From an uncultured Anaerolineae bacterium (GTDB lineage Bacteria > Chloroflexota > Anaerolineae > Aggregatilineales > J027): a stretch of DNA of 56,688 nucleotides. Each line of letters opens with the position of its first letter. The first letter of the stretch is position 1. The position numbers and the translations under genes were made by a program. The notes under the pieces are model-generated. The model ran no database searches and was not told the DNA's origin. It saw nothing but the letters and a program-made list of their open reading frames with translations. Positions 1 through 56,688 of this stretch are shown piece by piece. Location of the stretch: positions 1 to 56,688 of the forward strand of contig CAZKZS010000002.1 in the NCBI GenBank assembly GCA_964557285.1, given 5' to 3'.

Positions 1-100
1 GCACGGAGATAACGAACATCACAACGGAAAAGACAGCGCGGCGGGATTTCAGCAGCGCGTTGAGGGCCCCGAAGAAAGGGGTGCGGTCAGCTTTGTTCAT
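1..100 (-). CDS. Small membrane protein, N-terminal part (holin-like candidate). It runs off the left edge.
   Basis: ATG at 98-100 (minus). Translation MNKADRTPFFGALNALLKSRRAVFSVVMFVISV ends in a hydrophobic stretch. It overlaps the 3' end of 87..482 by 14 nt and lies directly after the tail-fibre genes, where lysis cassettes usually start. Confidence 0.45.
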   Translation of the reverse strand, partial: MNKADRTPFFGALNALLKSRRAVFSVVMFVISV

Positions 101-482
101 GAGTCGGCTCCCTTAGTATTGGACGCGGCCGGACGGGGAGTCCAGCGCGTGCCCGGAGAAACTTGAGGTGTTCTATGATCCATTTTAGCACATCTGTGCT
201 AGGGATGCTGCCGGGATTGTCGAGGAAATCTTCGAGCCGTTCCCAGTCGGCTTCAATTCGCAGGCTGTCCTGGTGATGGCGTTCAAATTCCTGAGCCATC
301 GACTCGGCCAGGATGTCGGCCTGCGGCCGGGCCGCTTCCAGCTGGGCCGCTGTTGGCGGCGCGATATCGGATCGATTCCAGCGGGTGATTCGTTCCCCGC
401 TGTGGTCATTCAAAATCTCGTAGTCGACGGCCGGTTGCAGATCGGGATACAACACAAGCAGTCGGTGAATCAGGCTACTCAT
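87..482 (-). CDS. XkdW-like phage tail/baseplate-associated protein
   Basis: ATG checked at 480-482. The N-terminus LYPDLQPAVDYEILNDHSGERITRWNRSDIAPPTAAQLEAA resembles the XkdW family signature. It is the last gene after the fibres. Confidence 0.5.
   Translation of the reverse strand: MSSLIHRLLVLYPDLQPAVDYEILNDHSGERITRWNRSDIAPPTAAQLEAARPQADILAESMAQEFERHHQDSLRIEADWERLEDFLDNPGSIPSTDVLKWIIEHLKFLRARAGLPVRPRPILREPTHEQS
186..201. promoter_or_regulatory. Palindrome TAGCAC-ATCT-GTGCTA (member of the second operator-like family)
   Basis: Perfect 6-4-6 inverted repeat. On the minus strand it is followed immediately by TAAAAT (-10-like), about 85 nt upstream of the holin-like ATG. Confidence 0.3.
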
Positions 483-1146
483 CGCGCAGAAGCACTCCTG
501 TTAAAAACGTGTAAGCAAGGGACGCATAGACCGACTGATCGCTGCCGGTGGCCTGGTAGACCACGATGGTGTATTTGTCACTCAGGCTGGTCACCCGGAA
601 TCGGAACTCGGTGTGCGCGGTGCGCCCGTCATTGAGCAGATTGTAACCGCTCAGGTAAAAGGCGCCGTTGATATACAGCTGGATGAACCAGCTGTAGCTG
701 CCCCCGAAGGCAAGTTGCCAGGTGATGGTGGTGTTCAGGCTCCAAACCCCGGTACGCGGCGGGGTAAATTCATAGGTACTCGTGTTGAAGCAGCCGCCGA
801 AGTCCCAGAGCAGGCTGTTAAAACGCACGACCGTAGGGGTGGCTGTTGGCACGGTCGTATGGTTGCTCTGATAAACGCTGAAGGCGGGCGGCCGCTGGAT
901 CAGTGGGCCGTAGGTGGCGCTGCTCGTTTTGACATACAGCCGCCCGGCGCTGGTAAACAGCAGGGACCTCCCCGCTGTTGGCGTAATGGCGGGAAGGTTG
1001 TCCAGGGTCAGCAGGCCGGGGTCGAACGGCGTCGTGCCCGCCAGCAGGCCGGTGATGGCGCTGTCCAGTTCAGACAGCGGGGTGTTGAGATTGGCAGTCG
1101 AGCGCAGGGCGCCAAAGCTGATAGGGGTGTGGTGGTTAATGGTCAT
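475..1146 (-). CDS. Tail fibre / receptor-binding protein paralog C (C1q/TNF-like C-terminal pattern)
   Basis: ATG at 1144-1146. The N-terminus HHTPISFGALRSTANLNTPLSELDSAI is shared with paralog A. The C-terminus has an FSVY..VVRFNS..F..STYEFTPPRTGVW jelly-roll-like pattern. Confidence 0.6.
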   Translation of the reverse strand: MTINHHTPISFGALRSTANLNTPLSELDSAITGLLAGTTPFDPGLLTLDNLPAITPTAGRSLLFTSAGRLYVKTSSATYGPLIQRPPAFSVYQSNHTTVPTATPTVVRFNSLLWDFGGCFNTSTYEFTPPRTGVWSLNTTITWQLAFGGSYSWFIQLYINGAFYLSGYNLLNDGRTAHTEFRFRVTSLSDKYTIVVYQATGSDQSVYASLAYTFLTGVLLRDE

Positions 1147-1154
1147 GATCGCCT

Positions 1155-1820
1155 CTATGGAATAAAGGTGCCGATGAAATAGCTGCCCGCCTTCAGGGTG
1201 AAGCTGTTGGCGCCGGCGCCTGCCTGGATGAGGAGCAGGTCGGCGTTGGGCGTGGAGACCTCAGCCTGCCCCCTGACTATTAAGGTCGTGAGTACATTGG
1301 GAGTCAGCGGCCCGCGATGGCTGTTTCCCACGATGGTGGCAAGGGTATTGCGGATGGCATACCCTTGCGGCTGGACCGACGAAACAGTGGTGATCATATT
1401 CAGCACAGCCAGCACCTCGTAGAACCCTGCCTTCTTCGGTTTCCAGGCGAAGGTGGCGGCGTCCCACTCGCCGAGGGTGTCCACCACCGGGTCGTTGAAC
1501 TGGACAGTCGTGATGCTGGAAATGGTCTGGTCAGCGGCCGTCCGCACCTTGAGCTTGCCCCCGGTGACCTCGTTGAGGCTGTGCTGGACGCCGTCGCTGT
1601 CCTTGCTGACCATCTGCCCGCTCAGGGCGTACAGGCGCAGATGGGCAGCCGCCGGGGTGCCAGGGGCGGCGCCGTTGTTGACGAACAGCGCGGCACTGAA
1701 CTGTTCCTCCCCAGCCAGGCAGCGGGCGATGGCGCTGTCCAGCTGGGACAGCCGGGTGTTGATCTGAGGGCTGTTCAGCGGGGCGCCGTAGCGGATCGGG
1801 TGGTGCAGTGTCTTCGTCAT
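1155..1820 (-). CDS. Tail fibre / receptor-binding protein paralog B
   Basis: Internal ATG at 1818-1820 (MTKTLHHPIRYGAPLNSPQINTRLSQLDSAI) forms an ATGA overlap with the upstream paralog. The track ORF extends further upstream artificially. Confidence 0.6.
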   Translation of the reverse strand: MTKTLHHPIRYGAPLNSPQINTRLSQLDSAIARCLAGEEQFSAALFVNNGAAPGTPAAAHLRLYALSGQMVSKDSDGVQHSLNEVTGGKLKVRTAADQTISSITTVQFNDPVVDTLGEWDAATFAWKPKKAGFYEVLAVLNMITTVSSVQPQGYAIRNTLATIVGNSHRGPLTPNVLTTLIVRGQAEVSTPNADLLLIQAGAGANSFTLKAGSYFIGTFIP

Positions 1821-2485
1821 GGCACCAGGTGGCAGTACAGATAGGTCGGCGCTTTGAGCGTCAGGGCGTTCGCATAGAGGACCGTCACGGTGATGAGATC
1901 GCTGGACGGGGTAGTGACCTGTACGAGGTCTTCGACGAAGGCGGTCGTGATCACACTCGCCTGGGTGACCGGGTTCTGGGTGCCGCTGCTGGAATGGCTG
2001 CCGTTGAGGTTGATGTACGCCGCGACGGTGCCCGGTGTGGTCACAAAGCAGCCGATCTGGGCACGCACCCAGTAGTAGCCGGCCCGCTTGGGTTTGACGG
2101 CGTAGCTGACCGCGTCCCATTCGCTGTCCTTGTCTTCGTCGACAGTCGCAAACTGGACGACCGTCTCGGCGGTCGGGGTAATAACCTGGTCGGTCGTGCG
2201 GCGCACGCGCACTTTGCCGCCCGACACTTCGTCCACCTGTCGCACCGTGCCGCCGTCGTCAATCGTGTACAGCACCTTGTTGAGTGCGAACAGCAGCACC
2301 CGGCCGGCAGCCGCCGGCGGGTCGGGAATCTGGGTCACTTCCTTGATGAGCAGCCCCGGATCGAAGGCTGCCACGCCGCTCAGCAGGTTGCGGATCGCCT
2401 GGTCGAGCGAACCGAGCGGGGTGTTGACAGCGGCGGTCGAGCGCAGGGCGCCAAAGCTGATAGGGGTGTGGTAGAAGGTGCTCAT
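1817..2485 (-). CDS. Tail fibre / receptor-binding protein paralog A
   Basis: ATG at 2483-2485. MSTFYHTPISFGALRSTAAVNTPLGSLDQAI; 222 aa, the same length class as paralogs B and C. Confidence 0.6.
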   Translation of the reverse strand: MSTFYHTPISFGALRSTAAVNTPLGSLDQAIRNLLSGVAAFDPGLLIKEVTQIPDPPAAAGRVLLFALNKVLYTIDDGGTVRQVDEVSGGKVRVRRTTDQVITPTAETVVQFATVDEDKDSEWDAVSYAVKPKRAGYYWVRAQIGCFVTTPGTVAAYINLNGSHSSSGTQNPVTQASVITTAFVEDLVQVTTPSSDLITVTVLYANALTLKAPTYLYCHLVP

Positions 2486-2500
2486 GATCTCTCCTTAAGA

Positions 2501-4471
2501 TTAAGACGGCCGGACGGCCACACTCTGGGCGGTCATCAGGGCGTCGACAATCGATTCGATGGTGCCCTGCCCGGCGGCGCAGGACACCCCGATCTGGTGG
2601 TTGCGCCGCACCCCGTCGGCGATCAGTTTTTCGGTCAGGTCGAAGCGCAGTTCAACGGGTGCGTTGGCCGCCTGCCAGGGGCCGTAGGTGTTGGAGTTCA
2701 GGTCCTTGAGGCTGCTGGTCATGTCGCTGCCATTGACCGAGAGCGAGATCATGCGCGGGTGGTCGGTGTCATCGAAAATGCCGTAAGTGATGCCGTGTGT
2801 ATGGTTGGGCAGGGTGATGCTGTGCTGGTGGCCGCTGTCGGCGGCGGACGTATACCAGTAGGTCGGGTAGGGATTCCACATGGCGCCGCCGCCGTCCCCC
2901 ACAAACACCGTGCCTTCGTCGTTGTTGCCGAGAATGCCATACACCTCGTAGCGGTAAAAGTTGATGCTGGCCCCGTTGACCGGGCCGGGAAAGTCCGGCG
3001 AGACCACCCCGACCAGGTGGCGGTGCGCCCCGTCCTCGTTGGAGGAGATGACCTGTCCGCCGCCGGACGCGGCTGCCAGGGCGGTGGCCCGCAGCGGCCG
3101 CGTTTGCAGCGTCAGGATGCAGCGGTGCAGGTACAGCACCGCGTTGCTGATTTGAATAGGAATGATGACGCTGTGGCTGGGCGCAATTTCCCGTTCCTTC
3201 GTGTCGGTGTATTTGGTGGGCACCGGCTGGGGCACCGCCCGCGCCACCTCCAGCCGTTTGAGACGGCCCACGATCAGGTCGGTGTCGTCCGCCAGTTCCG
3301 CGTCAACGCTGGCGACGGTCAGGGTGTATTCCCGCCTGGCGTCGGCGGTGTAGGTCACAGTGACCGCCAGCACCCAGAATTTGGCGTCGACGGTGGCGAA
3401 ATGGACCGGCTGGGTGCCGTCCATGACCAGCCCTTTGTAACGCAGCCAGATGAGGCTGCCGGGCCGCACACTGTCCGGCAGGGTTTTGCAGCGCACCCTA
3501 TACGCGACCTGTGGGTCTTTGCGCCGGAGCAGCCACTGGACGGTTTTGTCGTACAGCGCGTTGGCGGCCAGCGTCAGGTCGGTGTCGGAGTTGCTGATGG
3601 GGTTGATCGTGTCATCCTGCGGCGCTTCCTCATGCGGGCCGTAGGCCAGGATCGAGGTTTCATCCTCGATGTAGTATTCGAGGCCGGACCCGTCGAGTCG
3701 GGGACGGCTTTTGATGGGGTACGGGCTGGTGCGGTCGCTGTGCTCCAGCGTGAGCTGGCTCAGGCCGCGTCCCCCACCGAGCGGCAGCGCCCGGTTGACC
3801 AGCTGGGTGGAAGTCCGCACATATTGAAGCTCGCCCACGATGCCGAGGATGGTGCTGCTGACCGCATCGGGCGGCAGCCGGCGCAGGTTGGTGGCGACGA
3901 CACCTGCATACTGCCCGAAAGGGCCGATTTCAACCGTGCGCGGCTGGGTGATGTCGCGGCGGAGGTGGTAGCCGAACTGCTTGACGGTTTCGAGCATGAT
4001 CGCCAGCGGCGAGACGCCGGCGTACCGCCCATACACCAGGTCCGGGCTGGACACGACCACCGCGCTCCAGGCTGGGGTTGCCAGTGCCGCCAGGTCTTTC
4101 ATCGCTTTTTCCAGCCCAACGTTTTCATGCACCAGGCTCTGTCCGACGGTGCGGCTGGTGCGGAGTTCGTCCATGAGGTCGCTGCCCTGGATGAGGAAGG
4201 TGCCGCTGCCCTTGCCGGGCTGATAGCTGCGGGTCAGCACGATTCCCTCGAAGATGACCGTATTGCGGCGCTTGAGTTGGATCCGCCGCTGCTCGGTGAG
4301 CAGGTCGACGACTCGAACATCCGCCGCCGGGCATTCGAGTTCAAACGATCCGGTTTTGTCGAGCGAATCGGTCAGGCTGGCGCGGAGAATGCTGTACACC
4401 GGGCCTTTGCCCAGCGGGTTCCCCTGGGCGTCATAGACCCGCGCCTGAAGCAGGGATTGTTTGTTGCTCAT
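2501..4471 (-). CDS. Tail-associated (Tal-like) minor structural protein
   Basis: 656 aa, directly downstream of the Dit-like gene with a 4-nt overlap. Its position and size are typical of siphovirus tail-tip proteins. Confidence 0.6.
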   Translation of the reverse strand: MSNKQSLLQARVYDAQGNPLGKGPVYSILRASLTDSLDKTGSFELECPAADVRVVDLLTEQRRIQLKRRNTVIFEGIVLTRSYQPGKGSGTFLIQGSDLMDELRTSRTVGQSLVHENVGLEKAMKDLAALATPAWSAVVVSSPDLVYGRYAGVSPLAIMLETVKQFGYHLRRDITQPRTVEIGPFGQYAGVVATNLRRLPPDAVSSTILGIVGELQYVRTSTQLVNRALPLGGGRGLSQLTLEHSDRTSPYPIKSRPRLDGSGLEYYIEDETSILAYGPHEEAPQDDTINPISNSDTDLTLAANALYDKTVQWLLRRKDPQVAYRVRCKTLPDSVRPGSLIWLRYKGLVMDGTQPVHFATVDAKFWVLAVTVTYTADARREYTLTVASVDAELADDTDLIVGRLKRLEVARAVPQPVPTKYTDTKEREIAPSHSVIIPIQISNAVLYLHRCILTLQTRPLRATALAAASGGGQVISSNEDGAHRHLVGVVSPDFPGPVNGASINFYRYEVYGILGNNDEGTVFVGDGGGAMWNPYPTYWYTSAADSGHQHSITLPNHTHGITYGIFDDTDHPRMISLSVNGSDMTSSLKDLNSNTYGPWQAANAPVELRFDLTEKLIADGVRRNHQIGVSCAAGQGTIESIVDALMTAQSVAVRPS

Positions 4472-5331
4472 AGGCGGTACGCATCCTCGTAATACAGGGA
4501 CATGACGGCAATGGTGGCGCCGGTGTGATAAAACTCGAAGATGTTTTCGCCGGGTTCGAGCCGCATCCAGTACCGCTGGTCTTCCGGGATGACGAGCCGG
4601 TCCAGCGCCAGCGATTCATCGGTGTCGCCGGTGTAGTAGACCAGCAGGTCGCCGCAGTCGAGGGTCAGGGTCTGGTTGTTGGCGATGGTGCCGTTGTAGG
4701 TCAGGATTTCGGCGTAGCCGCCGCGCTGCCCCTGGCGTTTGATGGTGAAGCCGGTCACCCCGGCAGAGGTGCCCCGGATGTCGAAGCGCGGGAAGGTGTC
4801 CGCGTTGCCCTTGTTGATATAACTCAGGACAATGCCGTTCAGCAGGTTGCGGTTGATGACGCCGCTGTCGAAGCTGCCGCCGTCATCGAACTTGCCGCCG
4901 TCATCGAAGTAGCCCGCCAGGTCGTTGCTGTACCAGGTCGGGTCATCGGCCTGGAAGTGGAGGGTGAGGGGGTGCAGGCGGTCGGTGCCATTGTCGGCAT
5001 TCTGGGGCAGCGGGTTGTTCTGGATGCGTGCCCAGGTCCAGAGCGGGTAGGCCAGGTCAGCGGGTTTCCACCAGAAGCGGCGCTTGCCGAGGGTGGTCAG
5101 CTGCCCGACGGCCCGGCGCTGGGCCGCCATCTGCGCCGGGGTGTCGGCAGTCAGGTTGAACCGGATCACAATCTGCCCGGTTTCGATGGGCGCCCGGTCG
5201 AACCCCCATAAATCCAGCGCTCCGTCGGCGCCAATGAGCTTCTCAGCCGCCGGCAGGGTGTTGCCGAAGTTGTTGAAAAACGACGACACGTTGGGAAAAT
5301 CGTAGTCGGCGAACCGGAACCATTGAGTCAT
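4468..5331 (-). CDS. Distal tail protein (Dit-like)
   Basis: 287 aa, immediately after the tape measure gene. ATG at 5329-5331. Confidence 0.55.
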   Translation of the reverse strand: MTQWFRFADYDFPNVSSFFNNFGNTLPAAEKLIGADGALDLWGFDRAPIETGQIVIRFNLTADTPAQMAAQRRAVGQLTTLGKRRFWWKPADLAYPLWTWARIQNNPLPQNADNGTDRLHPLTLHFQADDPTWYSNDLAGYFDDGGKFDDGGSFDSGVINRNLLNGIVLSYINKGNADTFPRFDIRGTSAGVTGFTIKRQGQRGGYAEILTYNGTIANNQTLTLDCGDLLVYYTGDTDESLALDRLVIPEDQRYWMRLEPGENIFEFYHTGATIAVMSLYYEDAYRL

Positions 5332-5334
5332 GCC

Positions 5335-8300
5335 TTAAAAGTCTCCTTCTCCATAACCGAGCCGCTGGAGTTCAGCCACGATGCCGCGTCCGACCTGGCG
5401 GCCCGCTTCCTCGGTCGCGTCCTTGCCCGCCACCTGCACCGTGATTTCAATCACGGTGCGGCGGCGGTCGCGGCGGTCATCCTGCGCGGCCTGGGGGGCG
5501 AGCGGCAGCGGTGCGTTCAGCGGCAGGGCGGGCGCGGGTTGCAGGGCCAGGGGGGAAAACGCACTCCCGGCGGCCGCGTTCAGGCCGTTCATGGCGTTGG
5601 TGATGCCGCGCAGCCCCAGTTCAAACGGCGTCGGCGAGCCGGGGATGAGCCAGTCCGGCACGTCGATCCCGCCGAGCTTGCTGGTCAGGCTGTCGAGCGG
5701 CCCCAGCACCGTGTCGATGGCGCTTTTGATGCCGTCGATGCCTCGTTTTACGCCGTCGAACACCAGCGCAAGCGCATCGGCGGGAGTCCGAACCATTCGG
5801 AGTCGGCTGGTCAGGCTGTCCAGCACCGGGACGACCGCCGCCTGAATGAAGGCCCAGGCCGCTTGCAGCGCCGGGTACAGGATGGTGTTCCAGGTGTCGC
5901 TGACCAGGGTAATCGCGTCGTTGAGACGCCCCTCCAGGAAGTCAGCGGCGTCGCTCAGGATGGGCAGGATTTTGTCCTGGAACCACGCCCAGACGACTTG
6001 CAGGGCAGGCTGCAAGATGAACGTCCACAGGGCCGCCGCCGCCAGCACCGCGACGCGCATCGCTTCCATGAGGAAGCTCGCCACCGACTCCAGCACGGGC
6101 AGCAGCTGAAGGCTGATGAAGTCCCAGACCTCGCTCAGGGCGGGTTGCAGGGTGTGGCGCCAGAAGTCAGCCGCAGTCTGGAGCGCCAGTGGGACGTTGA
6201 CGGCCAGCCAGTCCACGACCTCGCTCAGCACGGGCAGCAGCTGAAGGCTGATGAAGTCCCAGACGGTGCTCAGGGCGGGCTGGAGCGTGCTGCGCCAGAA
6301 GTCAGCCGCCGCTTGCACGGCCAGCGGGAGGTGGGTTTGCAGCCACAGCACCACGTCCTGGAGGGTCGGGAGGACGCTGGTCTGGATAAAGTCCCAGACG
6401 GTGCTCAGGGCGGGTTGGAGCGTGCTGCGCCAGAAGTCAGCCGCCGCTTGTACCGCCACCGGGAGGTGATCGGCGAGCCAGGCGGCGACCTCCCGCAGGG
6501 CCGGGACGACGCTGGTCTGGATGAAGGCCCAGACCGCTTGCAGGGCCGGGAGCAGCGTGGTGTCCCAGAACTCGGCGGCGGCCTGAATCGCCGTCGGCAG
6601 GTGGTCGGCCAGCCAGCCGGCAAAGGTGATCAGCGCAGGGATCAGCTGGTCGGTCAGCAGGCCCCAGCCGGCCACCAGCGCCGGGAGCAGGGTCGTCTCC
6701 CAGAATCCGGCCAGCAGGGTTACCCCGTTAATGAGCTGGACGCCGAGCCAGACGGCCAGCGCGGCCACGGCCGGAATGACCTCGTTGAGGATGAACTGCC
6801 CGGCAATCTGCAAGTCCGGGAGCAGGGTTGTGCGGATAACCTCGGCGGTCGCGCTAAACGCGCTGGAGAGGGCGTCGAGCATGGCACTGATCGCCGGGCC
6901 GACAACGTTCATGAACCGTTCAGCCTGGTCGCGGGCCAGCCCGAAATTGACCAGCAGCCCTTCGATCCACGACTGCCCCAGCGACTCCGCGTCCCCACCC
7001 AGCCCGAAGGCGGCCTTGATGGCTTCCAGCAGGCCGAACGACTCCACGTCGTCGAGGAACCAGCCGAGGGCAAGGCGCAGGAAGTCCAGCCCGGTGCGAA
7101 GCTGGCGGACCGCGCCGTCGAGGAAGGTGCGGATGCCGCCGAAGTTCTCGGTGTAGGCCAGATACAGCCCGCCAAGGGCGGCCACGATCAGCCCGACAGG
7201 CGACACAAGGACACCCAGCGCGGCGCTGATACCAAGAAAGACCCCGCCGAGGGTGACCAGCCCGGTCGCCAGCGCCCCCGCCGCCAGGACGGCCCGCCCC
7301 AGCCCGTCGACGAGCGGTTGGTTTTCGCCGATCCATTCCCGGATTTCGCCGATCAGGGGCCGGATCGCCTGGGTCGCGGTGAGGACCATCGGCAGAAACA
7401 GGCTGCCGAGTTCAATGGTGGTGGCGCTGATGGAGGATTTGAGCAGGTCGAACTGGGCCGCCGGGCTTGCCATCTGGATGTCCTGGGCGGCAGCGGTCGC
7501 GCCGTCAACGCCGCTCAGGAAGTTCGCAAAAAACGCCTCAGCCCCTTCATTGGTGAGGGCAATCGCGCCGCGCAGGGCTTCGGAATCGGTGATGATGCCG
7601 TCGAAGCTGCTGCCGCCCGCTTCCTTGATGGCCTCGTAGGCGCCGGCCAGTCCCAGCGCGTCGACCATCGCCTGCCCGCTCTCGTAGCCCAGCCCGGCGA
7701 TGATTTCCTTGAGTTCCGTGCCGGGGTTCTGGAGTCGAAGCATCATCTGGTTAAGAAAGGACGAGGCTTGCCCGGCGCTGTACCCCTGCGTGGTCAGGTA
7801 CGCGAACATGGCGCCGAGTTCGTCGAACGCGATGCCCATCGCGTTGGCGGTGCCCGTGACGTTTCCAATCGTCCCGGCGAGTTCGTCCATGGTCAGGACG
7901 CCGGCCCCGACGGTCTGGGTCATGACATCGCTGGCGAACGCCGCTTCGTCGGCGGAGAATCCGTAGGCGTTCATAACCGCGATGAGGCCCGACGTGGTGC
8001 CGCGCAGGTCGGCGGCGCCGGCCTCGGAAGTGGCGATGGACTGTTCCAGGATCGCCATGTGGGTCGAGGCGTCCGAAACGCCGGAGACGATTTCGTAGAA
8101 GGCTTCGGCGGTAGCCTGCGGCCCGGCCCGGCTGTTGGCGCCCAGGTTGAGGATGTCTTCGGAGAGTGTCTTGATGTCGGCGTCGCTGGCTTTGAGGATG
8201 GCCTGGACGTTCGTCATCGATTCGTCGAAGGACATGGCCTGCCGGGTGGCCAGGCTCAGCCCGGCCACCAGCGGTGCGGTCAGGCCGCCCAGCGAGAGGC

Positions 8301-8427
8301 CCGCATCCAGCAGCGACTCGCCGAGGCTGCGGAACCCACTGGTCAGCCCGTCGAGGGCGCCGTCGAGGACCGGCGAAGCGTCGTCCGTCGCCCGGAGGAT
8401 GATTTCAATCACGTTGGAGGCGGCCAT
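5335..8427 (-). CDS. Tail tape measure protein
   Basis: 1030 aa. It has a TP901-type N-terminal TMP motif region (ILNLGANSRAGPQATAEAFYEIVSGV), Gly/Ala-rich hydrophobic segments and internal 45-aa repeats. It follows the G/GT chaperone. Confidence 0.9.
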   Translation of the reverse strand: MAASNVIEIILRATDDASPVLDGALDGLTSGFRSLGESLLDAGLSLGGLTAPLVAGLSLATRQAMSFDESMTNVQAILKASDADIKTLSEDILNLGANSRAGPQATAEAFYEIVSGVSDASTHMAILEQSIATSEAGAADLRGTTSGLIAVMNAYGFSADEAAFASDVMTQTVGAGVLTMDELAGTIGNVTGTANAMGIAFDELGAMFAYLTTQGYSAGQASSFLNQMMLRLQNPGTELKEIIAGLGYESGQAMVDALGLAGAYEAIKEAGGSSFDGIITDSEALRGAIALTNEGAEAFFANFLSGVDGATAAAQDIQMASPAAQFDLLKSSISATTIELGSLFLPMVLTATQAIRPLIGEIREWIGENQPLVDGLGRAVLAAGALATGLVTLGGVFLGISAALGVLVSPVGLIVAALGGLYLAYTENFGGIRTFLDGAVRQLRTGLDFLRLALGWFLDDVESFGLLEAIKAAFGLGGDAESLGQSWIEGLLVNFGLARDQAERFMNVVGPAISAMLDALSSAFSATAEVIRTTLLPDLQIAGQFILNEVIPAVAALAVWLGVQLINGVTLLAGFWETTLLPALVAGWGLLTDQLIPALITFAGWLADHLPTAIQAAAEFWDTTLLPALQAVWAFIQTSVVPALREVAAWLADHLPVAVQAAADFWRSTLQPALSTVWDFIQTSVLPTLQDVVLWLQTHLPLAVQAAADFWRSTLQPALSTVWDFISLQLLPVLSEVVDWLAVNVPLALQTAADFWRHTLQPALSEVWDFISLQLLPVLESVASFLMEAMRVAVLAAAALWTFILQPALQVVWAWFQDKILPILSDAADFLEGRLNDAITLVSDTWNTILYPALQAAWAFIQAAVVPVLDSLTSRLRMVRTPADALALVFDGVKRGIDGIKSAIDTVLGPLDSLTSKLGGIDVPDWLIPGSPTPFELGLRGITNAMNGLNAAAGSAFSPLALQPAPALPLNAPLPLAPQAAQDDRRDRRRTVIEITVQVAGKDATEEAGRQVGRGIVAELQRLGYGEGDF
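5853..6700 (-). repeat. Tandem 135-nt (45-aa) repeats inside the tape measure gene, at least 7 units
   Basis: The CCCAGAC/CCCAGGC landmark recurs at 5853, 5988, 6123, 6258, 6393, 6528 and 6663, an exact 135-nt period. Protein units look like AADFWRSTLQPALSTVWDFIQTSVLPTL..L...LP.AVQ. Confidence 0.85.
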
Positions 8428-8495
8428 GCCCCAGCGGCGCTCCCTGAGCTAGTGTGTACGAGGTGTGCTGGCGGCGTGAGAAGGAATCGGCGGGG

Positions 8496-9043
8496 CTAGT
8501 CCGAGTCAGCTGCGCCGCCGCTGTGTGTCTTTTTGAGGTTCATGCGCTCGACCTTCTTTTCGACCTTGAGGAGTTCGATATACGTCAGGCCGCGCCAGTA
8601 ATCCTGTTCGTCGAGGACATCCGGCGGACAGTGGTAGATGTCGCGCATGAGGACGAGTTCAAGGTATTCGTCCGGTGTGTCCGCGCCCCCCGTCCAGAGC
8701 GCTTTGAGCAGCTGACGCCCTATTTTTTTTGGGTGTCGCGCTGCCCCTTGCCACCAATCAGTTCGCCCAGCAGGCGCTGTTCCTGGCTGGTGAGTTCGTC
8801 CAGGACGGTCAAGTCGTCGCTGGGGAGGGGGAGCTGGTTGCCCTCGTCGTCAACCCAGTTCCATTCCACGACGTGTTTTCGGATGAGTTCGGTCTGGGCC
8901 TCTAACTGCTCCTCAACGGACTGGCTGAGCACTTTGCGGAGCGCCTTGATGTCGCGCACTTTTGGCGCCCGGATTTTGACGTAGGAATCCTCTCCCTGAA
9001 CTTCCGGGGTCGGATAGCGATAAATCAGCTGACGCTGTGGCAT
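8496..9043 (-). CDS. Tail assembly chaperone, -1 frameshift fusion product (GT-like)
   Basis: After the slippery site A_AAA_AAA (8729-8723) the -1 frame stays open for 75 codons (IGRQLLKALWTGGADTPDEYLELVLMRDIYHCPPDVLDEQDYWRGLTYIELLKVEKKVERMNLKKTHSGGAADSD). It stops at TAG 8498-8496, just upstream of the TMP start. Confidence 0.65.
8720..9043 (-). CDS. Tail assembly chaperone (G-like, zero-frame product)
   Basis: ATG at 9041-9043, preceded by AGAGGAGG. 107 aa, acidic, between the major tail and tape measure genes. It ends ...ACC CAA AAA AAA TAG. Confidence 0.75.
   Translation of the reverse strand: MPQRQLIYRYPTPEVQGEDSYVKIRAPKVRDIKALRKVLSQSVEEQLEAQTELIRKHVVEWNWVDDEGNQLPLPSDDLTVLDELTSQEQRLLGELIGGKGQRDTQKK
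8723..8729 (-). other. Programmed -1 ribosomal frameshift slippery heptamer A_AAA_AAA
   Basis: Run of 8 A (8723-8730, minus strand) immediately before the zero-frame stop. The -1 frame is open downstream. Confidence 0.65.
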
Positions 9044-9080
9044 TGAAAGAACCTCCTCTAAGAATGATGTGCGATAACTT

Positions 9081-9109
9081 GGGGGGCAGCGTCGGCTTTG
9101 CCGCCCCCC
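9081..9109 (-). other. GC-rich stem-loop between the major tail and chaperone genes (possible attenuator or RNA stabiliser)
   Basis: GGGGGGCAGC ... GCCGCCCCCC arms with one mismatch and a 9-nt loop. No T-run follows on the minus strand, so this is not a classical terminator. Confidence 0.35.
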
Positions 9110-9111
9110 TG

Positions 9112-9555
9112 TTAAACGACGACGCTGTACAGCACTTCGCCGGTCGGTTTCAGCGAGGCGCTGGTCATGACCGGCTCGTCGGCCTCGGCGTCGGTGTCCC
9201 ATTCGAGTTTTTCGAGGACGACTTCCGCCGTGTACTTGTCGGAGCCGGGCTGGTTGTTGGGGATGTAGATGGACAGGGTGCGCGGGTTGTCGTTGCCCCC
9301 GAAGTGCCAGTCCCGCAGGATGTCGAAGCCGTCATCGGCGCCAAGCGTGTACAGCGTGTCGATGTCGAAGGCGGCGTCTTTGGAAATGACCAGTCGGCAC
9401 GGCCATTTATTCCCGAACGTTCTAAATTCCCCGATTTTGTTTTCAATCGTCGTTTTGACCTTGTTGGTTTCACTCGATATGTCGGTCGGCGTTCCGGCGG
9501 CATTATCGAGTTCAATAACGCAGTTGGTGGCCGCGATGGCGGTTGGGCAGGGCAT
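9112..9555 (-). CDS. Major tail protein
   Basis: 147 aa. GGAGGA RBS, ATG at 9553-9555. It occupies the canonical position upstream of the chaperone/TMP genes. Confidence 0.7.
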   Translation of the reverse strand: MPCPTAIAATNCVIELDNAAGTPTDISSETNKVKTTIENKIGEFRTFGNKWPCRLVISKDAAFDIDTLYTLGADDGFDILRDWHFGGNDNPRTLSIYIPNNQPGSDKYTAEVVLEKLEWDTDAEADEPVMTSASLKPTGEVLYSVVV

Positions 9556-9566
9556 GGTTCATCCTC

Positions 9567-10028
9567 CTACTGATACACCTGCACGGTGAGTACAAACTGA
9601 ATGCCCGCGTAACGCAGCTGCGGGTCCCCGTATTCAAACGTGACCCGCTGCCAGCGCCAGCGGAACGACCTGATGTGCTCGTGGCCGAAAAACGGCGGGG
9701 TCAGCTGCTGGTGCAGCACGCCGCGCACCGCGTCGGCCAGCCGGGTTGAGGCCGCCATGTCTTCGCCGATGTGCGAGCGCTGGCGGGCGTAGACATCCAC
9801 GTTGATGATGAGGTCTTCGACTTGCAGGCGGTTCGCGCCGAAGGTTTTGCGGTCGGTCGCGCCGCCCGCGCTGGCGCTGCCGGAGTCCGGGTAGACCTGG
9901 AGCATGGGCGCGTAGACGGATTCGGCCAGGGTGTCGTTGGCCTGGGCCTCCTGAACGCCCGGCGCGAATTGCAGGGTATTGCGGATGGCGTCCACCAAGT
10001 CGTAGACGGAAACAACGGGTTCGCTCAT
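9567..10028 (-). CDS. Tail terminator / head-tail joining protein (DUF3168-like position)
   Basis: 153 aa, between the gp10-like and major tail genes. 4-nt overlap with the upstream gene. Confidence 0.4.
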   Translation of the reverse strand: MSEPVVSVYDLVDAIRNTLQFAPGVQEAQANDTLAESVYAPMLQVYPDSGSASAGGATDRKTFGANRLQVEDLIINVDVYARQRSHIGEDMAASTRLADAVRGVLHQQLTPPFFGHEHIRSFRWRWQRVTFEYGDPQLRYAGIQFVLTVQVYQ

Positions 10029-10510
10029 TTTTTGACAATCCTCGTCACCGCATCGCCGATCAGGCTGCGGATTTCGTCACGGTGCTGGTCGGCACTGCCT
10101 TGCAGGTAGCGCCGGGGTCGCGTGCCGCCGCGCCGGTAAATTGCCAGCGCCACGAGGGCGCCGGATTCCATACCGTGCCGGCTGGCCCACAGGTCGAGGG
10201 CGGACGGCGGCGGGAAGTAGCGGGCGTTGCCCGCGAAAATCCCGGTGCCGAACTCCATGTGGGGGGCGTAGGTGACGTTGCTTCCGACGACCCCTTCAAC
10301 GGTACGGTTGGGCGTCATCCGCACCTGCGGGACAATCGAGCCGCGCAGGATGCCCCGGTCGACGGGCGCGAGCCGCTTGGCGGTGCTGACCAGCAGCAGG
10401 GTGGCCCGCCGGAAAGCAGCCAGCACCGGCTCGCCGTGCAGGTCGGCGATGACCTGCTCCAGCTTGTCCTGGGTGTCGACCAGGCCGCGTACCTCGGCGT
10501 CGACGACCAT
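10025..10510 (-). CDS. HK97 gp10-family head-tail adaptor/tail completion protein
   Basis: Motifs RLAPVDRGILRGSI and YAPHMEFGTG are typical of the HK97 gp10 family. Confidence 0.7.
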   Translation of the reverse strand: MVVDAEVRGLVDTQDKLEQVIADLHGEPVLAAFRRATLLLVSTAKRLAPVDRGILRGSIVPQVRMTPNRTVEGVVGSNVTYAPHMEFGTGIFAGNARYFPPPSALDLWASRHGMESGALVALAIYRRGGTRPRRYLQGSADQHRDEIRSLIGDAVTRIVKK

Positions 10511-11208
10511 CAGGGGTGCAGGCGGCGCATCCGGCGCAGCATCATCGCCAGATCCGGGTCCAACTGCTGCCGGAACAGCACCGTCCCAAACTCGGCATTG
10601 GCGAGGGCGTCGGCCCAGGTGCCTTCGCCGCGTTTGTACCAGCGGCTGGCCTGGGTGATGGTGGCCTGCCGGATTTCCGGCGGCACGGTGTCGGCGTACC
10701 CCCAGCGGGCGGTGATCCGCACGGTCGGTACGGCGATCCCCAGGTCGCCGGCATGGCGGAGGTCTGACGGCAGGCTCAGGCTCGGATGGGCGGACACCGT
10801 GCCGGACGTGAACCGGCGTCCGGCGTCCAGCCCCTGCACGGTCAGCAGCACCCCCATATACGGGGTGCGGTTGAATCGCGGATAGCGGGGATCGCCCGTG
10901 AAAGCGGTCCAGTCCCCAGCGTCCCAGGCCATAAAGGTGGTGCTGTCAAGCGACTCCTTCACGGCCACGCTGGTGATGGCGATACACTCGTCCGTCCATT
11001 GATAGGCGCGTCCGCTGCCGGGAAAGTCGCGCGGCGTCGCGGTGAGGGCGGCCACGAAGCCGTCCTGAGCGCGGTTGCAGGTGTTGTCGATGGCCGCTTC
11101 CGCCGCTTCGATGAGGGCGGTCATGACCTGCTGCTGGGCGGCACCGCGCTGGGTGGCCGGCAGGTTCATGCCGTTAAACACCTCGTCAATGGAGGACACG
11201 TAGCGCAC
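10510..11208 (-). CDS. gp6-like head-tail connector protein
   Basis: GTG at 11206-11208 gives VRYVSSIDEVFNGMNLP..., 6 nt after the upstream stop. An alternative ATG lies at 11169. The track ORF start at 11373 overlaps the previous gene. Confidence 0.55.
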   Translation of the reverse strand: MRYVSSIDEVFNGMNLPATQRGAAQQQVMTALIEAAEAAIDNTCNRAQDGFVAALTATPRDFPGSGRAYQWTDECIAITSVAVKESLDSTTFMAWDAGDWTAFTGDPRYPRFNRTPYMGVLLTVQGLDAGRRFTSGTVSAHPSLSLPSDLRHAGDLGIAVPTVRITARWGYADTVPPEIRQATITQASRWYKRGEGTWADALANAEFGTVLFRQQLDPDLAMMLRRMRRLHP

Positions 11209-11213
11209 GGCGC

Positions 11214-11645
11214 CTAGCCCACCTTCTGGGTGTACAGGGTGCCAGGCACCGGGTTGTAGTCGGCGGGAAGGCCGATCAGTACGGCGCCAACGAGCGTGGC
11301 GGCGGTCGCCGGAGTCAGCGTCAGGCGCACATAGCGAAAGCCGTTGTTTTTGTCGAGTTCGGCGGCTTTGCACTCAATCGCCAGCAGCTTGTTGTCGTCA
11401 GCGTCGGTCAGCGGGGTGATCGCCTTGCCGGTGATGTCTTTGGCGCCCGCGCCGGCAGCGCTGGTGGCCTGTTCGAGTTTGGCGTTGAAGGTGCCGGTCG
11501 CGGCGATGGCGCCCACCAAAATGAGGGCGGCGATGCGCTCGTACAGGGCGCAGTCGACCCAGCCGGTCGACTGCGCGGTGGCGTAGCTGGCCGGGTCGAT
11601 TTTCGCCAGCGGTTCGTGGGTTTCGACGAACTTGTTGCTAAACAT
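11214..11645 (-). CDS. Hypothetical head-associated protein
   Basis: Internal ATG at 11643-11645 with an AAGGAG RBS, 15 nt after the capsid stop. 143 aa. Confidence 0.55.
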   Translation of the reverse strand: MFSNKFVETHEPLAKIDPASYATAQSTGWVDCALYERIAALILVGAIAATGTFNAKLEQATSAAGAGAKDITGKAITPLTDADDNKLLAIECKAAELDKNNGFRYVRLTLTPATAATLVGAVLIGLPADYNPVPGTLYTQKVG

Positions 11646-11659
11646 GGAACGCTCCTTGA

Positions 11660-12952
11660 CTACGCGGCCAGCGCCACAAAGGGCGACACCTGCGTGGTGC
11701 CGTCCTGGTAGGTCAGCGGCGCAGACAGCCAGGGTTTGCCGTCGATGCGTTCGACCACGCGCCAGGAGGTTTTGTCGTAGCGGAACAGTTCGTGCATCGA
11801 ACTGTCCACGGTCACGGCCTGGCGGTCGCCGATCAGGTAGTACGACCAGTCTGCGAGGCAGATATCCCCTTTGCTGCCCAGCACCGGCATTTTTTCGGTG
11901 AAAACGATGGGCAGCCCCAGCAGGCTGTTCGGGCGGCCGTTGGTGGCGTCGCCCCACAGGAACGACGGGTTCCCCGACGGGCCTTCCATGAGCATCAGCT
12001 TGGGCATGGCGCTCTGCGAGGCCAGCCAGATACCCTGGCCGCTGGAGGGCAGGAACTTGGCGAGCATGTCCACCAGGTCGGCGTAGGCGATGGTGCCCCC
12101 GCTGGCGCGGGTTTGTGTCAGGGTGGCCGGGGCATTCAGGATGCCCAGCGGTTTGCCGATCCCATCGCCCTGGACGAAGACAAAATCTTCCATCCAGGCG
12201 GCAGCGCCGGCGAAGCCGAGCGGGCCAGACAGAAAGGCTTCCAGGCCAATCGCGGCGTCGTCGAGCAGTTCGTCGGTCGCAACGGTGTAGCCCACCAGCT
12301 TGTGGGCGTCGAGGCGGATAAAACGGAACTTCGGCTGAGACTGCCCCTTCTGCTCGGCCTCGTCGGCCCAGTACATCTGGATGCCGCCAAACCAGTGGGG
12401 CTGCCCGGCGGTAATGCCGGTCTGGTCCAGCACCGGGATGGTGACGGTGCGGCGGCGCATCGGGATGACGGTCGCACGCGGGCGAACCACAGCCCGTTCA
12501 TTCTGGGCGGCTTGCAGCTGCGCCAGGAATTCGTCGGGGATAAGGAACCCGCCATCGGTCCCCGTCGCGCCGGTCAGGTCTTTCAGGTCGAGTTCGCGTT
12601 TGTGGGTTTCCTTCGACTCTTTGTCGTCGAAGTAGACCAGGCGCGGGTCGACCTGGTGCAGATGACAGGCGGCGTGGACTTTTTTCAGGAAGGCGCCCCA
12701 GTATTTGAACTGGCTGCGCTCCATGTGTCCGCCGGACGTGCCGGCGGCGGCGTCCGCAGCGCTTTCCTGAAGGGCGGTGAGATTCTTGGTGATGTCGTCG
12801 AAGCGATTGGCCCGTTCCTGTTTGGCCTTGCCTTCGGCAATCAGCTTTTCGGCTTTGTCCAGCGCTTCAGGATCATCGCTGTCCAGCAGTTCCTGGGCGC
12901 GGCGGAAGTCGGCAGTCGCTTCATCAAGCAGGGCACGATAGTTGCTGCTCAT
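11660..12952 (-). CDS. Major capsid protein, HK97 fold, with N-terminal coiled-coil delta/scaffold-like domain
   Basis: 430 aa. Helical N-terminus (about 100 aa), then the GGFLIPDEF...LVGYTVATDELLDDA...GLPIVFTE pattern typical of HK97-family capsids. It follows the protease. Confidence 0.9.
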   Translation of the reverse strand: MSSNYRALLDEATADFRRAQELLDSDDPEALDKAEKLIAEGKAKQERANRFDDITKNLTALQESAADAAAGTSGGHMERSQFKYWGAFLKKVHAACHLHQVDPRLVYFDDKESKETHKRELDLKDLTGATGTDGGFLIPDEFLAQLQAAQNERAVVRPRATVIPMRRRTVTIPVLDQTGITAGQPHWFGGIQMYWADEAEQKGQSQPKFRFIRLDAHKLVGYTVATDELLDDAAIGLEAFLSGPLGFAGAAAWMEDFVFVQGDGIGKPLGILNAPATLTQTRASGGTIAYADLVDMLAKFLPSSGQGIWLASQSAMPKLMLMEGPSGNPSFLWGDATNGRPNSLLGLPIVFTEKMPVLGSKGDICLADWSYYLIGDRQAVTVDSSMHELFRYDKTSWRVVERIDGKPWLSAPLTYQDGTTQVSPFVALAA

Positions 12953-12992
12953 GAGGTATGGCTCCCTATGCGGTTTACAGGCCGTGCGTCTG

Positions 12993-13973
12993 TCATTTTA
13001 GCTGTTGCAGCGCGGCGGCAAGGTCTTGACGGAGTTTGTCGGTGCGTGCAGGGTTCGCCTGCGGCGCGGCCGGGGTAGACGTTTCAGGGGTGCTGGCGGG
13101 GGCGTTCTGCAAAGAACGGACGGTAAGGCGCTTGGCTTCAGGAGCGCCTTCGTCCGCGAAAAAGAGGAGGTCGAAAAAGGAGTGGTTTTCGACCGGTCGG
13201 TGGCGGATGTCCTCTGGCAGCGACGCGACAAGCGTGGAGAGGGCGCTGGAGATCGCGGTTGTGAGATGCAGGTGTTCGTTGAAATCCAGCATACCGTTGG
13301 AGAGGAGGCTGCCGATGTAACCGCTGAGGGCAGAATACATTTTGGCGGCCAGGACATCGCCGAGGCGCGGTTGGGGCGTGCCGTCGGGCAGCCATTCCTT
13401 GTGGTCGGGCTGCTGCTTGGCGTCGAGGGTGGCGGTGGCCGGGTTCATGCCCCAGATGACCGGGCTGTACTCCCAGAGTCTGACAGCGCGAATATTCCGA
13501 ACCGTTCGGGGTTTGCCCTCGCGGTCGGTGATTTTGGACACATCGGCCTGCATGATTTCAAAGCCGATGGAATACTCTCGTACAAAGCCGCCCGCAATCA
13601 GGGCGAAGGTTTCCCGTCCGGCGACGGTGTCCAGGGCGAACTGAGTGTGCGTGTACAGCCCGCCGGCGGCGTCCGGGTACTCGGCCCGGATGTCCTCAGG
13701 CAGGTCGTCACGGCCAATTTCCCGGATGTCGAGCGGGCGCCCGACGACGTTCCGCACGGAGGATGTGTTGTGCTGGTCCAGCACGGTCACTCGCGCCCGC
13801 TGCCCGCGTTCGGACAGGGTTTTGGTGTACGCGCCGGGATGGATGATGTCGTCGCCGTCATCCACGATACCGAGGACGCTGACGACGGCCTCGACGGTTC
13901 CCTCGGCGTCGTTCACACGGAGGACTTTGACCGGGAAGGACTTGTAGATTTTTTCGTGGGTTTTGGTGGGCAT
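12993..13973 (-). CDS. Prohead protease, HK97 (S78) family, with C-terminal extension
   Basis: GTVEAVVSVLGIVDDGDDIIHPGAYTKTL, LDQHN..VGRP and YSIGF motifs. 326 aa. Confidence 0.85.
   Translation of the reverse strand: MPTKTHEKIYKSFPVKVLRVNDAEGTVEAVVSVLGIVDDGDDIIHPGAYTKTLSERGQRARVTVLDQHNTSSVRNVVGRPLDIREIGRDDLPEDIRAEYPDAAGGLYTHTQFALDTVAGRETFALIAGGFVREYSIGFEIMQADVSKITDREGKPRTVRNIRAVRLWEYSPVIWGMNPATATLDAKQQPDHKEWLPDGTPQPRLGDVLAAKMYSALSGYIGSLLSNGMLDFNEHLHLTTAISSALSTLVASLPEDIRHRPVENHSFFDLLFFADEGAPEAKRLTVRSLQNAPASTPETSTPAAPQANPARTDKLRQDLAAALQQLK
13497..13509. repeat. Palindrome copy CCGAACCGTTCGG (context TCCGAACCGTTCGGG)
   Basis: Exact 13-nt core, inside the protease gene. Confidence 0.9.
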
Positions 13974-13978
13974 GGCGG

Positions 13979-14386
13979 TTACACCTGAAGCTCGGAACGG
14001 ATGATTTTGACGTAGAACTCGGTCGTCGAGATGGCGTAGCCAAGCAGGGTCGACCAGTCGCCGGTGCCGAGATCCACGGGACGCATGGCGGCGCCCGCGA
14101 GGTCATCGGAGACGCAGTACCACTGCCCCTTCACCAGGCCGGAGCAGCCGGTGATCTTGCCTTCCGTGACTATCAGGCCCACCTGGTCGGCGCCGTTGCC
14201 GTTCATCAGAATCCCGACGGCCTGGGCAGCCGCCTGGCTGTTGCCCTGGGCAGCGGCCAGCTTGCCGTTGGTGTCGATGCGAACCCAGGCGCCGCAGGCG
14301 AGTGTGGCGGACAGGGTTTTGCGGTCGACTTTGGCGGCCGCATCGGGTTTGACGGTGGTGGGAAAGGTGAGGTTGCTGGCTCCCAT
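13979..14386 (-). CDS. DUF2190-like small head protein (possible decoration/cement protein)
   Basis: 135 aa, Gly/Ala-rich beta-type sequence upstream of the protease. RBS AGAGGTAATCC. Confidence 0.45.
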   Translation of the reverse strand: MGASNLTFPTTVKPDAAAKVDRKTLSATLACGAWVRIDTNGKLAAAQGNSQAAAQAVGILMNGNGADQVGLIVTEGKITGCSGLVKGQWYCVSDDLAGAAMRPVDLGTGDWSTLLGYAISTTEFYVKIIRSELQV

Positions 14387-14392
14387 GATGGA

Positions 14393-14830
14393 TTACCTCT
14401 TTCGGCGGCTGCGGCGCGGCGGATCATCGTCCCCACGCTCGTCTTCGGCGGGTTTGACAAACACCGTGTCCTCAGGAGGCGGCGCGTCGGCTTCGGTGTC
14501 CGGCTCGCCGTCTCCAACGAATACTTCGTCTGGCGCGTCGGTTGGCGGTTCCGGCTCCGGCGGCGGTGCGGGCCGCTCCCAGGACGGCGCCGCATCCGGC
14601 CCGCCGGTCAGGACGGCCAGCAGATGGAGGGTCGCATCGACAGGTGTGTACTGGGCAACGCGCCCTTCCTCGACAAAGACAAACGTCGAGGGCAGGCAGC
14701 CGTCCTTGACGATGGCATAGATGCCGTCCGTGAATGGCACGCTGGCAAGCGCGTCGCAGTAGGTGTCGTGCAGTGGGTCGGTGGCGGCAAACCCCGTTTG
14801 GCTCCCGTAAGCGAAAATGCTGTACCCCAT
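14393..14830 (-). CDS. Hypothetical protein with acidic Pro-rich C-terminal half and basic tail
   Basis: ATG at 14828-14830, RBS AAAGGGAG. It is the first gene of the head operon. Confidence 0.6.
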   Translation of the reverse strand: MGYSIFAYGSQTGFAATDPLHDTYCDALASVPFTDGIYAIVKDGCLPSTFVFVEEGRVAQYTPVDATLHLLAVLTGGPDAAPSWERPAPPPEPEPPTDAPDEVFVGDGEPDTEADAPPPEDTVFVKPAEDERGDDDPPRRSRRKR

Positions 14831-14929
14831 GTCGAACTCCCTTTCTGTGTAGATTGTATACCCATTCGTTTTTTTTGGCTATACATTTGTTCTAATCACG
14901 ACAATTTTTGGCGTATTCCCCCTTCGCTC

Positions 14930-14958
14930 TTTACACATACTACACTATAGTGTATTAT
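14930..14958 (+). promoter_or_regulatory. Promoter P1 with embedded operator TACAC-TATA-GTGTA
   Basis: -35 TTTACA (14930-35), 17-nt spacer, -10 TATTAT (14953-58). The palindrome at 14941-14954 overlaps the spacer and -10. Confidence 0.7.
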
Positions 14959-15019
14959 GATTATGACGTAGTAGGTGGCACCCCACTGCGCTTATTCAGC
15001 ACAGAAAGAAGGAGGAGAC

Positions 15020-15523
15020 ATGATGAACCACAAACCTGAACTGCCGCGCACACTCACCGGGCGACTGGCGGTTCCGAAGGGGTCGGCGGTGCTGTACTCC
15101 AGCCAGGCTGACGAGGAGTTTGGCCGTGTGGTCGGCCATGTGATCGGGCCATCGGGCCGGGTCAGCCACTATCAGGTAGTGACCAATGGCAAGATGGTAC
15201 GGGTTCCGACCTATCGGGTTCTCCGCGAGGCGCGGGACAGACAGCCGCTGCCGGGCGTGCCGGAACATATTCCAAGCCTGGTCGAGTTTGCCCGGTTGTG
15301 CCGGATGATCCGGGCCACCGTCCTCCGCAACGAGGACACACTGCTGGCAACAGTGGCGGGCCGCACCGCGATTTGTCATGTGTGCAGCAGCGAGCAGGTC
15401 GCCGTCCGCGCTCTGAAGACGGTGCAGGCGTCGCTCCGTCGTGTCGCTGCCCGCGATCCCCGTCCGCGTGTCTCTCGCGCCCCGTACCCGTCCTACCGAT
15501 GGGCCACCGGGGGCGGCCTATGA
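15020..15523 (+). CDS. Hypothetical protein
   Basis: ATG at 15020 after AGAAAGAAGGAGG. 167 aa. Confidence 0.6.
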   Translation: MMNHKPELPRTLTGRLAVPKGSAVLYSSQADEEFGRVVGHVIGPSGRVSHYQVVTNGKMVRVPTYRVLREARDRQPLPGVPEHIPSLVEFARLCRMIRATVLRNEDTLLATVAGRTAICHVCSSEQVAVRALKTVQASLRRVAARDPRPRVSRAPYPSYRWATGGGL

Positions 15524-15876
15524 AGGCCATTCCGAACCGTTCGGTACCGCCCATTCGTGACCTGTTCAACAAGATCGCAGACCCGGAGTGGATTCTCTGG
15601 TCACTGGTTGACGGCAAGGCGGCGGGCCGCTGCGGCAGCCTCCAGCGCCTGCTGGACGACCTCTGGCTGGTGCTGGTCTGGGTGGACCCTGATTTTGGCC
15701 TCCAGCACTGGCAGGCCGAGCGCTACCTGCGGGCCTGGCGCCGGCATTACCCAGACCAGGTGGAGGCGACACTGGAGTTGATCGAGGCGGTCATCCTGGA
15801 AACAAGCCGCCCGGATGAGATCAGCTGGTGCAGCACGATCCTTCAGCAGCGGGAAGGAGGGGCGGACGGATGGTGA
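15520..15876 (+). CDS. Hypothetical protein
   Basis: ATGA start/stop overlap at 15520. MKAIPNRSVPPIRDLF...; 118 aa. Confidence 0.55.
   Translation: MKAIPNRSVPPIRDLFNKIADPEWILWSLVDGKAAGRCGSLQRLLDDLWLVLVWVDPDFGLQHWQAERYLRAWRRHYPDQVEATLELIEAVILETSRPDEISWCSTILQQREGGADGW
15532..15544. repeat. Palindrome copy CCGAACCGTTCGG
   Basis: Exact 13-nt core at the 5' end of CDS 15520..15876. Confidence 0.9.
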
Positions 15877-16118
15877 CGCAGCTGATGTTGGTTCCAGTCA
15901 TGGTCGACGACTTGCGAGCGGAGGGCCTGCCTGCGTTCGCGCAGGATGCCGAGAGCGGTTTATGGGTGATGGAATTTGGGCAGGGCTGCCAGGCAGTGTT
16001 CACGGCGGACTATGACGAGTCGGTGCAGATCGCCCATCGGATGTGGGTTCGGCACGAACATCCGGCTTCTTTCCTTCCTGAGCCGGAACCCTGGTGGAGG
16101 CGGGAACATCCCTTCTGA
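15870..16118 (+). CDS. Hypothetical protein
   Basis: ATG at 15870 overlaps the upstream stop. 82 aa. Confidence 0.5.
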   Translation: MVTQLMLVPVMVDDLRAEGLPAFAQDAESGLWVMEFGQGCQAVFTADYDESVQIAHRMWVRHEHPASFLPEPEPWWRREHPF

Positions 16119-16142
16119 GATGATGGTTGTGGGAGTGTGCGG

Positions 16143-16171
16143 CCGCTGCTGTCCCTGGCAGCGGTTTTTTT
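16143..16171 (+). terminator. Rho-independent terminator
   Basis: CCGCTGC tgtccctg GCAGCGG followed by T7. Confidence 0.7.
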
Positions 16172-16188
16172 AGCGATGAGGAGGACCG

Positions 16189-16614
16189 ATGATCGCCATT
16201 ACTCTCCACCAGCCCTGGGCCACGCTGGTCGCTATCGGGGCAAAGGAATACGAGACACGAAGCTGGGCGACCCGGTATAGGGGACAGATCGCTATCCACG
16301 CGGGCAAGTACAAATGCCGGGACTACGGCAAGCTGCTGTGGCAGGATCCGTTTAAGTCGGTGCTGAAGAAAGCGGGCTTCGACTACTACGACGCGCTGCC
16401 GTTCGGGATGGTGATCGCGGTCGCGGACCTGACCGCCATCTACGATGGGGAGATGCTGGCACCGAAGCTGGCGGCGATGGGCCGCGATCAGGAACTGATT
16501 TTCGGTTCCTATGGGCCGGGCCGTTACGCCTGGCGGCTGGAAAACGTGAAACGAATCGCCCCGCGCCCGGCCAGAGGAGGGCATAAATTGTGGACTTGGC
16601 ACGCGGCGCTGTAG
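16189..16614 (+). CDS. ASCH domain protein
   Basis: MIAITLHQPWATLVAIGAKEYETRSW..YRGQIAIHAG matches the ASCH/PUA-like N-terminal signature. RBS GAGGAGGA. Confidence 0.65.
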   Translation: MIAITLHQPWATLVAIGAKEYETRSWATRYRGQIAIHAGKYKCRDYGKLLWQDPFKSVLKKAGFDYYDALPFGMVIAVADLTAIYDGEMLAPKLAAMGRDQELIFGSYGPGRYAWRLENVKRIAPRPARGGHKLWTWHAAL

Positions 16615-16627
16615 CACGGATGTGCTA
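16612..16627. promoter_or_regulatory. Palindrome TAGCAC-GGAT-GTGCTA (second operator-like family)
   Basis: Perfect 6-4-6 inverted repeat spanning the ASCH stop codon, 46 nt upstream of the next ATG. Confidence 0.3.
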
Positions 16628-16672
16628 GAAAGTTAAGCAAGGTAATCCAATTTACCTGGGAGCCGAGAGGTT

Positions 16673-17083
16673 ATGTATATCATAAAGGGAGTGATAACCG
16701 CCCCCCAGCGCTGGTGGCGCGAAACAAAGGTCGGGCTGTATGAGCGGCGGATCGTCTGGCTGGTCGATGTACTCGGAACGAGAGAATCCGAGCTTTCATT
16801 CGTGAAGGTGCGCTACAAGTGGCGCCATGACAAAGCCGGGTTTCGCGCGGACGTGATGTTGGATTGGGAGGGAAACCATATCGCTTACGGTGTGCTGGAA
16901 TTTCGGGGCGACGTGGTTCTGGAATGGAAGGATGGCGAGGTATACCGCTACCATCCGGGCTGGTGGGAGCGCGTTTTTGTCAACCTAGTTGAGCAAATAC
17001 AAGAGTCTTATGAACAGGCGCGGTTCGCCGAGTATGAGACGCGGTTCGCGCCGCACAAGTCGAAAGAAGAAGACGAGTATTAG
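16673..17083 (+). CDS. Hypothetical protein
   Basis: ATG at 16673, GAGAGG RBS. 136 aa. Confidence 0.6.
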
Positions 17084-17094
17084 AGGAGTTTTTG

Positions 17095-17532
17095 ATGAAG
17101 GTGGTACACATCTTTACCGATGGGGCGTGCAGGGGCAATCCGGGGCCGGGCGGCTGGGCTGTGCTGTTCCGCAGCCCGGACAGTGAGACACCGCGAGAAC
17201 TGTCCGGTGGCGACTCGAACACCACCAATAACCGGATGGAGCTAATGGCGATCATCATGGCGCTGGAGGCGCTGGAGGTTCCTCATATCATCATCCTGAC
17301 GACGGATTCGGAGTATGTCCGCAAGGGCATTACCGAATGGATCGTCCGATGGAAAGGCAACGGCTGGCGCACCTCGAATGGAAACGCCGTGAAAAATCGG
17401 GACTTGTGGGAACGACTGGATAACGCGGCCCAGCATCATACGATTGACTGGCGCTGGGTCCGTGGGCACGCGGGCAACCCAGACAATGAGCGCGTGGATG
17501 CGCTCGCAGTGGCGGCCATCCCAGATGATTAG
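17095..17532 (+). CDS. rnhA: Ribonuclease HI
   Basis: [29 protein letters not shown] and [16 protein letters not shown] cover the full DEDD(H) RNase H type 1 motif set. The ATG at 17095 is preceded by an in-frame TTG. Confidence 0.9.
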
Positions 17533-17722
17533 GGCCACCCTGTTCGGTCACGAGTGCCACTGGGACGGCGAATTGAGCGAGATGCTGGCACAGCCGGCGT
17601 CGGATTATACCCGGATCACCGAGGAACCATTCGCAGAAGACGAGGTATCCGCGCGAGCCAATGCGCTGTACGCCCGGATACAGGCCGTTTGGAAGAAACG
17701 AGCGGAGGCCAGGGATGAGTGA
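17525..17722 (+). CDS. Small hypothetical protein
   Basis: ATG at 17525 overlaps the rnhA 3' end. High third-position G+C. 65 aa. Confidence 0.5.
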
Positions 17723-18029
17723 CATCGGTCGTCGATACCGATTCGCCCGCGAGCAGGCCGGGCTGAGCATCGCGCAGACGGCGCGGTTATCTGGCCTTGA
17801 CGCGGAGGATGTCCGCGCTATCGAGGAAGGGATCATCATATACGATCCGGCGGGGCGGCTGCCGTCGATTTACGGGATTGACCCGGCCTGGCTGATTCAG
17901 GGCGCGGATTTTGAGGGCTTCGTGCTGAAAAACTTCACCCCCCTGGTGGATGCGCTGATTGCCGCCGGTCGGAAAGACCTGGCGCTTGAACTGATGGGGA
18001 TGAGCGGCACGCAGCGTCAGGAGCGGTGA
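17715..18029 (+). CDS. XRE-family helix-turn-helix protein
   Basis: RFAREQAGLSIAQTARLSGLDAEDVRAIEEG is a classic HTH_XRE pattern. 104 aa. Confidence 0.7.
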   Translation: MSDIGRRYRFAREQAGLSIAQTARLSGLDAEDVRAIEEGIIIYDPAGRLPSIYGIDPAWLIQGADFEGFVLKNFTPLVDALIAAGRKDLALELMGMSGTQRQER

Positions 18030-18030
18030 C

Positions 18031-18237
18031 GTGTTGAAATATGTGTACGACGCGGACAGTGACACGCTGCTCCGCACGGAAGAAGCCGAGCCAGTGTGCG
18101 GGGACTACTGCGAGAACTGCGGGGACTGCCTGCATTGTCACGCAGATACCCCATGCCGGAACGGCGGCAGCCACTGGTGGGTAGTGTATGAAGAAGGGAG
18201 CAAGGAGCCATGTCCAAAAAACGACGAAGTGTGGTAG
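18031..18237 (+). CDS. Cys-rich small protein
   Basis: GTG start. CGDYCENCGDCLHCHADTPC cluster. 68 aa. Confidence 0.45.
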   Translation: MLKYVYDADSDTLLRTEEAEPVCGDYCENCGDCLHCHADTPCRNGGSHWWVVYEEGSKEPCPKNDEVW

Positions 18238-18497
18238 GGAAAGGGACGCCACGCCCGGATTTGTTCCAGGGCGAGGTCATGGAGTGTAAGGTCTGCGGCA
18301 AGCGCGAGCAGTCGGACCCGGAGAAGGAATCCGGCTGGACAGTCTTACAAATCGATGACCAGGTGACCTACTTCTGCCCGGCCTGCTGGCACGGTGCCGG
18401 CGCCAAGGTCGGCTATGCGGAGGTGATGAAGCTGGCGGTGCTGATGCAGACCGACGGCCGCGCCCTGCGGATTTTCCGGTCGCTGCTGAGGGGCTGA
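18210..18497 (+). CDS. Zn-ribbon small protein, paralog 1
   Basis: AAGGAG RBS. Basic N-terminus, then FQGEVMECKVCGKREQS...WTVLQ...YFCPAC. Paralogous to 19481..19735. Confidence 0.6.
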   Translation: MSKKRRSVVGKGTPRPDLFQGEVMECKVCGKREQSDPEKESGWTVLQIDDQVTYFCPACWHGAGAKVGYAEVMKLAVLMQTDGRALRIFRSLLRG

Positions 18498-19456
18498 TGA
18501 GCAGCCACCAGCTGGCACAGGTCGGCGACCTGTATACCTGTGTGGTGTGCGGCTGGAACTGGAAGCGGATGCCGTCGGACGAGTGTCCCGGCGTCCGCCG
18601 CTACCGCTGGGACCCCTGGCCGGAGCAGCTGATGACCAAAAACCAGCTGGCGAAGGCAGGCTACCAGACGGGGCGCCGCCTGCCGCCAGTGGCCGGGGTG
18701 ATTGCCCGCGAAGACTCACCGGGCGGCTGGCTGCGGCTGTACGACCCCACTCAGGCCGTGCCAAAGCAGCCAGTGACGCCGCGCCAACAGGTCGCGCTCG
18801 CCAAAGCCCAGGCGGCGCGGAAGTGCCGGGAATGCGGCCGCACCCTGAGCCGTCGGGAGCGCCGGCTGTGCTGGACGTGTGATGCGCGGTTGGAAGCCCG
18901 CTACTGGGCGGCCTCGGTCTTGCAGCGGGGAGCCGTCATTCTGGACACGGAAACGACCGGGCTGGACAACGCCGAGATCATCGAACTGGCGGTCATTGAC
19001 GCCTACGAGCGCGTGCTGCTGAACACCCGGATTAAACCCCTCTGCCCGGAGCGGATGTATGAAGTGGGCAGCCGGGGTCTGAGCGCCTTCGACATTCACG
19101 GAATCAGCGCGGAGATGCTGGTGGATGCACCGACGTTCGCGGAGGTCTACCCGCGCCTGCGTCGCGTTGTGGAAGGCCGCCCGGTGCTGGTCTATAACCT
19201 GCGCTTCGACCGCGACCGCCTGCGGGAGGACTGCGAGCGCTGGCAGCTGCCGGCACTGGATTTTTCGGCCTGGGACTGCGCGATGGAGTGGTACGCACAG
19301 TGGATCGGTGAATGGTCGTATCGGCGTGGCTCGTTTCGCTGGCAGCCGCTGAACGGCGGGCACGATGCGCTGGGAGACTGCCTGGCATGTCTGGATCGGA
19401 TGAGGCGCATGGCGAACGCAACAATGCCGCGCACGCGAACGGGTGTGCTACAATAG
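18497..19456 (+). CDS. DEDDh 3'-5' exonuclease (DnaQ/epsilon-like) with N-terminal double Zn-ribbon region
   Basis: ILDTETTGL (ExoI), VYNLRFDRDRL (ExoII) and GGHDALGDCLA (ExoIII, H-type). N-terminal CVVCG...C and CRECG...CWTC. Confidence 0.8.
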   Translation: MSSHQLAQVGDLYTCVVCGWNWKRMPSDECPGVRRYRWDPWPEQLMTKNQLAKAGYQTGRRLPPVAGVIAREDSPGGWLRLYDPTQAVPKQPVTPRQQVALAKAQAARKCRECGRTLSRRERRLCWTCDARLEARYWAASVLQRGAVILDTETTGLDNAEIIELAVIDAYERVLLNTRIKPLCPERMYEVGSRGLSAFDIHGISAEMLVDAPTFAEVYPRLRRVVEGRPVLVYNLRFDRDRLREDCERWQLPALDFSAWDCAMEWYAQWIGEWSYRRGSFRWQPLNGGHDALGDCLACLDRMRRMANATMPRTRTGVLQ

Positions 19457-19480
19457 GAGGCAAAAACAGGAAGCCTCCCC

Positions 19481-19735
19481 GTGAAACACAAACGCAAGCG
19501 GCGGTCCGCGTCGCCCCTGTCGGCCCCGTTTACAGGTGAATGGATGGAGTGCCTGCTGTGCGGCAAGCGCGAGCGCAGCAGCCGTCACACTGGAAGCCGC
19601 TGGACAGTGATCCAGCGCCAGCGGCGGCATTACATCTGCCCGGACCACATCCCCGCGGACCCGGCGCAGTTTTTGACTGCTTACCTCACCTTCCAGGCTG
19701 CCGCCGTCCAAAAGGAAGCCCAGCATGGCCGCTGA
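19481..19735 (+). CDS. Zn-ribbon small protein, paralog 2
   Basis: GTG start. MKHKRKRRS... FTGEWMECLLCGKRERS...WTVIQ...YICP. Confidence 0.5.
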   Translation: MKHKRKRRSASPLSAPFTGEWMECLLCGKRERSSRHTGSRWTVIQRQRRHYICPDHIPADPAQFLTAYLTFQAAAVQKEAQHGR

Positions 19736-20480
19736 AACCTACATCACCAAAACGGGCCTCCACAAGCTGTCGATTAGCTGTGTCCGCGTGGGTGTCGGCA
19801 CTGGCGAGGTACAGGTGATGGTGAACGGAGAGACAAAACACCGGCTGCCCGTCGAGGCGGCGCGGATGGTGCTGGCGGTGTCCGTTCCCTACCACCTGAA
19901 GCGGGGCGACCACGTGGCGGTATCGGCCAACGCCAGCCTCCAGCCGCACGTCGAGGCCGTTTATCAGGATCGGGAGGTCATCCCGCTGGTGCTGTCAGGC
20001 AGCGAAGCCGAGTTCAAGGAATGGTGTCTGGAGCATCAGCTGGACCCGGACAACGCCTACCAGGTGATGCAGGTGCTGTATCCGATGGATCTGGCGGCGC
20101 TGGAAGCGGTCGAAAGCACCTGGCTGGTGCTGGCGGGCAGCTGGCGGCGCCGGCTGGCACACGACGCAGGACTGCGAAAGGCGGTTGAATACTGGCTGGG
20201 GCGTCCGGTTGTGGAAACGGTTCACGACTGGCGACGCTGTGTGACCCGCTGGCTGGTGGACCCCTGCCAGGCGGCGGAACTGGTCGTCGGCCCGGATGGC
20301 CGGGTACGGCGCACCAACAAGGCGGGGATCATCAAATTCCGGCACAGGGACATCCTCGACCACATTCTGGGCAACCGGCTTCAGGTCGGAGGATACACGT
20401 TAAGCTATCTCACCCGCGACCGAGAGTATCAGTATTGGACAATCATTGCCCCGCCACAAGGGGCGCTGCGGGATTTATAG
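19725..20480 (+). CDS. Hypothetical protein
   Basis: ATG at 19725. 251 aa. It is the last gene of the plus-strand island. Confidence 0.6.
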   Translation: MAAETYITKTGLHKLSISCVRVGVGTGEVQVMVNGETKHRLPVEAARMVLAVSVPYHLKRGDHVAVSANASLQPHVEAVYQDREVIPLVLSGSEAEFKEWCLEHQLDPDNAYQVMQVLYPMDLAALEAVESTWLVLAGSWRRRLAHDAGLRKAVEYWLGRPVVETVHDWRRCVTRWLVDPCQAAELVVGPDGRVRRTNKAGIIKFRHRDILDHILGNRLQVGGYTLSYLTRDREYQYWTIIAPPQGALRDL

Positions 20481-20544
20481 CGTCCACCTGGCCCATCTTA
20501 TTAACTTAGGCAGCACGGAGGGTGGCGGCTCCCTCCCAGGTGAT

Positions 20545-20557
20545 CCGAACGGTTCGG
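20545..20557. repeat. Palindrome copy CCGAACGGTTCGG with flank (CCCAGGTGATCCGAACGGTTCGGA)
   Basis: Exact core in the convergent intergenic gap between 20480 and the portal stop at 20560. The GGAGGG/CCCTCC hairpin lies just upstream at 20517-20537. Confidence 0.9.
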
Positions 20558-20559
20558 AC

Positions 20560-22764
20560 TCAGTCCATCACCAGCCCAACGGCACAGCGGCAGTCCATGA
20601 CCTCGCTCAGCGGTGCCCCCTGGCTCAGGTCGAGCGGGTACATCATGGTGTAGCCGCCCACGATGAAGGGTTCATCCAGGGGGATCGGGCCAGGGCTGCC
20701 GCCCGCCACGTAGCGCCGCCCGGCGTCTTCATGGGTGTCGCGCACCCGGTCGTCAAAGGTCGCCAGCCACTCTTTGCGGTTGGCACCCCACTGCTTGCCC
20801 AGATTGAATGTCCCCACATTGAGCATCCGCATGGATTCGACGCGGGCGATCAGTTCGCGCCGGTAGGCCGGCAGCCGGTCTTCAAACCACCGGAAGTCTT
20901 CCGCCGTCAGCCCGCCGTCCATGTACTGTTTGAACAGGAGGTCGAGCCGGTCGGTCATCTGGTCGATACTCCAGCCTTCTTTGCGGGCGAGCAGCAGCAT
21001 GGCCTGAATATCGTCACTGGTGGTCTGGGTGATCGGCTGGGCGAAGGTCAGGGTGTAGTCGGCGAACCAGGCTTCGCCATCCAGGCTCCGCAGGTTGAAG
21101 GCGAGGCCGAGCTTGGCCGCCCATTCCTGTCCACCTTCAAGGGCGATCCCTTCCAGCAGTGGGATGAACGTCTCGCGCCACTGGTCGCCCGCCTGCTGTT
21201 TGAGGTAGGTCAGCGCGTCGATTTCGACCTCGTTCCAGTTGAGGGTCGCTTTGCGCTGGAGTGCTTTTTGCCGGGCGGCAGGAAGCAGCGCCAGGAGTTC
21301 GCGCCGGTCCGCTTCAAACGCCTCGCGGGCCGCGTTTTCAAAATCGGTCTGCCAGCGGTCGGCGATGCCGGTCATTTTGACCCACATCGGCGGGTGGAGG
21401 ATTTTGGGCGGCTCGCTGCCGTTGTTCGGCGGTTCGGCGTCGGTGGGTTTCGACCCGTCCTCTGCCGGCTGAGGCTTGTTGGGGGACGGCAGGACGAGGC
21501 GCGACTGGTCATCGCCGGGGTAGCGCGGCACCCGCAGCCCGACCACCTGGTAGGCGAGATACGGCGGCGTCCCCATCGTCCACAGGTTCCTGGCAGCGGT
21601 GGTCTGCTCAACGACCGATTTTCGCAGCGCCGGCACGTCGGACAGATCATGCATGGCAAACGCGCCGTCGGCGGTCGTCAGGTAGCGCAGAAAGGCTGAA
21701 TCAAACAGACCCAGTTCCGGGATGAGCGAGTCTTCCCAGAAAGCCCGCCGGGCCGTTTCGTAGTTGGAGTAGGTGCTGTGTTTGAGGCCGATGAGTGCCC
21801 CCACCAGGATCGGCGGCACGCCCAGCGCCATCAGAATCCGGGCTTCGTTGCGGGCGTCGATGCCCTCGAAGCCCATTTCGTTGAAGGTCGGCGAGATGCG
21901 CTGGTAGTCGGCGTCTTCATCCAGCACGCCGATGGAGTCGAACCAGTTTTCCGCCCCCCCATAGAGTTCGCGCCAGCGAGCACGGGCCGCGTCCTTCTGG
22001 TCATCGTCGAGCGCCACCTTGTACTTGAGGAGTCCGGCCAGCATCATGCCGTGCTGGAAGAAGCGCTTGAGGGTGTCGGTCACCTCGTTATCAATGTCCC
22101 CAGCGCGGCCAGCGGGCAGCAGCGGCGACATGCCTTTGCCCAGCCCGGCCAGCGGGTCGGACAGGTTGGGCAGCTTCACATGAATCATGTCGTCGGGAAC
22201 AATCGGCCAGCCGTCCCGGTTGTTTTTGCCAGGCGGGGTGTAGTAATACCCCTTCACGGTGTTGTCCGACCCCGGCACGACCTTGATACGGTCCGGGCGC
22301 AGCACATACATCGCGCTGGGCAGCACGTCCGAGCGGGTGCGCTGCAACCAGATGAAGGCGTTGCCGGTGATGCCGAGGAAACAGACGGCCAGCGCCTGGA
22401 AGTTCCAGCGCAGCATCTGGGGCGCCGGGCGCTCCAACAGCTGGCTGAGCGGATGATCCGGCGGGGCGGGTTCGGGGTTATCGCGGTCGCCCAGGTAGGC
22501 GCGGAGCGGGGCTGCCGCGACTGCGTTGGCCTTGTACAGGACGGCGCGGTAAATGAGGGTGTTGCGCTCATAGCCTTCGCTGATGTAGGCGTCCTCGTTG
22601 CCCAGCAGCCAGAGGGGCTGCTGGTGGTACCAGTCTCCCCACAGGCGCAGGCCGGCCTTGACGGATCGGTGCGGCAGGGCGGCACCGAAAACCAGAGCGG
22701 CCGCCAGACTGAAACGCTGCCCCAGGGACAGACGCGGCGAGTAGGGTGCAGAGGATTGGCTCAT
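20560..22764 (-). CDS. Portal protein fused to an SPP1 gp7 / Mu F-like minor head domain
   Basis: 734 aa. The N-terminal ~450 aa are portal-like and follow TerL. The C-terminus WLATFDDRVRDTHEDAGRRY...PLDEPF...YPLDLSQGAPLSEVMDCRCAV matches the MuF/gp7 signature. Confidence 0.8.
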   Translation of the reverse strand: MSQSSAPYSPRLSLGQRFSLAAALVFGAALPHRSVKAGLRLWGDWYHQQPLWLLGNEDAYISEGYERNTLIYRAVLYKANAVAAAPLRAYLGDRDNPEPAPPDHPLSQLLERPAPQMLRWNFQALAVCFLGITGNAFIWLQRTRSDVLPSAMYVLRPDRIKVVPGSDNTVKGYYYTPPGKNNRDGWPIVPDDMIHVKLPNLSDPLAGLGKGMSPLLPAGRAGDIDNEVTDTLKRFFQHGMMLAGLLKYKVALDDDQKDAARARWRELYGGAENWFDSIGVLDEDADYQRISPTFNEMGFEGIDARNEARILMALGVPPILVGALIGLKHSTYSNYETARRAFWEDSLIPELGLFDSAFLRYLTTADGAFAMHDLSDVPALRKSVVEQTTAARNLWTMGTPPYLAYQVVGLRVPRYPGDDQSRLVLPSPNKPQPAEDGSKPTDAEPPNNGSEPPKILHPPMWVKMTGIADRWQTDFENAAREAFEADRRELLALLPAARQKALQRKATLNWNEVEIDALTYLKQQAGDQWRETFIPLLEGIALEGGQEWAAKLGLAFNLRSLDGEAWFADYTLTFAQPITQTTSDDIQAMLLLARKEGWSIDQMTDRLDLLFKQYMDGGLTAEDFRWFEDRLPAYRRELIARVESMRMLNVGTFNLGKQWGANRKEWLATFDDRVRDTHEDAGRRYVAGGSPGPIPLDEPFIVGGYTMMYPLDLSQGAPLSEVMDCRCAVGLVMD

Positions 22765-22775
22765 ACTAGGCTCCC

Positions 22776-24101
22776 TTAGAGTGGGCTGGACCGCTTGCGC
22801 TCCATGATCGGGACGATATAGCGCAGCGCGTCGAGGTGGTGATACGCGGCTTTGTTTTTGATTTTGTCCGTCGTGTTCCCGTCGGCGTCGAGTTCACGAC
22901 TGTAGGTGGCGATTTCGTCCAGTATACCATGACAGTCATCGAAGACATACAAGCGGAACTGACGGAGCAGCTGGGTCACCCGGTCGATGCCCGCCTCAAC
23001 ATCGGTGATGAGGGGTTCCCTGATGCGGGTCATGCCGGCGGCGAGCCAGTCGGCCCGCTGCTGGATTTCGGACTGGTTGCCGATGGCCCAGCCCTGGACC
23101 CGCTCGCTACCCTGCGCGGCGAGCTTGCGGTGATGGGCCACCAGTTCGGGTGTGGATTTGCGGCCGTCGAGTTCGGTGCGGTAGACGTAGTAGATCGGCG
23201 CCGCTTTGGTCGGGTCTTCCGCGATCCAGACCGAGGCCGTGTGCACGCCGCCAGGATCGATTCCGACCCAGCGCGGCCAGTGGGGCGGGATGTTGAAAGG
23301 CCGGATTTTATGACCGCCGTTTTCCTCATACTCGTCGATGAAGTCCTCGTAGATGAGGCCGGCGGGCCGCTCAAACAGGCCCATGTACATCATGCGGAAC
23401 AGCCAGGCGACGGTGTCGGCACGGCGTTCGTTGAACTCCGCAAACGAAAAGGCCGGGTTCACGACGCTGGCAAACTGGATAACATCAATGTCGGCCGCAC
23501 CTTTGCGCCAAGGGTCGTAAATGTGCTGTTTGAGCCAGCCGAGGTTGTAGGGCGTGGTCGTGCCCAGCACCCGCCCGCGAAAGAGGGAGAGCCGGCGCTT
23601 GACGGCCTGCCAGGCGCCCAGCCCAAATTCGTCCTGACCGCATTCGTCGAGCCAGGCGGCGCGGGCCGTCGCGGACTCCAGCCCGCCAGGGGAAGAAGCC
23701 GAGCGCAGGATAATGCGCCCCCACATCGGGTCGCGGCTGCGTTTGGCAAGATAGCGCCCCGTCTGTGGGTCGCGCAGTTCAATCACCTGGTCGCCCGCCC
23801 AGTAGCGCCCGATGTGGAGCAGCTCCTCGAAGACGGTCAGCATCTCCGGGAGCATCTTCAACTTGAACAGGTCATAAGTGGCGGTGACGGCCAGGTAGTC
23901 GCCGCCGTTCATGCGCTGGATTTCGCGGTGCAGCCACCAGGGGCCGAAGCTGGTCTTGCCGGACTGTGTGCCGGCGATGACAAACACAAAGCGCCTGGTG
24001 CTGTCCCAGGCGCGGGTCTGACCCGGATGCAGGTGCAGACGCAGCACCTTGCCGTCGCGCTCGTAGATCGTGCTAAGCGGGTTCGTCGGCAGGGCCACCA
24101 T
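22776..24101 (-). CDS. terL: Terminase large subunit
   Basis: Walker A AGTQSGKTS, Walker B AAWLDECGQDEF and an RNase-H-like nuclease motif VGIDPGGVHTAS. 441 aa. Confidence 0.9.
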   Translation of the reverse strand: MVALPTNPLSTIYERDGKVLRLHLHPGQTRAWDSTRRFVFVIAGTQSGKTSFGPWWLHREIQRMNGGDYLAVTATYDLFKLKMLPEMLTVFEELLHIGRYWAGDQVIELRDPQTGRYLAKRSRDPMWGRIILRSASSPGGLESATARAAWLDECGQDEFGLGAWQAVKRRLSLFRGRVLGTTTPYNLGWLKQHIYDPWRKGAADIDVIQFASVVNPAFSFAEFNERRADTVAWLFRMMYMGLFERPAGLIYEDFIDEYEENGGHKIRPFNIPPHWPRWVGIDPGGVHTASVWIAEDPTKAAPIYYVYRTELDGRKSTPELVAHHRKLAAQGSERVQGWAIGNQSEIQQRADWLAAGMTRIREPLITDVEAGIDRVTQLLRQFRLYVFDDCHGILDEIATYSRELDADGNTTDKIKNKAAYHHLDALRYIVPIMERKRSSPL

Positions 24102-24513
24102 AATCTTTAATCACTTCGATGGTTTTGATGTGGGTCACGGTGGCGCTGTCCACATGCACCTCCGGCACGTTGGACAGGCCCATGACGCGAATCTGGCGGT
24201 CCATGATCTTCAGCGCGGCGTCAATGGCCTCCAGGTCACCCGCCGCCGCTTTGTCCCAGACCCCGACCAGCAGCTTGTCGAGCCGGGCCAGCACGAGCAT
24301 GATCCGGTCGTTCGCTTTCTGGGCGTACTGCTGGCGCCATTCCTTCAGGATGGCCTTGTAGTCGCTGGCGATGGTGCCCACCGACACGCCCAGCTTGTCG
24401 GCGATGACGCGGTAAGACACCCCGCCGCGCACCTGGGCCGCGACGAACACCCGGCGCTCCTCAATCGAGAGGCGGTCGGCAGCTTGCGCCTGACGGCGGT
24501 CGTTGAGGGTCAT
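24073..24513 (-). CDS. terS: Terminase small subunit (HTH type)
   Basis: 146 aa. HTH GVSYRVIADKLGVSVGTIASDY. It overlaps the terL start by 29 nt. Confidence 0.65.
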   Translation of the reverse strand: MTLNDRRQAQAADRLSIEERRVFVAAQVRGGVSYRVIADKLGVSVGTIASDYKAILKEWRQQYAQKANDRIMLVLARLDKLLVGVWDKAAAGDLEAIDAALKIMDRQIRVMGLSNVPEVHVDSATVTHIKTIEVIKDYGGPADEPA

Positions 24514-25454
24514 CGTTCAGCCGCTTTTGTGTTCAGGTAATGCTGGGCCAGTTTGACCAGCGCGTCGACGGGGCGATCCGGGTCGATGTCGGCGCGGGCG
24601 ATCAGGGTCTTGATCGCTTTTTGCAGCACGGCCGCGTCTTTGGCCTTGAGGTCGCTGGCACGCAGCAGCACAGGCAGCGACACCAGCGGCAGGCCGTCCT
24701 TGAGGTCGCCGTCCGCGTTGAAGACGTGTTCGGCCAGGTCGCCGGCACGGGCGAGGAAAAATTGCAGGATGAGGTGCAGGGCAACCGCTACATTTTTGAC
24801 ATCGAAGGTGGCGCGGCTGATGTCCAGCGCGTCCAGATAGCGGCCGTAGTCGGTCCATCGCGCCAGCCAGGCTTCGTTCCCCGCCACCAGCTGGGCGGCC
24901 AGGGCAAACGCTTCACGGGCGGCGTCACGTTCGTCCGGCAGAAAGACCAGGCTGACCGTCTGGAAGCCAAAGGCGGCCTCGGACAGCGGCTGGATTTTCG
25001 TCGGCTCCAGCAGAGCAATCGTTTTGTCGTCCACGCCGGAGTACACCCGGTCTTCGACCGTCGGGATGGACTCATAGAGGATTTTGAGGATGGCCGGGTC
25101 ATCCTGCCCGAAGATGCTGTTGTGGGACAGCTGGACGGCGATGCGGCGGGCCGGGTCGTGGTAGCCGAGAATGACCTGAACCTCAATGGTGGCGAGGCCG
25201 GCGTCGATGGCGGCCTGAACGCGGTGGTTGCCGCTGAGGACTTCGAGGAAGGGCTGACCGTCGTCATCCACCTGCGGGGTGCGGGTGGTGTCGTCGTGCA
25301 GTTCCCAGCAGAGTGGGGTCGAGGTCAGCACACCGTCGCGTTTGATGTTTTCAACCAGACGGCGGTACATCTCGGCCGGCATGTAGTGGGCGTTCAGGTC
25401 GAGCAGCTTGAGGGTTCGTGGGTCGACCGTGCGGGTGTGCAGTTGCAGAGTCAT
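24510..25454 (-). CDS. ParB-like nuclease domain protein
   Basis: Internal ATG at 25452-25454 with a GGAG RBS. LDLNAHYMP, DGVLTSTPL and LSGNHRVQAAIDAG form a ParB N-terminal (sulfiredoxin-fold) pattern. 314 aa. Confidence 0.65.
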   Translation of the reverse strand: MTLQLHTRTVDPRTLKLLDLNAHYMPAEMYRRLVENIKRDGVLTSTPLCWELHDDTTRTPQVDDDGQPFLEVLSGNHRVQAAIDAGLATIEVQVILGYHDPARRIAVQLSHNSIFGQDDPAILKILYESIPTVEDRVYSGVDDKTIALLEPTKIQPLSEAAFGFQTVSLVFLPDERDAAREAFALAAQLVAGNEAWLARWTDYGRYLDALDISRATFDVKNVAVALHLILQFFLARAGDLAEHVFNADGDLKDGLPLVSLPVLLRASDLKAKDAAVLQKAIKTLIARADIDPDRPVDALVKLAQHYLNTKAAER

Positions 25455-26809
25455 CGGGAGGGCTCCTGGTGTCCGTGTCTGGCTTTCCAGCGGGGCAGCG
25501 CCTCGGCGAGCGGCCACTGTCCGGCGGCGGCCTGGTAGTTGACCATCCATGCCGTGTCTGCGTCCGGCGTGCGCTTGCGTGAGTACAGCGTAAACAGCCC
25601 TCGGTATTTCATGCTGTTGGGGTTGTCCGTGAAGGCGGTCGTGAAGACGTGGCGAACCCGGTGTTTGTTCATTCGTTCCGCCAGCACCTGGGCCTCGCGG
25701 CTGAGCGCGGCGTACAGCACCAGCTTGGACAGGCGCGGGTAGTCGGTCGGCGCGACGGCGAAGTCGGACAGCAGGTAGATCGTGTCCGGGGCGCTGAAGG
25801 GGTGGGACGGGCTGCTGAAAGCGAAACATCCGACCAGCCGGCCGTCGACCAGGACGGCATAGGCTGGTCCGGCAGCACCCGGCGCGATGTGCCGGTTCAG
25901 GTACTGGGAGCGCAGTGCGTTGAACTGCGCGGGGGTGAGCGGGGCCAGGGACAGGGTATCGCCAATCGGCTGCCCTGGGGACAGGCGCGGCAGCGGCACG
26001 GCGGCCAGCGGCTGGCGGGGCTGCACCACGCCGATTTTGTGGGTCGAGGAGTACATATACACCTCCGGGGCGCGGGGTGTAGTTTTGACGACCCCCCGGA
26101 GCGCCAGGTCGGGTATCTGGAAGTTGAGCCAGAGAATCCAGTGGGCGCGGGTGGCGGCGATGTGCTGGGCCATCCGGGTGATGTCGGCCTGGTTGAGGAG
26201 AGTGTACGCGGGCTGCGGCCAGTCAAACAGGGTGTTGATTTTGGCGAACAGCCGCTCGTAGCCGCCGGCGAAAAACGGCGGAAAGGACAGGAAAGCCGCC
26301 CCGTCGGGCAGCTGGTCGATCCGATCCAGCACGTCCCCGTTGAAGTAGGAGGCCAGCGGCAGGCGCACCGTACCCAGCCGGGCGCGGGTGGTGTCGAGCA
26401 GGCCCTCCCACTGCTGGCGATAGGCGGCCAGCATCCGGCGGTGATACGGGTTGTCGCGCCCCTGTCCGGTTTGGTCCAGGTGGTCGACCATCCGCGTGAG
26501 CAGCATGACGGTGGCGACTTTGCCGTCGTCGGTGGCGAGGCCGGGCTGCATCCACGCCAGGGCGTCGGCAGCGGACGGCTTCAACTGAAAGTGGATCGGC
26601 TGCCCGGCGAAGAACTGCCCCAGGACGTAGGAGTAGACCGAGACATCGTTGCTGTGCAGGCGCATCCCTGGCGCGTACTCGTAGAGCAGCCGCTCCAGGG
26701 TGAAGTGGCCGGAACAGCCAACGTACACGTCGCTGACCTGCCCGACCCATTCGCGGACGGCGGCAGCGATCATCGATCTCACATCGGGCATAGTGGTTCC
26801 CAGAAACAT
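25451..26809 (-). CDS. Two-domain protein: Dam-like (D12-class-like) methyltransferase-fold N-terminal half with atypical FPPF motif, plus uncharacterised C-terminal domain
   Basis: ATG at 26807-26809 with an AAGGA RBS. VYVGCSGHF (motif-I-like) lies about 155 aa before LSFPPFFAGGYERLF (motif-IV-like). The C-terminal VLVDGRLVGCFAFS...IYLLSDFAV is GNAT-like. The assignment is tentative. Confidence 0.3.
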   Translation of the reverse strand: MFLGTTMPDVRSMIAAAVREWVGQVSDVYVGCSGHFTLERLLYEYAPGMRLHSNDVSVYSYVLGQFFAGQPIHFQLKPSAADALAWMQPGLATDDGKVATVMLLTRMVDHLDQTGQGRDNPYHRRMLAAYRQQWEGLLDTTRARLGTVRLPLASYFNGDVLDRIDQLPDGAAFLSFPPFFAGGYERLFAKINTLFDWPQPAYTLLNQADITRMAQHIAATRAHWILWLNFQIPDLALRGVVKTTPRAPEVYMYSSTHKIGVVQPRQPLAAVPLPRLSPGQPIGDTLSLAPLTPAQFNALRSQYLNRHIAPGAAGPAYAVLVDGRLVGCFAFSSPSHPFSAPDTIYLLSDFAVAPTDYPRLSKLVLYAALSREAQVLAERMNKHRVRHVFTTAFTDNPNSMKYRGLFTLYSRKRTPDADTAWMVNYQAAAGQWPLAEALPRWKARHGHQEPSR

Positions 26810-26834
26810 ACGGGGAGTCCTTTGGAAAGAAAAA

Positions 26835-26876
26835 GGCCCGGTCGCAGAGGTACTGAGGGGAAGGTGCGGACCGGGC
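26835..26876 (-). terminator. Hairpin terminator/attenuator after the tRNA-like gene
   Basis: Minus strand: GCCCGGTC ... GACCGGGC (8-bp stem) followed by CTTTTTCTTTCC. An A-run on the other side makes it potentially bidirectional. Confidence 0.5.
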
Positions 26877-26895
26877 AAAAAGTGAAAAATGGTTA

Positions 26896-26966
26896 AGCGG
26901 ACCCCCGGACTCGAACCGGGCAATCCGGCGCGGTACGCCGGCACAGCACCTGGCTGTCCAATCCGC
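26896..26966 (-). tRNA. tRNA-like gene, Gly-type identity with anticodon ACC (atypical)
   Basis: Hand-folded cloverleaf: acceptor GCGGATT/GGTCCGC, D arm ACAG-CCAGGTG-CTGT, anticodon arm CCGGC-GTACCGC-GCCGG, variable loop ATTG, T arm CCCGG-TTCGAGT-CCGGG, discriminator T. Atypical features are G8, G32 and A34. No encoded CCA. Confidence 0.5.
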
Positions 26967-26977
26967 GTGCTGCCTTC

Positions 26978-27007
26978 ATGGTAAATCAGAACAGGTGTTC
27001 AAGTCAA
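26978..27007 (-). promoter_or_regulatory. Promoter of the tRNA-like gene / packaging operon
   Basis: Minus strand: TTGACT (27007-27002), 18-nt spacer, TACCAT (26983-26978). The tRNA 5' end lies 12 nt downstream. Confidence 0.5.
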
Positions 27008-27016
27008 GCACGGCTT

Positions 27017-27029
27017 CCGAACCGTTCGG
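27017..27029. repeat. Palindrome copy CCGAACCGTTCGG (TTCCGAACCGTTCGGAT)
   Basis: Exact core in the divergent control region, 10 nt upstream of the minus-strand -35. Confidence 0.9.
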
Positions 27030-27073
27030 ATAACTGCGGGCGTCTTTTTCGCAAACTTTTAACATTTCCCCTC

Positions 27074-27102
27074 TTGACACAAACTACACAATAGTGTAGG
27101 AT
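27074..27102 (+). promoter_or_regulatory. Promoter P2 with operator CTACAC-AATA-GTGTAG
   Basis: -35 TTGACA (27074-79), 17-nt spacer, -10 TAGGAT (27097-102). Palindrome at 27084-27099. Followed by a TTAACAATC box and a leader hairpin at 27132-27153. Confidence 0.75.
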
Positions 27103-27180
27103 GATAATAACTTTAACAATCTTATCCACCTGCGGCGGCCAGCACACCGCCGCGTTAGCAAAGAAAGAAGGGACTTACCA

Positions 27181-27369
27181 ATGGTAGACAAAGACCTCCT
27201 CAAACTGTACGAAACGCTGAAGTCACAGGCTGACGACGACAGCACGGTCGGCTGTGAAATCTACAGCCTGTTTATCGACCTGCTCACCATCGCCGTCGCG
27301 GACGGCCAACTGGCTCCAGAGCAGCTGGCGATGGTCGAAAACACCGGAATCGACGAGATGATGAGTTAG
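27181..27369 (+). CDS. Small acidic protein
   Basis: 62 aa, rich in D/E. SD AGAAAGAAGG. It is the first gene after P2. Confidence 0.6.
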   Translation: MVDKDLLKLYETLKSQADDDSTVGCEIYSLFIDLLTIAVADGQLAPEQLAMVENTGIDEMMS

Positions 27370-27431
27370 TTCGCAGGGGGGTTTTTCCCCCCTCCCTCCC
27401 TTATCCACCTCAAGAAAGAAGGGGCTTACCA

Positions 27432-27677
27432 ATGGTGATCAAACATGACGCAGTAGAAGCACTAGAACTCCTCCGCGAGGAAATCGAGGAACGGCTGGAG
27501 CAGATCGAGAATATTCTCCGCGATTTTCCTGAAGCCGAGACCAGGGCCAGAGCCTACTGGCTGGCGCATATCCGCACCGCTCTCCGGGACGACTCCGATT
27601 ACCTCGGCGGGTCAGCCATCACCATGGACGACACCATCCGCGAGATCGACGGCGAGCTAAACGCCGACGCAGAATAA
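27432..27677 (+). CDS. Small acidic helical protein
   Basis: 81 aa. SD AGAAAGAAGG. Flanked by G/C hairpins. Confidence 0.6.
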   Translation: MVIKHDAVEALELLREEIEERLEQIENILRDFPEAETRARAYWLAHIRTALRDDSDYLGGSAITMDDTIREIDGELNADAE

Positions 27678-27732
27678 CGGTTAGAAAGGGGGGAGGCCAG
27701 CACCCTCCCCTTATTCAAGAAAGAAGGACGCG

Positions 27733-27981
27733 ATGTTAAATGTAAGCAGGGCAGCCTGGAATTTTCTTCTCGACGTGGAAGCCGAACTCGTTTACTGGCA
27801 AGAGAACGAGCGGATTCCGTATAACAAGGTGCTGGGTGAGCCGTATCCGCAGCTGGTCGTCGTCGAAACGCTGGGGATGTGGGGCGCCACCAAGCGCGTT
27901 GAACCTACCCTGGACGGCGGCGACGCGGGCGTATGGGAGTGCCAGCTGAGCACAGCCGGCCGCGCGGCGTTGCACGGGTAG
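27733..27981 (+). CDS. Hypothetical protein
   Basis: 82 aa. SD AGAAAGAAGG. Confidence 0.55.
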   Translation: MLNVSRAAWNFLLDVEAELVYWQENERIPYNKVLGEPYPQLVVVETLGMWGATKRVEPTLDGGDAGVWECQLSTAGRAALHG

Positions 27982-27991
27982 GAGAGATCGC

Positions 27992-28019
27992 AGCCTGCGC
28001 GAGGGCGCGGGCTTTTTTT
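27992..28019 (+). terminator. Rho-independent terminator
   Basis: AGCCTGCGC gagg GCGCGGGCT followed by T7. Confidence 0.7.
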
Positions 28020-28116
28020 GCCTGGGGTCATCAGAACGCCAGGTCCCCCAGCGGGCGGTGCCCCGCTTTTTGAGGGGCGCTGTCCCGCTTTTCCCCGTTT
28101 TTCTAACCTAAAACCC

Positions 28117-28145
28117 TTTACTCATTATACACAACAGTGTATAAT
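28117..28145 (+). promoter_or_regulatory. Promoter P3 with operator TATACAC-AACA-GTGTATA
   Basis: -35 TTTACT, 17-nt spacer, -10 TATAAT (28140-45). 7-4-7 palindrome at 28126-28143. TTAACAATC box and leader hairpin at 28173-28198. Confidence 0.75.
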
Positions 28146-28217
28146 GATAATACCTTAACAATCAATTTCAGCGGCGCAGACCAGCACACCCCTGCGCCCA
28201 AAAGAAAGAAGGATCCT

Positions 28218-28730
28218 ATGGGTTTCACAAGCTGTATTTCGACAAAAGTGAATACGGTCGATTTTCGCGGCACCTGCGGGCTGACCGACGCGGAGATCGA
28301 GGCCGCCGCTGCCCACATTCGCCGTCTGCTGCTCGCCGCCGGGCGGGTGACGGAGCGCGATATCGTGTGGGTGTTCTACCCTGGCAACCTGGTCTTCCTG
28401 CTGGAACGCGGCGGGCGGACGCTGAAAGACCTTCAGATTGAGCGCACCGGGCGGACAACGGTCACCGTGCGTGCGCCCCAGCCGGCAGCGCCCCAGCCGG
28501 GCGAGGTGCTGTTCATCACCGACGGCACCTGCGACTACCTCACCACCGTCATCCCTCCGCAGTTGGGTCGTTCCCTGGCCCTCTGTGCGACGCACCCGGT
28601 CAGCGGTTTCCCGCTGGTCTGGACCTTCTGCTGGACGGGGACACACTACGCGCTGTTTACCTATCGGCAGGAGATGAGCAGAGAAGGCAAGTTTCTGTTG
28701 GAGCGCAGCGTCAACCAGGCGCTGGCGTAA
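28218..28730 (+). CDS. Hypothetical protein
   Basis: ATG at 28218 after AGAAAGAAGG. 170 aa. Confidence 0.6.
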   Translation: MGFTSCISTKVNTVDFRGTCGLTDAEIEAAAAHIRRLLLAAGRVTERDIVWVFYPGNLVFLLERGGRTLKDLQIERTGRTTVTVRAPQPAAPQPGEVLFITDGTCDYLTTVIPPQLGRSLALCATHPVSGFPLVWTFCWTGTHYALFTYRQEMSREGKFLLERSVNQALA

Positions 28731-28793
28731 CCGGATGGGGCGGGCCGCCGCCCCCATTCTCTCGTCAATCAGCACACAAGAAAGAAGGACACG

Positions 28794-29150
28794 ATGTGGC
28801 TTACTGAAGATCTGCGGCAGCAGGCACCGAGCGTCATCAAGAACCTGGTGCACACGCTCAAAGACTGCGGCTACGACGATGAAGCCGCCTGGCGGGCCGC
28901 CGCCACTCACGCGATGAACGCGGCCACGCTGAGCTTCCGCCAGCGGCTGTGCCTGGCCCGCATTGAACGGACGGGCGCGGACAACGGGGATACAGCAGCG
29001 TTCAATTTTTTGAGGTTGAACGGGTACGTGTACCGTCATCCGGTCAGCAAGCGCTGGTGCCTCACCAGCGGACGCGGCGAGATCGCGCTGTACGCGCATC
29101 GGCTCAAAATGGTGCAGCCGCTCATGGCTGAGGAGAAAACGCATGGCTAA
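28794..29150 (+). CDS. Hypothetical protein
   Basis: SD AGAAAGAAGG preceded by CAGCACAC. 118 aa. Confidence 0.6.
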   Translation: MWLTEDLRQQAPSVIKNLVHTLKDCGYDDEAAWRAAATHAMNAATLSFRQRLCLARIERTGADNGDTAAFNFLRLNGYVYRHPVSKRWCLTSGRGEIALYAHRLKMVQPLMAEEKTHG

Positions 29151-29898
29151 GCAGCTGGGTTTTTTCGGAGACAAAACGGTGCGGGAAGCAGCGCAGGAGG
29201 TCCCCCGGCAGGCGGGGCTATTCCCGGTGCAGCAGACACTGGGCGGTCGGCAGGCGCCGCTGACGACCGCTTCCGGGCCGCTGGTGCTGGACATCCAGTA
29301 CACTGAGACGCCGGAGGAGCGGGCAGCGCGCGAGGCGAAAGAACGCACCGCCCCCCTTCCAGAACTGTGGGTGTGCAAGGCCAGCGGGCAGCCGCTCCCG
29401 GCCGCGCCCAGCCGGGACTCCTGGCTGACGTTTTTCGTGGAAAAGGAACAGAGTCGGATCGTGCGGCAGAACGACCGCATCAACGCCTGGCTGGCCAGGA
29501 ACGGGTACGAGGCGCTGCCGTTCGTGCCCTGCTGGCGCGAGCAGAACCGGCAGGTGCCGGGCGGGCCGGGAATCAATCCGGGCGAGGCGCCGAGTGTGGT
29601 GCGGCTGTGGCAGCGTTACGCGCAGTTGTGGACGGCTTTTGTCGAGCGGGTGTCCCTCGTGGAGATCGGGACCCTGCTGGACCGGCTGCGTGGACTGCCG
29701 AACCTGTATATGCGGAACTACCACGCGGTCGCCCATGCGATTGAATGGCTCGACGACACGCCGTCCGCACGGATCGGCTGGGAGGGGCTGCGCGAGCGCT
29801 ACCTCCTGGGCAGCGGCACCTACTACGTTTATACACGGCAGGATGGGCGGGTGCGGGTGAACTTCGTGCCCGTCCTGGTGCTGGGAAAGGAGGCGTGA
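29143..29898 (+). CDS. Hypothetical protein
   Basis: ATG at 29143, RBS AGGAG. 251 aa. Confidence 0.6.
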   Translation: MAKQLGFFGDKTVREAAQEVPRQAGLFPVQQTLGGRQAPLTTASGPLVLDIQYTETPEERAAREAKERTAPLPELWVCKASGQPLPAAPSRDSWLTFFVEKEQSRIVRQNDRINAWLARNGYEALPFVPCWREQNRQVPGGPGINPGEAPSVVRLWQRYAQLWTAFVERVSLVEIGTLLDRLRGLPNLYMRNYHAVAHAIEWLDDTPSARIGWEGLRERYLLGSGTYYVYTRQDGRVRVNFVPVLVLGKEA

Positions 29899-29899
29899 G

Positions 29900-30271
29900 A
29901 TGCCGCTCAAGAAACGTGATCTGGTGCGCTACCTTCCCTCCCAGCGCTTCCTGCTGCTGGAAGGCCAGCTGGGGATCGTGACCGAGGTCGCGGAAGGATT
30001 TGTCCGCGTGGCGCCCTGGAATTTCCCCCAGGGAAGCGAACTGATTGTAGAAGCGGACTGGCCTGTGTATCTGGAACGGGTCGCGGCCAGGCCAGAGCTG
30101 GAACGGCTGCTGGTCATCCTAGAGGCCATGCTGAAGCAGGCGCTGTGGATCGCCAGCGTGATGCAGCCCGCGCCGGAGTCTTTTCCGGCCTGCCAGGAGA
30201 CGCTGCTCAACGGGCTGCGGCTGCTCCAGCACCTGGCGGGTGAGATTCCGAACCCTTCGGAGGAACCCTAG
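29900..30271 (+). CDS. Hypothetical protein with SH3/KOW-like N-terminal segment and helical tail
   Basis: 123 aa. Its architecture resembles the next gene. Confidence 0.5.
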   Translation: MPLKKRDLVRYLPSQRFLLLEGQLGIVTEVAEGFVRVAPWNFPQGSELIVEADWPVYLERVAARPELERLLVILEAMLKQALWIASVMQPAPESFPACQETLLNGLRLLQHLAGEIPNPSEEP

Positions 30272-31093
30272 ATGAGCGCTAAAAAACTCTCGCTCCGGCG
30301 AAAAGGAGAAAATATGGAGAAGCGGTTCAAGGTCGGTGACACGGTGTTCGTGGCCGCCCCGACGTTTCATCAAGGCGAAGGCGGTGTGGTGATTGAGATG
30401 GAGCCGGCGTGGAAAACGATTTACGTCGTGCGGTTCAGCGACGGGTCGGAAGATGCGTTCTTTGAGGATCAGCTGACGGACACGCCCACCCGCTTCGCCG
30501 TCGGAGACCTGGTGCGTTATAATCCGAGCCTGCGCTATCAACAGACGGCTGGCGAGACGGGAGTCATCACCAAGATCGAGGACGACAAGCTCATCATCGA
30601 ACTGTGGGACAAACGCCCGCTGACGGGAATCGTCGCAGTGAAGGAGGCGCCGAACCTGCTGGACAAGGTTGCGGTGACGCGCTGGCTAAAGAAACAGACC
30701 GTCGTGCGCTTCAAACACTGGGCCGATTTGCCGCACTTCGCGGAGGAGGTGTACGATCCGCCGTCGAGGGAATCGGTGCCGGTCGACACCTACGGCGTCA
30801 TCGTCGCGGTCGAGGCGGCCCGCTACGGGGTGCGGCTGGCGGAGAACGGGCAGGTCGTGGCCCTGCCCGCCGTCGACTGGATGAAGGTTGTCGCGGAAGT
30901 GGATCAGGTGGACTGGGATCGCGTCGCGGCCCTGCTCGGTGAACTGCAAGTCGCGCTGGAAGATGCGATGTGGCTGGTCAGAGTCCACTTCCTGGCGCAG
31001 GGGCAGGAGCCGGAGAAATATGTCGTGGCGCGTGGGATGCTCTGGAAAGGGCTGCGAATCTACCAGCAGCTGGCCGAGGAACAGCGCCGCTAA
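30272..31093 (+). CDS. Hypothetical protein with three SH3/Tudor-like GD.V repeats and helical tail
   Basis: RFKVGDTVFV.., RFAVGDLVRY.. repeats. An alternative ATG lies at 30314 with an AAGGAG RBS. Confidence 0.55.
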   Translation: MSAKKLSLRRKGENMEKRFKVGDTVFVAAPTFHQGEGGVVIEMEPAWKTIYVVRFSDGSEDAFFEDQLTDTPTRFAVGDLVRYNPSLRYQQTAGETGVITKIEDDKLIIELWDKRPLTGIVAVKEAPNLLDKVAVTRWLKKQTVVRFKHWADLPHFAEEVYDPPSRESVPVDTYGVIVAVEAARYGVRLAENGQVVALPAVDWMKVVAEVDQVDWDRVAALLGELQVALEDAMWLVRVHFLAQGQEPEKYVVARGMLWKGLRIYQQLAEEQRR

Positions 31094-31114
31094 ACGGTGA
31101 AAAAGGAGAAAAGG

Positions 31115-31141
31115 AAGGGGAGCGCATCCCCTCCCTTTTTT
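31115..31141 (+). terminator. Rho-independent terminator
   Basis: AAGGGGA gcgca TCCCCT followed by CCC and T6. Confidence 0.65.
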
Positions 31142-31145
31142 ACCC

Positions 31146-31174
31146 TTAACACACACTACACAGTCGTGTATAAT
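31146..31174 (+). promoter_or_regulatory. Promoter P4 with operator TACAC-AGTC-GTGTA
   Basis: -35 TTAACA, 17-nt spacer, -10 TATAAT (31169-74). Palindrome at 31157-31170. Confidence 0.7.
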
Positions 31175-31204
31175 CATTAAAGCACATAAGAAGGAGGATC
31201 ATCC

Positions 31205-31756
31205 ATGCAAATCAGGGTTCTGTTCTCGTATACCGAGAAGAACGTCATCCCGAAGGGCTGCCGGAAGCCGCGTAATGTCCGTCATGACGACGGCGAGCGG
31301 CTGCTGGAAGTCCGGGAAGTCGCAAGCACGGACGCCCCCATCGCGCTGCGGGTGACCCCGGCGAACACGTTTCACCGCTACGATCATCCGCTGGAGTACC
31401 GCTGGCTGGATGGCAAGCTGTGGCTGCCCTTCCAGGCATGGTATCCCAGCGGCACCGTGCCGGCGCTTAAACCGGAGTACAACTTTGTCGGCCGGTGGGG
31501 ATCGGAGTTCCAGGCCGCGCCGCCGTACCGCACCTTCGCCAGCCGAGAAGATGTTGAGCGACTGTTGGACTCATGGGCGGCGGGCACGGTGCTGATTGAT
31601 GGGGTGCAGTACATCCCCATTGACCACGAGCCGTACTGGCGGGTTTTTTGCGGCCGCGAAGACTACAGCGATGGCGGTTCAACCCGTTTCACAGCGCCCG
31701 ACAGCTGGAAAAAGTGTACGCCGCCGGCGACCTGGCAGGGGCGGTCGCGCATTTGA
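31205..31756 (+). CDS. Hypothetical protein
   Basis: RBS AAGGAGGA. 183 aa. Confidence 0.6.
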   Translation: MQIRVLFSYTEKNVIPKGCRKPRNVRHDDGERLLEVREVASTDAPIALRVTPANTFHRYDHPLEYRWLDGKLWLPFQAWYPSGTVPALKPEYNFVGRWGSEFQAAPPYRTFASREDVERLLDSWAAGTVLIDGVQYIPIDHEPYWRVFCGREDYSDGGSTRFTAPDSWKKCTPPATWQGRSRI

Positions 31757-32358
31757 AGGCGTGGCGCCTGTCCAACCAGGTCGAGGTGCCGTTCAACAGC
31801 GCTGAAGATGTGTCCGGCAGTGTCGAGATTCTGATGGCGGAAGCGCTGCAATTCGATCCACGCGCCCTGGAACGCGACCTGCTGCGGAAGGAACACGCGG
31901 CCGCTGTTGAGGCGCTGATGAGAGAACGGAGCGACGCGCAGAAGTGGCTGAAGGAGGTCGAGCGCCGGCTGAAGGAACACGGCGTCGATCTGGTCGCCTG
32001 TCCGGTCGTGGAGGTGAGCCGCGATGACCTGCGGGCCATCGGGTACGACCCGACCCGGATCACCGATGACGACCTGCGCCGGCTGGCGGACGACTGCGCG
32101 GGTGAATACCTCGCTGAAGTCTTCGCCGAGCAGCTGGTGGAAAAGGCGGCGCTGCGGTTCCTGCCGCGCCTGAACCCGGACGAGCGCACCTGGCTGGTCT
32201 GTGACGCCGCCGGCAGCATCCTGCGTGTGGAAGTGTACACGCTGGCGCGGGCGCAGCGAGAAGCGGCTGCCTTCCCCCACTTCATCCTCCAGACCGAGGT
32301 CGACGGTGTGCCGGTCACGCTGGACGCCTTTCTCAAGGAGCAGGGCCATGTCGGATAA
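31753..32358 (+). CDS. Hypothetical coiled-coil protein
   Basis: TTG at 31753 overlaps the upstream TGA (TTGA). The first ATG is at 31834. The start is uncertain. Confidence 0.5.
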   Translation: MKAWRLSNQVEVPFNSAEDVSGSVEILMAEALQFDPRALERDLLRKEHAAAVEALMRERSDAQKWLKEVERRLKEHGVDLVACPVVEVSRDDLRAIGYDPTRITDDDLRRLADDCAGEYLAEVFAEQLVEKAALRFLPRLNPDERTWLVCDAAGSILRVEVYTLARAQREAAAFPHFILQTEVDGVPVTLDAFLKEQGHVG

Positions 32359-33295
32359 ACCCCACTGCGCGATTACCGGACAGCCCATCGATGGGCTGGG
32401 TGTGTGGTACGGTGACCAGCTGGTCAGCCGGGAGACGTGGGCGCGGATTGAAGCCTACGCGGATCAGGTGAACGCCCGCGCTGCCCGCCTGGCGGAGCGG
32501 GCCGCCCGGACCCAGCAGGAAGCCGCCAGCGACCTGAACCGCGCCCGCCAGATGGCATCGCACATTCCCTTCGGGCAGCCGATCCTGGTCGGCCATCACA
32601 GCGAGGGGCGGGACCGGCGCTACCGGGCGCGGATTGATCGCACGTACCGTCGCGGTTTCGAGAAGCTGGAAAAAGCCAGACGGCTTGCCGAACGGGCAGA
32701 CGCGGCGGCGGCCACTACCGCCATCCAGACCGAAGACCCGGCGGCGCTGCTGAAGCTGCGGGAAAAACTGGCGGCACGGGAAGCCGCTCAGCAGACCATG
32801 AAGCAGGAAAACGACGCCGTGCGAAAGGCAGTGAAGGCGGCGCCCGACGACAAAACCGCCCAGGTGAACGCGCTGGTGGGTCTGCTGCCCGGCCTGACCG
32901 AGGCGCGGGCCTTCCAGCTGCTGACCCCGGATTTTCTGGGCCGTCGCGGCCACCCGGACTACAGGCTGAAAAACAACGGCGCGGAAATCCGGCGCCTGAA
33001 GCACCGCATCCAGAGTCAGGAAGCGCGGGAAAAGCAGCTGGCGGCGCAGGACAGCGCGGCGCCGCTGGTCGAGCAGCGCGGCCAGGTGACGGTCGAACGG
33101 GACGTGGCGGCCAATCGGCTGCGCCTCCGCTTTCCGGGCAAGCCAAGCGCGGCGATTCGCACGGAACTCAAGGGGCGCGGCTTCCGTTGGGCGCCAAGCG
33201 AGGGCGCGTGGCAGGCGTATTTGACAGCCCGCGCCGAATGGGCTGCCGATTTCATCGTCAACGCCTATCACGAGGAGGTGGGCCATGAACGTTGA
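32348..33295 (+). CDS. DUF3560-like protein
   Basis: Internal ATG at 32348. FGQPILVGHHSEGRDRRYR motif and long helical repeats. 315 aa. Confidence 0.55.
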   Translation: MSDKPHCAITGQPIDGLGVWYGDQLVSRETWARIEAYADQVNARAARLAERAARTQQEAASDLNRARQMASHIPFGQPILVGHHSEGRDRRYRARIDRTYRRGFEKLEKARRLAERADAAAATTAIQTEDPAALLKLREKLAAREAAQQTMKQENDAVRKAVKAAPDDKTAQVNALVGLLPGLTEARAFQLLTPDFLGRRGHPDYRLKNNGAEIRRLKHRIQSQEAREKQLAAQDSAAPLVEQRGQVTVERDVAANRLRLRFPGKPSAAIRTELKGRGFRWAPSEGAWQAYLTARAEWAADFIVNAYHEEVGHER

Positions 33296-33944
33296 AGGGC
33301 AAACCCCACGCCGCATCCGGGCGCTGAACCGCCGGCGGGAAAAGCTGCTGGCGGAACTGGAACAGGTCGAGGCCATGCTGTGTGAACTCGGCGCACCGGC
33401 TGAAGATAAGGAGTTTGTAGTCGTCAGCATCGACCGGAATATGACTCAGGAGCTGGGCTATGACGGGTACGCCGTTAGCGACGAGGTGATGGCCCTGGTC
33501 GCCGGTGCCTGCGCCAGCGAGGGCGTGAACGCGCAGGTGTGGGACCACCTGGAGGAGGCGTGCCGCCAATACCGCCTGCCGCTGTGCGGGGGCGCTGATA
33601 GGGTGCTGCGGGGCGAGGAGTTCATCTGGTACCGCTTCACCCCGGACGGCCAGCGCAGCGCCCTATCCTACATCCTGACCCTGGAGGAGGCAGCACGCGA
33701 TCTGTCGAACGCCCTCTTAAAAACCGAGTACACCGAGGGCGCCTGGCTGACCCCGCAGGAAGTCATCGAGATGGAAGGCGGCCTGTATGACTGGGTGCAG
33801 GTTTATGATGGCGACCCGCCGCGACGGGGCGGGGAACACCGGATGACCCGCTCGCAGGCCCGTGCCGCTTGTGAGGCCGGCTGGCGCTACGAAACGCGAA
33901 TCGATGGGGTGTGGCTGACTCCGGATCAGGTGCCGGACCGCTAG
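33285..33944 (+). CDS. Hypothetical protein
   Basis: GAGGAGG RBS. 219 aa. Confidence 0.6.
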   Translation: MNVEGQTPRRIRALNRRREKLLAELEQVEAMLCELGAPAEDKEFVVVSIDRNMTQELGYDGYAVSDEVMALVAGACASEGVNAQVWDHLEEACRQYRLPLCGGADRVLRGEEFIWYRFTPDGQRSALSYILTLEEAARDLSNALLKTEYTEGAWLTPQEVIEMEGGLYDWVQVYDGDPPRRGGEHRMTRSQARAACEAGWRYETRIDGVWLTPDQVPDR

Positions 33945-33952
33945 TTTTGCAC

Positions 33953-33988
33953 TTTACTCATTCTACCCATTGTAGTAGAATGAGTAAA
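33953..33988 (+). promoter_or_regulatory. Promoter overlapped by a 14-bp perfect inverted repeat, upstream of the ParB-like gene
   Basis: TTTACTCATTCTAC (33953-66) and GTAGAATGAGTAAA (33975-88), with an 8-nt spacer. The arms contain -35 TTTACT and -10 TAGAAT, 17 nt apart. Confidence 0.65.
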
Positions 33989-34013
33989 ACGACACACCAG
34001 AAAGAGGAACCGT

Positions 34014-34976
34014 ATGGCGTACACATCAACCGTTGAACTGGTACCTGTCGAACACATCGTGCGCGGCGACAACGACCGGGAGGACTTTAACCCGACCGGC
34101 CTGCTGGAACTGGCAGACAGCATCCGGGCGAACGGCCTGGCGCAGAAGCCGGTCTACCGCAAACGGGCGGACGGCATGTATGAAATCGTCGCCGGCGAGC
34201 GGCGGACGCGGGCCATGCGGGACCTCCTGGGCTGGCGTCATATCCCGGCGGAAGTGTCTGAGGACATGGATGACCGCACCGCCAGCGCGATTATGCTGTC
34301 CGAAAACCGGGGCCGTCGCAACCTGAACCCCATTGAGGAGGCACGCGGCTACGCGAAGCGCCTTGACAGTGGGATGTGGGACCTGAAAACGCTGAGCGTT
34401 GACGCGGCGTGCAGCGAGGAGTTGATTAAACGCCGTCTGAAACTGCTGAAGCTGCGAGCGGAGTTGCAGCACCTGGTCAAAAGCGGCAGCCTGCCGCTCG
34501 GCCATGCCGAGGCGCTGGCGGACCTGGACCTCAATCGCCAGCTCCTGGCGTTCCAGGTCTACCGCGACCGGGGGCTGCCCCTGAACGCTTTCCAGGAGGT
34601 GGTGAACCGCTACCTGGCGGATCAGCAGCAGGACAGCCTGTTTGATCTGACCCGGCTGACGCTGGCGGTGCAGGACTACCCGGAGGGGGTGGAGGCCCGC
34701 AGCGGCAAACGTGCGCGGCTGTCGGCTCCCACCAGCCGCACCACCGGGGTGCAGCTGCCGCCCGTTGAAATCCAGGGAGCCAACGAAAACACGGGCGAGA
34801 TTGTGGAACGGTATCTCGCCGCTCTGCTGAGAGAAGGACACCAGGAGGCGGCCGTCGCGGTGGGCAATCTGTACGCCGCGCTGGTCGCCCACAATTATAT
34901 GAGCGCCAGTCCCCGCGCTTACCTCTCACGAGAGGACAGCCAGCGGGCGGGGGAAATCGCTCACGTTACACGATGA
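34014..34976 (+). CDS. ParB/Spo0J-like N-terminal domain protein
   Basis: ELADSIRANGLAQKPVYR, EIVAGERRTRA (GERR box) and ENRGRRNLNPIEEARGY. 320 aa. Confidence 0.8.
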   Translation: MAYTSTVELVPVEHIVRGDNDREDFNPTGLLELADSIRANGLAQKPVYRKRADGMYEIVAGERRTRAMRDLLGWRHIPAEVSEDMDDRTASAIMLSENRGRRNLNPIEEARGYAKRLDSGMWDLKTLSVDAACSEELIKRRLKLLKLRAELQHLVKSGSLPLGHAEALADLDLNRQLLAFQVYRDRGLPLNAFQEVVNRYLADQQQDSLFDLTRLTLAVQDYPEGVEARSGKRARLSAPTSRTTGVQLPPVEIQGANENTGEIVERYLAALLREGHQEAAVAVGNLYAALVAHNYMSASPRAYLSREDSQRAGEIAHVTR

Positions 34977-34986
34977 CTGAGTGCAA

Positions 34987-35038
34987 CTTAGCACATATTC
35001 ATCTTCCAATTAGGCAATTTGTGCTAAAGTGTTAGCAC
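34987..35038 (+). promoter_or_regulatory. TTAGCAC / GTGCTAA repeat cluster upstream of the DUF488 gene
   Basis: TTAGCAC at 34987-93. GTGCTAA-AGTG-TTAGCAC at 35021-38, containing TAAAGT (-10-like). Confidence 0.35.
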
Positions 35039-35057
35039 CGCTTGGAGAGCGTAAGGT

Positions 35058-35492
35058 ATGTGTCAGACAATTGTCAGCCTGGGATACACCGGGCTAAAAA
35101 TCGGTTCGCTCACCCGGCTCGCGCTGAGCCGGGACCTGCTGGTGGTGGATGTCCGGCTCAGTCCGCGTAGCCGCGTGCCGGTCTGGTCTCAAAACAACCT
35201 GGCCGGGGTGCTGGGCAAGCGTTACGTCCATCTCCCGGAATTAGGCAACCTGAATTTCAAGGGCGGGCCGATTCAGATCAAGGACCTGAAAGCAGGGGTA
35301 CGGAAGCTGCGAGCCGCCCTGGAGGGGCACCGAGGCGCCATCCTGCTGTGTGTCTGCGAGCAGCACGCCACCTGTCACCGCCGGGTCGTTTTTGAGACTC
35401 TGGAAACAACAGGCGAGTTCGAGATGCAAATACTCACTGGGTCCGATTTAGCTGCCGAGGAGAACGGAAATGTTCAGCTATCACTTCTTTGA
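35058..35492 (+). CDS. DUF488 family protein
   Basis: VVDVRLSPRSR...YVHLPELGN...ILLCVCEQHATCHRRVV is the typical DUF488 pattern. 144 aa. Confidence 0.65.
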   Translation: MCQTIVSLGYTGLKIGSLTRLALSRDLLVVDVRLSPRSRVPVWSQNNLAGVLGKRYVHLPELGNLNFKGGPIQIKDLKAGVRKLRAALEGHRGAILLCVCEQHATCHRRVVFETLETTGEFEMQILTGSDLAAEENGNVQLSLL

Positions 35493-35502
35493 GGAGCAGC
35501 TA

Positions 35503-36075
35503 ATGGCCGATGAGGGGGTCTACTATGATAAGGTGGCCGCCGCTGAATTTCTGGGCTACAAAAGCCCGGAAACGATCCGGCACCACCTGTACAAAAGCTC
35601 AGAATTTCCACCGGGCCGCATGATTAACGGGAAACGGGTCTGGACCCGCGAGGAACTGGAGGCATTTAAGGCGAAAAATATCACCCCTGGCGGCTATAAT
35701 CCGCCAGCGCCTCCAATTTCACCGCGCGTCTTCGTTGCAGAAGGGTATGTCCATAGAATACAACGCGGGGAGGTCATCGTCCAGCATCGCCGGAAGGTGG
35801 TCACGGACGTGGTGCCCCATCCCGACCCGAAAGGCAGGGCCGCCTTTTTGCTGACCTACGAGGATGGGGACACCAAGGTGATCCAGCCGAATGTGCGCCT
35901 GTATGTGTTTCGGCCCAGCGAGGTGGATCGAATGGCGGATGCGCTGAAGGCAGCCGGGTATCCGCTGCGACGACGACCAGAAGGGGAGTGGTTTATCAAC
36001 CGGGACGGCGAGATGGTGGTCTACGGCAGCGACTATGAAGAGGCGGTTCGCACCGCCTACAAGGAGACATTCTGA
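35503..36075 (+). CDS. HTH (excisionase/MerR-like) DNA-binding protein with C-terminal domain
   Basis: ATG at 35503 after GAGGAG. YYDKVAAAEFLGYKSPETIRHHLYK...RVWTREELEAF. 190 aa. Confidence 0.5.
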   Translation: MADEGVYYDKVAAAEFLGYKSPETIRHHLYKSSEFPPGRMINGKRVWTREELEAFKAKNITPGGYNPPAPPISPRVFVAEGYVHRIQRGEVIVQHRRKVVTDVVPHPDPKGRAAFLLTYEDGDTKVIQPNVRLYVFRPSEVDRMADALKAAGYPLRRRPEGEWFINRDGEMVVYGSDYEEAVRTAYKETF

Positions 36076-36110
36076 CCGGCTCTCCAGGCGGTGTTCTTCT
36101 CGGCAGTCCT

Positions 36111-36147
36111 GAGGAGAGGAGCTGTAAACCCCTCTCCTCTTTTTTTC
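36111..36147 (+). terminator. Rho-independent terminator
   Basis: GAGGAGAGG ... CCTCTCCTC (9-bp stem) followed by T8. Confidence 0.75.
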
Positions 36148-36150
36148 ACC

Positions 36151-36179
36151 TTTACACAGACTACACAGTAGGGTAACAT
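36151..36179 (+). promoter_or_regulatory. Promoter P7 with degenerate operator TACAC-AGTA-GGGTA
   Basis: -35 TTTACA, 17-nt spacer, -10 TAACAT. One mismatch in the right arm. Confidence 0.55.
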
Positions 36180-36214
36180 GAAAATTACGGGGGCGTGCGG
36201 CCCCCTCAGGTGAT

Positions 36215-36227
36215 CCGAACCATTCGG
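36215..36227. repeat. Palindrome copy with one mismatch, CCGAACCATTCGG, plus flank (CAGGTGATCCGAACCATTCGGA)
   Basis: Located in the ~200-nt leader downstream of P7. Confidence 0.75.
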
Positions 36228-36385
36228 AAGCCCGCATCAGCACAAGGCAGGTTATCCGGGTGGGGAGTGTGAGTCAGGATTCGCTCTAAAATGACGCTGC
36301 TGCCCGAAAGAGGCGGCGAGAACGGCGTTTTGACAGCCTGGCTGATCAAAATCACCTTGGGTTCGACAAAGGAGAAAATAACGCC

Positions 36386-36892
36386 ATGTCGATTAAAGTG
36401 TTTCCTTTCGTGCTGGTCGCGGCAGCGATGGGGGTGCTGGCGGCGCTGGTCGCAGCCCGCAGCGGAGCGGCGGTCATCGCTCAGGCGGGCGAGACGCCGG
36501 AATACCGGACGGCCTGTGAAGCCTACTGGGCGGCGCAGGGCGAACCGGAGGTGATTTGCGGGCGGGACTGGAATCAGTGGTATGTCACCACACCGGTACA
36601 GCACCCGGTACAGCAGGTTACCGCTGCGCCAACGGCGGTGCTGCCCGTCGGGATTACCACGATGGTCGTTGACCTGCGAGACGAATGCCGGGACGACGCG
36701 CCAATCAAGCGCACCGTCCGGGCACGAACGACCTTCACCCTGGTCGGCGTGCGGCTGAATGGGCAGTGGTTGATGGTGATCGACCAGGACGGCCAGATCG
36801 CGTGCCTGAAGGAGTGGATGTGGCTTGCAAACGGCGCCCGCTTTACGAACTTCACGATTTTAAGCGGGTTTGTGACTGACCTGGATGAATAA
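36386..36892 (+). CDS. Membrane-anchored/secreted protein with SH3-like C-terminal region
   Basis: N-terminal hydrophobic segment FPFVLVAAAMGVLAALVAA. RBS AAGGAG. 168 aa. Confidence 0.55.
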   Translation: MSIKVFPFVLVAAAMGVLAALVAARSGAAVIAQAGETPEYRTACEAYWAAQGEPEVICGRDWNQWYVTTPVQHPVQQVTAAPTAVLPVGITTMVVDLRDECRDDAPIKRTVRARTTFTLVGVRLNGQWLMVIDQDGQIACLKEWMWLANGARFTNFTILSGFVTDLDE

Positions 36893-36918
36893 TTCACAAA
36901 ACATTCAGGTGTTTCTAG

Positions 36919-36947
36919 CGATCTTCATACTACACTATCGTGTAGGA
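36919..36947 (+). promoter_or_regulatory. Promoter P8 with operator CTACAC-TATC-GTGTAG (weak -35)
   Basis: Perfect 6-4-6 palindrome at 36929-36944, overlapping -10 TAGGAT (36942-47). Confidence 0.55.
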
Positions 36948-37029
36948 TGAGATTGTACTCCTATAACTGAGGAGCCGGCAAAGCTGCCTCCCCAGGTTAA
37001 CGGACTGAGGTCTAGGGGGCGCCTCACTA

Positions 37030-37086
37030 TTGCATTTTCGTTACCATGTGTTACAATCACCTCACTGTATTTTTTGATATGGTAAC
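37030..37086 (+). promoter_or_regulatory. Promoter plus inverted/direct repeats upstream of the RHH-like gene
   Basis: -35 TTGCAT, 16-nt spacer, -10 TACAAT (37052-57). IR GTTACCAT (37040-47) / ATGGTAAC (37079-86). Direct repeat CCTCACT x2. Confidence 0.55.
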
Positions 37087-37097
37087 GGAGATAGACG

Positions 37098-37316
37098 ATG
37101 CCGAACGTTGCTCAGAGCAAAGTGGTGAGGATAGAGGAGGAATGGCATGAAACGATCAACCGGCTCGCCGAGGCCAGCGGGTTGAGCGTCCAGCTGGTCC
37201 ACTCGCTCCTGCTTGAAAACCTGCTCGGAAAAGACAAGGACGCCCGAATCTCGAAAGGGATCGAGGTGATCCGCCAGCAGTTTCCAGTCCATTTAGACCC
37301 TCATATAGGAGGATAG
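37098..37316 (+). CDS. Ribbon-helix-helix-like small regulator (tentative)
   Basis: 72 aa. KVVRIEEEWHETINRLAEASGLSVQLVHSLL has a beta-strand + helix-helix pattern. Confidence 0.4.
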   Translation: MPNVAQSKVVRIEEEWHETINRLAEASGLSVQLVHSLLLENLLGKDKDARISKGIEVIRQQFPVHLDPHIGG

Positions 37317-37317
37317 G

Positions 37318-38016
37318 ATGTACAAAGCACGCCCGCTAGCACACAACGGGAAAGTGGCGGTTGAATTGGAATCCGGTGTTTTGCTGCCGGATGGCACGCT
37401 CGCAGACGCCCTGCCGGACGCGGAGGAAGCCGCCCCGGAGGCCCTGACCCCGGAAAACTTCACCTTCCCCGAAGCCCGCGACAAAACCCGCTTTGAATCC
37501 CTCGTGGATCGCGCCAGCCAGATTTACCACACGCACAGCACCCTTCAGAAAGACATCGCTGCTATTGAAGCCCGTATCGCGGAGGAGCAGAAAAGCCTCG
37601 CCGAGCGGATTCGGGCGGAACACGCGCAGGTCTACCGCGCCGCGCAGATTTATGCGGCCATATGGCAGGCTTACGACCAGCATCTCCGCACCGAAGGGCT
37701 GGCGTGGTATCTGACCGGCAATGCCCCGGTCAAGAACAAGACGCTTGGCCCGGTGCAGATCGCCAGCCGCCAGGTGTGCGCGGTGTATGACGAAGGCGCA
37801 GCGCTGGAATGGTGTCTGACCCCCCTGGAGGACGGCACCCTGCAAGGCCGCGCATTCTTGATGGTCAATGCCCGTGTGTTCCAGAGCGCGGTTAAGGACG
37901 GCCAGATCGAAGTCCCGGAACTCATCTGCCAATGGATGAATATCCTCAGCACGCGCATCCTTCCGAACGCCCTTGAGGCGGCGGGAGGGTTCAGCGAAGC
38001 GTCCGGCCCAGCTTAG
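37318..38016 (+). CDS. Hypothetical coiled-coil protein (possibly Gam/Gp157-like)
   Basis: 232 aa, upstream of the replication initiator. Weak resemblance only. Confidence 0.3.
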   Translation: MYKARPLAHNGKVAVELESGVLLPDGTLADALPDAEEAAPEALTPENFTFPEARDKTRFESLVDRASQIYHTHSTLQKDIAAIEARIAEEQKSLAERIRAEHAQVYRAAQIYAAIWQAYDQHLRTEGLAWYLTGNAPVKNKTLGPVQIASRQVCAVYDEGAALEWCLTPLEDGTLQGRAFLMVNARVFQSAVKDGQIEVPELICQWMNILSTRILPNALEAAGGFSEASGPA

Positions 38017-38090
38017 TCTTTTACGCGCCGCTCATCCTACCCCATCGGCGAGGTTGACTGGTGGGGTCGGCTGCGGCATTGGAGGAACTC

Positions 38091-39005
38091 ATGTCCCATG
38101 CACTTCACTGGCGATTCCGTGCCAAAGCGCTCCGGGAAATGCGGTTTGAAGGCCGCCTGGCGATGCTGGTCGCTCTGCTGTCGCACAGCAACCTCCGGCT
38201 GCGCTGTTGGCCGTCAATGCAAACCCTGAGCGAGGAAACAGGGTACAGAAGCGAGGCGCTGAACAAAGCCAAGAAATGGCTGCTCAGCGTCGGCGCGATG
38301 TATGTGGTCCCCTACCGATACCGGGTCGGCAAAGAGCGGGAACTGCCCCGCACACAGCACGTCTACCAGCTGACCGGCGTGATGAAAATCGGTGACCAAT
38401 GGCAGCCCTATCTCTACGTATCCCCGGAGACGGTTCGGGGGATCATTGACGAAATAAAGCAGTTTGTTGTTTTTTCGGAGATCGAAATTTCGACTATCGA
38501 AAATTCGATCAGCGAAATTTCGACCAGCGAAACAGAAGATTCTTTAAAAGAGAAAAAAGGTAGTACCAAGAAAAAAGGTAGTACCAAGAAAAAGACTTCT
38601 CCGTCTCCAGCGCCGGAGGCAGAGCGCAAGCGCAACCTGATTTTCGACGAGGTAGCCCGCCTGCTGTTCCGACTTCAGGAGACAGCCCAACTGGACAAAA
38701 GTATTGCCGGGCGGATCGGCAAAATCACCGCCGCGCTGCGGGCCGAGTACGGCGTGACCGCCCCCCACGACGCTCAACAGGCCGCGCCGGCCGTGGACGC
38801 GCTGCGGAAGTTCGCGGCCTGGTACGACCGGGAGGCGAAAGGCGCCGCCCGCCCGCGTGACCTGACCAAGTTCAAAGAATGGTGGGCCAGTTGGAAGCAG
38901 GCGAACGCGCCGGGTGCACAGGAAGAAACCCCCATCCAATCGGTGGACGGCGACGCCATTCTGCGGCGGCTGGGCATTCGCCCGGCAGGAGGAAGCACGG
39001 CATGA
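38091..39005 (+). CDS. Replication initiator-like winged-helix protein (DnaD/O-like) containing the putative origin
   Basis: ATG at 38091 after GGAGGA. CWPSMQTLSEETGYRSEALNKAKKWL HTH. Followed by the DnaC-like loader with an ATGA overlap. Confidence 0.55.
   Translation: MSHALHWRFRAKALREMRFEGRLAMLVALLSHSNLRLRCWPSMQTLSEETGYRSEALNKAKKWLLSVGAMYVVPYRYRVGKERELPRTQHVYQLTGVMKIGDQWQPYLYVSPETVRGIIDEIKQFVVFSEIEISTIENSISEISTSETEDSLKEKKGSTKKKGSTKKKTSPSPAPEAERKRNLIFDEVARLLFRLQETAQLDKSIAGRIGKITAALRAEYGVTAPHDAQQAAPAVDALRKFAAWYDREAKGAARPRDLTKFKEWWASWKQANAPGAQEETPIQSVDGDAILRRLGIRPAGGSTA
38482..38588. repeat. Iteron cluster plus A-rich direct repeats (candidate origin of replication)
   Basis: TCGAAATTTCGA (38482), TCGAAAATTCGA (38497), GCGAAATTTCGA (38512) and GCGAAAC (38528), with a 15-nt period. 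Then AAAAAAGGTAGTACCAAG x2 (38553-38588). The stretch is locally AT-rich. Confidence 0.6.
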
Positions 39006-39859
39006 CGGAGAGTGTCACCAAGACCAAAGTGCCGCCGACTCATCGCTGGGATTACCCGGAAAAGCCGGCGTGGGCGGTCTGCGACGCCTGTTATGACGCC
39101 GGGTACATTCTGGTGTCGCCCAATGTCCAGCTGGGTCATCCCCTCTACGGTTATGAGGAGCGGCGGGTGTGTCCCGCGCTCTGCCCGAAAGGGCTGTCTT
39201 ACGCCGAGGAGCGCTGGAAGCTGCTGATTCCCCCCGGCTACCAGGGGTTCAGCTTTGAAACCTGGAGCGATCAGCTGGCTGCTGAGGAGAAAAACGGCAA
39301 ATGGCTGGGGTTTGTCGCCTGTGTCCGCTGGTCGCAGGCCGCCGATTTTTACACCTGGTCGCACGACCTGTTGAAGGAGGCCGCGCTGCCTTACAAGAAC
39401 CGGGCGAACTTCTACAAAAACAGCCTGGTGTTGACCGGGCGAGTGGGGACGGGGAAAACCGGGTTGATGGTCGCGGCGGCTCGCCGCCTGCTCGTGCGCG
39501 GGACGCATTTTGTGTATATCCGGCTGGACGACCTGATTGAATCGGTGCAGGCGACCTACCGCAAGGACTCCGGGCAGCCTACCGACGCGGCGCTGGCCCC
39601 TTATAAAGGGGTGCGGGTGCTGCTGCTGGATGAGGTCACTGAGAACACCAGCCGCGACAGGATTGAGATTCTGGAAGGGATCATCCGCTGGCGCTACATG
39701 AGCCGGCGGCCCTTCGTGATCACGACCAATCTCTCTCAAAGTCTGTTCCGCGAGGCATGGGGCGAGCGCATCGCCGATGTGGTCGATGCTCAGGCCCATT
39801 GGGTGGAGGTGCTGGGGAAAAACCTGCGGCCGATTGATCGCCCGCTGGGAGGGGCGTAA
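39002..39859 (+). CDS. DnaC/IstB-like AAA+ helicase loader
   Basis: Walker A GRVGTGKTG, Walker B VLLLDEV and an N-terminal Cys cluster. 285 aa. Confidence 0.8.
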   Translation: MTESVTKTKVPPTHRWDYPEKPAWAVCDACYDAGYILVSPNVQLGHPLYGYEERRVCPALCPKGLSYAEERWKLLIPPGYQGFSFETWSDQLAAEEKNGKWLGFVACVRWSQAADFYTWSHDLLKEAALPYKNRANFYKNSLVLTGRVGTGKTGLMVAAARRLLVRGTHFVYIRLDDLIESVQATYRKDSGQPTDAALAPYKGVRVLLLDEVTENTSRDRIEILEGIIRWRYMSRRPFVITTNLSQSLFREAWGERIADVVDAQAHWVEVLGKNLRPIDRPLGGA

Positions 39860-39862
39860 GCC

Positions 39863-40147
39863 ATGCCGGTGCTGGATTTGCTCTGGAATGAACGGGTGTC
39901 CTCGTACTTTGCAAGCAGCCTGGTCGATGACCTGCTGCTCCGCTGCGCGGTGGAACTCGGCCGGGAGCGGCGGATCAGGCTGCGGAAGCTGTCAGCGCGG
40001 CTGCGGCAGCGCCAGTGGAAGCGGGCGTATGAAGCGGCCATCGCCGCCTACGACGGCGGGCTGAATGATCCCTATATCGACACCCGGCTGGACCTGGTGG
40101 TTGAGTTGGCGCTCGCCCTACACGAGGCCCAGCAGCTGGACGAGTGA
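39863..40147 (+). CDS. Hypothetical protein
   Basis: 94 aa. ATG at 39863. Confidence 0.5.
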   Translation: MPVLDLLWNERVSSYFASSLVDDLLLRCAVELGRERRIRLRKLSARLRQRQWKRAYEAAIAAYDGGLNDPYIDTRLDLVVELALALHEAQQLDE

Positions 40148-40191
40148 TGGTATACTGGGCAGAACGTATGTTCAACAAAAAGGAGGCTCTT

Positions 40192-40635
40192 ATGCCAACG
40201 GAAGGGTACGTTTGGGTTCGCGGATTTGAAGGCGAGTACGAGATCAATGACCTCGGACTCATCCGGGATGTGCGGAGCGGCCAGTGGGTCGCGCCGGCGG
40301 AAAAGCCCGCCACCGCCACCACGCCCGCCCGCCCGTTCGTCCGGCTGTGGACCAGCGACGGCGAGCCGCAGGAAGTGTTTGTGGACGAGATCGTCCCAAA
40401 AGGCGCCCCGGTCCGGCGGCGGCCTGGACCGACCGAGTTCAAAGTTGGCTCCGACGGCGTGGTGACGGTCGAGGAGGAGACGGAACATGACCCGGACCTT
40501 CCTCAGAACTACGAGTCGCTGACCGTTGAGCTGCTGCGGCAGATCGCCGATGCCCGTCACATCACCCTGCCGGCGAAAATCAACAAGGCGGACCTGGTGC
40601 AGATGCTCCGCGACTACGACGCCGAAGCCCGCTGA
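40192..40635 (+). CDS. NUMOD4-motif protein with C-terminal SAP/Rho-N-like helix pair
   Basis: AGGAGG RBS. YVWVRGFEGEYEINDLGLIRDVRSG (NUMOD4-like). LTVELLRQIADARHITLPAKINKADLVQMLRDY. No HNH motif seen. Confidence 0.5.
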   Translation: MPTEGYVWVRGFEGEYEINDLGLIRDVRSGQWVAPAEKPATATTPARPFVRLWTSDGEPQEVFVDEIVPKGAPVRRRPGPTEFKVGSDGVVTVEEETEHDPDLPQNYESLTVELLRQIADARHITLPAKINKADLVQMLRDYDAEAR

Positions 40636-40637
40636 TT

Positions 40638-40650
40638 CCGAACGGTTCGG
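40638..40650. repeat. Palindrome copy CCGAACGGTTCGG with flank (TCCGAACGGTTCGGATTACCTGGGGG)
   Basis: Exact core in the convergent gap between 40635 and 40683, next to the GGGGGC/GCCCCC hairpin. Confidence 0.9.
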
Positions 40651-40682
40651 ATTACCTGGGGGGGCAGCTTTGCCGCCCCCTG

Positions 40683-41237
40683 TCACTCTTTGGGAAGTTG
40701 CTTTTGCAGCGCTTCGATGGTGGCCTCGGCCCGGCCCAGGTCTTTCATCAGGCGCTGTATTTGTTCCTGGAGGTTCTGTTCCTGCCCTTCGGCCCGTTCC
40801 AGCTGCTGGCGGATGACCGCCAGCGTGGCACGGGTTTCGATGAGATCGTGTTCAGCCTGGCGCAGCCGCGCATTTTCCTCGTTGAGGTCGGCCACCTTGC
40901 GGTTCAGCAGGTCGATCTGGGCGGTCAGCTGGCGTTCCACATCGGCAGCCAGCATGACGGTCATTTCTTCGGGGGTTTCGGCGGGCGCCTGGCCGCGCTG
41001 ACCGCGCTCCAGCGCTTGCGCGATTTCCTCATACGTCAGCCCGGCAGCTTTTGAGGTCGCCACCAGGTCAAACACCGTCATGTCGTCGACGGTGAAAAAG
41101 CGGGTGCGGCTGCGCCCCGGATTGGCGCTTGGCGAGAGGTAGCGTTCAAAGGTTTCGGCCCAGTTGATGATCGTCTGGCGGGCCACGCCGAAGCGCCCGG
41201 AAGCCTGTTCTGTGGTGTAGCGGAGTTCGGTCGTCAT
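40683..41237 (-). CDS. MerR-type HTH protein with long C-terminal coiled coil
   Basis: YTTEQASGRFGVARQTIINWAETFERYL...RFFTVDDMTVF, then heptad-rich ~90 aa. 184 aa. Confidence 0.65.
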   Translation of the reverse strand: MTTELRYTTEQASGRFGVARQTIINWAETFERYLSPSANPGRSRTRFFTVDDMTVFDLVATSKAAGLTYEEIAQALERGQRGQAPAETPEEMTVMLAADVERQLTAQIDLLNRKVADLNEENARLRQAEHDLIETRATLAVIRQQLERAEGQEQNLQEQIQRLMKDLGRAEATIEALQKQLPKE

Positions 41238-41297
41238 AGGCCAATCTTATCCACTTTTGTCCAAGTGGCGCTACTTTGCGGCAGATGGAGAAGTGTA

Positions 41298-41402
41298 GAT
41301 CAAGATGGAACTTCATCGTGTGACTTGGATCAAGATTTACAGAGTTGTAAGTTTTAGCAAAAGCGCCTATACTGAGGGCTAAATTTTGTAAGTTCTTGTA
41401 AG
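41298..41402 (+). promoter_or_regulatory. Promoter and short direct repeats upstream of the ParM-like gene (parC-like candidate)
   Basis: GATCAAGAT x2 (41298, 41328). TTGTAAG x3 (41345, 41386, 41396). TTGTAA-17 nt-TATACT (41345-41373). Confidence 0.55.
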
Positions 41403-41411
41403 AGGTTAGCG

Positions 41412-42530
41412 ATGAGCAGTTTACAGCAGGAACACAATGCCATTCTCAGCGAGATCGAGGGGCAGGTGGTGGGTTTGAATGTGGGCAACGGCTTCGTCAA
41501 GGGGACGAACGGCGCCGCCCGGCTGCCCGTGATTCCGTCGGTGGTGTCGGTCATGAATGAGATGGTCGAGTATGAGGAAAACTACTCGCCGGACGACATC
41601 CTGATCGAGTACCAGGGGGTGCGGTATGCGGTGGGATACACCACCCACCGGCTTGGCTCGGCGGCGGTGCCGGATATGTCCGGCGAGCGGATGATGTCCA
41701 GCGACTACCTGATTTTGTTTCTGGCGGCGCTCTCCCTCCTGGACCCCGGCGACAAACGCCGGAACGGGGATTTTGTGCCGGCGCGGGTGGTGCTGGTGGC
41801 ACCCCTCTCCAGCTACAACCGCAACCGGAAGCAGATCAAAAAGTACCTGGCCGGTTCCCACCAGGTCGGCGTCATCCAGAGCGGGCGCCTCCGGCGGACC
41901 GTGACGATCCACATCAGCGAGGACATGCTGAAAATTATCCCGGAAGGCCGGGGCACGCTGGCCTCGCTGACCCTGACCGACGAGGGGCTGCCGGTGGACC
42001 CGGACGGCTACAGCACCCGCACGGTCGGGATCGTGCAGGTTGGCACCCGCACCACCGAGGGCCTGTTTTACGAGCGCTCCCTGCCGAACGACTCGCGGTC
42101 GTGGGGGCTGTCCAAAGTCGGGCTGTCAACGGCCTGGAAGCACCTTCAGGACTATGCCCGCAACCGCCACAACTTCGAGTTGGATATGTACCAGGCCGAT
42201 GAAGCCCTGAAGGCGGGCGGGTTTTACATCGGCAAAAAATGGATCGACCTGGGTGAGGAGGAGCGGAAGGACTCCTTTATCGCCAATGTGGCCCGGCAGG
42301 TTGGCAATGAACTGGCGACCCGCTGGCAGAACGGCGAGGATACCTACCATTTGCTGCTGTCGGGCGGTGGGACGGAGGATGTCTATCCCTACCTGCGCCA
42401 GCGCTTCCCACATCTCACGCGGGTCAAAGACCCGGTGTATGCCGAGGCGGTTGGCGCCTGGAAATACGGCCTCTTCTCTGTGCTGAACGAGATGGGGATT
42501 ATCAAAAGGTACGTTGATGAACAGCAATAA
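41412..42530 (+). CDS. parM: ParM/StbA-like actin-fold segregation ATPase
   Basis: GLNVGNGFVKGTNG (phosphate-1) and HLLLSGGGTEDVYPYL (adenosine/GGG motif). 372 aa. Confidence 0.7.
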   Translation: MSSLQQEHNAILSEIEGQVVGLNVGNGFVKGTNGAARLPVIPSVVSVMNEMVEYEENYSPDDILIEYQGVRYAVGYTTHRLGSAAVPDMSGERMMSSDYLILFLAALSLLDPGDKRRNGDFVPARVVLVAPLSSYNRNRKQIKKYLAGSHQVGVIQSGRLRRTVTIHISEDMLKIIPEGRGTLASLTLTDEGLPVDPDGYSTRTVGIVQVGTRTTEGLFYERSLPNDSRSWGLSKVGLSTAWKHLQDYARNRHNFELDMYQADEALKAGGFYIGKKWIDLGEEERKDSFIANVARQVGNELATRWQNGEDTYHLLLSGGGTEDVYPYLRQRFPHLTRVKDPVYAEAVGAWKYGLFSVLNEMGIIKRYVDEQQ

Positions 42531-42885
42531 AAGAAACCACCGGGATCGGCGCCAGCGCTCCGTCTGGTTCGCGGAGACGGCGCAAGAAAATGCGCTGCAT
42601 GAACTGGTCTGCCAGATGGAAGACCAAAGAATTGAGTTTCGCTTCTGGGTCAAGCAGGTGCTGGCGCAGCTGCTGGATGGCAGCCTGACGTTCAACCGGA
42701 ACACCATGCGGTTTGAGGCAGGCGCCGAGTCGCCCAGCGAAGTGCTGGCGAAGCTGGACGAAATTCTCCTGCGGATGCGGAGCGGCCAGCTGGTCATGAC
42801 GACGGATGTGCCTACCGCGCCGAACCAGGTGCAGGTCAGCCGGACGATCTTCGAGGCGTTTGCGGAGATGGAAGCCGATGATTGA
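42517..42885 (+). CDS. ParR-like adaptor candidate
   Basis: Basic N-terminus, RSVWFAETAQENALHEL (possible RHH) and an acidic tail. It overlaps the parM 3' end. 122 aa. Confidence 0.35.
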   Translation: MNSNKRNHRDRRQRSVWFAETAQENALHELVCQMEDQRIEFRFWVKQVLAQLLDGSLTFNRNTMRFEAGAESPSEVLAKLDEILLRMRSGQLVMTTDVPTAPNQVQVSRTIFEAFAEMEADD

Positions 42886-43051
42886 CGATCCTGGAGCCGT
42901 CGAGGAACGGCTGCGCCGCCGCAAGCTGGTCTTTAAGCCCCGCCAGGTGCGCGTGTTCCGGCAGGTGCGCCGGCGGTCGTTCAAAAGAAAAGGGATGGGA
43001 GATGGACGGAAGCAACGGATCCGCGAAAAGTACGGTGAGACTGCTCCCTGA
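42878..43051 (+). CDS. Small highly basic protein
   Basis: ATG at 42878 overlaps the upstream stop. High third-position G+C. 57 aa, rich in R/K. Confidence 0.45.
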   Translation: MIDDPGAVEERLRRRKLVFKPRQVRVFRQVRRRSFKRKGMGDGRKQRIREKYGETAP

Positions 43052-43169
43052 TGCCCAGGCGCCTGCCCAGGTGGTGAGTGTGGCCGGGGTGTGGGGCTGC
43101 ATCCTGACACTGGCGGCATGGCTTGGCGCCGCCGGGCTGCTGCTGCTGGTCAAGCTGCTGTGGGGGTGA
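43035..43169 (+). CDS. Possible small single-pass membrane protein
   Basis: GTG start. The frame shows high GC3. VVSVAGVWGCILTLAAWLGAAGLLLLVKLLWG. The start is uncertain. Confidence 0.3.
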   Translation: MRLLPDAQAPAQVVSVAGVWGCILTLAAWLGAAGLLLLVKLLWG

Positions 43170-44020
43170 GTGTGGAGAAACAAAAATACCCGCACGCGGA
43201 GATGCTGGATACGGCGGCGCTGCTGGCGCATTGGCTGGCCTCAACATGCCGCCGTTTTGCGTTCGCGGGGTCGCTGCGGCGCGGGGCCGCCTGGGTCGGC
43301 GATATCGAGGTGGTGGCGGTGCCCGGCCCCGATACCCGGCCTGTGCTGGATGACCTGCTGGCGCAAGGCGTCCTCCGCAAGCGCCTGAACGTGAAGGGGA
43401 AACCCATCGGCTGGGGCGAGGAAAACCGCCACGCCGAGTTCTGGGATGGGGGGTATCAGCGCTGGGTGGCGGTTGATTTTTTTCTCACGACATATGAGCA
43501 GTGGGGCATCTATTTTGCGATCCGCACAGGGGACGCGGACGTGTCGCGGCTGCTGGTGACCAACCGGAGCGGCGGTGGACTGCTGCCGGAACCCATGATG
43601 GTCAAAGACTGGCGGCTGTGGAAGCTGCCCTACCCGCGTGTCCCTGGCGAGAATATGGTCCCGGAAGGAAGTGTCTGTCTGCTGACGCGGGAGGAGGTGG
43701 ATGTGTTCCGCTTTCTAAACCTGCCCTACATCGCCCCGTTCAAGCGATATGTGTCAGAGGTGCAGGCCATCCAGCGCTACAACTGGGGGGCACTCGTGGC
43801 GGCGTTGGACGGGCATAAAGACTGGCGGGTAAAGGAGGAGGAATATTTTTTCCGGGGTCAGCGACAGGCCCTGGCTGTGTACGTCAAAGACGCACTGCGG
43901 GGTTACGCGGCGTCCGGTGCCTGGCCGGCGGTCGGGGCGCGGCCAGGGGATACGGTGTACAGCCCGGACGGGCTGCCGTACCCGCTGCGGGCGATTCTGA
44001 ATCGACGGGAGGATGTATGA
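43166..44020 (+). CDS. Pol-beta-superfamily nucleotidyltransferase (Pol X-like palm) protein
   Basis: FAGSLRRGAAWVGDIEVV matches the GS..RRG...GD[IV][DE] NTase motif. The GTG at 43166 overlaps the upstream TGA. The first ATG is at 43202. Confidence 0.55.
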   Translation: MSVEKQKYPHAEMLDTAALLAHWLASTCRRFAFAGSLRRGAAWVGDIEVVAVPGPDTRPVLDDLLAQGVLRKRLNVKGKPIGWGEENRHAEFWDGGYQRWVAVDFFLTTYEQWGIYFAIRTGDADVSRLLVTNRSGGGLLPEPMMVKDWRLWKLPYPRVPGENMVPEGSVCLLTREEVDVFRFLNLPYIAPFKRYVSEVQAIQRYNWGALVAALDGHKDWRVKEEEYFFRGQRQALAVYVKDALRGYAASGAWPAVGARPGDTVYSPDGLPYPLRAILNRREDV

Positions 44021-44940
44021 CGGGAAAATCAGTGATGCTGGCGCCGGTCTTCGACTATACCGTGCTGACGGCAGACGAAGCGGCGTTTTTGGAAGAAGCC
44101 CGCGATTTCATCCGGGCGCGGTATGCACTCACTTATCAGCTGGTGGTCGAGATCGGCGCCCGGCTGATTGCCGTGCGAAACCGGATTCAGGACGGCACCT
44201 GGCTGGCCTGGGTGCGGGCTGAACTGCCGTTCTCGGAAGACACAGCAGAAAATTATATCAATGTCGCCAGGTATCTGCCCCAGGTGCCGGAGCAGGCGGT
44301 GTCGCAGTTCCAGATCGCCGCGCTGTATCGGCTGGCCTCGCCCAACGTGCCGGAGGAGGCGCGGCAGGCCGCCGTGAATCGTGCCAGCCAGGGGTTCCGG
44401 GTCGATAAAGACGAAGCCTATATCCTCTCCCATGCAGACCCGGACACACGGCGGCGGTATTTCAACGGCGAACTTCCCAAGCAGCAGGCCAAAGCGCTGG
44501 TGGAGGCACTGAACCACAAAGGGCTGCCGCCAGTGGTCCGCCGCTTCTGTTTACAGCAGCGGGTCAGTGACGCCGCTGTGGTGCGGTATCTGGCGCAGGC
44601 ATGGTTTGACCGGGAGCGGACGCGGCACCACAAACAGCCGCGCACGACCTGGGACGACCTGGTGGAAGACGGGGCGCTGAACGGGGACGGCTGGGCCGTG
44701 CCCCTGTCGATGGCGAACGAGCGAGATTTGCAGGTCTTCGTGAAGGAGCGCCAGCGGCACCATATCATCGAGGCGATGGAGGAGAAGTGGGAACAGCGGA
44801 TGGGGCGAGGACGGTTGACCCGCGTCCATGGGCAGCTGGTGGTGGCTGACCTCAGCCCGGTGCTGCTGGAGGTCTTTGGGCGTTATGAAGGGGAAGAAGT
44901 CGAAATCCAGATCCGGGTGAGAAAAAAAGCGGGCGGCTGA
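44017..44940 (+). CDS. DUF3102-like protein
   Basis: IGARLIAVRNRIQDGTWLAWVRAELPFSEDTAENYINVARY pattern. 307 aa. Tentative. Confidence 0.35.
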   Translation: MTGKSVMLAPVFDYTVLTADEAAFLEEARDFIRARYALTYQLVVEIGARLIAVRNRIQDGTWLAWVRAELPFSEDTAENYINVARYLPQVPEQAVSQFQIAALYRLASPNVPEEARQAAVNRASQGFRVDKDEAYILSHADPDTRRRYFNGELPKQQAKALVEALNHKGLPPVVRRFCLQQRVSDAAVVRYLAQAWFDRERTRHHKQPRTTWDDLVEDGALNGDGWAVPLSMANERDLQVFVKERQRHHIIEAMEEKWEQRMGRGRLTRVHGQLVVADLSPVLLEVFGRYEGEEVEIQIRVRKKAGG

Positions 44941-44962
44941 GATTCCAAGCCGCCTGTTCCGC

Positions 44963-45253
44963 TCACTCGCCAGCGGGCTGCTGGCGCTCCTGGAGCAGGG
45001 TTTCCAGCTTCAGCAGTTTGGCCCGCAGGGCGTCGAGTTCCTGAGTCAGCGCCGCATCGGTTTCGGCCAGCCGGTGAATTTCCTCGGTGTGGGTATCCCC
45101 CGGTTTTCCCAGACGTTCAGCGAGTTCCTGAGCCAGTTTCAGCGCGGTCGGCACCCAGGAATCGGCCCGGTTGACCGCCTGCCAGGCGCCCAGGAAGGTG
45201 CCGGCGAAGACCCCCAGCGCGGCCAGCAGGGCTTCAAGGTTGGAGTTTTTCAT
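44963..45253 (-). CDS. Small membrane protein with C-terminal coiled coil
   Basis: Internal ATG at 45251-45253. LLAALGVFAGTFLGAW TM segment. 96 aa. Confidence 0.5.
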   Translation of the reverse strand: MKNSNLEALLAALGVFAGTFLGAWQAVNRADSWVPTALKLAQELAERLGKPGDTHTEEIHRLAETDAALTQELDALRAKLLKLETLLQERQQPAGE

Positions 45254-45719
45254 ACACCCCTTCCAATCGACGCCGCAGATCGGCCACTTCCGAGGTTCGC
45301 AGATCAAAGAGATACTGCGCCCGGAAAGAGGAGGCGAGCAGCCACAGCAGGCCGCCGGAGATGACAGCTGCCTGGTAGTCATTCAGCGCCGCCAGCAGCC
45401 AGTTGTTCCCTACAACGGCGAAGTTGGTCAGAATGTAGAGGGTCAGCGGCAGGTTAATGAGGACAAACTGAAGCGGGCGCGGCTGCGAAGTCAGGAACAT
45501 GGCGAAGGTCGCCAGCAGGAACATCAGGCCAACGCCCTGTTTGGTCACCAGGCCCAGCGTGAGGGTGTGGATCAGATCGGTGACCTCGGTCGCCGGGCCG
45601 GAATATAGGGCGATAGTCATCCCTAGATTCACGGAGAAGGCCGCTGTCCGAGGTAGCAAAAGTTTGTTGAGGAATGCGGACAGCGCGGACGGCGCCGTCG
45701 CGGGGGATTGGATGGTCAT
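45234..45719 (-). CDS. Multi-pass membrane protein
   Basis: ATG at 45717-45719 with a GGGAG RBS. 3-4 hydrophobic segments. 161 aa. Confidence 0.55.
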   Translation of the reverse strand: MTIQSPATAPSALSAFLNKLLLPRTAAFSVNLGMTIALYSGPATEVTDLIHTLTLGLVTKQGVGLMFLLATFAMFLTSQPRPLQFVLINLPLTLYILTNFAVVGNNWLLAALNDYQAAVISGGLLWLLASSFRAQYLFDLRTSEVADLRRRLEGVYEKLQP

Positions 45720-45897
45720 TGGTTTGGCTCCCATAAGCGAAAGCGGTGAGGATGAAAGAAGGAAGCCTCACCGCTGTATTTCGCACGCCCGACGGCGGTA
45801 AACCGCCAAGCGCCAGCACAATTTCATTTTAAAGCTAAACCGCATGGGCGTCAAACCTCAAGTGGACTAGAACACAGGTTCTACGGGAGACGAGAGT

Positions 45898-45910
45898 CCG
45901 AACCGTTCGG
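45898..45910. repeat. Palindrome copy CCGAACCGTTCGG (GTCCGAACCGTTCGGAA)
   Basis: Exact core in the divergent region between the membrane-protein operon and P9. Confidence 0.9.
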
Positions 45911-45948
45911 AAATGGGTCTTTTCATGCCAAATTCTAACGCTTAACCC

Positions 45949-45977
45949 TTTACACAAGCTACACAAAAGTGTAGGAT
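45949..45977 (+). promoter_or_regulatory. Promoter P9 with operator CTACAC-AAAA-GTGTAG
   Basis: -35 TTTACA, 17-nt spacer, -10 TAGGAT (45972-77). Palindrome at 45959-45974. Confidence 0.75.
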
Positions 45978-46016
45978 GATATTAGCACACACACCAAGAA
46001 AGAAGGGCACAAGCGT

Positions 46017-46559
46017 ATGGCCGAATATATCTCTGTTCAATGCCCTGACTGCCAGGAATGGCGAAACATCCGGGCGCGTGACCTGCATAAAGTGACGCGC
46101 TGCCAGCGCTGCCATATGCGGCGGATCGCCGCGAAAGGCTGGGCCAAAACCGCCCTCCTGTATGGCACGAAATTTGCGGTTGAAAAACGGCGTGCGTGGG
46201 CGCTCCGCAACCCCTCCAGCCTGGAGCAGCGGGTGATGCGGGCGCTGAATACGCTGGGCGTTTCTTACGAGCGGGAATACTGGTTAGAAGACCAGGATAC
46301 CGGGAAGGTGGTCCTGGTCGATTTTTTGGTGGGCGGCGCGGCCGCGATTGAAGTCGACGGCACCTGGGCACACCAGTTCCATGCCGAGCGGGATGCCTGG
46401 CGGCAGGCGTTGATCACGAGCGCGGGGTATCCACTGCTGGTGCTGGACGAATCGACGGTGAAAGACCCGGAGCAGCTGCGTCGGTACCTGGGAATGGGCG
46501 TGACCACGCCGCCGCGATCCCGCGTGCGGATGTCCGCCTTACAGCCAGTGCTGCTGTGA
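46017..46559 (+). CDS. DUF559/Vsr-like (restriction-endonuclease fold) protein with N-terminal Zn ribbon
   Basis: CPDCQ...CQRCH. SLEQRVMRALNTLGVSYEREYWL...VDFLV...AIEVDGTWAH...D..R...L...GYPLLVL. Confidence 0.6.
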   Translation: MAEYISVQCPDCQEWRNIRARDLHKVTRCQRCHMRRIAAKGWAKTALLYGTKFAVEKRRAWALRNPSSLEQRVMRALNTLGVSYEREYWLEDQDTGKVVLVDFLVGGAAAIEVDGTWAHQFHAERDAWRQALITSAGYPLLVLDESTVKDPEQLRRYLGMGVTTPPRSRVRMSALQPVLL

Positions 46560-46568
46560 GGGGCGGCT

Positions 46569-47480
46569 ATGAACAACATTCTACTCCCGGAAGCAGTCGC
46601 CGGCGCGTTGCAGCGCGGGGCACCGCTGCTGGTGCATTGTTCCGGCGGCAAAGACTCTGACGCGATGCTGCTGGCAGTGTCGGCGGCACGCGCTCGCTGC
46701 GGCTGGCCGGGCCGCTTTCTGGTGGTTCACTGCGACCTCGGTCGCATGGAATGGCCGCAGAGCCTTCCTCATACCGAGCAAATGGCGGCAGCCGTCGGCG
46801 CGGAAATGGTCGTCCTGCGGCGCGAGTTTGACCTGCTGGAAGGCATAGAGCGGCGGCGGGACAAGATGCGGGCCGATGGCAAAAGTGGCCCGTTCTGGCC
46901 GGATGCGCGGTCGCGCTACTGCACGAGCGATTGGAAGCGCGATGTGACGGACCGCTGGATACGCCAGCAGTGGCCTCGTGACGCCGAGGTCATCAACGCG
47001 ATTGGCCTGCGTGCCGAGGAGAGCGCGGCTCGGAAACGGCGGGCAGTGGTCGTGAGTCGGAACTCGTGTGCGCCGTCCTATGGTCGCCAGGTCAACGACT
47101 GGCTGCCGATCCACCATTGGACCGAGCCGGAGGTGTGGGCACAGCTGGGGGTGTCGATGGCATATCTGGCATGGGTGCGCCAGCAGGTGCGGGACGGGCA
47201 GACACCCGACGCGCTGGGCTGGACCTGGCACCCAGCCTATGCCTACGGCAACCAGCGGGTCAGCTGTATGCTGTGCGTCTTAGCGAACCGGAACGACCAC
47301 CGCAACGGGGCCGCGCACAATCCTGCGCTGTATCGCCACCTGGTCGATCTGGAGCTTGAAAGCGGCTACAGCTTCCAGAATGGGCGCTGGTTGGCCGATC
47401 TGTCCCCCGACCTGCTACGCCCGGATCAACGGACCAGACGGGACGTGATGAAAACAGAAGCCACGCCGGTACTGATTTAG
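46569..47480 (+). CDS. PAPS-reductase-family PP-loop protein (DndC/IbrA-like)
   Basis: PP-loop VHCSGGKDSDAM, RYCTSDWKRD and a C-terminal SCMLCVLAN Cys pair. 303 aa. Confidence 0.75.
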   Translation: MNNILLPEAVAGALQRGAPLLVHCSGGKDSDAMLLAVSAARARCGWPGRFLVVHCDLGRMEWPQSLPHTEQMAAAVGAEMVVLRREFDLLEGIERRRDKMRADGKSGPFWPDARSRYCTSDWKRDVTDRWIRQQWPRDAEVINAIGLRAEESAARKRRAVVVSRNSCAPSYGRQVNDWLPIHHWTEPEVWAQLGVSMAYLAWVRQQVRDGQTPDALGWTWHPAYAYGNQRVSCMLCVLANRNDHRNGAAHNPALYRHLVDLELESGYSFQNGRWLADLSPDLLRPDQRTRRDVMKTEATPVLI

Positions 47481-47489
47481 GAGGATGTC

Positions 47490-47807
47490 ATGAGTTGGAA
47501 GCAGACCGTTAAGAACATGGAAAAAGCGGCGGCGTATGTGCTGGAGCATCCCCAGGACTGGCATACCGCCAGCAGCCTCGCAGACGCGGTGAACGCGCCA
47601 CAGACGGATGTTGAGCATATCGCCCGCAGGCTGCATGGGATGTATCTGCGCGGGGAAATCAAACGCCGCCGCCGCGAGAAACGCACGATTGTGGAATATC
47701 AAGCGAAGGAGAGAAGTTCTGATGGAATCCCAGGTTCTGGTGCTGACACTGGCGCCCGTGCAGATGAGCGAGGGCGCAAGGAAAATCGAGATCGATTATC
47801 TGCGTGA
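47490..47807 (+). CDS. Winged-helix-like small protein
   Basis: AGGAGGA RBS. Its 3' 86 nt overlap the next gene. Confidence 0.5.
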   Translation: MSWKQTVKNMEKAAAYVLEHPQDWHTASSLADAVNAPQTDVEHIARRLHGMYLRGEIKRRRREKRTIVEYQAKERSSDGIPGSGADTGARADERGRKENRDRLSA

Positions 47808-48075
47808 CTTTTATGAGCAGGTCCACGCGAAGCATGTCGAGGCGGTGCTGGAACGCCTACCGGCGCCGAATGCCCTGATGGTTACTGAGGACGGCGAGCG
47901 GGTGGTCTTCATCCAGCGCAACCGGGGCGACCTGGTGGAGGTGTTTATCTTCACCGTTGAAGAATATGCGGCGGGCGGCGATTTTACGCTGGACGTGGAG
48001 TTCTCCCAGATGGGTGAGCCGGCGCTGCTGTCGGTCTACGCGGGCGGGCAGCAAAACCGTGAAAGGGGAGGCTGA
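47722..48075 (+). CDS. Hypothetical protein
   Basis: Internal ATG at 47722 with an AAGGAGAG RBS. 117 aa. Confidence 0.55.
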   Translation: MESQVLVLTLAPVQMSEGARKIEIDYLRDFYEQVHAKHVEAVLERLPAPNALMVTEDGERVVFIQRNRGDLVEVFIFTVEEYAAGGDFTLDVEFSQMGEPALLSVYAGGQQNRERGG

Positions 48076-48077
48076 AG

Positions 48078-48485
48078 ATGAATAAAGTGAAGCTGGTTTT
48101 TGCCGGCAGCCGTCGGGTCGAACAGTTCGTCTATCTGTACTATCCGGTCACCGTCAACGGCGTGCAGGAAGACGCGGCCCAGATGTATCCGGCACAACTG
48201 CTGGATATGCAAATCGGCGAAACCGCCCTGTTTGTCCCCGGCGAAAACGGGGTTGGTGTCCTGACCGGGGACGAAGCCGAGCCGGTGCGAACCGGGGTGC
48301 TGGATGATCCGGCCAGCATCGCCCTGTGGGAGGCGCAGAGTCAGCTGGAGGTGCAGGAGGCGGTCGCCCATGCGATTGAGGTGTTGCTGGCGCTGCTGGC
48401 GCTGCATGAGACGGACGCCAAACGCCGGGAAGCGCTCGGCGCGATTGTCGAGGTGCTGGCCCAGGTAAAATGCGGGCAAACTTGA
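48078..48485 (+). CDS. Hypothetical protein
   Basis: ATG at 48078, GGGGAGG RBS. 135 aa. Confidence 0.55.
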   Translation: MNKVKLVFAGSRRVEQFVYLYYPVTVNGVQEDAAQMYPAQLLDMQIGETALFVPGENGVGVLTGDEAEPVRTGVLDDPASIALWEAQSQLEVQEAVAHAIEVLLALLALHETDAKRREALGAIVEVLAQVKCGQT

Positions 48486-48505
48486 AAATTCCCCTATTTT
48501 ACTCC

Positions 48506-48534
48506 TTGACACACACTACACAACAGTGTAAGAT
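48506..48534 (+). promoter_or_regulatory. Promoter P10 with operator TACAC-AACA-GTGTA
   Basis: -35 TTGACA, 17-nt spacer, -10 TAAGAT. Palindrome at 48517-48530. TTAACAATC box and leader hairpin at 48561-48589. Confidence 0.75.
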
Positions 48535-48608
48535 GTATATACATTAACAATCGACCCCCACACGCGGCGACCAGCACACCGCCCGCGTGGAGAAGAAAGA
48601 AGGAACTC

Positions 48609-48917
48609 ATGACTGTTTTACGTGACATGTTTTTGAACCACATCGAAGGCGAGGTTCAGCCCTTTGAGGTGCTGGACACAAGCGACGACACGCGCTACGC
48701 ACTGGCGACGGAATACATCGACGACCTTGATGAGTGGGTGTGGCACATCTGCCAGGTCACCGCAGACGGCGAGTATGAGCCGGTCGAAACCCTGGTCAAC
48801 GAAGAGGCTGCCCTCGACCTCTGGACGTTGTATGCGGAGGGCGTGCAGGAAGACGAGGAAGCCGCGCAGCGCACCCTCTGGGAGGCGGTCGCGGATTTCG
48901 TGGGGTCGCTGCTGTGA
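48609..48917 (+). CDS. Highly acidic small protein
   Basis: 102 aa with many D/E. SD AGAAAGAAGG. It is the first gene after P10. Confidence 0.6.
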   Translation: MTVLRDMFLNHIEGEVQPFEVLDTSDDTRYALATEYIDDLDEWVWHICQVTADGEYEPVETLVNEEAALDLWTLYAEGVQEDEEAAQRTLWEAVADFVGSLL

Positions 48918-49105
48918 TTACCCACGAGGACTTTCCCCTCTTTTCGGTCGTGAGCCTGGTTGAGGGAGCGCAGGTCGTCGCCCAGGGCGATTACCTGGGC
49001 ACCCTCCAGGCATTTGAGGACGACGCGCCGGTGCAGCTGGCGCTGGTGCAGGTCGCGCCCGGCCGCGTCGTGGTTCATCCAGTCGAACAGGTGGTGCTGA
49101 CATGA
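48914..49105 (+). CDS. Small hypothetical protein
   Basis: The GTG start overlaps the upstream stop. 63 aa. Confidence 0.4.
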   Translation: MITHEDFPLFSVVSLVEGAQVVAQGDYLGTLQAFEDDAPVQLALVQVAPGRVVVHPVEQVVLT

Positions 49106-49479
49106 TTTTGCAGTTTACGAGTCTCAAGGAGTTCGCGGAATACACGCGCTGGTCGGGCGGATACGTCCATGTTGGCATGGACGGCTGGCTGGAAGTGCGG
49201 TCGTACCAGTCGACGCTGGCCTACATCCAGCTGAAGAACACAATACGGGCGCAGCGGGCACAGAAAGCCCTGACCCGCCAGCGATGGTACGGCAAGATGC
49301 GGAACGGCTGGGGAGAGGGCTTCCCCTGGGAGTTAAGGCGTGCCCGGTTTTTCGGGGTGCTGGCGCTGCGGCGCACCCTGCGCGACCCACGTCCCCACTT
49401 CCAGCACTGCCACGTGGACGAGCCGCTGACCCGCCTGCATGAGGGTATGGCCGCTTTCAGAAAGGAGCTTGAGGCATGA
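49102..49479 (+). CDS. Hypothetical protein, paralog pair member 1
   Basis: Shares LQLKN and ARFFGVLALRR..DPRP with the next gene. Confidence 0.55.
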   Translation: MILQFTSLKEFAEYTRWSGGYVHVGMDGWLEVRSYQSTLAYIQLKNTIRAQRAQKALTRQRWYGKMRNGWGEGFPWELRRARFFGVLALRRTLRDPRPHFQHCHVDEPLTRLHEGMAAFRKELEA

Positions 49480-49949
49480 ATAAGGAATTTGGGAGTATCA
49501 AGGCGCTGGTGGCGTATTTCGACTGGGGCTGCGGCCGCAAGGCGCGGATCACAACCAAAGATGGCCTGGTGACCGTCTTTGTCGACGGCGAGCCGAGGGC
49601 ACATCTCCAGCTGAAGAACCCGGCGCGTGGTTTTCGGCTGATGAAGGTGCTGGGCAAGCGTGCGCGGTATCTGGCGATGCGGGGTGCTGTAGAAGGCAGT
49701 GTCCCTTATTCTGCGCGTGAGTATGCGCGGGCACAGTTTTTCGGGGTGCTGGCGCTGAAACGTGACGTACCGGACCCGCGCCTGCCCTGGAGCGTCCGAC
49801 CCTCGGAAGTCCACGACAACTCGTATTCGATTTTCGACAACAGCGCCAAAAACGAGTGGGGCGAGCCGGTCTGCATTTTGGCCGGCGTGACCTACCACGA
49901 AGCGATGCAGTACCTCATGACCTACGGATGGAAAGGGTTGAAGGCATGA
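49476..49949 (+). CDS. Hypothetical protein, paralog pair member 2
   Basis: HLQLKN...AQFFGVLALKRDVPDPRLP. 157 aa. Confidence 0.55.
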   Translation: MNKEFGSIKALVAYFDWGCGRKARITTKDGLVTVFVDGEPRAHLQLKNPARGFRLMKVLGKRARYLAMRGAVEGSVPYSAREYARAQFFGVLALKRDVPDPRLPWSVRPSEVHDNSYSIFDNSAKNEWGEPVCILAGVTYHEAMQYLMTYGWKGLKA

Positions 49950-50386
49950 ACCGGGTAAATGAACCTGCGATTGACATCCTGCTGCTGGGCATTCAGCGCC
50001 GCCGCGCTGCCGGCGTAGAGCGGATTCCCGCCGGGGTGCTGGACTCGCGCCCGTTCTGCCCGCATGGCTGGGACGACCAATGCGATCAGGCGCGGAATCG
50101 CATGAACCGCGCCCGGCAGAAAATCCGCCATCACCTGGCGGCGTACCAGCGAACCCGGCTGGTGAGCGAGCGGGTGGCGGTCCGCACCTGGCGCCAGGAA
50201 CTGGCGGAAGCGGAAGCCCTGTACCACCAGTACATGGCCTTTGTGTACAACGGCTGGCACCGGCAGGACGGCGGGACGTACTTTGAGGTCGCCCGCCGCC
50301 GCTGGAAGCGCTACCTGCTCCACAGGGCCTACAAGCCGCGCAAACCGAACGGTTCGGATCACTTGGGGAGAAGGTCACCATGCTGA
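49946..50386 (+). CDS. Hypothetical protein
   Basis: ATGA overlap at 49946. 146 aa. Confidence 0.5.
   Translation: MNRVNEPAIDILLLGIQRRRAAGVERIPAGVLDSRPFCPHGWDDQCDQARNRMNRARQKIRHHLAAYQRTRLVSERVAVRTWRQELAEAEALYHQYMAFVYNGWHRQDGGTYFEVARRRWKRYLLHRAYKPRKPNGSDHLGRRSPC
50345..50357. repeat. Palindrome copy CCGAACGGTTCGG with flank (CCGAACGGTTCGGATCACTTGGGG)
   Basis: Exact core at the 3' end of 49946..50386, 23 nt upstream of the next ATG. Confidence 0.9.
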
Positions 50387-50820
50387 AAGCACACGACGCG
50401 CAGCTGCCCCCGCTGGGGGCAGTTGGACATATTGAAGACGGCGAAACGCGGGTCGAGGCACCGTGCATCGTCCTGTACTACCGGGGGCGCTATCACATCG
50501 GGGTGCGCTTCCTGGATGACGGGTCAATCCACGAGTACCGGGATGGGGTCTTTATCCCGCTGGCGTGCTGGCGGGACACCCGGCCGAGCGCCCTGACGCT
50601 GGACATGATCGCCCGCATCCGGGCCACGAACCTGCGGGCGGCAGGATGGCCCGCCCATACCCGGCTGTACCGCCGGAACGGGAAGGGCTGGTACCACCTC
50701 ACCTGGGAAGGCGAGTGGCTGTACCGCCAGTTTCGCCGGCCGATCAAAAAGCGAATGCGGCCATACCTGGAAGCGATGGCCGTCTGGGTCGAGCAGGCGG
50801 TTGATGAGGTGCTTCGATGA
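50380..50820 (+). CDS. Hypothetical protein
   Basis: GGGGAGAAGG RBS. 146 aa. Confidence 0.55.
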   Translation: MLKAHDAQLPPLGAVGHIEDGETRVEAPCIVLYYRGRYHIGVRFLDDGSIHEYRDGVFIPLACWRDTRPSALTLDMIARIRATNLRAAGWPAHTRLYRRNGKGWYHLTWEGEWLYRQFRRPIKKRMRPYLEAMAVWVEQAVDEVLR

Positions 50821-51359
50821 CAAAAACGCGACAAAAGGCCCGGCCGTGCGTCCTGTGCGGCGAGCCTACGACGGATTGGGATTACGTGTGCTGGGACTGC
50901 CGGAAGGCGCACAAGCGCGGCACGATGGAAATCCAGCAGGACGCCGAACGCGGCACCTTGCTGCGAAAGGTGTACGGCATACACCGCCACACCAAACTGC
51001 GCTACTCGCCGCTGCCCCCGCTGGATGAGCGGCAGGACTCGGTCACCCTTCTGGGGCTGGTGGCCCGGCTGGCGCAGACCGAATATGTGATGGCCGAAAA
51101 ATCGGCGTTGTGGCAGCGCAGCTACAAACTGGGGCACGTCATTAATCCGGGCCACGAGGACACAGGGAGCAACCGCTTGTTCCTGCTCCTGACCGAGGAT
51201 CAGGCCGCCGCGCTGGAGGAATTGGTGATTTTCCTGCGCCGCTTCTGGAAAGCGGCTTCCCAGGAGGGGGAGCGGCGCGGCACCCATTTCCTGATGCAGA
51301 TGGCGGAAAATCGACTCAGCATCGAGGACATCAACAAGAAAGTGGTAGGTGACCAATGA
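50817..51359 (+). CDS. Hypothetical protein with N-terminal Zn ribbon
   Basis: CVLCG...CWDC. 180 aa. Confidence 0.55.
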   Translation: MTKTRQKARPCVLCGEPTTDWDYVCWDCRKAHKRGTMEIQQDAERGTLLRKVYGIHRHTKLRYSPLPPLDERQDSVTLLGLVARLAQTEYVMAEKSALWQRSYKLGHVINPGHEDTGSNRLFLLLTEDQAAALEELVIFLRRFWKAASQEGERRGTHFLMQMAENRLSIEDINKKVVGDQ

Positions 51360-51928
51360 AACCACGATTTACCCCGGAGGAGTTCTGGCAGCGCTTTTTT
51401 GAGTCGCTGCCGGATGATTGGGAAACCCGCTTTTTGCCGGGCGATCAAGTCGCGCTGGTGCGCGAGGATATGTGGTGGGGAATCCCCATCGGGACGGTCG
51501 GCGAAGTGCGAACCGTCGCCCATCCTGAAGACGCAATGGCTCAGAAGGGACGGCCCTATCATGTGATGTTTGACGTGAGCGCCCATAAAATCCCCATCCC
51601 GGAGCGCGATCTGGCACGGATCCGCGAGGTCTGGCCGGATGCGCCGGCCTATCACCAGAACGTGGGATCGAATTTCGCGCCGCAGGATTTGGTGATGGTG
51701 GCGAAAAAACAGCCCGGCATGGTACCTCTGCCGCAGCTGAAGCAGGCGGTGCTGCGGGCCATCATGAGCCTGAACGTCTCTCCCTACGCGACGAGCTTCT
51801 GGGCGTCGTGGGAAGGGGAGTTCCTGGGCCGGCTGCTCGCCCCGCTGGGACAGGAGGCGCTGAAAGCCCTGGAGCAGCAGTTGGAGGCTGCCGCGCCGCA
51901 CACGGCAATGCTGGTGCTGCGGGTATAG
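51356..51928 (+). CDS. Hypothetical protein
   Basis: ATGA overlap. 190 aa. Confidence 0.55.
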   Translation: MKPRFTPEEFWQRFFESLPDDWETRFLPGDQVALVREDMWWGIPIGTVGEVRTVAHPEDAMAQKGRPYHVMFDVSAHKIPIPERDLARIREVWPDAPAYHQNVGSNFAPQDLVMVAKKQPGMVPLPQLKQAVLRAIMSLNVSPYATSFWASWEGEFLGRLLAPLGQEALKALEQQLEAAAPHTAMLVLRV

Positions 51929-51954
51929 AGAACTGAAAATCGGTGCAGCGAGGA

Positions 51955-51980
51955 CGCGGGTGACAAGCCCGCGTTTTTTT
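51955..51980 (+). terminator. Rho-independent terminator
   Basis: CGCGGG tgacaag CCCGCG followed by T7. Confidence 0.75.
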
Positions 51981-52034
51981 ATTTCGTTAAATTAAATATA
52001 TAATATTTGCATAAGATGTTATGGGAGTAATCTT

Positions 52035-53336
52035 ATGCCACCCGAACGTCGTGAATTTACAGTTCCCAAAGAGAAGGTGCAGGCAGTTATCGAGCAGGGG
52101 AAATCAAAGGGCTGGACACTCATCAGCCAGCAGCAGCAGGATGGCACAGTTTTGCTGACCTTTGAACATCAGGCGGATGCATCTTCACCTCCCACGAAAA
52201 AACCCTTTTGGAAGGGTCCAAACTGGCTTCTTATCGGCATTCTTGTTTTTTGCTGCGTTTTTTGCTGCGGTGGATTTTCTGTTTTCGCTTTGCTCGTAGC
52301 ACCCAGCGATGAAGAGATTGCCGAGATGCAGACCGTAGAAGCACAGGAACGGGCAATGCGAGATACACAGAGAGCGGAGGACAGCGCCACCGAAATCGCT
52401 GCCCAGAACGCCACCGCGACTATCATAGCCCTGACACCAACGGTCACGCTTACATGGACTCCCACCATGACCAATACCCCTTTACCGACTGAGACGCCAA
52501 CCCCCTTGCCACCAACAGCCACCGTGTTTTACGAACCCGCCGCTGATGCTCAAGGACGTGTTCCAGACGATTTTCAGGCCATGATGACGGCGATGGTCGC
52601 CAGAATCCGGGCGGTGGATGGCGTAATAAACGTGTCGCAGCACACTGTCATGTACGACGGGGACAGACCGGATGGATATTTTACAGGGTTCAAGATTGAG
52701 GCCGAAGACGGGGCCAATGAGGACGAACAATTGGTCACGGAAATCCGTCAGGCCATCCGCAATGTATTGTTTGAATTCTACGGCTCATATCCATACTTAG
52801 GGGTGGCGCTCACCGTTAACGACGGCGACGAACTGATATGGACCTGGGGCAGCGATGATGAAATCTGGTTTGCCCAGAACCCCTCCACCGGGGATACGGT
52901 TTTCCACATTGAGCCAACGGTTGTCCCTACTGCCAAGGCAACTCAGTCACTGGATGAAATTGCAAGTTCAATTATCCGCAACACGGTGGGCACAGAACTG
53001 CGCGATAGTGATGTGGAAATGGTAATCGCAAATGATAGAGTAGTCACCCTGCGTTACCACCTGAGAGAGACTGGTCTCCCATTCTTCTATAAACTCCAAG
53101 CAGATACCGATTTTGTCTTACTGGTCTGCAATCTGCGGAAGAACGGCTTCACCACGCAGACCTTTCAATTCTCAGCCGATGCACCGGTTACAGACAGCTT
53201 TGGAAATAAGGTCTATGTAGAAGCGGTAGAGATGATTCTTGCGCCGGAGACTGCCGCCCGTATCAACTGTGATAATCCTAAAGGAGTCGTACTTGAAGAT
53301 ATTGCAGAACGTTATACGGTGAATCTTCCTTACTAA
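52035..53336 (+). CDS. Membrane-anchored protein with Thr/Pro-rich linker (moron gene 1)
   Basis: TM segment WLLIGILVFCCVFCCGGFSVFALLV and linker TPTVTLTWTPTMTNTPLPTETPTPLPPT. Low-G+C codon usage. 433 aa. Confidence 0.65.
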   Translation: MPPERREFTVPKEKVQAVIEQGKSKGWTLISQQQQDGTVLLTFEHQADASSPPTKKPFWKGPNWLLIGILVFCCVFCCGGFSVFALLVAPSDEEIAEMQTVEAQERAMRDTQRAEDSATEIAAQNATATIIALTPTVTLTWTPTMTNTPLPTETPTPLPPTATVFYEPAADAQGRVPDDFQAMMTAMVARIRAVDGVINVSQHTVMYDGDRPDGYFTGFKIEAEDGANEDEQLVTEIRQAIRNVLFEFYGSYPYLGVALTVNDGDELIWTWGSDDEIWFAQNPSTGDTVFHIEPTVVPTAKATQSLDEIASSIIRNTVGTELRDSDVEMVIANDRVVTLRYHLRETGLPFFYKLQADTDFVLLVCNLRKNGFTTQTFQFSADAPVTDSFGNKVYVEAVEMILAPETAARINCDNPKGVVLEDIAERYTVNLPY

Positions 53337-53438
53337 TAAGCCAGCCGGAGCTACAAGACGTGGCCCGCAAACCCGCGTTTTTTTCGTTATGCTGTAAGAG
53401 TGATGTAAAATATAAGCCAGCGGTCAAAGGAGAAGATC

Positions 53439-54245
53439 ATGAAACGTATGCTTATCCTCTCGATCTTAGCAATGCTGCTTATTGCAGGATTTTCTGAAAT
53501 TGGGCAAGCGCAGGAAGGATTTGCCTGCCCACCTGATCGTGCCTGTCCCGAATTGGTGTTTCCTTCAGAGACCATGACAGGGGAGGTGTTCTGGAACGAA
53601 ATCCCGCTGGGCGCGTTCCAGAATCGCGCCTTTTTTGTGGTTGATCCCGGCCCGCAGACTTTGGTCATTCGGAATATTCAGGATGTCGCGGCCCCCGGAT
53701 TTAATCAGCTTTTTGTCTATCAGGAAGTTTCGGTGAGGGTGAACGTCAGAGTTGGACAGACACGCACATACAATCTCAGGCCGCGTCAGCAGTTCATTCG
53801 CGGCACGTTATCCTTGACATGCAACGTTCGTGAATTGGTAGCGGGTGAAAATATTGTCTGCCAGGCGTTTTCTGATGGAGCCTATTTGGGGGACATTGTA
53901 CCCGGCCAGCGTGCGGATTTTGTGATTGACCCTGGGCAACACACCGTTACCGTTCAGCTTGTCGGCGACGTGGCTTTTCGATGGCTGCCGCCTGATGCTC
54001 AGACTGTAAACATTAGTGCGGGCCGCACCGCACGCATCACTGCACGAATCAATAAGAAAGACTATGGTGGACGACGGGGAGCATCCGTCAACTGTGCCGA
54101 CTTTGAAACGGCGATCTGTGATAATTACTCCACTCCCCGCAGCTGCGACGAAGCTGTTGCAATGGGCATCCCAGCCCGTGATGCTGCCTGCTGTTTCCCT
54201 GCGCGTGATGCAGATAAAGACGGCGTAGCCTGTTATGGAGACTAA
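53439..54245 (+). CDS. Secreted protein with C-terminal Excalibur-like Ca-binding domain (moron gene 2)
   Basis: Signal peptide MKRMLILSILAMLLIAGFSEIGQAQ. C-terminus NCADF...CDEAVAMG...RDADKDGVACYG. RBS AAAGGAG. Confidence 0.6.
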   Translation: MKRMLILSILAMLLIAGFSEIGQAQEGFACPPDRACPELVFPSETMTGEVFWNEIPLGAFQNRAFFVVDPGPQTLVIRNIQDVAAPGFNQLFVYQEVSVRVNVRVGQTRTYNLRPRQQFIRGTLSLTCNVRELVAGENIVCQAFSDGAYLGDIVPGQRADFVIDPGQHTVTVQLVGDVAFRWLPPDAQTVNISAGRTARITARINKKDYGGRRGASVNCADFETAICDNYSTPRSCDEAVAMGIPARDAACCFPARDADKDGVACYGD

Positions 54246-54253
54246 AATAAAAA

Positions 54254-54271
54254 TGCTGCCGAGAGGCAGCA
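54254..54271. terminator. Bidirectional hairpin terminator
   Basis: TGCTGCC gaga GGCAGCA. An A-rich run upstream on plus gives a T-run for the converging minus-strand lysis gene. Confidence 0.55.
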
Positions 54272-54336
54272 ACAGCGCAGTGCGGGCATGGCAGCCCATT
54301 TCAATGAAGCCAGGGACAGTAGACTTGAACCGCGTC

Positions 54337-55926
54337 CTAAAGGCTAGGGTTGTTAATCCAGAACTCGCTGCCGAGCACGCTCAGCGCCTCCGCCTGGATT
54401 TTGGTCAGCGCGTTTTCCAGCCGGTTGATCTGGTTGCTCTGTTGGGTCAGCATCGTGTCTTTTTGGGCGATGAGGTCATTGGCCGCTTTAATCCCCGCCT
54501 TCAGCTGGGCGATCTGCGCCTTCAGCACCTCAATGTCCTCCGGGTCCGGGGAGACGGTCGGCAGGGCGGCGCAGCGGCCGGTCACCAGGACGGCCGCTTT
54601 TGCGGAAATCCAGCGGTTTTCCCCGACTTTGTACCACACGGTCGCGGTATCGGGCAGGGTGTATTGGCCGATAGGCTTCACCGACTCGCCGGGCTTCAGG
54701 TGTCCGACGACGGTATCCGGCTGGAACACGCTGACCGGGCGCACCCGGATGTTGATGTCAAAGGTCTGAAGGTTGGTGAGGGTGCATTCGGTGTCCACTG
54801 TTAACGGGCCTTCCAGCTTCAATCGGGTGTCAACGGGTTCACCCTCGGTCGCAAAGTCCATCCAGCCGAGCGGCGGGTTGTCCGCCGTGACGAACTCGGT
54901 CATGTACTGGAGGCAGGGATGGGCCTGCGCGAGCAGTTCCATCTGGACGGATTCCCAGCGGAGCAGGTGCCCCATGAACTCCCCATCGCTCATGCCCGGC
55001 TGCTTAAGGCGCTCCCACACGCCGGATCGGGCGTAGGCTTTGAAGCCGCGCTCCGACGCCTCGTTGCCGAAGCGGTCGCGGAAGCCGTTCGGCCCGGCCA
55101 TGTCCAGGTTGATCTCCGACCAGGCGAAGCGCAGCGTGGACAGGTCATACCCGAAGACATGCTGAAGGAAATACAGCCCGCGCAGCAGCCCGCACAGCGT
55201 CCAGGTTTCAGGCAGATGCTCGCCGTCCCAGATGGCGTAGGTGTTCCAGGGGAGGTCGTCCCAGGTGAGGTTCGGCCAGCGGGCCGCCACATCGACCGCC
55301 TGCCAGCCGGGCAGGTGGCCCGACCAGGGCACGACGGCGGCGTACCCATGCACCAGGAAAATGACGTTTTCCTGGTGGAGCAGCCCGGACTCATGGATGC
55401 GGCGCCAGTACGCCTCGTCATTGTAGGTGCCGATGGACTGGTTGGGGCAGCCCAGCAGCACATCGGGGAAGTCGGTTTTTAACTTCTGCGCGATGGCGAC
55501 CAGCGCGGCGAGTTCGTCCCGTTCGGCGCCCAGTTCGCACCAAGCTTCGATGACGGGGATGCAGTGGCCGTGCCGGGTTTGCAGCAGCGTCAGCTGCGCG
55601 TGCAGGGCCTTGATGAAGGTGTCGGCGATGTACGCGGGCGTGTGGCCCGTTGGGAAGTGGTCGCTGTCAAACAGCGCTCCCTGAGAATCGTCGCGGTAGA
55701 CGCGCATGTGAATATAGGTGCCGGGCTGCATCCGGGGCACCTGCTCCAGGAGCCAGGCGGGAGACAGCTGGGTGCCGGTCATCCCTTTGAGAGCGCGGGG
55801 GCGCCACTCCGCAAGCAGTCGTTCCATATAATCGGCGGGACGCTCGGCATGGAAGGTCGGCGACAGCACGCGCACCTGGCGGGGCGGCAGGACGGGGTTT
55901 TCGATGACGATCAGGCCGTTGGGCAT
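54337..55926 (-). CDS. Lysis-module protein: uncharacterised large N-terminal domain + SH3b-like domain + C-terminal coiled coil (endolysin candidate)
   Basis: ATG at 55924-55926. SH3-like VRPVSVFQPDTVVGHLKPGESVKPIG...VWYKVGENRWISAKAA. Positioned after the holin-like and SH3 genes. No catalytic motif recognised. Confidence 0.4.
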   Translation of the reverse strand: MPNGLIVIENPVLPPRQVRVLSPTFHAERPADYMERLLAEWRPRALKGMTGTQLSPAWLLEQVPRMQPGTYIHMRVYRDDSQGALFDSDHFPTGHTPAYIADTFIKALHAQLTLLQTRHGHCIPVIEAWCELGAERDELAALVAIAQKLKTDFPDVLLGCPNQSIGTYNDEAYWRRIHESGLLHQENVIFLVHGYAAVVPWSGHLPGWQAVDVAARWPNLTWDDLPWNTYAIWDGEHLPETWTLCGLLRGLYFLQHVFGYDLSTLRFAWSEINLDMAGPNGFRDRFGNEASERGFKAYARSGVWERLKQPGMSDGEFMGHLLRWESVQMELLAQAHPCLQYMTEFVTADNPPLGWMDFATEGEPVDTRLKLEGPLTVDTECTLTNLQTFDINIRVRPVSVFQPDTVVGHLKPGESVKPIGQYTLPDTATVWYKVGENRWISAKAAVLVTGRCAALPTVSPDPEDIEVLKAQIAQLKAGIKAANDLIAQKDTMLTQQSNQINRLENALTKIQAEALSVLGSEFWINNPSL

Positions 55927-56393
55927 GGCTGTGATGGCTCCAGATGAATCAGATAGTCGATAGCAACCCACTGGTCAGGCTGGCCGGGGAGTCCGGTGGT
56001 ATCCAGCTTCACATACCGCCAGCCGCGAGCTTCTTTCGCGCTTTGAGGAAGGTAGCGCACGTAGGTCCCGCCGGGCAGCTGGTCAATGACCGCCCCGCCC
56101 GGTGAGGAACGCACGTTGAGGTTGATCCCCGGCCGGACGCAGGCCCGCTGGTAGGGGTCAGGCGTCGCCGTCGGTGCGAGGGTCGCGGTGGCGGTCGGGT
56201 GGGGCGGCAGCCCCTCCGGTGTGGGGGTGTAGGCGAGAACGCCCAGTGCGGCAAGCTGGGTCGACTGCCAGGCGTCGCTGGTTTCGAGATGGCTGAGCCG
56301 ATCCTCGACGCTGGGGGCCGGGCTGGCGCCAAACAGCAGGCGGGCCAGCAGCAGCCCCAGGCTGAGGAGCGCCCAGGCGGCAGGGCGGCGCAT
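55911..56393 (-). CDS. Signal-anchored SH3-domain protein
   Basis: Internal ATG at 56391-56393. MRRPAAWALLSLGLLLARLLFG, a Pro/Thr linker, and an SH3-like VRPGINLNVRSSPGGAVIDQLPGGTYVRY..WRYVKL. Confidence 0.55.
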   Translation of the reverse strand: MRRPAAWALLSLGLLLARLLFGASPAPSVEDRLSHLETSDAWQSTQLAALGVLAYTPTPEGLPPHPTATATLAPTATPDPYQRACVRPGINLNVRSSPGGAVIDQLPGGTYVRYLPQSAKEARGWRYVKLDTTGLPGQPDQWVAIDYLIHLEPSQPCPTA

Positions 56394-56394
56394 G

Positions 56395-56688
56395 TTATTT
56401 CGGTGGACGGTGCTGCGCGGCCCGGCGCAAAGCGTCAATGGCTTCCGGGGAGAGGGTGGCGAGTTCCGGCGGCGAGGCGATGACTTTAGCGCGGTCGTCG
56501 ACGGCGTGGTTCACGGTGTCGCGGAAATAGTCGGCGGGCGTTTTCGGCGGCTCTTTGGCGAGCGCCGAGGCCGCCGCTGCCGCGTCCTCCCAGGACAGCC
56601 CCAGCACGACGACACCGATCACGGCGCCGGCCAGAAAGACGATTTCCTGGCGGAAGGCCGCGAGATCGGGCACCTGAAGCAGCAGCAC
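56395..56688 (-). CDS. Small membrane protein, C-terminal part (continues beyond the right edge; probably the same gene as 1..100)
   Basis: Open to the window end. TM segment IVFLAGAVIGVVVLGL. TAA at 56395-56397. Confidence 0.45.
   Translation of the reverse strand: MLLLQVPDLAAFRQEIVFLAGAVIGVVVLGLSWEDAAAAASALAKEPPKTPADYFRDTVNHAVDDRAKVIASPPELATLSPEAIDALRRAAQHRPPK

Follow-up and report, generated by a model that had tools for sequence, protein, structure and literature searches.

What does a lone tRNA-Gly-like gene do in front of the putative modification genes and the packaging genes of a phage? The window analysed here, a stretch of 56,688 nt from an uncultured Anaerolineae bacterium (assembly GCA_964557285.1, contig CAZKZS010000002.1), holds such a gene with an ACC triplet in its anticodon loop, and an earlier note on this DNA had offered three roles for it: a codon-supplementing tRNA, a decoy for anticodon nucleases, or a processing signal for the late transcript. 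Our analysis points elsewhere: features of the sequence and analogy with known systems make it rather likely that this RNA is devoted to carrying glycine, without decoding, for hypermodification of DNA by the enzyme encoded just downstream, a gene that the note had not considered.

A genuine tRNA-like gene with a complete GlyRS identity set

ARAGORN called a single tRNA in the 56.7-kb window, a tRNA-Gly(acc) (Table 1), and the tRNA-like gene is genuine. The call reproduced the full minus-strand cloverleaf that the earlier note had folded by hand: the acceptor, D, anticodon and T stems have 7, 4, 5 and 5 bp, all 21 stem pairs are formed in the ARAGORN drawing (two of those in the acceptor stem being G-U), the T loop reads UUCGAGU, the D loop contains GG and the anticodon loop has 7 nt. 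CCA is absent from the 71-nt gene. The acceptor pairs and discriminator previously assigned to glycine were all present, as part of the full identity set of bacterial GlyRS (G1-C72, C2-G71, G3-C70, U73, C35 and C36; PMC7826273).

The unusual positions already pointed out, a G-U-ACC-G-C anticodon loop and G8, were also seen. Given the loop sequence G32-U33-ACC-G37-C38, G32 is able to pair with C38 and U33 with G37, closing the anticodon loop. In the core, G8, C14 and G21 stand in place of U8, A14 and A21, and positions 8-9 are G-G; among 25 control tRNAs of the bin, U8 was found in 24, A14 in 23 and a G-C pair at 32:38 in none. The RNA keeps G18G19, the UUC of the T loop, U33 and a purine at 37. 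Among tRNA-Gly genes of the bin itself the anticodons are GCC, CCC and UCC, and, to our knowledge, tRNAs with A34 are essentially limited to Arg in bacteria.

tRNA-finding programs disagreed on this RNA, so that a refuting outcome named in the earlier note, tRNA-finder scores below threshold, was half realised: ARAGORN called it, but with Infernal the Rfam tRNA model (RF00005, gathering threshold 29 bits) gave no match, either over the whole window at the gathering score or over 500 nt and 96 nt at E<=10, and the best match within the Rfam clan was tRNA-Sec (14.5 bits, E 1.1). The minimum free energy structure is a rod (-37.0 kcal/mol) and not the cloverleaf, which has -29.9 kcal/mol, or -33.4 kcal/mol if the anticodon stem is extended to a triloop. 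R1, a covariance model of syntenic RNAs from other phages whose 38 seed sequences include the window RNA, scored it at 57 bits (E 9.5e-10), a value that is partly by construction because the RNA is itself a seed. The RNA belongs to the R1 family by this match and by its place on the same strand, 86 nt upstream of a gene with PF22555 and PF22559. Compared with a canonical decoding tRNA-Gly, it has the 7/4/5/5-bp stems and the 7-nt anticodon loop but lacks the Rfam score, an open anticodon loop, the usual core positions and a usual Gly anticodon; judged by these features, it looks incapable of reading codons.

Flanking signals and gene order

Table 1 Features of the tRNA-like gene and its neighbours in the window
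Feature	Positions	Strand	Basis
tRNA-Gly-like RNA, ACC triplet	26896..26966	-	71 nt; ARAGORN and family covariance model R1
Sigma-70-like promoter candidate, TTGACT-18-TACCAT	26978..27007	-	Consensus scan, 9/12 matches; ends 11 nt upstream of the tRNA-like gene
Hairpin, 8+3-bp stem, 18-nt loop, then U-rich tract	26836..26876	-	Between the tRNA and enzyme genes
Dam-like and GNAT-like fusion enzyme P0001, 452 aa	25451..26809	-	Pfam PF22555 (3e-67) and PF22559 (7e-54); PHROG 7858
ParB/Srx-like partner protein, 314 aa	24510..25454	-	PHROG 7405 and ParB-like PHROG 723
HTH protein, sigma-70 region 4-like, probably small terminase	24073..24513	-	Sigma70_r4_2 and other HTH families; position before terL
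Large terminase subunit	22776..24101	-	PHROG 2, E 1e-27
Portal protein fused to Mu-F-like head-morphogenesis domain	20560..22764	-	Phage_portal, E 1.6e-50

The RNA lies in the middle of the contig with divergent operons on either side, and the contig ends carry no direct terminal repeats. A consensus scan recovered the promoter candidate described before; three promoter-like sites were found in the region against 0.3 expected from shuffles, by consensus match alone. The hairpin on the other side, noted earlier with an 8-bp stem, was confirmed with a somewhat longer one, and the 92-nt spacer between tRNA and enzyme that contains it folds with -18.9 kcal/mol (z-score -2.3). The sequence after the hairpin at about 26876-26836 (-) is CUUUUUCUUUCC. 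The terminator scan did not call this structure because of the size of its loop; together with the U-tract it may act as a leaky terminator, or serve in 3' processing or stabilisation. Hairpins also lie 3' of the tRNA-like RNAs in the Gordonia phages Clawz and Soos.

The enzyme gene ends in a stop codon that overlaps the ATG of the partner gene (ATGA), indicating translational coupling. Alignment of the ParB-like partner with those of Cepens, Clawz and four of the nearest relatives (L164-L167) fixed its start and showed conserved SGNHR and LSHN motifs. After this gene come terS, terL and the portal gene, the small-terminase candidate opening the packaging genes.

Linkage to one enzyme family

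Among the 159 homologous loci with enough upstream sequence, which cover several phyla, 103 have a same-strand tRNA-Gly-like gene upstream of the enzyme gene, with a median gap of 78 nt; these counts are not independent events, because many loci are related prophages. The loci come from Mycobacterium and Gordonia phages, Streptomyces, Micromonospora, Oscillospiraceae, Anaerolineae and Dormibacterota. The tRNAs called by ARAGORN in 164 sequences (163 loci and the window region) were all Gly, or NCC-type with odd loops (102/102), with none for any other amino acid. At 49 of the 159 loci there was no tRNA-like gene inside the fetched flank. When 36 whole viral records were searched among the remaining loci, 7 matched R1 at another place, which in two cases lay 1.6-2.3 kb upstream of the enzyme gene; at some loci the tRNA-like gene is 0.6-2.3 kb distant or downstream of the enzyme gene. 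For the nearest protein relatives of P0001 (47% identity; L164-L167 and L004), neither the unfiltered covariance model nor a hand pattern search of the upstream spacers turned up a tRNA-like RNA, the distance covered being 3 kb; the enzyme evidently has no need of a private tRNA.

A tRNA-Gly gene also accompanies some enzymes of a different family. Mom of phage Mu, a GNAT-fold protein (Pfam PF25680, PDB 8BV8), was shown in 2026 to transfer glycine from Gly-tRNAGly to N6-dA in dsDNA, giving N6-carbamoylmethyl-dA, with tRNA selectivity probably residing at the acceptor end (PMC13219725). Of six true Mom homologues that were sampled, the two in Microbacterium phage MenE and Arthrobacter phage Wyborn have a ParB-like gene and an adjacent tRNA-Gly; that of Wyborn is unannotated and has a C32-G38 loop as in the phage RNA family, and that of MenE is on the opposite strand. 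Between the ParB-like partners of the P0001 family and those at Mom-type loci, similarity is confined to the GNH(R/T) motif region (E 0.003 to 0.1), and we do not claim orthology.

These arrangements bear on whether the RNA acts in cis, as a leader of tRNA shape for the operon that supplies an RNase P or RNase Z site setting the 5' end of the mRNA, stabilises the transcript, or, through its charging state and with the hairpin and U-tract, gates read-through into the enzyme gene. The same-strand position shortly upstream, the hairpin and U-rich tract before the ORF, the equivalent arrangement in Clawz and Soos and a family median gap that agrees with co-transcription all suit such a leader. We nevertheless regard it as unlikely: a processing signal needs the shape of the acceptor and T arm alone and not invariant C35C36, U73 and G1C2G3, the MenE tRNA-Gly faces the other way, and at some loci the RNA is 0.6-2.3 kb removed or follows the enzyme gene. 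A leader role is, moreover, compatible with a donor role and not exclusive of it.

Conservation pattern of the RNA family

The pattern of selection was counted over 96 unique family RNAs. G1C2G3 is conserved in 99%, U73 in 100% and C35C36 in 95%, with no exception among the 91 copies whose anticodon loop has 7 nt, and position 34 is U in 52%, C in 23%, A in 18% and G in 2%. The G-C pair at 32:38 is present in 88% of family RNAs, compared with 0/25 control tRNAs; U33 is missing from 34%, position 37 is a pyrimidine in 21%, and the T loop carries UGC in 18%. Of 20 representatives, only 8 reach the Rfam tRNA threshold. Some family RNAs look fully canonical (Rfam 60-67 bits) and could decode.

An ordinary phage tRNA-Gly that decodes GGU in late genes (or GGU, GGC and GGA if A34 is deaminated), lying beside the enzyme by accident, would fit the ARAGORN call, the intact stems, U33, G18G19 and T loop of the window RNA, the family members that score as normal tRNAs, and the frequent carriage of tRNAs by phages. 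We consider this explanation distinctly unlikely. The window RNA stays below 14.5 bits with the Rfam tRNA model and has the G32-C38 pair, G37, G8 and C14; position 34 is unconstrained in the family while 35-36 are fixed; and codon supply does not predict that every linked tRNA (102/102) is of the NCC (Gly) type. GGU is, in addition, rare on the contig, where it makes up 11% of Gly codons (7.5% in late genes) against 15% in the rest of the bin, although the true host may lie outside the bin. The codon-supplementing role suggested earlier was rejected on this GGN usage, and the drifting wobble base and the non-canonical anticodon loop also speak against it.

A conserved acceptor and discriminator together with a drifting anticodon loop would agree with an RNA that serves as decoy or spare when host defences target tRNA-Gly, for instance through acceptor-stem-directed toxins like the toxSAS FaRel2; the acceptor would be kept and decoding features would be free to go. 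FaRel2 is described as picking tRNAGly through the acceptor stem (PMC11559606), and phage tRNAs that counter tRNA-targeting immunity are described as known (PMC12409363). A decoy leaves unexplained the conserved C35C36, the tight linkage to one enzyme family and to Mom homologues, and the absence of other tRNA types at the enzyme loci, and we judge it very unlikely. In the form in which the decoy and the processing signal had been offered before, neither accounts for the retention of the GlyRS set or for the tie to one enzyme gene.

Across the family, 98.6% of stem cells are paired and double changes occur at 17 of 21 pairs; the covariation score is 0.77 against 0.18 for shuffled alignments, none of 500 shuffles reached 0.77, and slid registers gave about 40% pairing. 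This count applies to RNAs most of which were chosen by ARAGORN, which itself selects for cloverleaves. R1 gives the ARAGORN-negative copies 60 bits (Clawz) and 58 bits (Soos), although both are among its 38 seeds.

These compensatory changes argue against a decaying pseudo-tRNA or a remnant of an integration site that is functionless now, as do the 21 intact stem pairs and the complete identity set of the window RNA. The failure with Rfam, the several non-canonical core positions and the want of a tRNA at the corresponding position in the nearest relatives of P0001 would suit decay, which we see as highly improbable. The att-site remnant was rejected, in line with the earlier view of a discrete gene: beyond the universal ends the RNA has no likeness to the tRNA-Gly genes of the bin, which may not be the true host, and it lies within the element, flanked by two operons, and not at its end, with a conserved tRNA shape and a position kept in more than 100 homologous loci.

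A methylase-like and acetyltransferase-like fusion enzyme

The P0001 gene has AAGGA about 8 nt ahead of its ATG, and the N-terminus MF.G..P agrees with the homologues. Its two domains, in the order usual for the family, score 227 bits (PF22555) and 182 bits (PF22559) against a cut-off of 27, the N-terminal 275 residues matching Pfam 'Dam-like phage domain 1'. These two were the only Pfam matches at E<=10, with none to Mom. At least 453 homologues have the PF22555+PF22559 architecture, and UniRef names such fusions 'putative antirestriction adenine methyltransferase'. No NCBIfam family covers P0001, PDB searches with P0001 and with the family profile returned chance matches only (e.g., the 'PPF' motif of a CaMK), and an hhalign comparison of Mu Mom with the alignment of the family gave a probability of 2.3%. 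A scan of IMG/VR with P0001 as a single query found no match, whereas an alignment-based scan succeeded.

The AlphaFold2 model of P0001 has a mean pLDDT of 90.7. Its C-terminal half has a GNAT fold, for which Foldseek returned many GNATs (E 1e-4 to 1e-5); Mom (8bv8_B) came at rank 18 (E 2.7e-4, TM 0.48), no better than generic acetyl-CoA GNATs. In the beta4-alpha3 loop of the family (APTDYPRLSKL), where CoA-using GNATs have Q/RxxGxG/A, no glycine is conserved. Over the N-terminal domain, the top Foldseek match was 7m6b 'Mcbe1', which we take to be a DNA amino-methyltransferase. Motif IV is an invariant [F/Y]-P-P-F in the enzyme family and not (D/N/S)PP(Y/F/W); the protein of the window has SFPPF at residues 175-179. 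Where SAM-binding motif I (FxGxG) would lie, VGCSGHF at residues 30-36 forms a Gly-rich (GxxG) loop after beta1 that is conserved across the family, and an invariant acidic residue, D55, ends beta2.

A proposed glycyl carrier for DNA modification

We established here the structure, conservation, covariation and identity elements of the RNA, its tight linkage to one enzyme family and the folds of the enzyme, and from these we propose how the locus may work. As the leading part of the modification and packaging operon, the RNA would be transcribed, then cut to size by RNase P together with a 3' nuclease and given CCA by the host enzyme, because the gene encodes none. Charging by host GlyRS is proposed because every known bacterial determinant is kept. 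The glycylated RNA would then stay outside translation, judging from its closed loop (G32-C38, U33-G37), the loss of U8 and A14 and an A34 that is abnormal as a bacterial Gly wobble base. If Mu Mom is a guide, the C-terminal GNAT-like domain may take over the glycyl ester carried at the 3' end of the tRNA, and the degenerate Dam-like N-terminal domain ([F/Y]PPF for DPPY, GxxG loop, D55) may bind DNA and flip the target adenine, so that glycine would land on N6 and might rearrange, as in Mu, to N6-carbamoylmethyl-dA. The gene order suggests that the ParB-like partner assists on DNA and that modification just ahead of packaging shields virion DNA from restriction. Several of the findings weigh against this proposal: the want of a tRNA-like gene at 49 of the 159 loci and beside the nearest relatives of P0001, the family RNAs that look fully canonical, the rod as minimum free energy structure, and the missing sequence relation to Mom.

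The phage gene set of an odd tRNA-Gly, a methylase-like and acetyltransferase-like enzyme and a ParB-like partner, which is widespread and previously unstudied, most likely decorates adenines of phage DNA against host restriction by means of glycine carried on tRNA. The evidence that points to transfer of glycine from Gly-tRNAGly to N6-dA by the P0001 family is of one kind, the genomic linkage to tRNA-Gly. To the boldest form of the proposal we give about even chances: a virus tRNA wholly out of translation would serve as glycyl carrier, a crippled adenine-methylase fold would flip the adenine and might hold A76 in the old SAM-adenosine pocket, and the GNAT domain would make the transfer, constituting a second, independently evolved route of tRNA-dependent DNA hypermodification with a co-evolving RNA cofactor.

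Until now, tRNA-dependent DNA modification has been shown for one enzyme only, Mu Mom in 2026, with host tRNAs. If our proposal is true, it would extend to a second, sequence-unrelated and far larger enzyme family, which counts no fewer than 453 clusters, found in Actinobacteria, Firmicutes, Chloroflexi and other groups on their phages, prophages and plasmids, and the RNA would be the first virus-carried tRNA to work in DNA chemistry instead of decoding. It would also account for many 'odd' or unannotated phage tRNA-Gly genes and for the disagreement of tRNA finders, imply a new class of DNA adduct that could block restriction enzymes and confound sequencing, and offer a natural system for the partitioning of a tRNA away from EF-Tu and the ribosome. 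The module is present in cultured phages, which makes direct tests possible: in Mycobacterium phage Cepens the tRNA is gene 71 and gp72 is the counterpart of P0001, and in Gordonia phage Clawz the counterpart is gp29.

Comparison with known systems

P0001 resembles Dam-family methyltransferases in keeping the PP[F] of motif IV, the Gly-rich loop after beta1 and the acidic residue ending beta2, and differs from them in the replacement of the D/N/S of DPPY by F or Y throughout its family and in the fused GNAT domain. Like ordinary phage decoding tRNAs, the window RNA is carried by a phage and called as a cloverleaf by ARAGORN; unlike them, RNAs of its type are single, always Gly-type and fixed beside one enzyme gene, with a G-C-closed anticodon loop and an unconstrained wobble base in the family.

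The likeness to Mu Mom lies in a late-expressed phage enzyme of GNAT fold, an anti-restriction modification of adenine in dsDNA and tRNA-Gly as donor, the chemistry of P0001 being predicted. The two have no detectable sequence homology; Mom has an HTH-like insertion, whereas the GNAT of P0001 is fused to a degenerate Dam-like domain, and Mu relies on host tRNAs, whereas the phage of the window encodes its own non-canonical tRNA.

In S. aureus and S. epidermidis, FmhB, FemA and FemB are fed by the non-proteogenic tRNAGly NP1-3, which retain the GlyRS determinants, have a low affinity for EF-Tu and carry UGC in the T loop (PMC7826273). As is proposed for the window RNA, they are extra isoacceptors, weak in translation, that reserve activated glycine for a non-ribosomal transferase, here of the GNAT-related Fem fold, and their UGC T loop recurs in the phage RNA family in the proportion given above. 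They differ in being chromosomal, confined to staphylococci and directed to a peptidoglycan precursor as acceptor, and the window RNA has UUC in its T loop and deviates at 8, 14 and 32:38. Its sequence and this analogy suggest that the window RNA works like a staphylococcal non-proteogenic tRNAGly without being a member of that group.

The RNA is tRNA-shaped and departs from the canonical consensus

ARAGORN called a single tRNA in the 56,688-base window, a tRNA-Gly(acc), whose 71 nt read GCGGAUU GG ACAG CCAGGUG CUGU G CCGGC GUACCGC GCCGG AUUG CCCGG UUCGAGU CCGGG GGUCCGC U. All 21 stem pairs are formed, including two G-U pairs in the acceptor stem. The cloverleaf that the earlier note had folded by hand from 26966 to 26896 on the minus strand was thus borne out, together with its details: the pairs G1-C72, C2-G71 and G3-C70 with U73, the anticodon loop G-U-ACC-G-C, G8 in place of the usual U8 and the T arm GGUUCGAGUCC. 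The 3' trailer reads UAACCAUUUUU, so CCA is not encoded.

As for tRNA finders, ARAGORN accepted the RNA but the Rfam tRNA covariance model left it below threshold, with no match to the window at the gathering score and none in a 500-nt search at E ≤ 10; a search of 96 nt around the RNA returned only tRNA-Sec (14.5 bits, E 1.1). The minimum free energy structure is a rod of −37.0 kcal/mol; the cloverleaf reaches −29.9 kcal/mol, or −33.4 kcal/mol when G32-C38 and U33-G37 lengthen the anticodon stem and leave a triloop. Given the Rfam failure and the rod, the RNA is tRNA-shaped yet clearly off the canonical consensus.

The promoter-like sequence assigned to the gene was located by a consensus scan, which found three such sites in the 1-kb region around the RNA, compared with 0.3 expected from shuffles. 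The 200-nt divergent spacer above the RNA gene contains the two extra sites and looks like a candidate bidirectional control region. One of them is a near-consensus TTGACA-17-TAGGAT facing the plus-strand gene block that begins at 27181. The hairpin described downstream has an 8+3-bp stem, after which comes CUUUUUCUUUCC (z-score −2.3); the terminator scan did not call it because its loop is 18 nt.

Coordinates of features in the window and in fetched loci (L numbers) carrying homologues of the enzyme P0001 or of Mom
Feature	Position	Strand	Remarks
tRNA-Gly-like gene	26896-26966	-	
P0001 gene	25451-26809	-	ATG at 26809, AAGGA ahead of it; 452 aa; 86 nt downstream of tRNA
ParB/Srx-like protein	25454-24510	-	314 aa; start overlaps P0001 stop (ATGA)
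HTH protein, probably small terminase			After ParB/Srx-like gene (order only)
Large terminase, then portal			After HTH protein (order only)
Promoter-like site	27007-26978	-	TTGACT-18-TACCAT
Promoter-like site	27074-27102	+	Consensus scan; divergent spacer above tRNA
Promoter-like site	27128-27101	-	Consensus scan; divergent spacer above tRNA
Actin-like segregation protein	41412-42530	+	Pfam ALP_N and MreB-like_C
58-bp direct repeat	1076-1133 and 2415-2472		93% identity; inside left-end genes
tRNA-Gly-like gene, Clawz	L002:3823-3893		Unannotated in GenBank; R1 model
tRNA-Gly-like gene, Soos	L003:3821-3891		Unannotated in GenBank; R1 model
tRNA-Gly-like gene, Wyborn	L172:2544-2614		Unannotated in GenBank; overlaps annotated 3' end of gene 71 by ~20 nt
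Canonical tRNA-Gly just upstream of enzyme gene	L007:151-222; L011:1364-1434; L066:1231-1301; L085:1381-1451	opposite to enzyme gene	

The adjacent gene encodes a Dam-like and GNAT-like fusion

The key to the likely function of the RNA is the gene for P0001. Residues 2-275 of this protein match the Pfam family PF22555, 'phage DNA adenine methylase-like domain 1' (E 3e-67), and residues 284-446 match PF22559, 'phage GNAT-like domain' (E 6e-54); the ParB/Srx-like protein that follows carries conserved SGNHR and LSHN motifs. The RNA had been placed at the head of the packaging block. That position is correct, but the block opens with two enzyme genes rather than with genes for packaging proteins.

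An AlphaFold2 model of P0001, made with 61 homologues in the alignment, was of high confidence (mean pLDDT 90.7). In a Foldseek search of the PDB its predicted C-terminal half fell among GNAT acyltransferases (Ard1, Naa50 and others, E 1e-4 to 1e-5). Mom, the DNA modification enzyme of phage Mu (8bv8), came only at rank 18 (E 2.7e-4, TM 0.48), so the predicted GNAT fold is shared with Mom but does not single it out; Pfam, PDB sequence and hhalign searches found no sequence-level relation of the P0001 family to Mom or any solved structure. CoA-dependent GNATs carry Q/RxxGxG/A in the beta4-alpha3 loop. In the P0001 family this loop, located from alignments and the secondary structure of the model, is APTDYPRLSKL and has no conserved glycine, suggesting that the GNAT domain works without CoA.

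The Dam-like half keeps VGCSGNF in the glycine-rich loop after beta1, an invariant D55 closing beta2 and the PPF of motif IV, and the catalytic D/N/S of motif IV is F or Y in every aligned family member. Our reading is that this half is a base-flipping, adenine-holding module that has lost methylation; more speculatively, its old SAM pocket might hold, for example, A76 of the tRNA. Our literature searches found no biochemistry of PF22555/PF22559 proteins, and related searches gave work on Mom only.

Glycine tRNA-like genes accompany the enzyme gene across phages

When cultured phages were searched by tblastn, homologues of the fusion protein were found at 36-42% identity in Mycobacterium phages Cepens, Taptic, Jeon, PR and D12 and in Gordonia phages Clawz, Soos, Sting and Jollymon. 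Gene 71 of Cepens, annotated as tRNA-Gly(tcc), immediately precedes the homologue (gene 72), after which comes a 'ParB-like nuclease domain protein'. The equivalent spacer of Clawz and Soos holds an RNA with the same acceptor stem, GCGCGAC...GUCGCGC-U; its triplet is UCC or CCC and its T loop is degenerate. ARAGORN misses this RNA because the T loop is the 8-nt UAACCAAU.

Protein clusters with both domains number at least 453 and come from Streptomyces, Micromonospora, Kitasatospora, Oscillospiraceae, Chloroflexi and numerous metagenomes. We fetched 80 loci from IMG/VR and 80 from named genomes. On 164 sequences (163 fetched loci and the window region) ARAGORN found 102 tRNAs, all Gly (tcc/ccc/acc/gcc) or of an odd-looped NCC type, and none for another amino acid. 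In 159 loci the enzyme gene is preceded by at least 120 nt of sequence, and in 103 of these a covariance model built from 38 of the RNAs (R1) located an upstream copy on the gene's own strand. The median gap is 78 nt (≤300 nt in 102/103), and the counts are drawn from loci that are not phylogenetically independent. The R1 scores of the window copy (57 bits, E 1e-9), Clawz (60 bits) and Soos (58 bits) are partly by construction, as all three are seed sequences. Two tandem copies precede the enzyme gene in five loci (L015, L033, L071, L083 and L119). Tandem copies often differ in the wobble base, for example CCC and ACC in L071 and L119.

No tRNA-like gene was present in the fetched flank of 49/159 loci; the private tRNA is therefore an optional accessory, for which a host tRNA-Gly presumably stands in. 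A whole-record search of 36 'empty' viral loci gave an R1 match elsewhere in seven more, two of them 1.6-2.3 kb upstream. Neither the unfiltered model nor a hand pattern search detected such an RNA within 3 kb or in the upstream spacers of L164-L167 and L004 (nearest to P0001, 47% identity). In L164, L166 and L167, which have no tRNA, divergently transcribed ParB_N/HTH_ParB, DUF3560 and faint DUF488 genes adjoin the enzyme gene, with an additional N6_Mtase/Eco57I-like gene in L167; the scanned window ORFs include no DUF488 gene. The canonical tRNA-Gly genes on the opposite strand in L007, L011, L066 and L085 have U8, A14, GG and a UUC T loop, and three of the four have a UU-UCC-AA anticodon loop. 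They could be host tRNA-Gly genes that serve as integration sites, or another answer to the same need.

Conservation follows the GlyRS determinants

In the 38-sequence alignment, where most rows were chosen by ARAGORN, itself a selector of cloverleaves, the cloverleaf is paired in 98.6% of cells, 17/21 pairs have changes on both sides and the covariation score is 0.77 (0.18 shuffled; 0/500 shuffles reach 0.77); sliding the register lowers pairing to ~40%. Among 96 unique same-strand RNAs, G1C2G3 is kept in 99%, U73 in 100% and C35C36 in 95% (all 91 with a 7-nt anticodon loop), and position 34 is U in 52%, C in 23%, A in 18% and G in 2%. A G-C pair at 32:38 occurs in 88%, compared with 0/25 control tRNAs from the bin, the assembly that holds the contig. 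U33 is absent in 34%, a pyrimidine occupies position 37 in 21%, U8 is present in 76%, GG stands in the D loop in 51% and UGC replaces UUC in the T loop in 18%. The GlyRS determinants listed in PMC7826273 are exactly the positions kept. Judged from these sequences, the needs of GlyRS are retained and those of the ribosome relaxed. The Rfam tRNA threshold is reached by 8/20 representative members, and some members, fully canonical in appearance, may also decode.

Codon supply, integration and the host

The bin (533 contigs, 5.2 Mb) has 36 other tRNAs, with GCC, CCC and UCC as its tRNA-Gly set. Outside the universal GCG...CGCU ends and the T loop, these tRNA-Gly genes do not resemble the RNA. On this comparison and on its mid-contig location an att-site remnant was rejected, in agreement with the earlier note. 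Its proposal of a GGU-supplementing tRNA fared worse: GGU has a share of 11% among the contig's glycine codons (7.5% in its minus-strand late genes), compared with 15% in the rest of the bin, leaving no need for a GGU reader, and the RNA is probably not a codon supplier.

At 62.5% G+C the contig is the highest in the bin (median 52.4% for contigs >10 kb), and for this reason the bin may not be its true host, which weakens any 'host' comparison. Its GC3 is 0.77 vs 0.57, and no sequence shared with other contigs of the bin was found. It may have been binned wrongly, or it may be a mobile element that comes from another host. The actin-like segregation gene shares the contig with genes for tail, protease, portal and terminase proteins, a hint of a phage-plasmid (plasmid-like) way of life; no integrase was matched among the window ORFs sampled. 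The direct repeat lies in left-end genes that probably encode tail fibres and have a weak C1q-like match.

Comparison with Mom and non-proteogenic tRNA-Gly

Mom of phage Mu is a GNAT-fold enzyme that takes glycine from Gly-tRNAGly and attaches it to N6 of adenine in dsDNA (Silva et al., Nat Commun 2026; PMC13219725). Each of the tRNA-Gly isoacceptors of E. coli serves it, suggesting recognition of the acceptor end; phage-encoded tRNAs are not mentioned there (PMC13219725). Mom's is the one family with proven Gly-tRNA dependence. A tblastn search with Mu Mom, taken from the phage record, returned 295 phage records, of which six divergent ones were fetched. Microbacterium phage MenE has a ParB-like gene, a Mom-like 'acetyltransferase' and, 32 nt further on the opposite strand, an annotated tRNA-Gly(ccc). 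Arthrobacter phage Wyborn has a ParB-like gene, a Mom-like gene and then a tRNA-Gly(tcc) (62.7 bits) in which position 8 is A, the D loop lacks GG and a C32-G38 pair closes the anticodon loop; its overlap with gene 71 means that the annotated end of that CDS may be wrong. Both the ParB-like gene and the tRNA are absent from the remaining four loci. The ParB-like partners of the P0001 family and of the Mom-type loci have only the GNH(R/T) motif region in common. The occurrence of the trio in some lineages of a family that depends on Gly-tRNA strengthens, by analogy, the case for the linked tRNA as donor.

The feature is real and of greater interest than first proposed. The RNA is very probably genuine and under selection, a tRNA-like partner of GlyRS type for the adjacent enzyme; that it is the glycyl donor for DNA adenine modification is a reading we favour with moderate confidence, by analogy with Mom. 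Staphylococcal 'non-proteogenic' tRNA-Gly supply the Fem transferases, are poor ligands of EF-Tu and carry UGC in the T loop (PMC7826273); they resemble the phage family in keeping what GlyRS needs while relaxing what the ribosome needs. The feature is best described as a variation on two systems, Mom-type tRNA-dependent DNA modification and non-proteogenic tRNA-Gly.

Follow-up and report, generated by a model that had tools for sequence, protein, structure and literature searches.

The segment at positions 40683-42885 of a tailed-phage genome (the window, the whole stretch of 56,688 nucleotides that was analyzed) is most likely a self-contained, separately regulated DNA-segregation module that works like ParMRC. 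Its parts are an actin-like protein (ALP), a small adaptor, a control region with repeats and a promoter-like site, and a divergently transcribed MerR-type coiled-coil protein (Table 1). Stable inheritance as a low-copy extrachromosomal prophage (a phage-plasmid) is the most likely use of the module, because the genome has no integrase, carries eight promoters that one repressor could silence, and leaves the ALP promoter free of the operator; we give this reading slightly less than an even chance. Judging from the sequence, the module would bind DNA and form filaments, and the phage may adopt a lysogenic plasmid state.

Table 1. Positions of the module, its border and the genes that follow it
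Feature	Position	Strand	Basis
Module border	40637..40680		between convergent upstream operon (stop 40635) and MerR-like gene (stop 40683)
MerR-HTH/coiled-coil protein, 184 aa, divergently transcribed	40683..41237	-	Pfam MerR_1 1.9e-7
Control region, candidate cis-acting site, 174 bp	41238..41411		repeats and promoter-like site
ALP-operon promoter-like site, TTGTAA-17-TATACT	41345..41373	+	promoter scan
Actin-like protein, ParM/ALP family, 372 aa	41412..42530	+	Pfam, phrog_691, pCBH ParM alignment
Putative adaptor, ParR position, 122 aa	42517..42885	+	homologs downstream of ALP relatives
Downstream basic protein, 57 aa, very basic	42878-43051	+	gene call
Downstream membrane protein, 55 aa	43002-43169	+	gene call
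Downstream protein with faint Pol-beta-like matches, 284 aa	43166-44020	+	Pfam
Downstream DUF3102 protein	44017-44940	+	Pfam

The window spans a complete siphovirus genome of 56.7 kb that closes into a circle and has a G+C content of about 62%. Its position 1 is joined to position 56688 in contigs from three other samples (the longest of 57,348 bp), no contig of the element carries host flank, and seven contigs carry the element with 100% identity and one more with 99.9%, their SRA run numbers falling into four separate blocks. The initial annotation, which had proposed the low-copy prophage, suggested a check for a circular contig; the contigs do close the genome, but a circular map is equally expected from terminally redundant virion DNA, so plasmid and virion DNA are not told apart by it. 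Portal, TerL, capsid, protease, tape measure and Dit genes were matched, and the phage gene set is complete without an integration module. A Pfam scan of ∼95 ORFs covering all predicted genes, with 40 of the proteins also run against PHROGs or NCBIfam, returned no match to integrase, resolvase, transposase or protelomerase families, in agreement with the initial annotation, which had recognized no tyrosine or serine recombinase in the 56.7 kb and had called for such an HMM search; more than half of the ORFs lack any match, and a very divergent recombinase could escape the family scans. Because no integrase is present, the phage, if temperate, must be extrachromosomal. No separate plasmid replicon, toxin-antitoxin pair or multimer/dimer resolvase was recognized in the phage genome, and the sole recognizable replication initiator/loader operon sits behind an operator-bearing promoter (36926). 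The genome also encodes a ParB (34014-34976). A PRTRC system was considered and rejected: this ParB reaches 90 bits against the NCBIfam PRTRC ParB cut-off of 279, the ALP reaches 37 bits against a cut-off of 215, and no ThiF-like gene was found.

Multiple repressible operator-promoters had been postulated from the first inspection, and they are indeed present. The palindrome CTACAC-N4-GTGTAG occurs in 9 copies against 0.64 expected, and 8 of these lie in the spacer or -10 element of sigma-70-like promoters. A candidate repressor is an XRE-type HTH protein (17661-18029) with weak matches to repressor PHROGs. The ALP promoter lacks this operator and is one of only two strong early-region promoter-like sites to do so, which would be the expected look of a maintenance unit expressed from a prophage. 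The same operator pattern would also result if a lytic phage used Cro-like early shut-off.

The control region (42% G+C) holds the only sigma-70-like match in 40500-45000. TTGTAAG occurs in it three times (41345, 41386 and 41396), these being three of the five copies of the whole window, within 58 bp; GATCAAGAT occurs twice (41298 and 41328), the first copy forming part of an imperfect inverted repeat, GATCAAG-N6-CTTCATC. A further inverted repeat, CCACTT-N6-AAGTGG, lies at 41251-41268, and a 6-bp inverted repeat alone is not significant. The -35 hexamer of the ALP promoter is itself a TTGTAAG repeat, and the two other copies, 10 bp apart, are placed between the -10 element and the Shine-Dalgarno sequence (GAGG, 41402-41405). 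A related phage contig (L006) has an analogous layout, with GTACA repeats at the -35 position and before the Shine-Dalgarno sequence. When the 174-bp spacer was dinucleotide-shuffled 5000 times, 4.6% of the shuffles contained a 9-mer repeat, 0.9% a 7-mer present three times, and 0.3% both. The repeats are thus non-random but few: the promoter, the inverted repeat and both repeat types initially described all lie at the positions given then, and the term "repeat-laden" was an overstatement for three plus two copies. We would expect a protein to bind these repeats.

The ORF that follows carries the motifs LNVGNGFVKG and LLSGGGTED, the signature on which the first assignment to the actin-fold ATPases was based, and its product is, by sequence comparison, a member of the ParM/ALP family of actin-fold proteins. 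It matches Pfam ALP_N (PF17989) at 66.3 bits (cut-off 26.3), MreB-like_C (PF21522) at 28.2 bits (cut-off 27.8) and phrog_691, "partition protein", at 4e-33; it can be aligned over its full length with the pCBH ParM structure (PDB ID: 6ixw, E 2e-7), and 563 library proteins, counted as representatives of 50%-identity clusters, match it at E ≤ 1e-3. It is distant from the plasmid ParMs, with only 23-30% identity and an NCBIfam ParM score of 49 bits against a cut-off of 417. The nucleotide-hydrolysis motif set is not intact: the phosphate-1 Asp is replaced by Asn23 and the phosphate-2 Asp by Gln209, while Glu178 and the adenosine GGG motif (318-320) are retained. Asp is found at both positions in 121 of 140 aligned family members, as well as in pCBH ParM and R1 ParM. 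In the five-member clade to which the ALP belongs, both are replaced in every member, the first by Asn and the second by Gln, Asn or Thr. R1 ParM reportedly loses both hydrolysis and partition when the equivalent D170 is lost, and canonical dynamic instability of the ALP is doubtful for this reason. These replacements would speak against a canonical hydrolyzing ParM, not against the actin fold. Absence of ATPase activity had been named at the outset as an outcome that would count against the plasmid-prophage reading, and the two substitutions touch on this point in part.

The gene in the ParR position overlaps the end of the ALP gene by 14 nt and encodes 122 residues from an ATG, or 123 if a TTG at 42514 is used. 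The product has a basic N-terminus (NKRNHRDRRQR) and an acidic tail (EMEADD), as initially described; a linker connects its conserved N-terminal domain of ∼45 residues with a likewise conserved C-terminal tail (FEAFAEMEADD). The RHH fold also suggested then is less secure. The protein has no sequence match in Pfam or the PDB, and AF2 models reach a pLDDT of only 46-52, in which residues 14-20 are unstructured and are followed by helices H22-36 and H41-54. The predicted N-terminal elements (a possible strand, coil in the models, then two helices) could fit an RHH protein, and the conserved pattern QRNVxFG...G-h-x-x-x-VVKxML resembles, by eye only, the strand-helix-turn-helix of Arc/CopG. The N-terminal domain is related to that of an L022 protein (hhalign, E 5e-5), and adaptor homologs lie downstream of every ALP relative examined (8 related loci). 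Could the ALP have a task other than positioning phage DNA, for example acting on the host cytoskeleton or cell shape, with the small protein and the MerR-like protein as ordinary regulators? We consider this very improbable. The ALP does have a weak NCBIfam match, far below cut-off, to the filament-morphology actin-like protein FcmB (1.7e-5), and non-partition roles have been proposed for genome-encoded ParMs (PMC12270681). Against this, the ALP-adaptor pair is translationally coupled and keeps its conserved C-terminal tail in every relative, and promoter-embedded repeats are a hallmark of DNA-tethering systems of the ParMRC/AlpAC type.

The divergent neighbor had been described as a MerR-type HTH protein with a long coiled coil, and the Pfam scan bears this out, residues ∼95-184 matching coiled-coil families only. 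The best PDB match of its profile is the DNA-binding domain of RacA (E 1e-3). Membership in the TubY family was examined and rejected, as the C-terminus (…ALQKQLPKE) has no Lys cluster such as forms the Lys-rich tail of TubY, and its sequence showed no similarity to the solved C-terminal domain of TubY; by analogy, the protein may at most work in the way TubY does. Its architecture resembles those of TubY, RacA and KfrA, and it makes up the third conserved part of the module. The MerR-coiled-coil/ALP/adaptor trio is conserved in four other phage contigs (L006-L009), with an ALP identity of 37-46% and flanking genes that are all different; in L006, L007 and L009, homologs of the MerR-like protein (23-34% identity) are placed divergently as they are here, and L008 has a truncated one. 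Beyond this clade, the ALP gene with an overlapping small gene recurs, its product having the same N-terminal domain and an acidic C-terminal tail. The parC-parM-parR layout initially proposed holds and is common to the relatives. The MerR/coiled-coil partner is present in 5/5 clade loci and absent in two of four wider-family loci, the upstream sequence of the other two being too short to judge. A Bacillus plasmid with lysozyme and holin-like genes has the order rep, ParM, small gene.

The four genes following the adaptor are translationally coupled and belong to the same operon as the ALP; they are not conserved beside the module in L006-L009 and for this reason are probably not part of the machine. 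On the other side, the module border contains a 15-bp palindrome, TCCGAACGGTTCGGA (40637-40651), of a family with 10 matches against 0.23 expected, and a G+C-rich hairpin, GGGGGGGCAGC-TTT-GCCGCCCCC (40658-40680); this hairpin region may act as a terminator. Hairpin arms related to these were also found (I1, D9).

Given the substitutions and the third component, we considered whether a slow- or non-hydrolyzing ALP (Asn23, Gln209, Glu216) and the MerR/coiled-coil protein could anchor the genome statically at the pole or membrane, as RacA and KfrA do, with no dynamic instability. The substitutions are fixed throughout the clade, set against a family in which Asp/Asp prevails, the MerR/coiled-coil partner is found only with this clade, and the best structural relative of its HTH is a chromosome anchor. 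That match is weak, however, and covers only a generic MerR-type HTH; TubY's membrane-binding, Lys-rich tail is missing from the protein, and the Glu216 change may be compensatory, so hydrolysis may persist. We regard a static tether as improbable. A broader proposal, which we also think unlikely although it is less so, is that the five-member clade represents a phage segregation system of the actin type that has three components and is so far undescribed, a counterpart of TubZ-TubR-TubY, in which the ALP, probably slow- or non-hydrolyzing, would form stable filaments and the MerR/coiled-coil protein would couple these to the adaptor-marked genome, maintaining an integrase-less phage as a plasmid.

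In a ParMRC-like module, the adaptor, probably as a dimer and through its N-terminal domain, would bind the three TTGTAAG copies and perhaps the two copies of GATCAAGAT. Binding at its own promoter and 5'UTR would autoregulate the operon and mark the phage DNA. The conserved A-F-x-x-M-E/D-D tail at the adaptor C-terminus would capture the ALP, and ALP filaments would then transport the copies of the circular phage genome or position them. The MerR-HTH/coiled-coil protein would be a third, clade-specific part that binds the same control region, like TubY, and regulates or tethers the adaptor-DNA complex.

Plasmid persistence does not follow from sequence alone, since similar cassettes are found in lytic phages and in integrated ones. 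The trio could instead act during the lytic cycle, once the cell is infected or the phage induced, tethering replicating genomes to filaments and organizing replication or packaging rather than inheritance, in a phage that is virulent or otherwise persistent; this is a substantial possibility, if a lesser one than plasmid inheritance. Distant members of the ALP family sit in SPO1-like Bacillus phages, which are strictly lytic. Both here and in L009, the module belongs to the early/replication region, where it immediately follows the genes for the initiator and the helicase loader, and no plasmid-type maintenance genes were recognized. Searches of 185,579 GTDB species genomes for the ALP clade and for the portal protein returned no relative, the PLSDB plasmid collection gave only distant matches (<31% identity), and a phage collection contained no close relative; the element is known only as metagenome contigs, and its phage group has never been observed in the plasmid state. 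The AlpC/AlpA pair of prophage CGP3 follows the same logic of an ALP, a co-transcribed adaptor and 7-bp promoter repeats (PMC4446434). However, a gene co-regulated with replication would not be expected to have an operator-free promoter, adjacency to replication genes is also seen in the Bacillus plasmid with phage lysis genes, the element is clonal across datasets, and a temperate phage without integrase would have to be extrachromosomal. The low-copy prophage first proposed is favored by the missing recombinase, the circular closure and the operator pattern, and weakened by the SPO1-like and CGP3 cassettes and by the absence of a resident copy in GTDB and PLSDB.

Phage-plasmids are increasingly recognized as gene-transfer vehicles and are mostly identified by a rule of partition genes plus no integrase, and the present case shows both the reach and the limits of that rule. 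If the plasmid state is true, phage-plasmids would extend to a high-G+C host lineage without sequenced relatives. Whatever the lifestyle, the module makes two testable departures from the two-protein ParMRC paradigm: a MerR/coiled-coil protein is inherited together with the ALP-adaptor pair, and the replacement of both phosphate-loop Asp residues is fixed. Both could reveal how bacterial actin-like filaments are regulated, or their use as static tethers.

The module resembles ParMRC (R1; pCBH, 6ixw) in its actin-fold ParM/ALP protein, in the small basic adaptor encoded directly downstream and in repeats that overlap the operon promoter, and in an implied autoregulation. It differs in the phosphate-1 and phosphate-2 residues, in an adaptor whose RHH fold is only putative, in having three plus two short repeats against about ten iterons (R1 parC has ten), in the extra conserved MerR/coiled-coil gene and in its location on a tailed-phage genome. 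RacA, the chromosome anchor of B. subtilis, and presumably KfrA of IncP plasmids share an N-terminal winged HTH and a long coiled coil with the MerR-like protein and serve in DNA anchoring or segregation; the similarity to RacA is confined to the HTH domain.

CGP3 AlpC/AlpA/alpS likewise pairs a phage ALP with a co-transcribed DNA-binding adaptor (putative here) and has 7-bp repeats in its own promoter region, but alpS has 24 repeats and CGP3 is integrated, AlpAC acting after excision (PMC4446434). The pair is needed for efficient phage replication after induction, and its authors think it unlikely that it serves in segregation (PMC4446434); AlpAC is not known to have a MerR/coiled-coil partner. 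The Bacillus plasmid prophages IEBH and vB_BtS_B83 are precedents for plasmid prophages with a ParM-like and an RHH protein: both are siphoviruses with a ParM-like protein, a small adaptor, a putative centromere and headful or circular maps, and IEBH also lacks any recombinase (PMC8026635). Their plasmid state was observed in isolates, whereas the present element comes from metagenome contigs alone, and the same study expressly warns that plasmid replication is not assured by the presence of a partition system in a phage (PMC8026635). Unlike the module described here, none of the Bacillus relatives that were examined carries a divergent MerR gene. TubZRC with TubY (pBc10987, pBtoxis and phage c-st) does have a separately transcribed MerR-HTH/coiled-coil gene beside the motor/adaptor operon; its motor is a tubulin-like GTPase rather than an actin-like protein, and the C-terminal tail of TubY is Lys-rich and amphipathic, unlike that of the MerR-like protein (PMC7762940). 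TubY binds to the promoter region of the operon, and stable maintenance depends on it (PMC7762940).

The 372-aa actin-like protein (ALP) of the window belongs to the ParM/ALP family: both Pfam ALP domains passed, phrog_691 ('partition protein') matched at 4e-33, and residues 19-353 align with the solved pCBH ParM (E 2e-7). Every feature listed for this cassette in the initial annotation was found in the sequence. In an alignment that includes pCBH ParM, phosphate-1 is Asp in 124 of 140 relatives and phosphate-2 is Asp in 124 of 140, with both Asp present in 121 of 140. The ALPs of the clade formed by the window and four contigs with close relatives (L006-L009) all carry Asn at phosphate-1 and Gln, Asn or Thr at phosphate-2 (5/5), and in four of the five the TTD motif has Glu in place of its last Asp. 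Since the substitutions are fixed across 37-46% sequence divergence, they do not represent decay. In R1 ParM, loss of the equivalent D170 abolishes hydrolysis and partition, with polymerisation still possible. The initial annotation had let its plasmid-prophage proposal depend on ATPase activity; replacement of both phosphate-loop Asp bears on this point. E178, the catalytic Glu, is retained, as is the GGG motif. Judged by these residues, the clade ALPs probably bind nucleotide, and their hydrolysis is likely to be slow or mechanistically different. That the ALP is a static tether variant appears improbable.

Positions of the features discussed in the text
Feature	Position	Strand	Remark
MerR-like protein	40683-41237	-	
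ALP control region	41238-41411		174 bp, 42% G+C
ALP	41412-42530	+	372 aa
E-x-G-I-x-K-x-Y extension of ALP	~42490-42527		
Adaptor	42517-42885	+	122 aa
Palindrome and G+C-rich hairpin	40637-40680		
Tail-fibre-like paralogues	475-1146, 1155-~1820, 1817-2485	-	
Dit	4468-5331	-	
Tape-measure protein	5335-8427	-	
135-bp tandem repeats	5821-6703	-	
HK97-type capsid protein	11660-12952	-	
Prohead protease	12993-13973	-	
Block between structural-gene blocks	16189-19456	+	
RNase H	17092-17532	+	E 5e-44
XRE-type HTH protein	17661-18029	+	
DnaQ-like exonuclease	18497-19456	+	
Portal/MuF fusion	20560-22764	-	
Large terminase	22776-24101	-	
Second ParB-like N-terminal domain protein	24510-25829	-	phrog_7405/723
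DAM/GNAT ORF	25451-26944	-	Pfam E 3e-67, 7e-54
tRNA-Gly (anticodon ACC)	26896-26966	-	
ParB/Spo0J/Noc-family protein	34014-34976	+	
Replication-initiator-like ORF	38091-39005	+	
Tandem 15-bp repeats	38474-38532		
IstB/DnaC-like loader	39002-39859		
Multi-pass membrane protein; membrane/coiled-coil protein	45234-45719; 44963-45253	-	
Operator-less promoter-like site	45854-45826	-	TTGACG-17-TAAAAT
Low-G+C island	52000-54300		51% G+C
433-aa protein, transmembrane segment and Thr/Pro-rich linker	52035-53336		no family match
268-aa protein, signal peptide and Cys-rich C-terminus	53439-54245		no family match
CTACAC-N4-GTGTAG	14940, 27084, 28127, 31156, 36161, 36930, 45959, 48516		weaker sites 33951, 20638
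Operator-bearing sigma-70-like promoters	14930, 27074, 28117, 31146, 36151, 36920, 45949, 48506	+	ninth, weaker site 33953
TCCGAAC-N-GTTCGGA	5787, 13496, 15531, 20544, 27016, 30247, 36214, 40637, 45897, 50344		

The small protein in the ParR position (the adaptor), whose gene shares 14 nt with the end of the ALP gene, stop codon included, has the basic N-terminus and acidic tail described initially. A possible RHH fold had also been suggested; Pfam (E ≤ 10) and PDB profile searches with the whole protein and its N-terminal domain gave no RHH match, nor any other Pfam or PDB sequence match. AF2 models from a single sequence and from four sequences, of low confidence (pLDDT 46 and 52), place the same elements in the same order: a basic disordered N-terminus, coil at residues 14-20, helices at 22-36 and 41-54, then a hairpin, one more helix, a linker predicted as disordered and, at 109-119, a C-terminal helix. 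By eye, the conserved pattern QRNVxFG...G-h-x-x-x-VVKxML resembles RHH, and residues 14-20, coil in the models, would possibly be the strand on that pattern.

The divergent gene next door encodes, as first noted, a MerR-type HTH and, C-terminal to it, a coiled coil of ~90 residues; among solved structures this MerR-like protein is closest to the DNA-binding domain of RacA, a chromosome anchor (E 1e-3). Its architecture and gene position parallel those of TubY, a MerR-type HTH/coiled-coil protein from tubulin-type partition systems. TubY, which plasmid maintenance requires, binds the promoter region of tubRZ and becomes part of the TubR-centromere complex (PMC7762940). The MerR-like protein lacks the Lys-rich tail of TubY and has no similarity to the solved TubY C-terminal domain, and is an analogue of TubY, not a member of its family. 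That the MerR-like protein is a global repressor acting on the palindrome CTACAC-N4-GTGTAG (the operator) is conceivable, and we set the idea aside for lack of support: the operator is missing from its own intergenic region, and no comparable operator family was seen in 21-kb stretches of L006 and L009.

Scanned in full with HMMER, 1.84 billion cluster representatives yielded 563 ALP relatives, four of them close (37-46% identity) and all four on phage-like contigs, among them a 70-kb contig with terminase and portal (L006, SRR20596264_5740) and a 64.6-kb contig with DnaB, loader and tail genes (L009, Ga0613813_000140). All four show the same arrangement, a divergent MerR-HTH/coiled-coil gene (truncated by the contig end in L008), the ALP and an overlapping or abutting gene of 113-149 aa, and every flanking gene is different. 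Within the clade the small proteins are homologous (26-33% identity, alignment A3), as are the MerR-like proteins (23-34%, alignment A4). Four loci with distant ALPs (~30% identity; L022, L023, L026, L027) retain the overlapping or abutting small gene; the N-terminal domain of the L022 product is related to the adaptor (hhalign E 5e-5), the L023 match is not significant (E 0.016), and the small proteins of both loci, the two sequences read, end in A-[FL]-x-D-[FM]-[DE]-D. The divergent MerR gene is absent at two of these loci, the other two being too short upstream to show it, and was found only with the clade containing the window. Since the distant loci keep the small gene, two of them without the MerR gene, the ALP-adaptor pair is the ancestral unit. 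Word-indexed searches recovered the query alone with the ALP, four proteins with a 25-sequence ALP profile and nothing beyond the known four with an adaptor profile; viral, genome and metagenome contigs yielded no relatives to the ALP clade profile.

A C-terminal extension, E-x-G-I-x-K-x-Y, is present in four of the five Asn/Gln-clade ALPs (alignment A1), P0004 stopping before it, and the wider ALP family is without it. The MerR/coiled-coil partner specific to this clade could make contact there.

The ALP control region contains, as proposed, two copies of GATCAAGAT, three of TTGTAAG and a 6-bp inverted repeat, and its promoter is the only sigma-70-like site within 40500-45000. Dinucleotide shuffling produced both repeat types together in 0.3% of cases; the repeats are genuine, though not numerous. 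At each related locus a promoter-like site is surrounded by short repeats, direct or inverted, that are particular to the locus, with copies often both at the -35/-10 and just 5' of the ribosome-binding site, and the most elaborate array is that of L008. A palindrome and hairpin separate the module from the upstream replication operon. GATC lies inside both GATCAAGAT repeats, and the genome also encodes a DAM-like domain.

The window is a complete tailed-phage genome of siphovirus type. Contigs of three other sequencing runs join position 1 directly to 56688, so that the map is circular, as the initial annotation had thought worth checking. Seven contigs match the window at 100% identity, and one more differs from it by a single mismatch and a single indel; these eight derive from four separate series of SRA run numbers (SRR17055905-917, SRR19543875, SRR29850213, SRR32688036). 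The longest contig with the same ALP measures 57,348 bp, and no contig carrying this element contains host DNA. Close relatives of this phage were absent from phage, plasmid, IMG/VR and GTDB collections (portal identity ≤47%); portal relatives in phages and plasmids were all below 31% identity, a portal search of genome contigs found no relative, and comparing 40000-46000 with phages by megablast was equally negative.

Several other loci deserve mention. The three tail-fibre-like paralogues have N-terminal segments in common (repeat families D5, D7), one with a weak C1q-domain match, and the tape-measure gene contains tandem repeats. Products of the block between the structural-gene blocks include an ASCH domain protein and three small Zn-ribbon-like proteins. 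One ORF fuses a phage DAM-like domain to a phage GNAT-like domain; a tRNA-Gly overlaps its annotated 5' end, so the true start is probably internal. The low-G+C island, against a window average of ~62%, looks like recently acquired cargo.

The operator is present in nine copies against 0.64 expected. Eight of them cover the spacer and -10 in sigma-70-like promoters heading plus-strand operons, in agreement with the repressible operator-promoters first described, and the set looks like a single-repressor regulon, for which the XRE-type HTH protein is a weak candidate repressor. The ALP promoter has no operator, and the early region has one other strong promoter-like site of this sort, heading two genes that run against the surrounding operons and could encode holin/lysis or superinfection-exclusion functions. 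Operator-less promoters fit genes that continue to be expressed when a repressor has switched off all others; a lytic phage with Cro-like early shut-off would show an identical operator pattern. A second palindrome, TCCGAAC-N-GTTCGGA (15 bp), occurs in ten dispersed copies against 0.23 expected, most of them where a gene or operon ends, and could be a binding site of the orphan ParB or an RNA hairpin/terminator element. The genome encodes a ParB/Spo0J/Noc-family protein (ParB_N and HTH_ParB; TIGR00180 85 bits, cut-off 58), with no ParA partner anywhere in the genome and no canonical parS (TGTTTCACGTGAAACA, up to 3 mismatches); this protein and the ALP have weak, sub-threshold matches to PRTRC-system proteins. 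A second protein has a ParB-like N-terminal domain. The tandem repeats (TTCGAnnATCGAAA-like; three overlapping copies by repeat finder) within the initiator-like ORF, which the loader follows, probably form an origin lying inside that gene, by analogy with lambda O. In L009 the gene preceding the loader contains comparable GGTACGACTGACGTACCA iterons (5850-5930).

All predicted genes, ~95 ORFs, were scanned against Pfam (small ORFs as concatenates) and 40 proteins additionally against PHROGs or NCBIfam. In line with the first reading, these scans revealed neither a tyrosine nor a serine recombinase, and no DDE transposase or protelomerase. Enzymes of these families are as a rule readily recognised; with over half of the ORFs matching no family, a very divergent recombinase could have been missed. 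The missing integrase, the circular map, the operator architecture, clonality across datasets and the island of secreted and membrane proteins count for an extrachromosomal prophage. The plasmid-prophage lifestyle proposed initially is reasonable, although sequence does not establish it, and we give a partition role in such an element slightly less than an even chance. Precedents are IEBH, with a ParM-like protein and RHH and no recombinase, and B83, and partition genes are no proof of plasmid replication (PMC8026635). No resident copy of any relative was found in the genome or plasmid collections searched, the genome showed neither a toxin-antitoxin pair nor a dimer resolvase, and the sole recognisable initiator/loader operon sits behind an operator-bearing promoter. 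Distant members of this ALP family are carried by SPO1-like phages, which are strictly lytic. A role in the lytic cycle is a possibility we hold with some doubt; it would resemble that of AlpAC of CGP3, which acts in replication after excision (PMC4446434).

Whichever lifestyle it serves, the cassette is real and of a kind already known, an actin-type DNA segregation cassette on a phage. It departs from that kind because its MerR/coiled-coil third gene is conserved and both phosphate-loop Asp are fixedly lost, and these two traits are what is new here.

Follow-up and report, generated by a model that had tools for sequence, protein, structure and literature searches.

A nuclease of possible homing type beside a PAPS reductase-like, probably DNA-modifying PP-loop enzyme in a phage contig

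EDxHD homing endonucleases combine a Vsr-like catalytic fold, which carries five signature residues, with N-terminal NUMOD/HTH repeats; they lie in an intron or intein or, when free-standing, occur sporadically at one kind of site in relatives that are collinear apart from it. In I-Bth0305I the catalytic residues are E170, D196, N208, H213 and D222, and the family includes the free-standing phage enzyme Hef (PMC3239194). Among PP-loop enzymes with a DNA-modification or defence context, DndC holds a 4Fe-4S centre through three cysteines (PMC10853773), and every proven phosphorothioation system requires a P-loop NTPase (PMC12914056). A phage gene encoding a PAPS-domain::Dam fusion, described from a Vibrio phage by Piel et al., protects against Dnd restriction by the host when combined with a single adjoining gene, and beyond this fusion we found no experimental phenotype for a phage PAPS-like gene (bioRxiv 10.1101/2021.05.05.442762). 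An anti-defence role has been proposed for PAPS reductases under Aca control (PMC13551039).

The locus considered here lies in a 56,688-nt stretch of phage DNA, referred to as the window, and contains a nuclease ORF followed by a PP-loop ORF. We regard it, with a probability of about 45%, as a homing-type nuclease and a separate PAPS-like, likely DNA-modifying enzyme that travel together. Both ORFs lie at the coordinates given by a first-pass annotation of the DNA, and all of the motifs that it named are present.

45949-45977, + strand: sigma-70-like promoter TTTACA-17-TAGGAT, from the promoter scan
within 45952-45973, + strand: palindromic operator-like element CTACAC-N4-GTGTAG, inside the promoter
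46017-46559, + strand: nuclease ORF, 180 aa, from the ORF list
46041-46112, + strand: N-terminal CxxC...CxxC Zn ribbon of the nuclease (C9, C12, C29, C32), from motif positions
46209-46394, + strand: nuclease catalytic core (E70, D102, D114, H119, D126, plus E112), from the alignment to 3r3p
46569-47480, + strand: PP-loop (PAPS-like) ORF, 303 aa, from the ORF list
46641-46658, + strand: SGGKDS PP-loop, the ATP pyrophosphatase signature, residues 25-30, unchanged in all 22 homologues of the alignment
46920-46937, + strand: CTSDWK motif, residues 118-123, with C118 and K123 invariant in the homologue alignment
47229-47276, + strand: HPAY..GN.R.SC..C motif, with C233 and C236 (SCMLC) invariant in the homologue alignment
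47490-47807, + strand: 105-aa ORF directly 3' of the PAPS-like gene, with GGAGG upstream at 47480-47484
48506-48534, + strand: following copy of the promoter/operator motif, from the motif scan

The two main ORFs are separated by 9 nt, and a Shine-Dalgarno-like AGAAGGG is found upstream of the nuclease ATG. The extended promoter/palindrome motif has 8 sites on the + strand of the window and 13 matches on both strands, compared with 0.17 expected by chance; its next copy downstream of the locus probably marks the start of another transcription unit. The 105-aa ORF is probably co-transcribed with the PAPS-like gene, and one JGI contig has it among its called genes; Pfam, PHROG and PADLOC scans gave it no family match. 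Queries taken from the locus and from 25 kb of structural-region DNA detected nothing near-identical among 50,697 phage genomes, indicating that the window phage has no sequenced isolate relative.

In the nuclease, an N-terminal Zn ribbon (CPDC, residues 9-12; CQRC, residues 29-32) and a helical linker, which is conserved, precede a core of the PD-(D/E)xK type with Vsr-like/EDxHD character, in which NPSSLE (65-70), VDFLV (101-105), AIEVDG (110-115), H119 and D126 (in AERD) can be recognised. Searched as a profile against the PDB, it matched I-Bth0305I (3r3p) best, with an E value of 1e-12, and the solved DUF559 structure 3hrl with 2e-6. Its residues E70, D102, D114, H119 and D126 align, in this order, to the five catalytic residues of I-Bth0305I listed above (D114 opposite N208), so that all EDxHD positions are intact. 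The AF2 model (pLDDT 81; residues 4-8 and 15-19 form the two strands of a beta-hairpin) likewise gave 3r3p as the top Foldseek match, with a target-normalised TM score of 0.72, an rmsd of 3.5 Å and a probability of 1.0, at an E value of only 1.5e-3. 3r3p is at the top by both profile and fold, and the proposed combination of a Zn ribbon with a Vsr/DUF559-like nuclease core holds as a fold assignment. In PADLOC the sole match was the model called 'homing endonuclease', and some of the phage structural neighbours in BFVD are annotated as homing endonucleases, group I intron proteins or DUF559 proteins, with one named 'very-short-patch-repair endonuclease'.

At the level of Pfam families every score of the nuclease falls below the gathering threshold (DUF559, 17.9 vs 20.6 bits; DUF2726, 20.4 vs 24.7 bits; MTES_1575, 19.3 vs 38.2 bits), and a scan of the nuclease together with 40 relatives gave no match to the Vsr family and no NUMOD domain. 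Considering that DUF559 is matched by 21 and MTES_1575 by 14 of the 40 relatives (E≤0.01) while the window nuclease itself stays below threshold, its kinship with DUF559 is one at superfamily level. DUF559/MTES_1575/DUF2726 proteins and Vsr proper share the D...ExD/N...H core with the nuclease; unlike it, they have no defined link to PAPS-like genes. With the homing family the nuclease shares the Vsr-like catalytic fold, the five signature residues, a phage-borne and free-standing existence, and a sporadic, position-variable presence by one kind of host gene. It departs from that family in carrying a Zn ribbon and a conserved helical linker where EDxHD homing enzymes have NUMOD/HTH repeats; it also lies outside any intron or intein and is only 180 aa long.

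A profile search for homologues retrieved 999 protein clusters at E≤1e-3, and C9, C12, C29, C32, D102, E112 and H119 are invariant across 40 family members, indicating that the nuclease is a real gene and not a chance ORF. The family, of about 1,000 clusters, represents an uncharacterised combination of a Zn ribbon with an EDxHD core. Homing enzymes are often variable in their N-terminal region; that of the present family is conserved throughout, an observation that speaks against homing.

In four other lineages (L098, L001-6, L142 and L191), relatives of the nuclease with an identity of 31-50% are located no more than 1 kb from a PAPS-like gene, so that, with the window, the clade and a PAPS-like gene occur together in five independent lineages. 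Seen from the PAPS-like genes, the association is rare: the nuclease was found near none of 79 viral PAPS loci and near 2 of 80 genomic ones, making 2 in 159 independently sampled loci. By tblastn, no nuclease homologue was detected in 72,556 plasmids, of which 313 carry PAPS homologues, or in 50,697 phage genomes, of which 13 do, and the nuclease relative P0135 matched nothing in the same phages and plasmids. Scanning with nuclease alignments yielded only a truncated 1.3-kb contig (L103) and one fragment from metagenomes, no loci from genomes and none from viral contigs, the alignments used for the latter having no sufficiently conserved stretch. The link between nuclease and PAPS-like gene is real but one-sided, since close nuclease relatives adjoin PAPS genes and PAPS loci mostly have no nuclease. 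The first-pass annotation had viewed the two genes as a nuclease-modifier pair and had pointed to co-occurrence in phage databases; five independent lineages bear out a specific, recurrent association, whereas the absence of the nuclease from about 99% of PAPS loci, from all 313 PAPS-bearing plasmids and from all 13 PAPS-bearing phage records speaks against an obligate partner.

The manner in which the nuclease comes and goes is best seen in a module of Chloroflexota elements with the conserved order E2_D-ThiF-PAPS-dn150-dn300-SSB. At L142 the nuclease is placed between ThiF and PAPS, upstream of the PAPS gene; at L191 it lies downstream, between PAPS and dn300, in the slot of dn150. At least 35 sister modules have no nuclease, which is therefore present in 2 of about 37 module copies and on opposite sides of the PAPS gene, and the PAPS protein at L191 shares 70% identity with copies from nuclease-free loci. 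The sporadic presence, the switch of side within a conserved module and the best match to a homing enzyme together favour a selfish mobile nuclease over an obligate partner. The nuclease would then be a free-standing Vsr-like/EDxHD homing-type endonuclease, in which the Zn ribbon would replace the usual NUMOD DNA-binding region, from a clade that may have specialised on PAPS-like genes and would insert immediately upstream or downstream of them. It would cleave nuclease-free alleles near the insertion site, whereupon repair would copy the nuclease gene in. In the window phage it would now be the first gene of an operator-controlled operon, presumably co-expressed with the PP-loop gene. If the family does home on PAPS-like genes, it would constitute a new lineage of homing enzymes whose host gene is defined, and its members would in addition serve as markers of recombination boundaries in the elements.

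Two properties of the window phage itself run counter to homing. All of about 24 contigs carry the nuclease gene, with no nuclease-free variant among them. The GC (0.63) and GC3 (0.75) of the nuclease gene are like those of the neighbouring genes, leaving no mark of recent arrival; a compositional signature of recent insertion was rejected on these values.

The PP-loop protein has PAPS_reduct (PF01507; 31.0 bits vs a cut-off of 22.5; residues 21-191) as its sole Pfam match, and it matches PHROG 424 with an E value of 6e-31. Its homologues form more than 1,100 clusters on phages, plasmids (n=313) and Chloroflexota elements, which, together with the PAPS_reduct score above threshold, indicates a real gene and not a chance ORF. 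With the SGGKDS and CTSDWK motifs and the C233/C236 pair also in place, the assignment to the PP-loop/PAPS-reductase family stands, and the protein is of the stand-alone PAPS_reduct-superfamily type found on mobile elements. HMM searches thus agree with the family names of the first-pass annotation as far as PAPS_reduct is concerned; DndC and DUF559 remained below their cut-offs and Vsr gave no match. The AF2 model is Rossmann-like (pLDDT 92); its top fold matches include TtuA and the PAPS reductase of yeast, the TtuA-type match having a Foldseek E value of 5e-7. C118, C233 and C236 are a candidate Fe-S or sulfur-transfer site, Fe-S binding being suggested by the resemblance of the family to TtuA and DndC. 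Because the C-terminal half of the protein matched no PDB sequence, the equivalence of these cysteines to the ligands that hold the Fe-S centre in APS reductase or in DndC is one that we infer.

TtuA/Ncs6-type [4Fe-4S] tRNA thiouridine synthetases are the top matches both in structure and, over the PP-loop half, in PDB sequence, with a TM score of only about 0.4 and a sequence similarity confined to the N-terminal 75 residues. The sulfur carrier of TtuA is activated by a ThiF-type E1. Cellular relatives of the PP-loop protein adjoin a ThiF/E1-like gene, which parallels TtuA, whereas the window phage has no adjoining ThiF-like gene, and nothing in the context of the PP-loop gene suggests a tRNA substrate. 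DndC, SspD and BrxP share with the protein the PP-loop superfamily and a DNA-modification and defence context; the similarity to DndC is weak and extends over the region from CTSDWK to the Arg loop. As in DndC, three cysteines are conserved; beyond these the protein shows no conserved Cys dyad such as the one specific to DndC. The scores amount to 28.5 bits for TIGR03183 (DndC; cut-off 290.4) and, with the PADLOC models, to 29-32 bits for DndC (residues 111-195 only), 30 bits for SspD and 27 bits for BrxP, the last two again as partial matches. At 303 aa the protein is much shorter than DndC (about 450-500 aa) and BrxP (779 aa), and it shows no extra domain that would correspond to the DUF4007 fusion of BrxP. 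The flanking genes contain no DndA/D/E, SspB/C or BrxC/Z/L partners and no partner NTPase (PADLOC on five genes; Pfam), and neither a partner NTPase nor a cysteine desulfurase was found when 36 other ORFs of the window were scanned along with them. Membership in DndC/SspD/BrxP was rejected on these grounds, with 27-32 bits against cut-offs of at least 290 where one exists and no partner NTPase nearby.

IbrA resembles the PP-loop protein in having a PAPS_reduct domain and in residing on a mobile element, and the first-pass annotation had accordingly considered a partnership with ParB-like proteins of the IbrA/IbrB kind, counting two such proteins in the window. One of these (34014-34976) is indeed a Pfam ParB, of the partition type with HTH_ParB, at a distance of about 11.6 kb from the PP-loop gene; the other (24510-25454, minus strand) has no Pfam match when analysed through the ORF that contains it, 24510-25829. 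The genes that adjoin the PP-loop gene are the nuclease and the 105-aa ORF, neither being ParB-like, and at 96 related loci the 15 neighbour families of widest occurrence include no ParB-like genes. Nor do homologues of the ParB-like proteins of the window, of its DUF3102 protein or of the 105-aa ORF adjoin PAPS genes elsewhere. As Pfam finds no DUF3440 in the protein, while IbrA has this domain at its C terminus, and as the only ParB is distant and of the partition type, the IbrA/IbrB pairing was rejected.

The genomic neighbours of the family include DNA-modification genes. PAPS-like genes on plasmids, phages and integrative elements often adjoin adenine (N6) methylase, C5 methylase or Mom genes, and their other neighbours include E1/E2-like genes and SSB, with no cys genes adjoining. 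In phage genomes they are rare (13 of 50,697), and homologues are present on 313 of 72,556 plasmids. The Vibrio phage fusion is a further PAPS_reduct protein of a phage, located in a variable anti-restriction slot; it differs in being fused to Dam and in having been assayed with a second gene, and its likeness to the PP-loop protein consists in the shared PAPS_reduct domain. Judging from these parallels, the PP-loop enzyme probably modifies DNA for anti-restriction. As with TtuA or DndC, it would first adenylate a nucleic-acid target and then substitute it, sulfur being the most plausible substituent. The DNA of the element itself would be the most probable target, and its marking shortly after entry would allow escape from host restriction. 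The family can thus be grouped with DNA-modification and anti-restriction functions.

If the PP-loop enzyme does mark DNA, the nuclease could be its functional counterpart. In a restriction-modification-like or addiction pair, an arrangement that we consider unlikely, the PP-loop enzyme would mark the phage DNA and the nuclease would cut unmarked host or competitor DNA, or would sense the mark. Such a pair would fit the tight operon with its short spacing and single promoter and the adjacency or overlap of the nuclease and PAPS-like ORFs that recurs in L098, L142 and L191, and Vsr-like/DUF559 folds are known in restriction enzymes (BFVD names and MTES_1575 matches). It would also fit two observations that count against homing: a nuclease relative at 35% identity overlaps an N6 DNA methylase gene, which agrees equally well with a nuclease plus its modifier, and the nuclease always occurs with a modifier that is itself often alone, a pattern likewise expected of restriction enzymes and orphan methylases. 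Against this, more distant members of the nuclease family (27-34% identity) have no recognisable modifier gene adjoining them, and the great majority of PAPS loci dispense with the nuclease, including the copies 70% identical to a nuclease-linked one. The nearest characterised relative of the nuclease is a homing enzyme, and modification by the PP-loop family is itself a prediction. No modification-reader domain was found in the nuclease, and the modification-sensing role that the first-pass annotation had envisaged for it gained no evidence.

The most ambitious form of this idea, which we find distinctly unlikely, is a compact two-gene restriction-modification or modification-repair module with new chemistry, in which a single enzyme of ~300 aa would introduce an ATP-dependent, possibly sulfur-based mark without a DndD/SspC/BrxC ATPase, carried by phages and integrative elements to attack unmarked DNA. 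A functional nuclease-modifier module would amount to a new kind of restriction-modification system, which the pair probably is not.

A division of labour as between Dcm and Vsr, in which the nuclease would nick DNA so as to repair lesions or mismatches arising from DNA modification by the PP-loop enzyme, is very unlikely. In E. coli, vsr overlaps dcm. The catalytic core of the nuclease is Vsr-like, one BFVD neighbour bears the very-short-patch-repair name noted above, and in several lineages the nuclease overlaps or abuts a modification-type gene, including the N6 methylase. Yet the Pfam Vsr family is unmatched, the Zn-ribbon architecture is unlike that of Vsr, the modification and hence the lesion would be hypothetical, and a need for repair would have to be exceptional, given that most PAPS loci have no nuclease.

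It is highly improbable that the nuclease is a general phage enzyme for host DNA breakdown, recombination or packaging that lies beside the PP-loop gene by chance. Distant family members do have various small genes of the early or replication region around them and no modifier close by, and the composition of the nuclease gene is native-like; PAPS-like genes are nevertheless so rare in phages that five independent lineages with the clade at most 1 kb away are not explained by chance adjacency.

There is next to no prospect that the PP-loop gene belongs to the auxiliary metabolic genes and encodes a true CysH-type PAPS/APS reductase raising host sulfate assimilation, as the Pfam match, the 'PAPS reductase' names in PHROG and GenBank and the yeast enzyme among the top fold matches might suggest: CysH has its catalytic cysteine in a flexible C-terminal tail with an ECGLH-type motif, whereas the present protein has no such motif, no cysteine after residue 236 and thus no catalytic tail, the only sulfate-assimilation model found with NCBIfam was CysD (16.6 bits vs a cut-off of 195 bits) and not CysH, and the family neighbours are methylases, Mom, E1/E2-like genes and SSB on mobile elements rather than cys genes. 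The protein is thereby set apart from the assimilatory enzymes, with which the first-pass annotation had contrasted a modification role. Stand-alone 'PAPS reductases' are among the most frequently mis-read genes of phages and plasmids and are routinely tallied as auxiliary genes of sulfur metabolism; the missing CysH tail, the neighbours of the family and its presence on 313 plasmids are evidence against such a reading.

Among the contigs of the window phage, one variant differs solely by a 12-nt duplication. A PAPS relative (P0009; first gene on its contig interrupted by the contig end) is 91% identical.

The two genes reported in the first-pass annotation, a nuclease ORF and a PP-loop (PAPS-reductase-like) ORF, were found at their reported positions with every motif it had named, and are separated by 9 nucleotides. 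The locus comprises the following elements:

45949–45977, +, promoter-like site TTTACA-17-TAGGAT, from a promoter scan
46017–46559, +, nuclease ORF, 180 aa
46569–47480, +, PP-loop ORF, 303 aa
47490–47807, +, ORF of 105 aa with a strong GGAGG site

The promoter-like site encloses a palindrome, CTACAC-N4-GTGTAG, and the extended motif occurs at eight plus-strand sites in the window (14933, 27077, 28120, 31149, 36154, 36923, 45952 and 48509). On both strands of the window, 13 matches were obtained versus 0.17 expected, indicating a real repeated regulatory element. The embedded palindrome, ACACAnnCTACACnnnnGTGTA, overlaps the −10-like TAGGAT and precedes plus-strand gene blocks, and the recurrent motif looks, from its sequence, like a set of repressor-controlled promoters. 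The motif next occurs at 48506, so the unit transcribed from here probably comprises four genes, namely the nuclease and PP-loop genes, the 105-aa ORF and one or two more small ORFs. An identical locus is present in about 30–50 metagenomic contigs; in one variant, 12 nt are duplicated in the tail of the nuclease.

The nuclease contains CPDC (residues 9–12), CQRC (29–32), VDFLV (101–105), AIEVDG (110–115) and H119. Searched alone, it gave only sub-threshold Pfam matches (DUF2726, 20.4 bits; MTES_1575, 19.3; DUF559, 17.9). An exhaustive profile search placed 999 clusters in the family at E ≤ 1e-3, 196 of them reaching E ≤ 1e-10, mostly of 160–200 aa with full-length matches. Across 40 aligned members, the four Zn-ribbon cysteines, G41, D102, E112 and H119 are invariant and P66, E70, F103 and G115 nearly so; 21 of the 40 match DUF559 and 14 match MTES_1575. 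Against the PDB, the top profile match by far was 3r3p, the catalytic domain of the EDxHD (Vsr-like) homing endonuclease I-Bth0305I (E 1e-12), followed by the DUF559 structure 3hrl (2e-6) and then Bax1. The catalytic residues of I-Bth0305I, E170, D196, N208, H213 and D222 (PMC3239194), map in the profile alignment onto E70, D102, D114, H119 and D126, respectively, so that the active site is complete. In an AlphaFold model built from 10 sequences (pLDDT 81), the N terminus forms two hairpin strands, accompanied by three helices and an alpha/beta core; in the PDB, the closest fold was also 3r3p (target-normalised TM 0.72; rmsd 3.5 Å), with restriction-like nucleases of R2 retrotransposons and TnsA next. 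Neighbours among viral models were DUF559 proteins, annotated homing endonucleases, group I intron proteins and entries labelled 'Vsr' or 'restriction enzyme', and the sole PADLOC match was a weak one to a 'homing endonuclease' model.

The PP-loop protein carries SGGKDS (25–30), CTSDWK (118–123) and SCMLC (C233, C236), matches PHROG 424 (E 6e-31) and has homologues in more than 1,100 clusters. Invariant among 22 aligned sequences are SGGKDS, C118 and K123 in a conserved RYCTSDxKR motif, G146, R148, E151, S152, H221-P222-A223-Y224, G227, N228, R230, S232, C233 and C236. Its assignment to the PP-loop/PAPS-reductase superfamily holds, with 31 bits to Pfam PAPS_reduct versus a threshold of 22.5, but the suggested kinship with DndC or IbrA does not: the DndC score was 28.5 bits versus a cut-off of 290, and the DUF3440 domain expected of IbrA was not found. 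PADLOC models for DndC, SspD and BrxP gave only partial matches of 27–32 bits, and since the last cysteine is residue 236, the CysH-type catalytic tail is lacking. For the confident AlphaFold model (pLDDT 92.3), the closest folds are the [4Fe-4S] tRNA thiolase TtuA, with an E-value of 5e-7, and yeast PAPS reductase, with 1.5e-6, both at a TM of about 0.4–0.55; in sequence, the protein resembles PDB entries in the PP-loop half alone (TtuA and TilS). The enzyme would adenylate its substrate through the PP-loop and then carry out a substitution, plausibly sulfur transfer via an Fe-S site of three cysteines by analogy with TtuA or DndC (for the DndC site, PMC10853773). All phosphorothioation systems proven so far depend on a P-loop NTPase besides a PAPS-domain protein (PMC12914056); neither the flanking genes nor the other ORFs of the window that were scanned yielded such an NTPase. 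In three homologues (P0025, P0072 and P0090; alignment A1, columns about 140–250), a short segment, WP.S..RYCT(S/A)..K...ID K.LR, which includes the invariant cysteine, is repeated in tandem two to four times within the protein, an uncommon arrangement for an active-site motif.

Homologues of the PP-loop protein occur in 13 isolated phages, at 35% identity or less, adjoining an adenine methylase in PseuP_222 and a DNA methyltransferase in Dolphis, and in 313 plasmid records amid small hypothetical genes. In phage contigs, Mom-family or C5 cytosine methylase genes repeatedly lie within a few kb of PAPS-like genes: among the closer relatives in the 79 viral-contig loci examined, C5 DNA methylases are nearby in L021, L026 and L028 (as in the genomic locus L165) and Mom-family genes in L019 (1997–2617) and L021, and the contig of P0009, 91% identical to the L001 PAPS protein, has the order Mom-HTH-PAPS. 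A further 80 loci were recovered from bacterial genomes, mainly from MAGs of Chloroflexota, frequently with several in one genome. These (L113–L192) show a conserved module, (three unknown genes)-Prok-E2_D-ThiF-PAPS-dn150-dn300-SSB, where dn150 and dn300 are two downstream genes (e.g. L126, 4843–10713; L156, 4904–10856), each module gene being present in 33–41 of the 96 loci analysed. Such an E1/E2-like pair beside a PP-loop enzyme that resembles TtuA is suggestive of a step of the sulfur-carrier or ubiquitin-like kind. Resistance to host Dnd was conferred by a PAPS-domain::Dam gene of a Vibrio phage together with one neighbour (bioRxiv 10.1101/2021.05.05.442762), and Aca-regulated PAPS reductases are candidate anti-defence genes in a 2026 survey (PMC13551039). 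The phage, plasmid, viral and genomic contexts together with this published evidence support a role in nucleic-acid modification and anti-restriction and argue against sulfate assimilation. Correcting the 'sulfur metabolism' reading of PAPS-like genes is one half of the main value of the analysis.

Among relatives of the window nuclease, P0271 (50% identity; L098) overlaps a 389-aa PAPS-like gene, and P0002 (42%; L001-6) lies two genes upstream of a PAPS-like gene whose product is 47% identical to the window protein. P0003 (41%; L007) is on an uninformative 3-kb contig, and P0258, P0239, P0225 and P0274 (34–27%) have no recognisable modifier adjoining. P0272 (35%; L099, 7842–11456) is flanked by a UvrD-type helicase on one side and an N6 DNA methylase on the other, with overlapping ORFs; in L002, a UvrD-RNase T fusion is immediately upstream of the nuclease relative. 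No relatives were found in 72,556 plasmids and 50,697 phage genomes. With PAPS-linked nucleases in five independent lineages and the PAPS-like family in only 13 of the 50,697 phages, the association is far beyond chance as seen from the nuclease side. PAPS loci, for their part, can do without the nuclease, its HMM detecting it at 2 of 80 genomic loci, each time directly adjoining the PAPS gene, and at 0 of 79 viral ones.

In one of these two, L142, the order is E2_D-ThiF-(two ORFs)-nuclease-PAPS-dn300; in the other, L191, it is ThiF-PAPS-nuclease-dn300, where the nuclease takes the place that dn150 has elsewhere. At least 35 sister Chloroflexota modules have no nuclease. Nuclease-free copies share 70% identity with the PAPS protein of L191; the L191 nuclease is only 29–43% identical to other PAPS-linked nucleases. 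P0006, one of the closest relatives (53–54% identity) of the PAPS protein in the window, also comes from a locus without the nuclease. The PAPS-like gene of L191 (582–1543) is split into two overlapping frames, an assembly error or a pseudogene. Presence or absence in near-identical contexts, insertion on either flank, occupation of the dn150 slot and the sequence and fold identity argue for a free-standing homing endonuclease associated with PAPS-like genes, the best supported explanation, to which we assign a tentative probability of about 0.45. This kind of distribution is usual for phage genes that encode free-standing homing endonucleases (PMC3239194). A restriction-modification-like pair of the nuclease and the PP-loop gene is unlikely on these data, though it shares the asymmetry of a nuclease that needs its modifier and a modifier that can be alone, and the methylase-linked P0272 is consistent with it. 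The alternatives to homing also draw on the native composition of the nuclease gene and on the lack of a nuclease-free allele of the window phage among the ~24 contigs examined. Less probable still, and quite doubtful, is a modification and repair arrangement like that of E. coli, where vsr overlaps dcm. Overall, the observation of the first-pass annotation is confirmed and its interpretation partly supported. Both genes are new members of already known superfamilies; in the literature searched, we found no description of the Zn-ribbon EDxHD nuclease family or of its specific attachment to PAPS-like genes. The other half of the analysis's main value is a cleanly testable alternative, a homing enzyme versus a new restriction-modification pair.

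Other genes of the window considered here are:

18497–19456, RNase T-like exonuclease
24510–25454, −, claimed ParB-like protein
25451–26944, −, 497-aa protein, DAM-like-phage1 (E 3e-67) and GNAT-phage-like (E 7e-54) in Pfam
32201–33295, DUF3560 protein
34014–34976, ParB (Pfam ParB_N and HTH_ParB)
38879–39859, IstB-like ATPase
41412–42530, actin-like ALP gene
44017–44940, DUF3102 protein
52035–53336, +, 433-aa ORF, no Pfam match

Two ParB-like proteins had been claimed, only one of which, 34014–34976, is a Pfam ParB; the ORF containing the other (24510–25829) gave no Pfam match when scanned. The proposed IbrA/IbrB-like partnership is unsupported, because this ParB, some 11.6 kb upstream, resembles a partition protein, with ALP about 6.4 kb downstream of it, and because ParB-like genes are absent from the 15 most widespread neighbour families of the 96 PAPS loci.

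The start of 24510–25454 overlaps the stop of the 497-aa gene, itself a second candidate DNA-modification gene of the phage; a sigma-70-region-4-like HTH ORF, a 441-aa ORF and the portal gene come next on the same strand. RNase H and DUF488 matches were also obtained in window ORFs. The ParB, ALP, DUF3102, IstB-like, RNase T-like and DUF3560 set suggests, as far as gene content can tell, a plasmid-like prophage lifestyle. The 433-aa ORF lies in a low-GC island (GC 0.51 and GC3 0.54, versus about 0.62 and 0.77 elsewhere) and is probably a recently acquired accessory gene.
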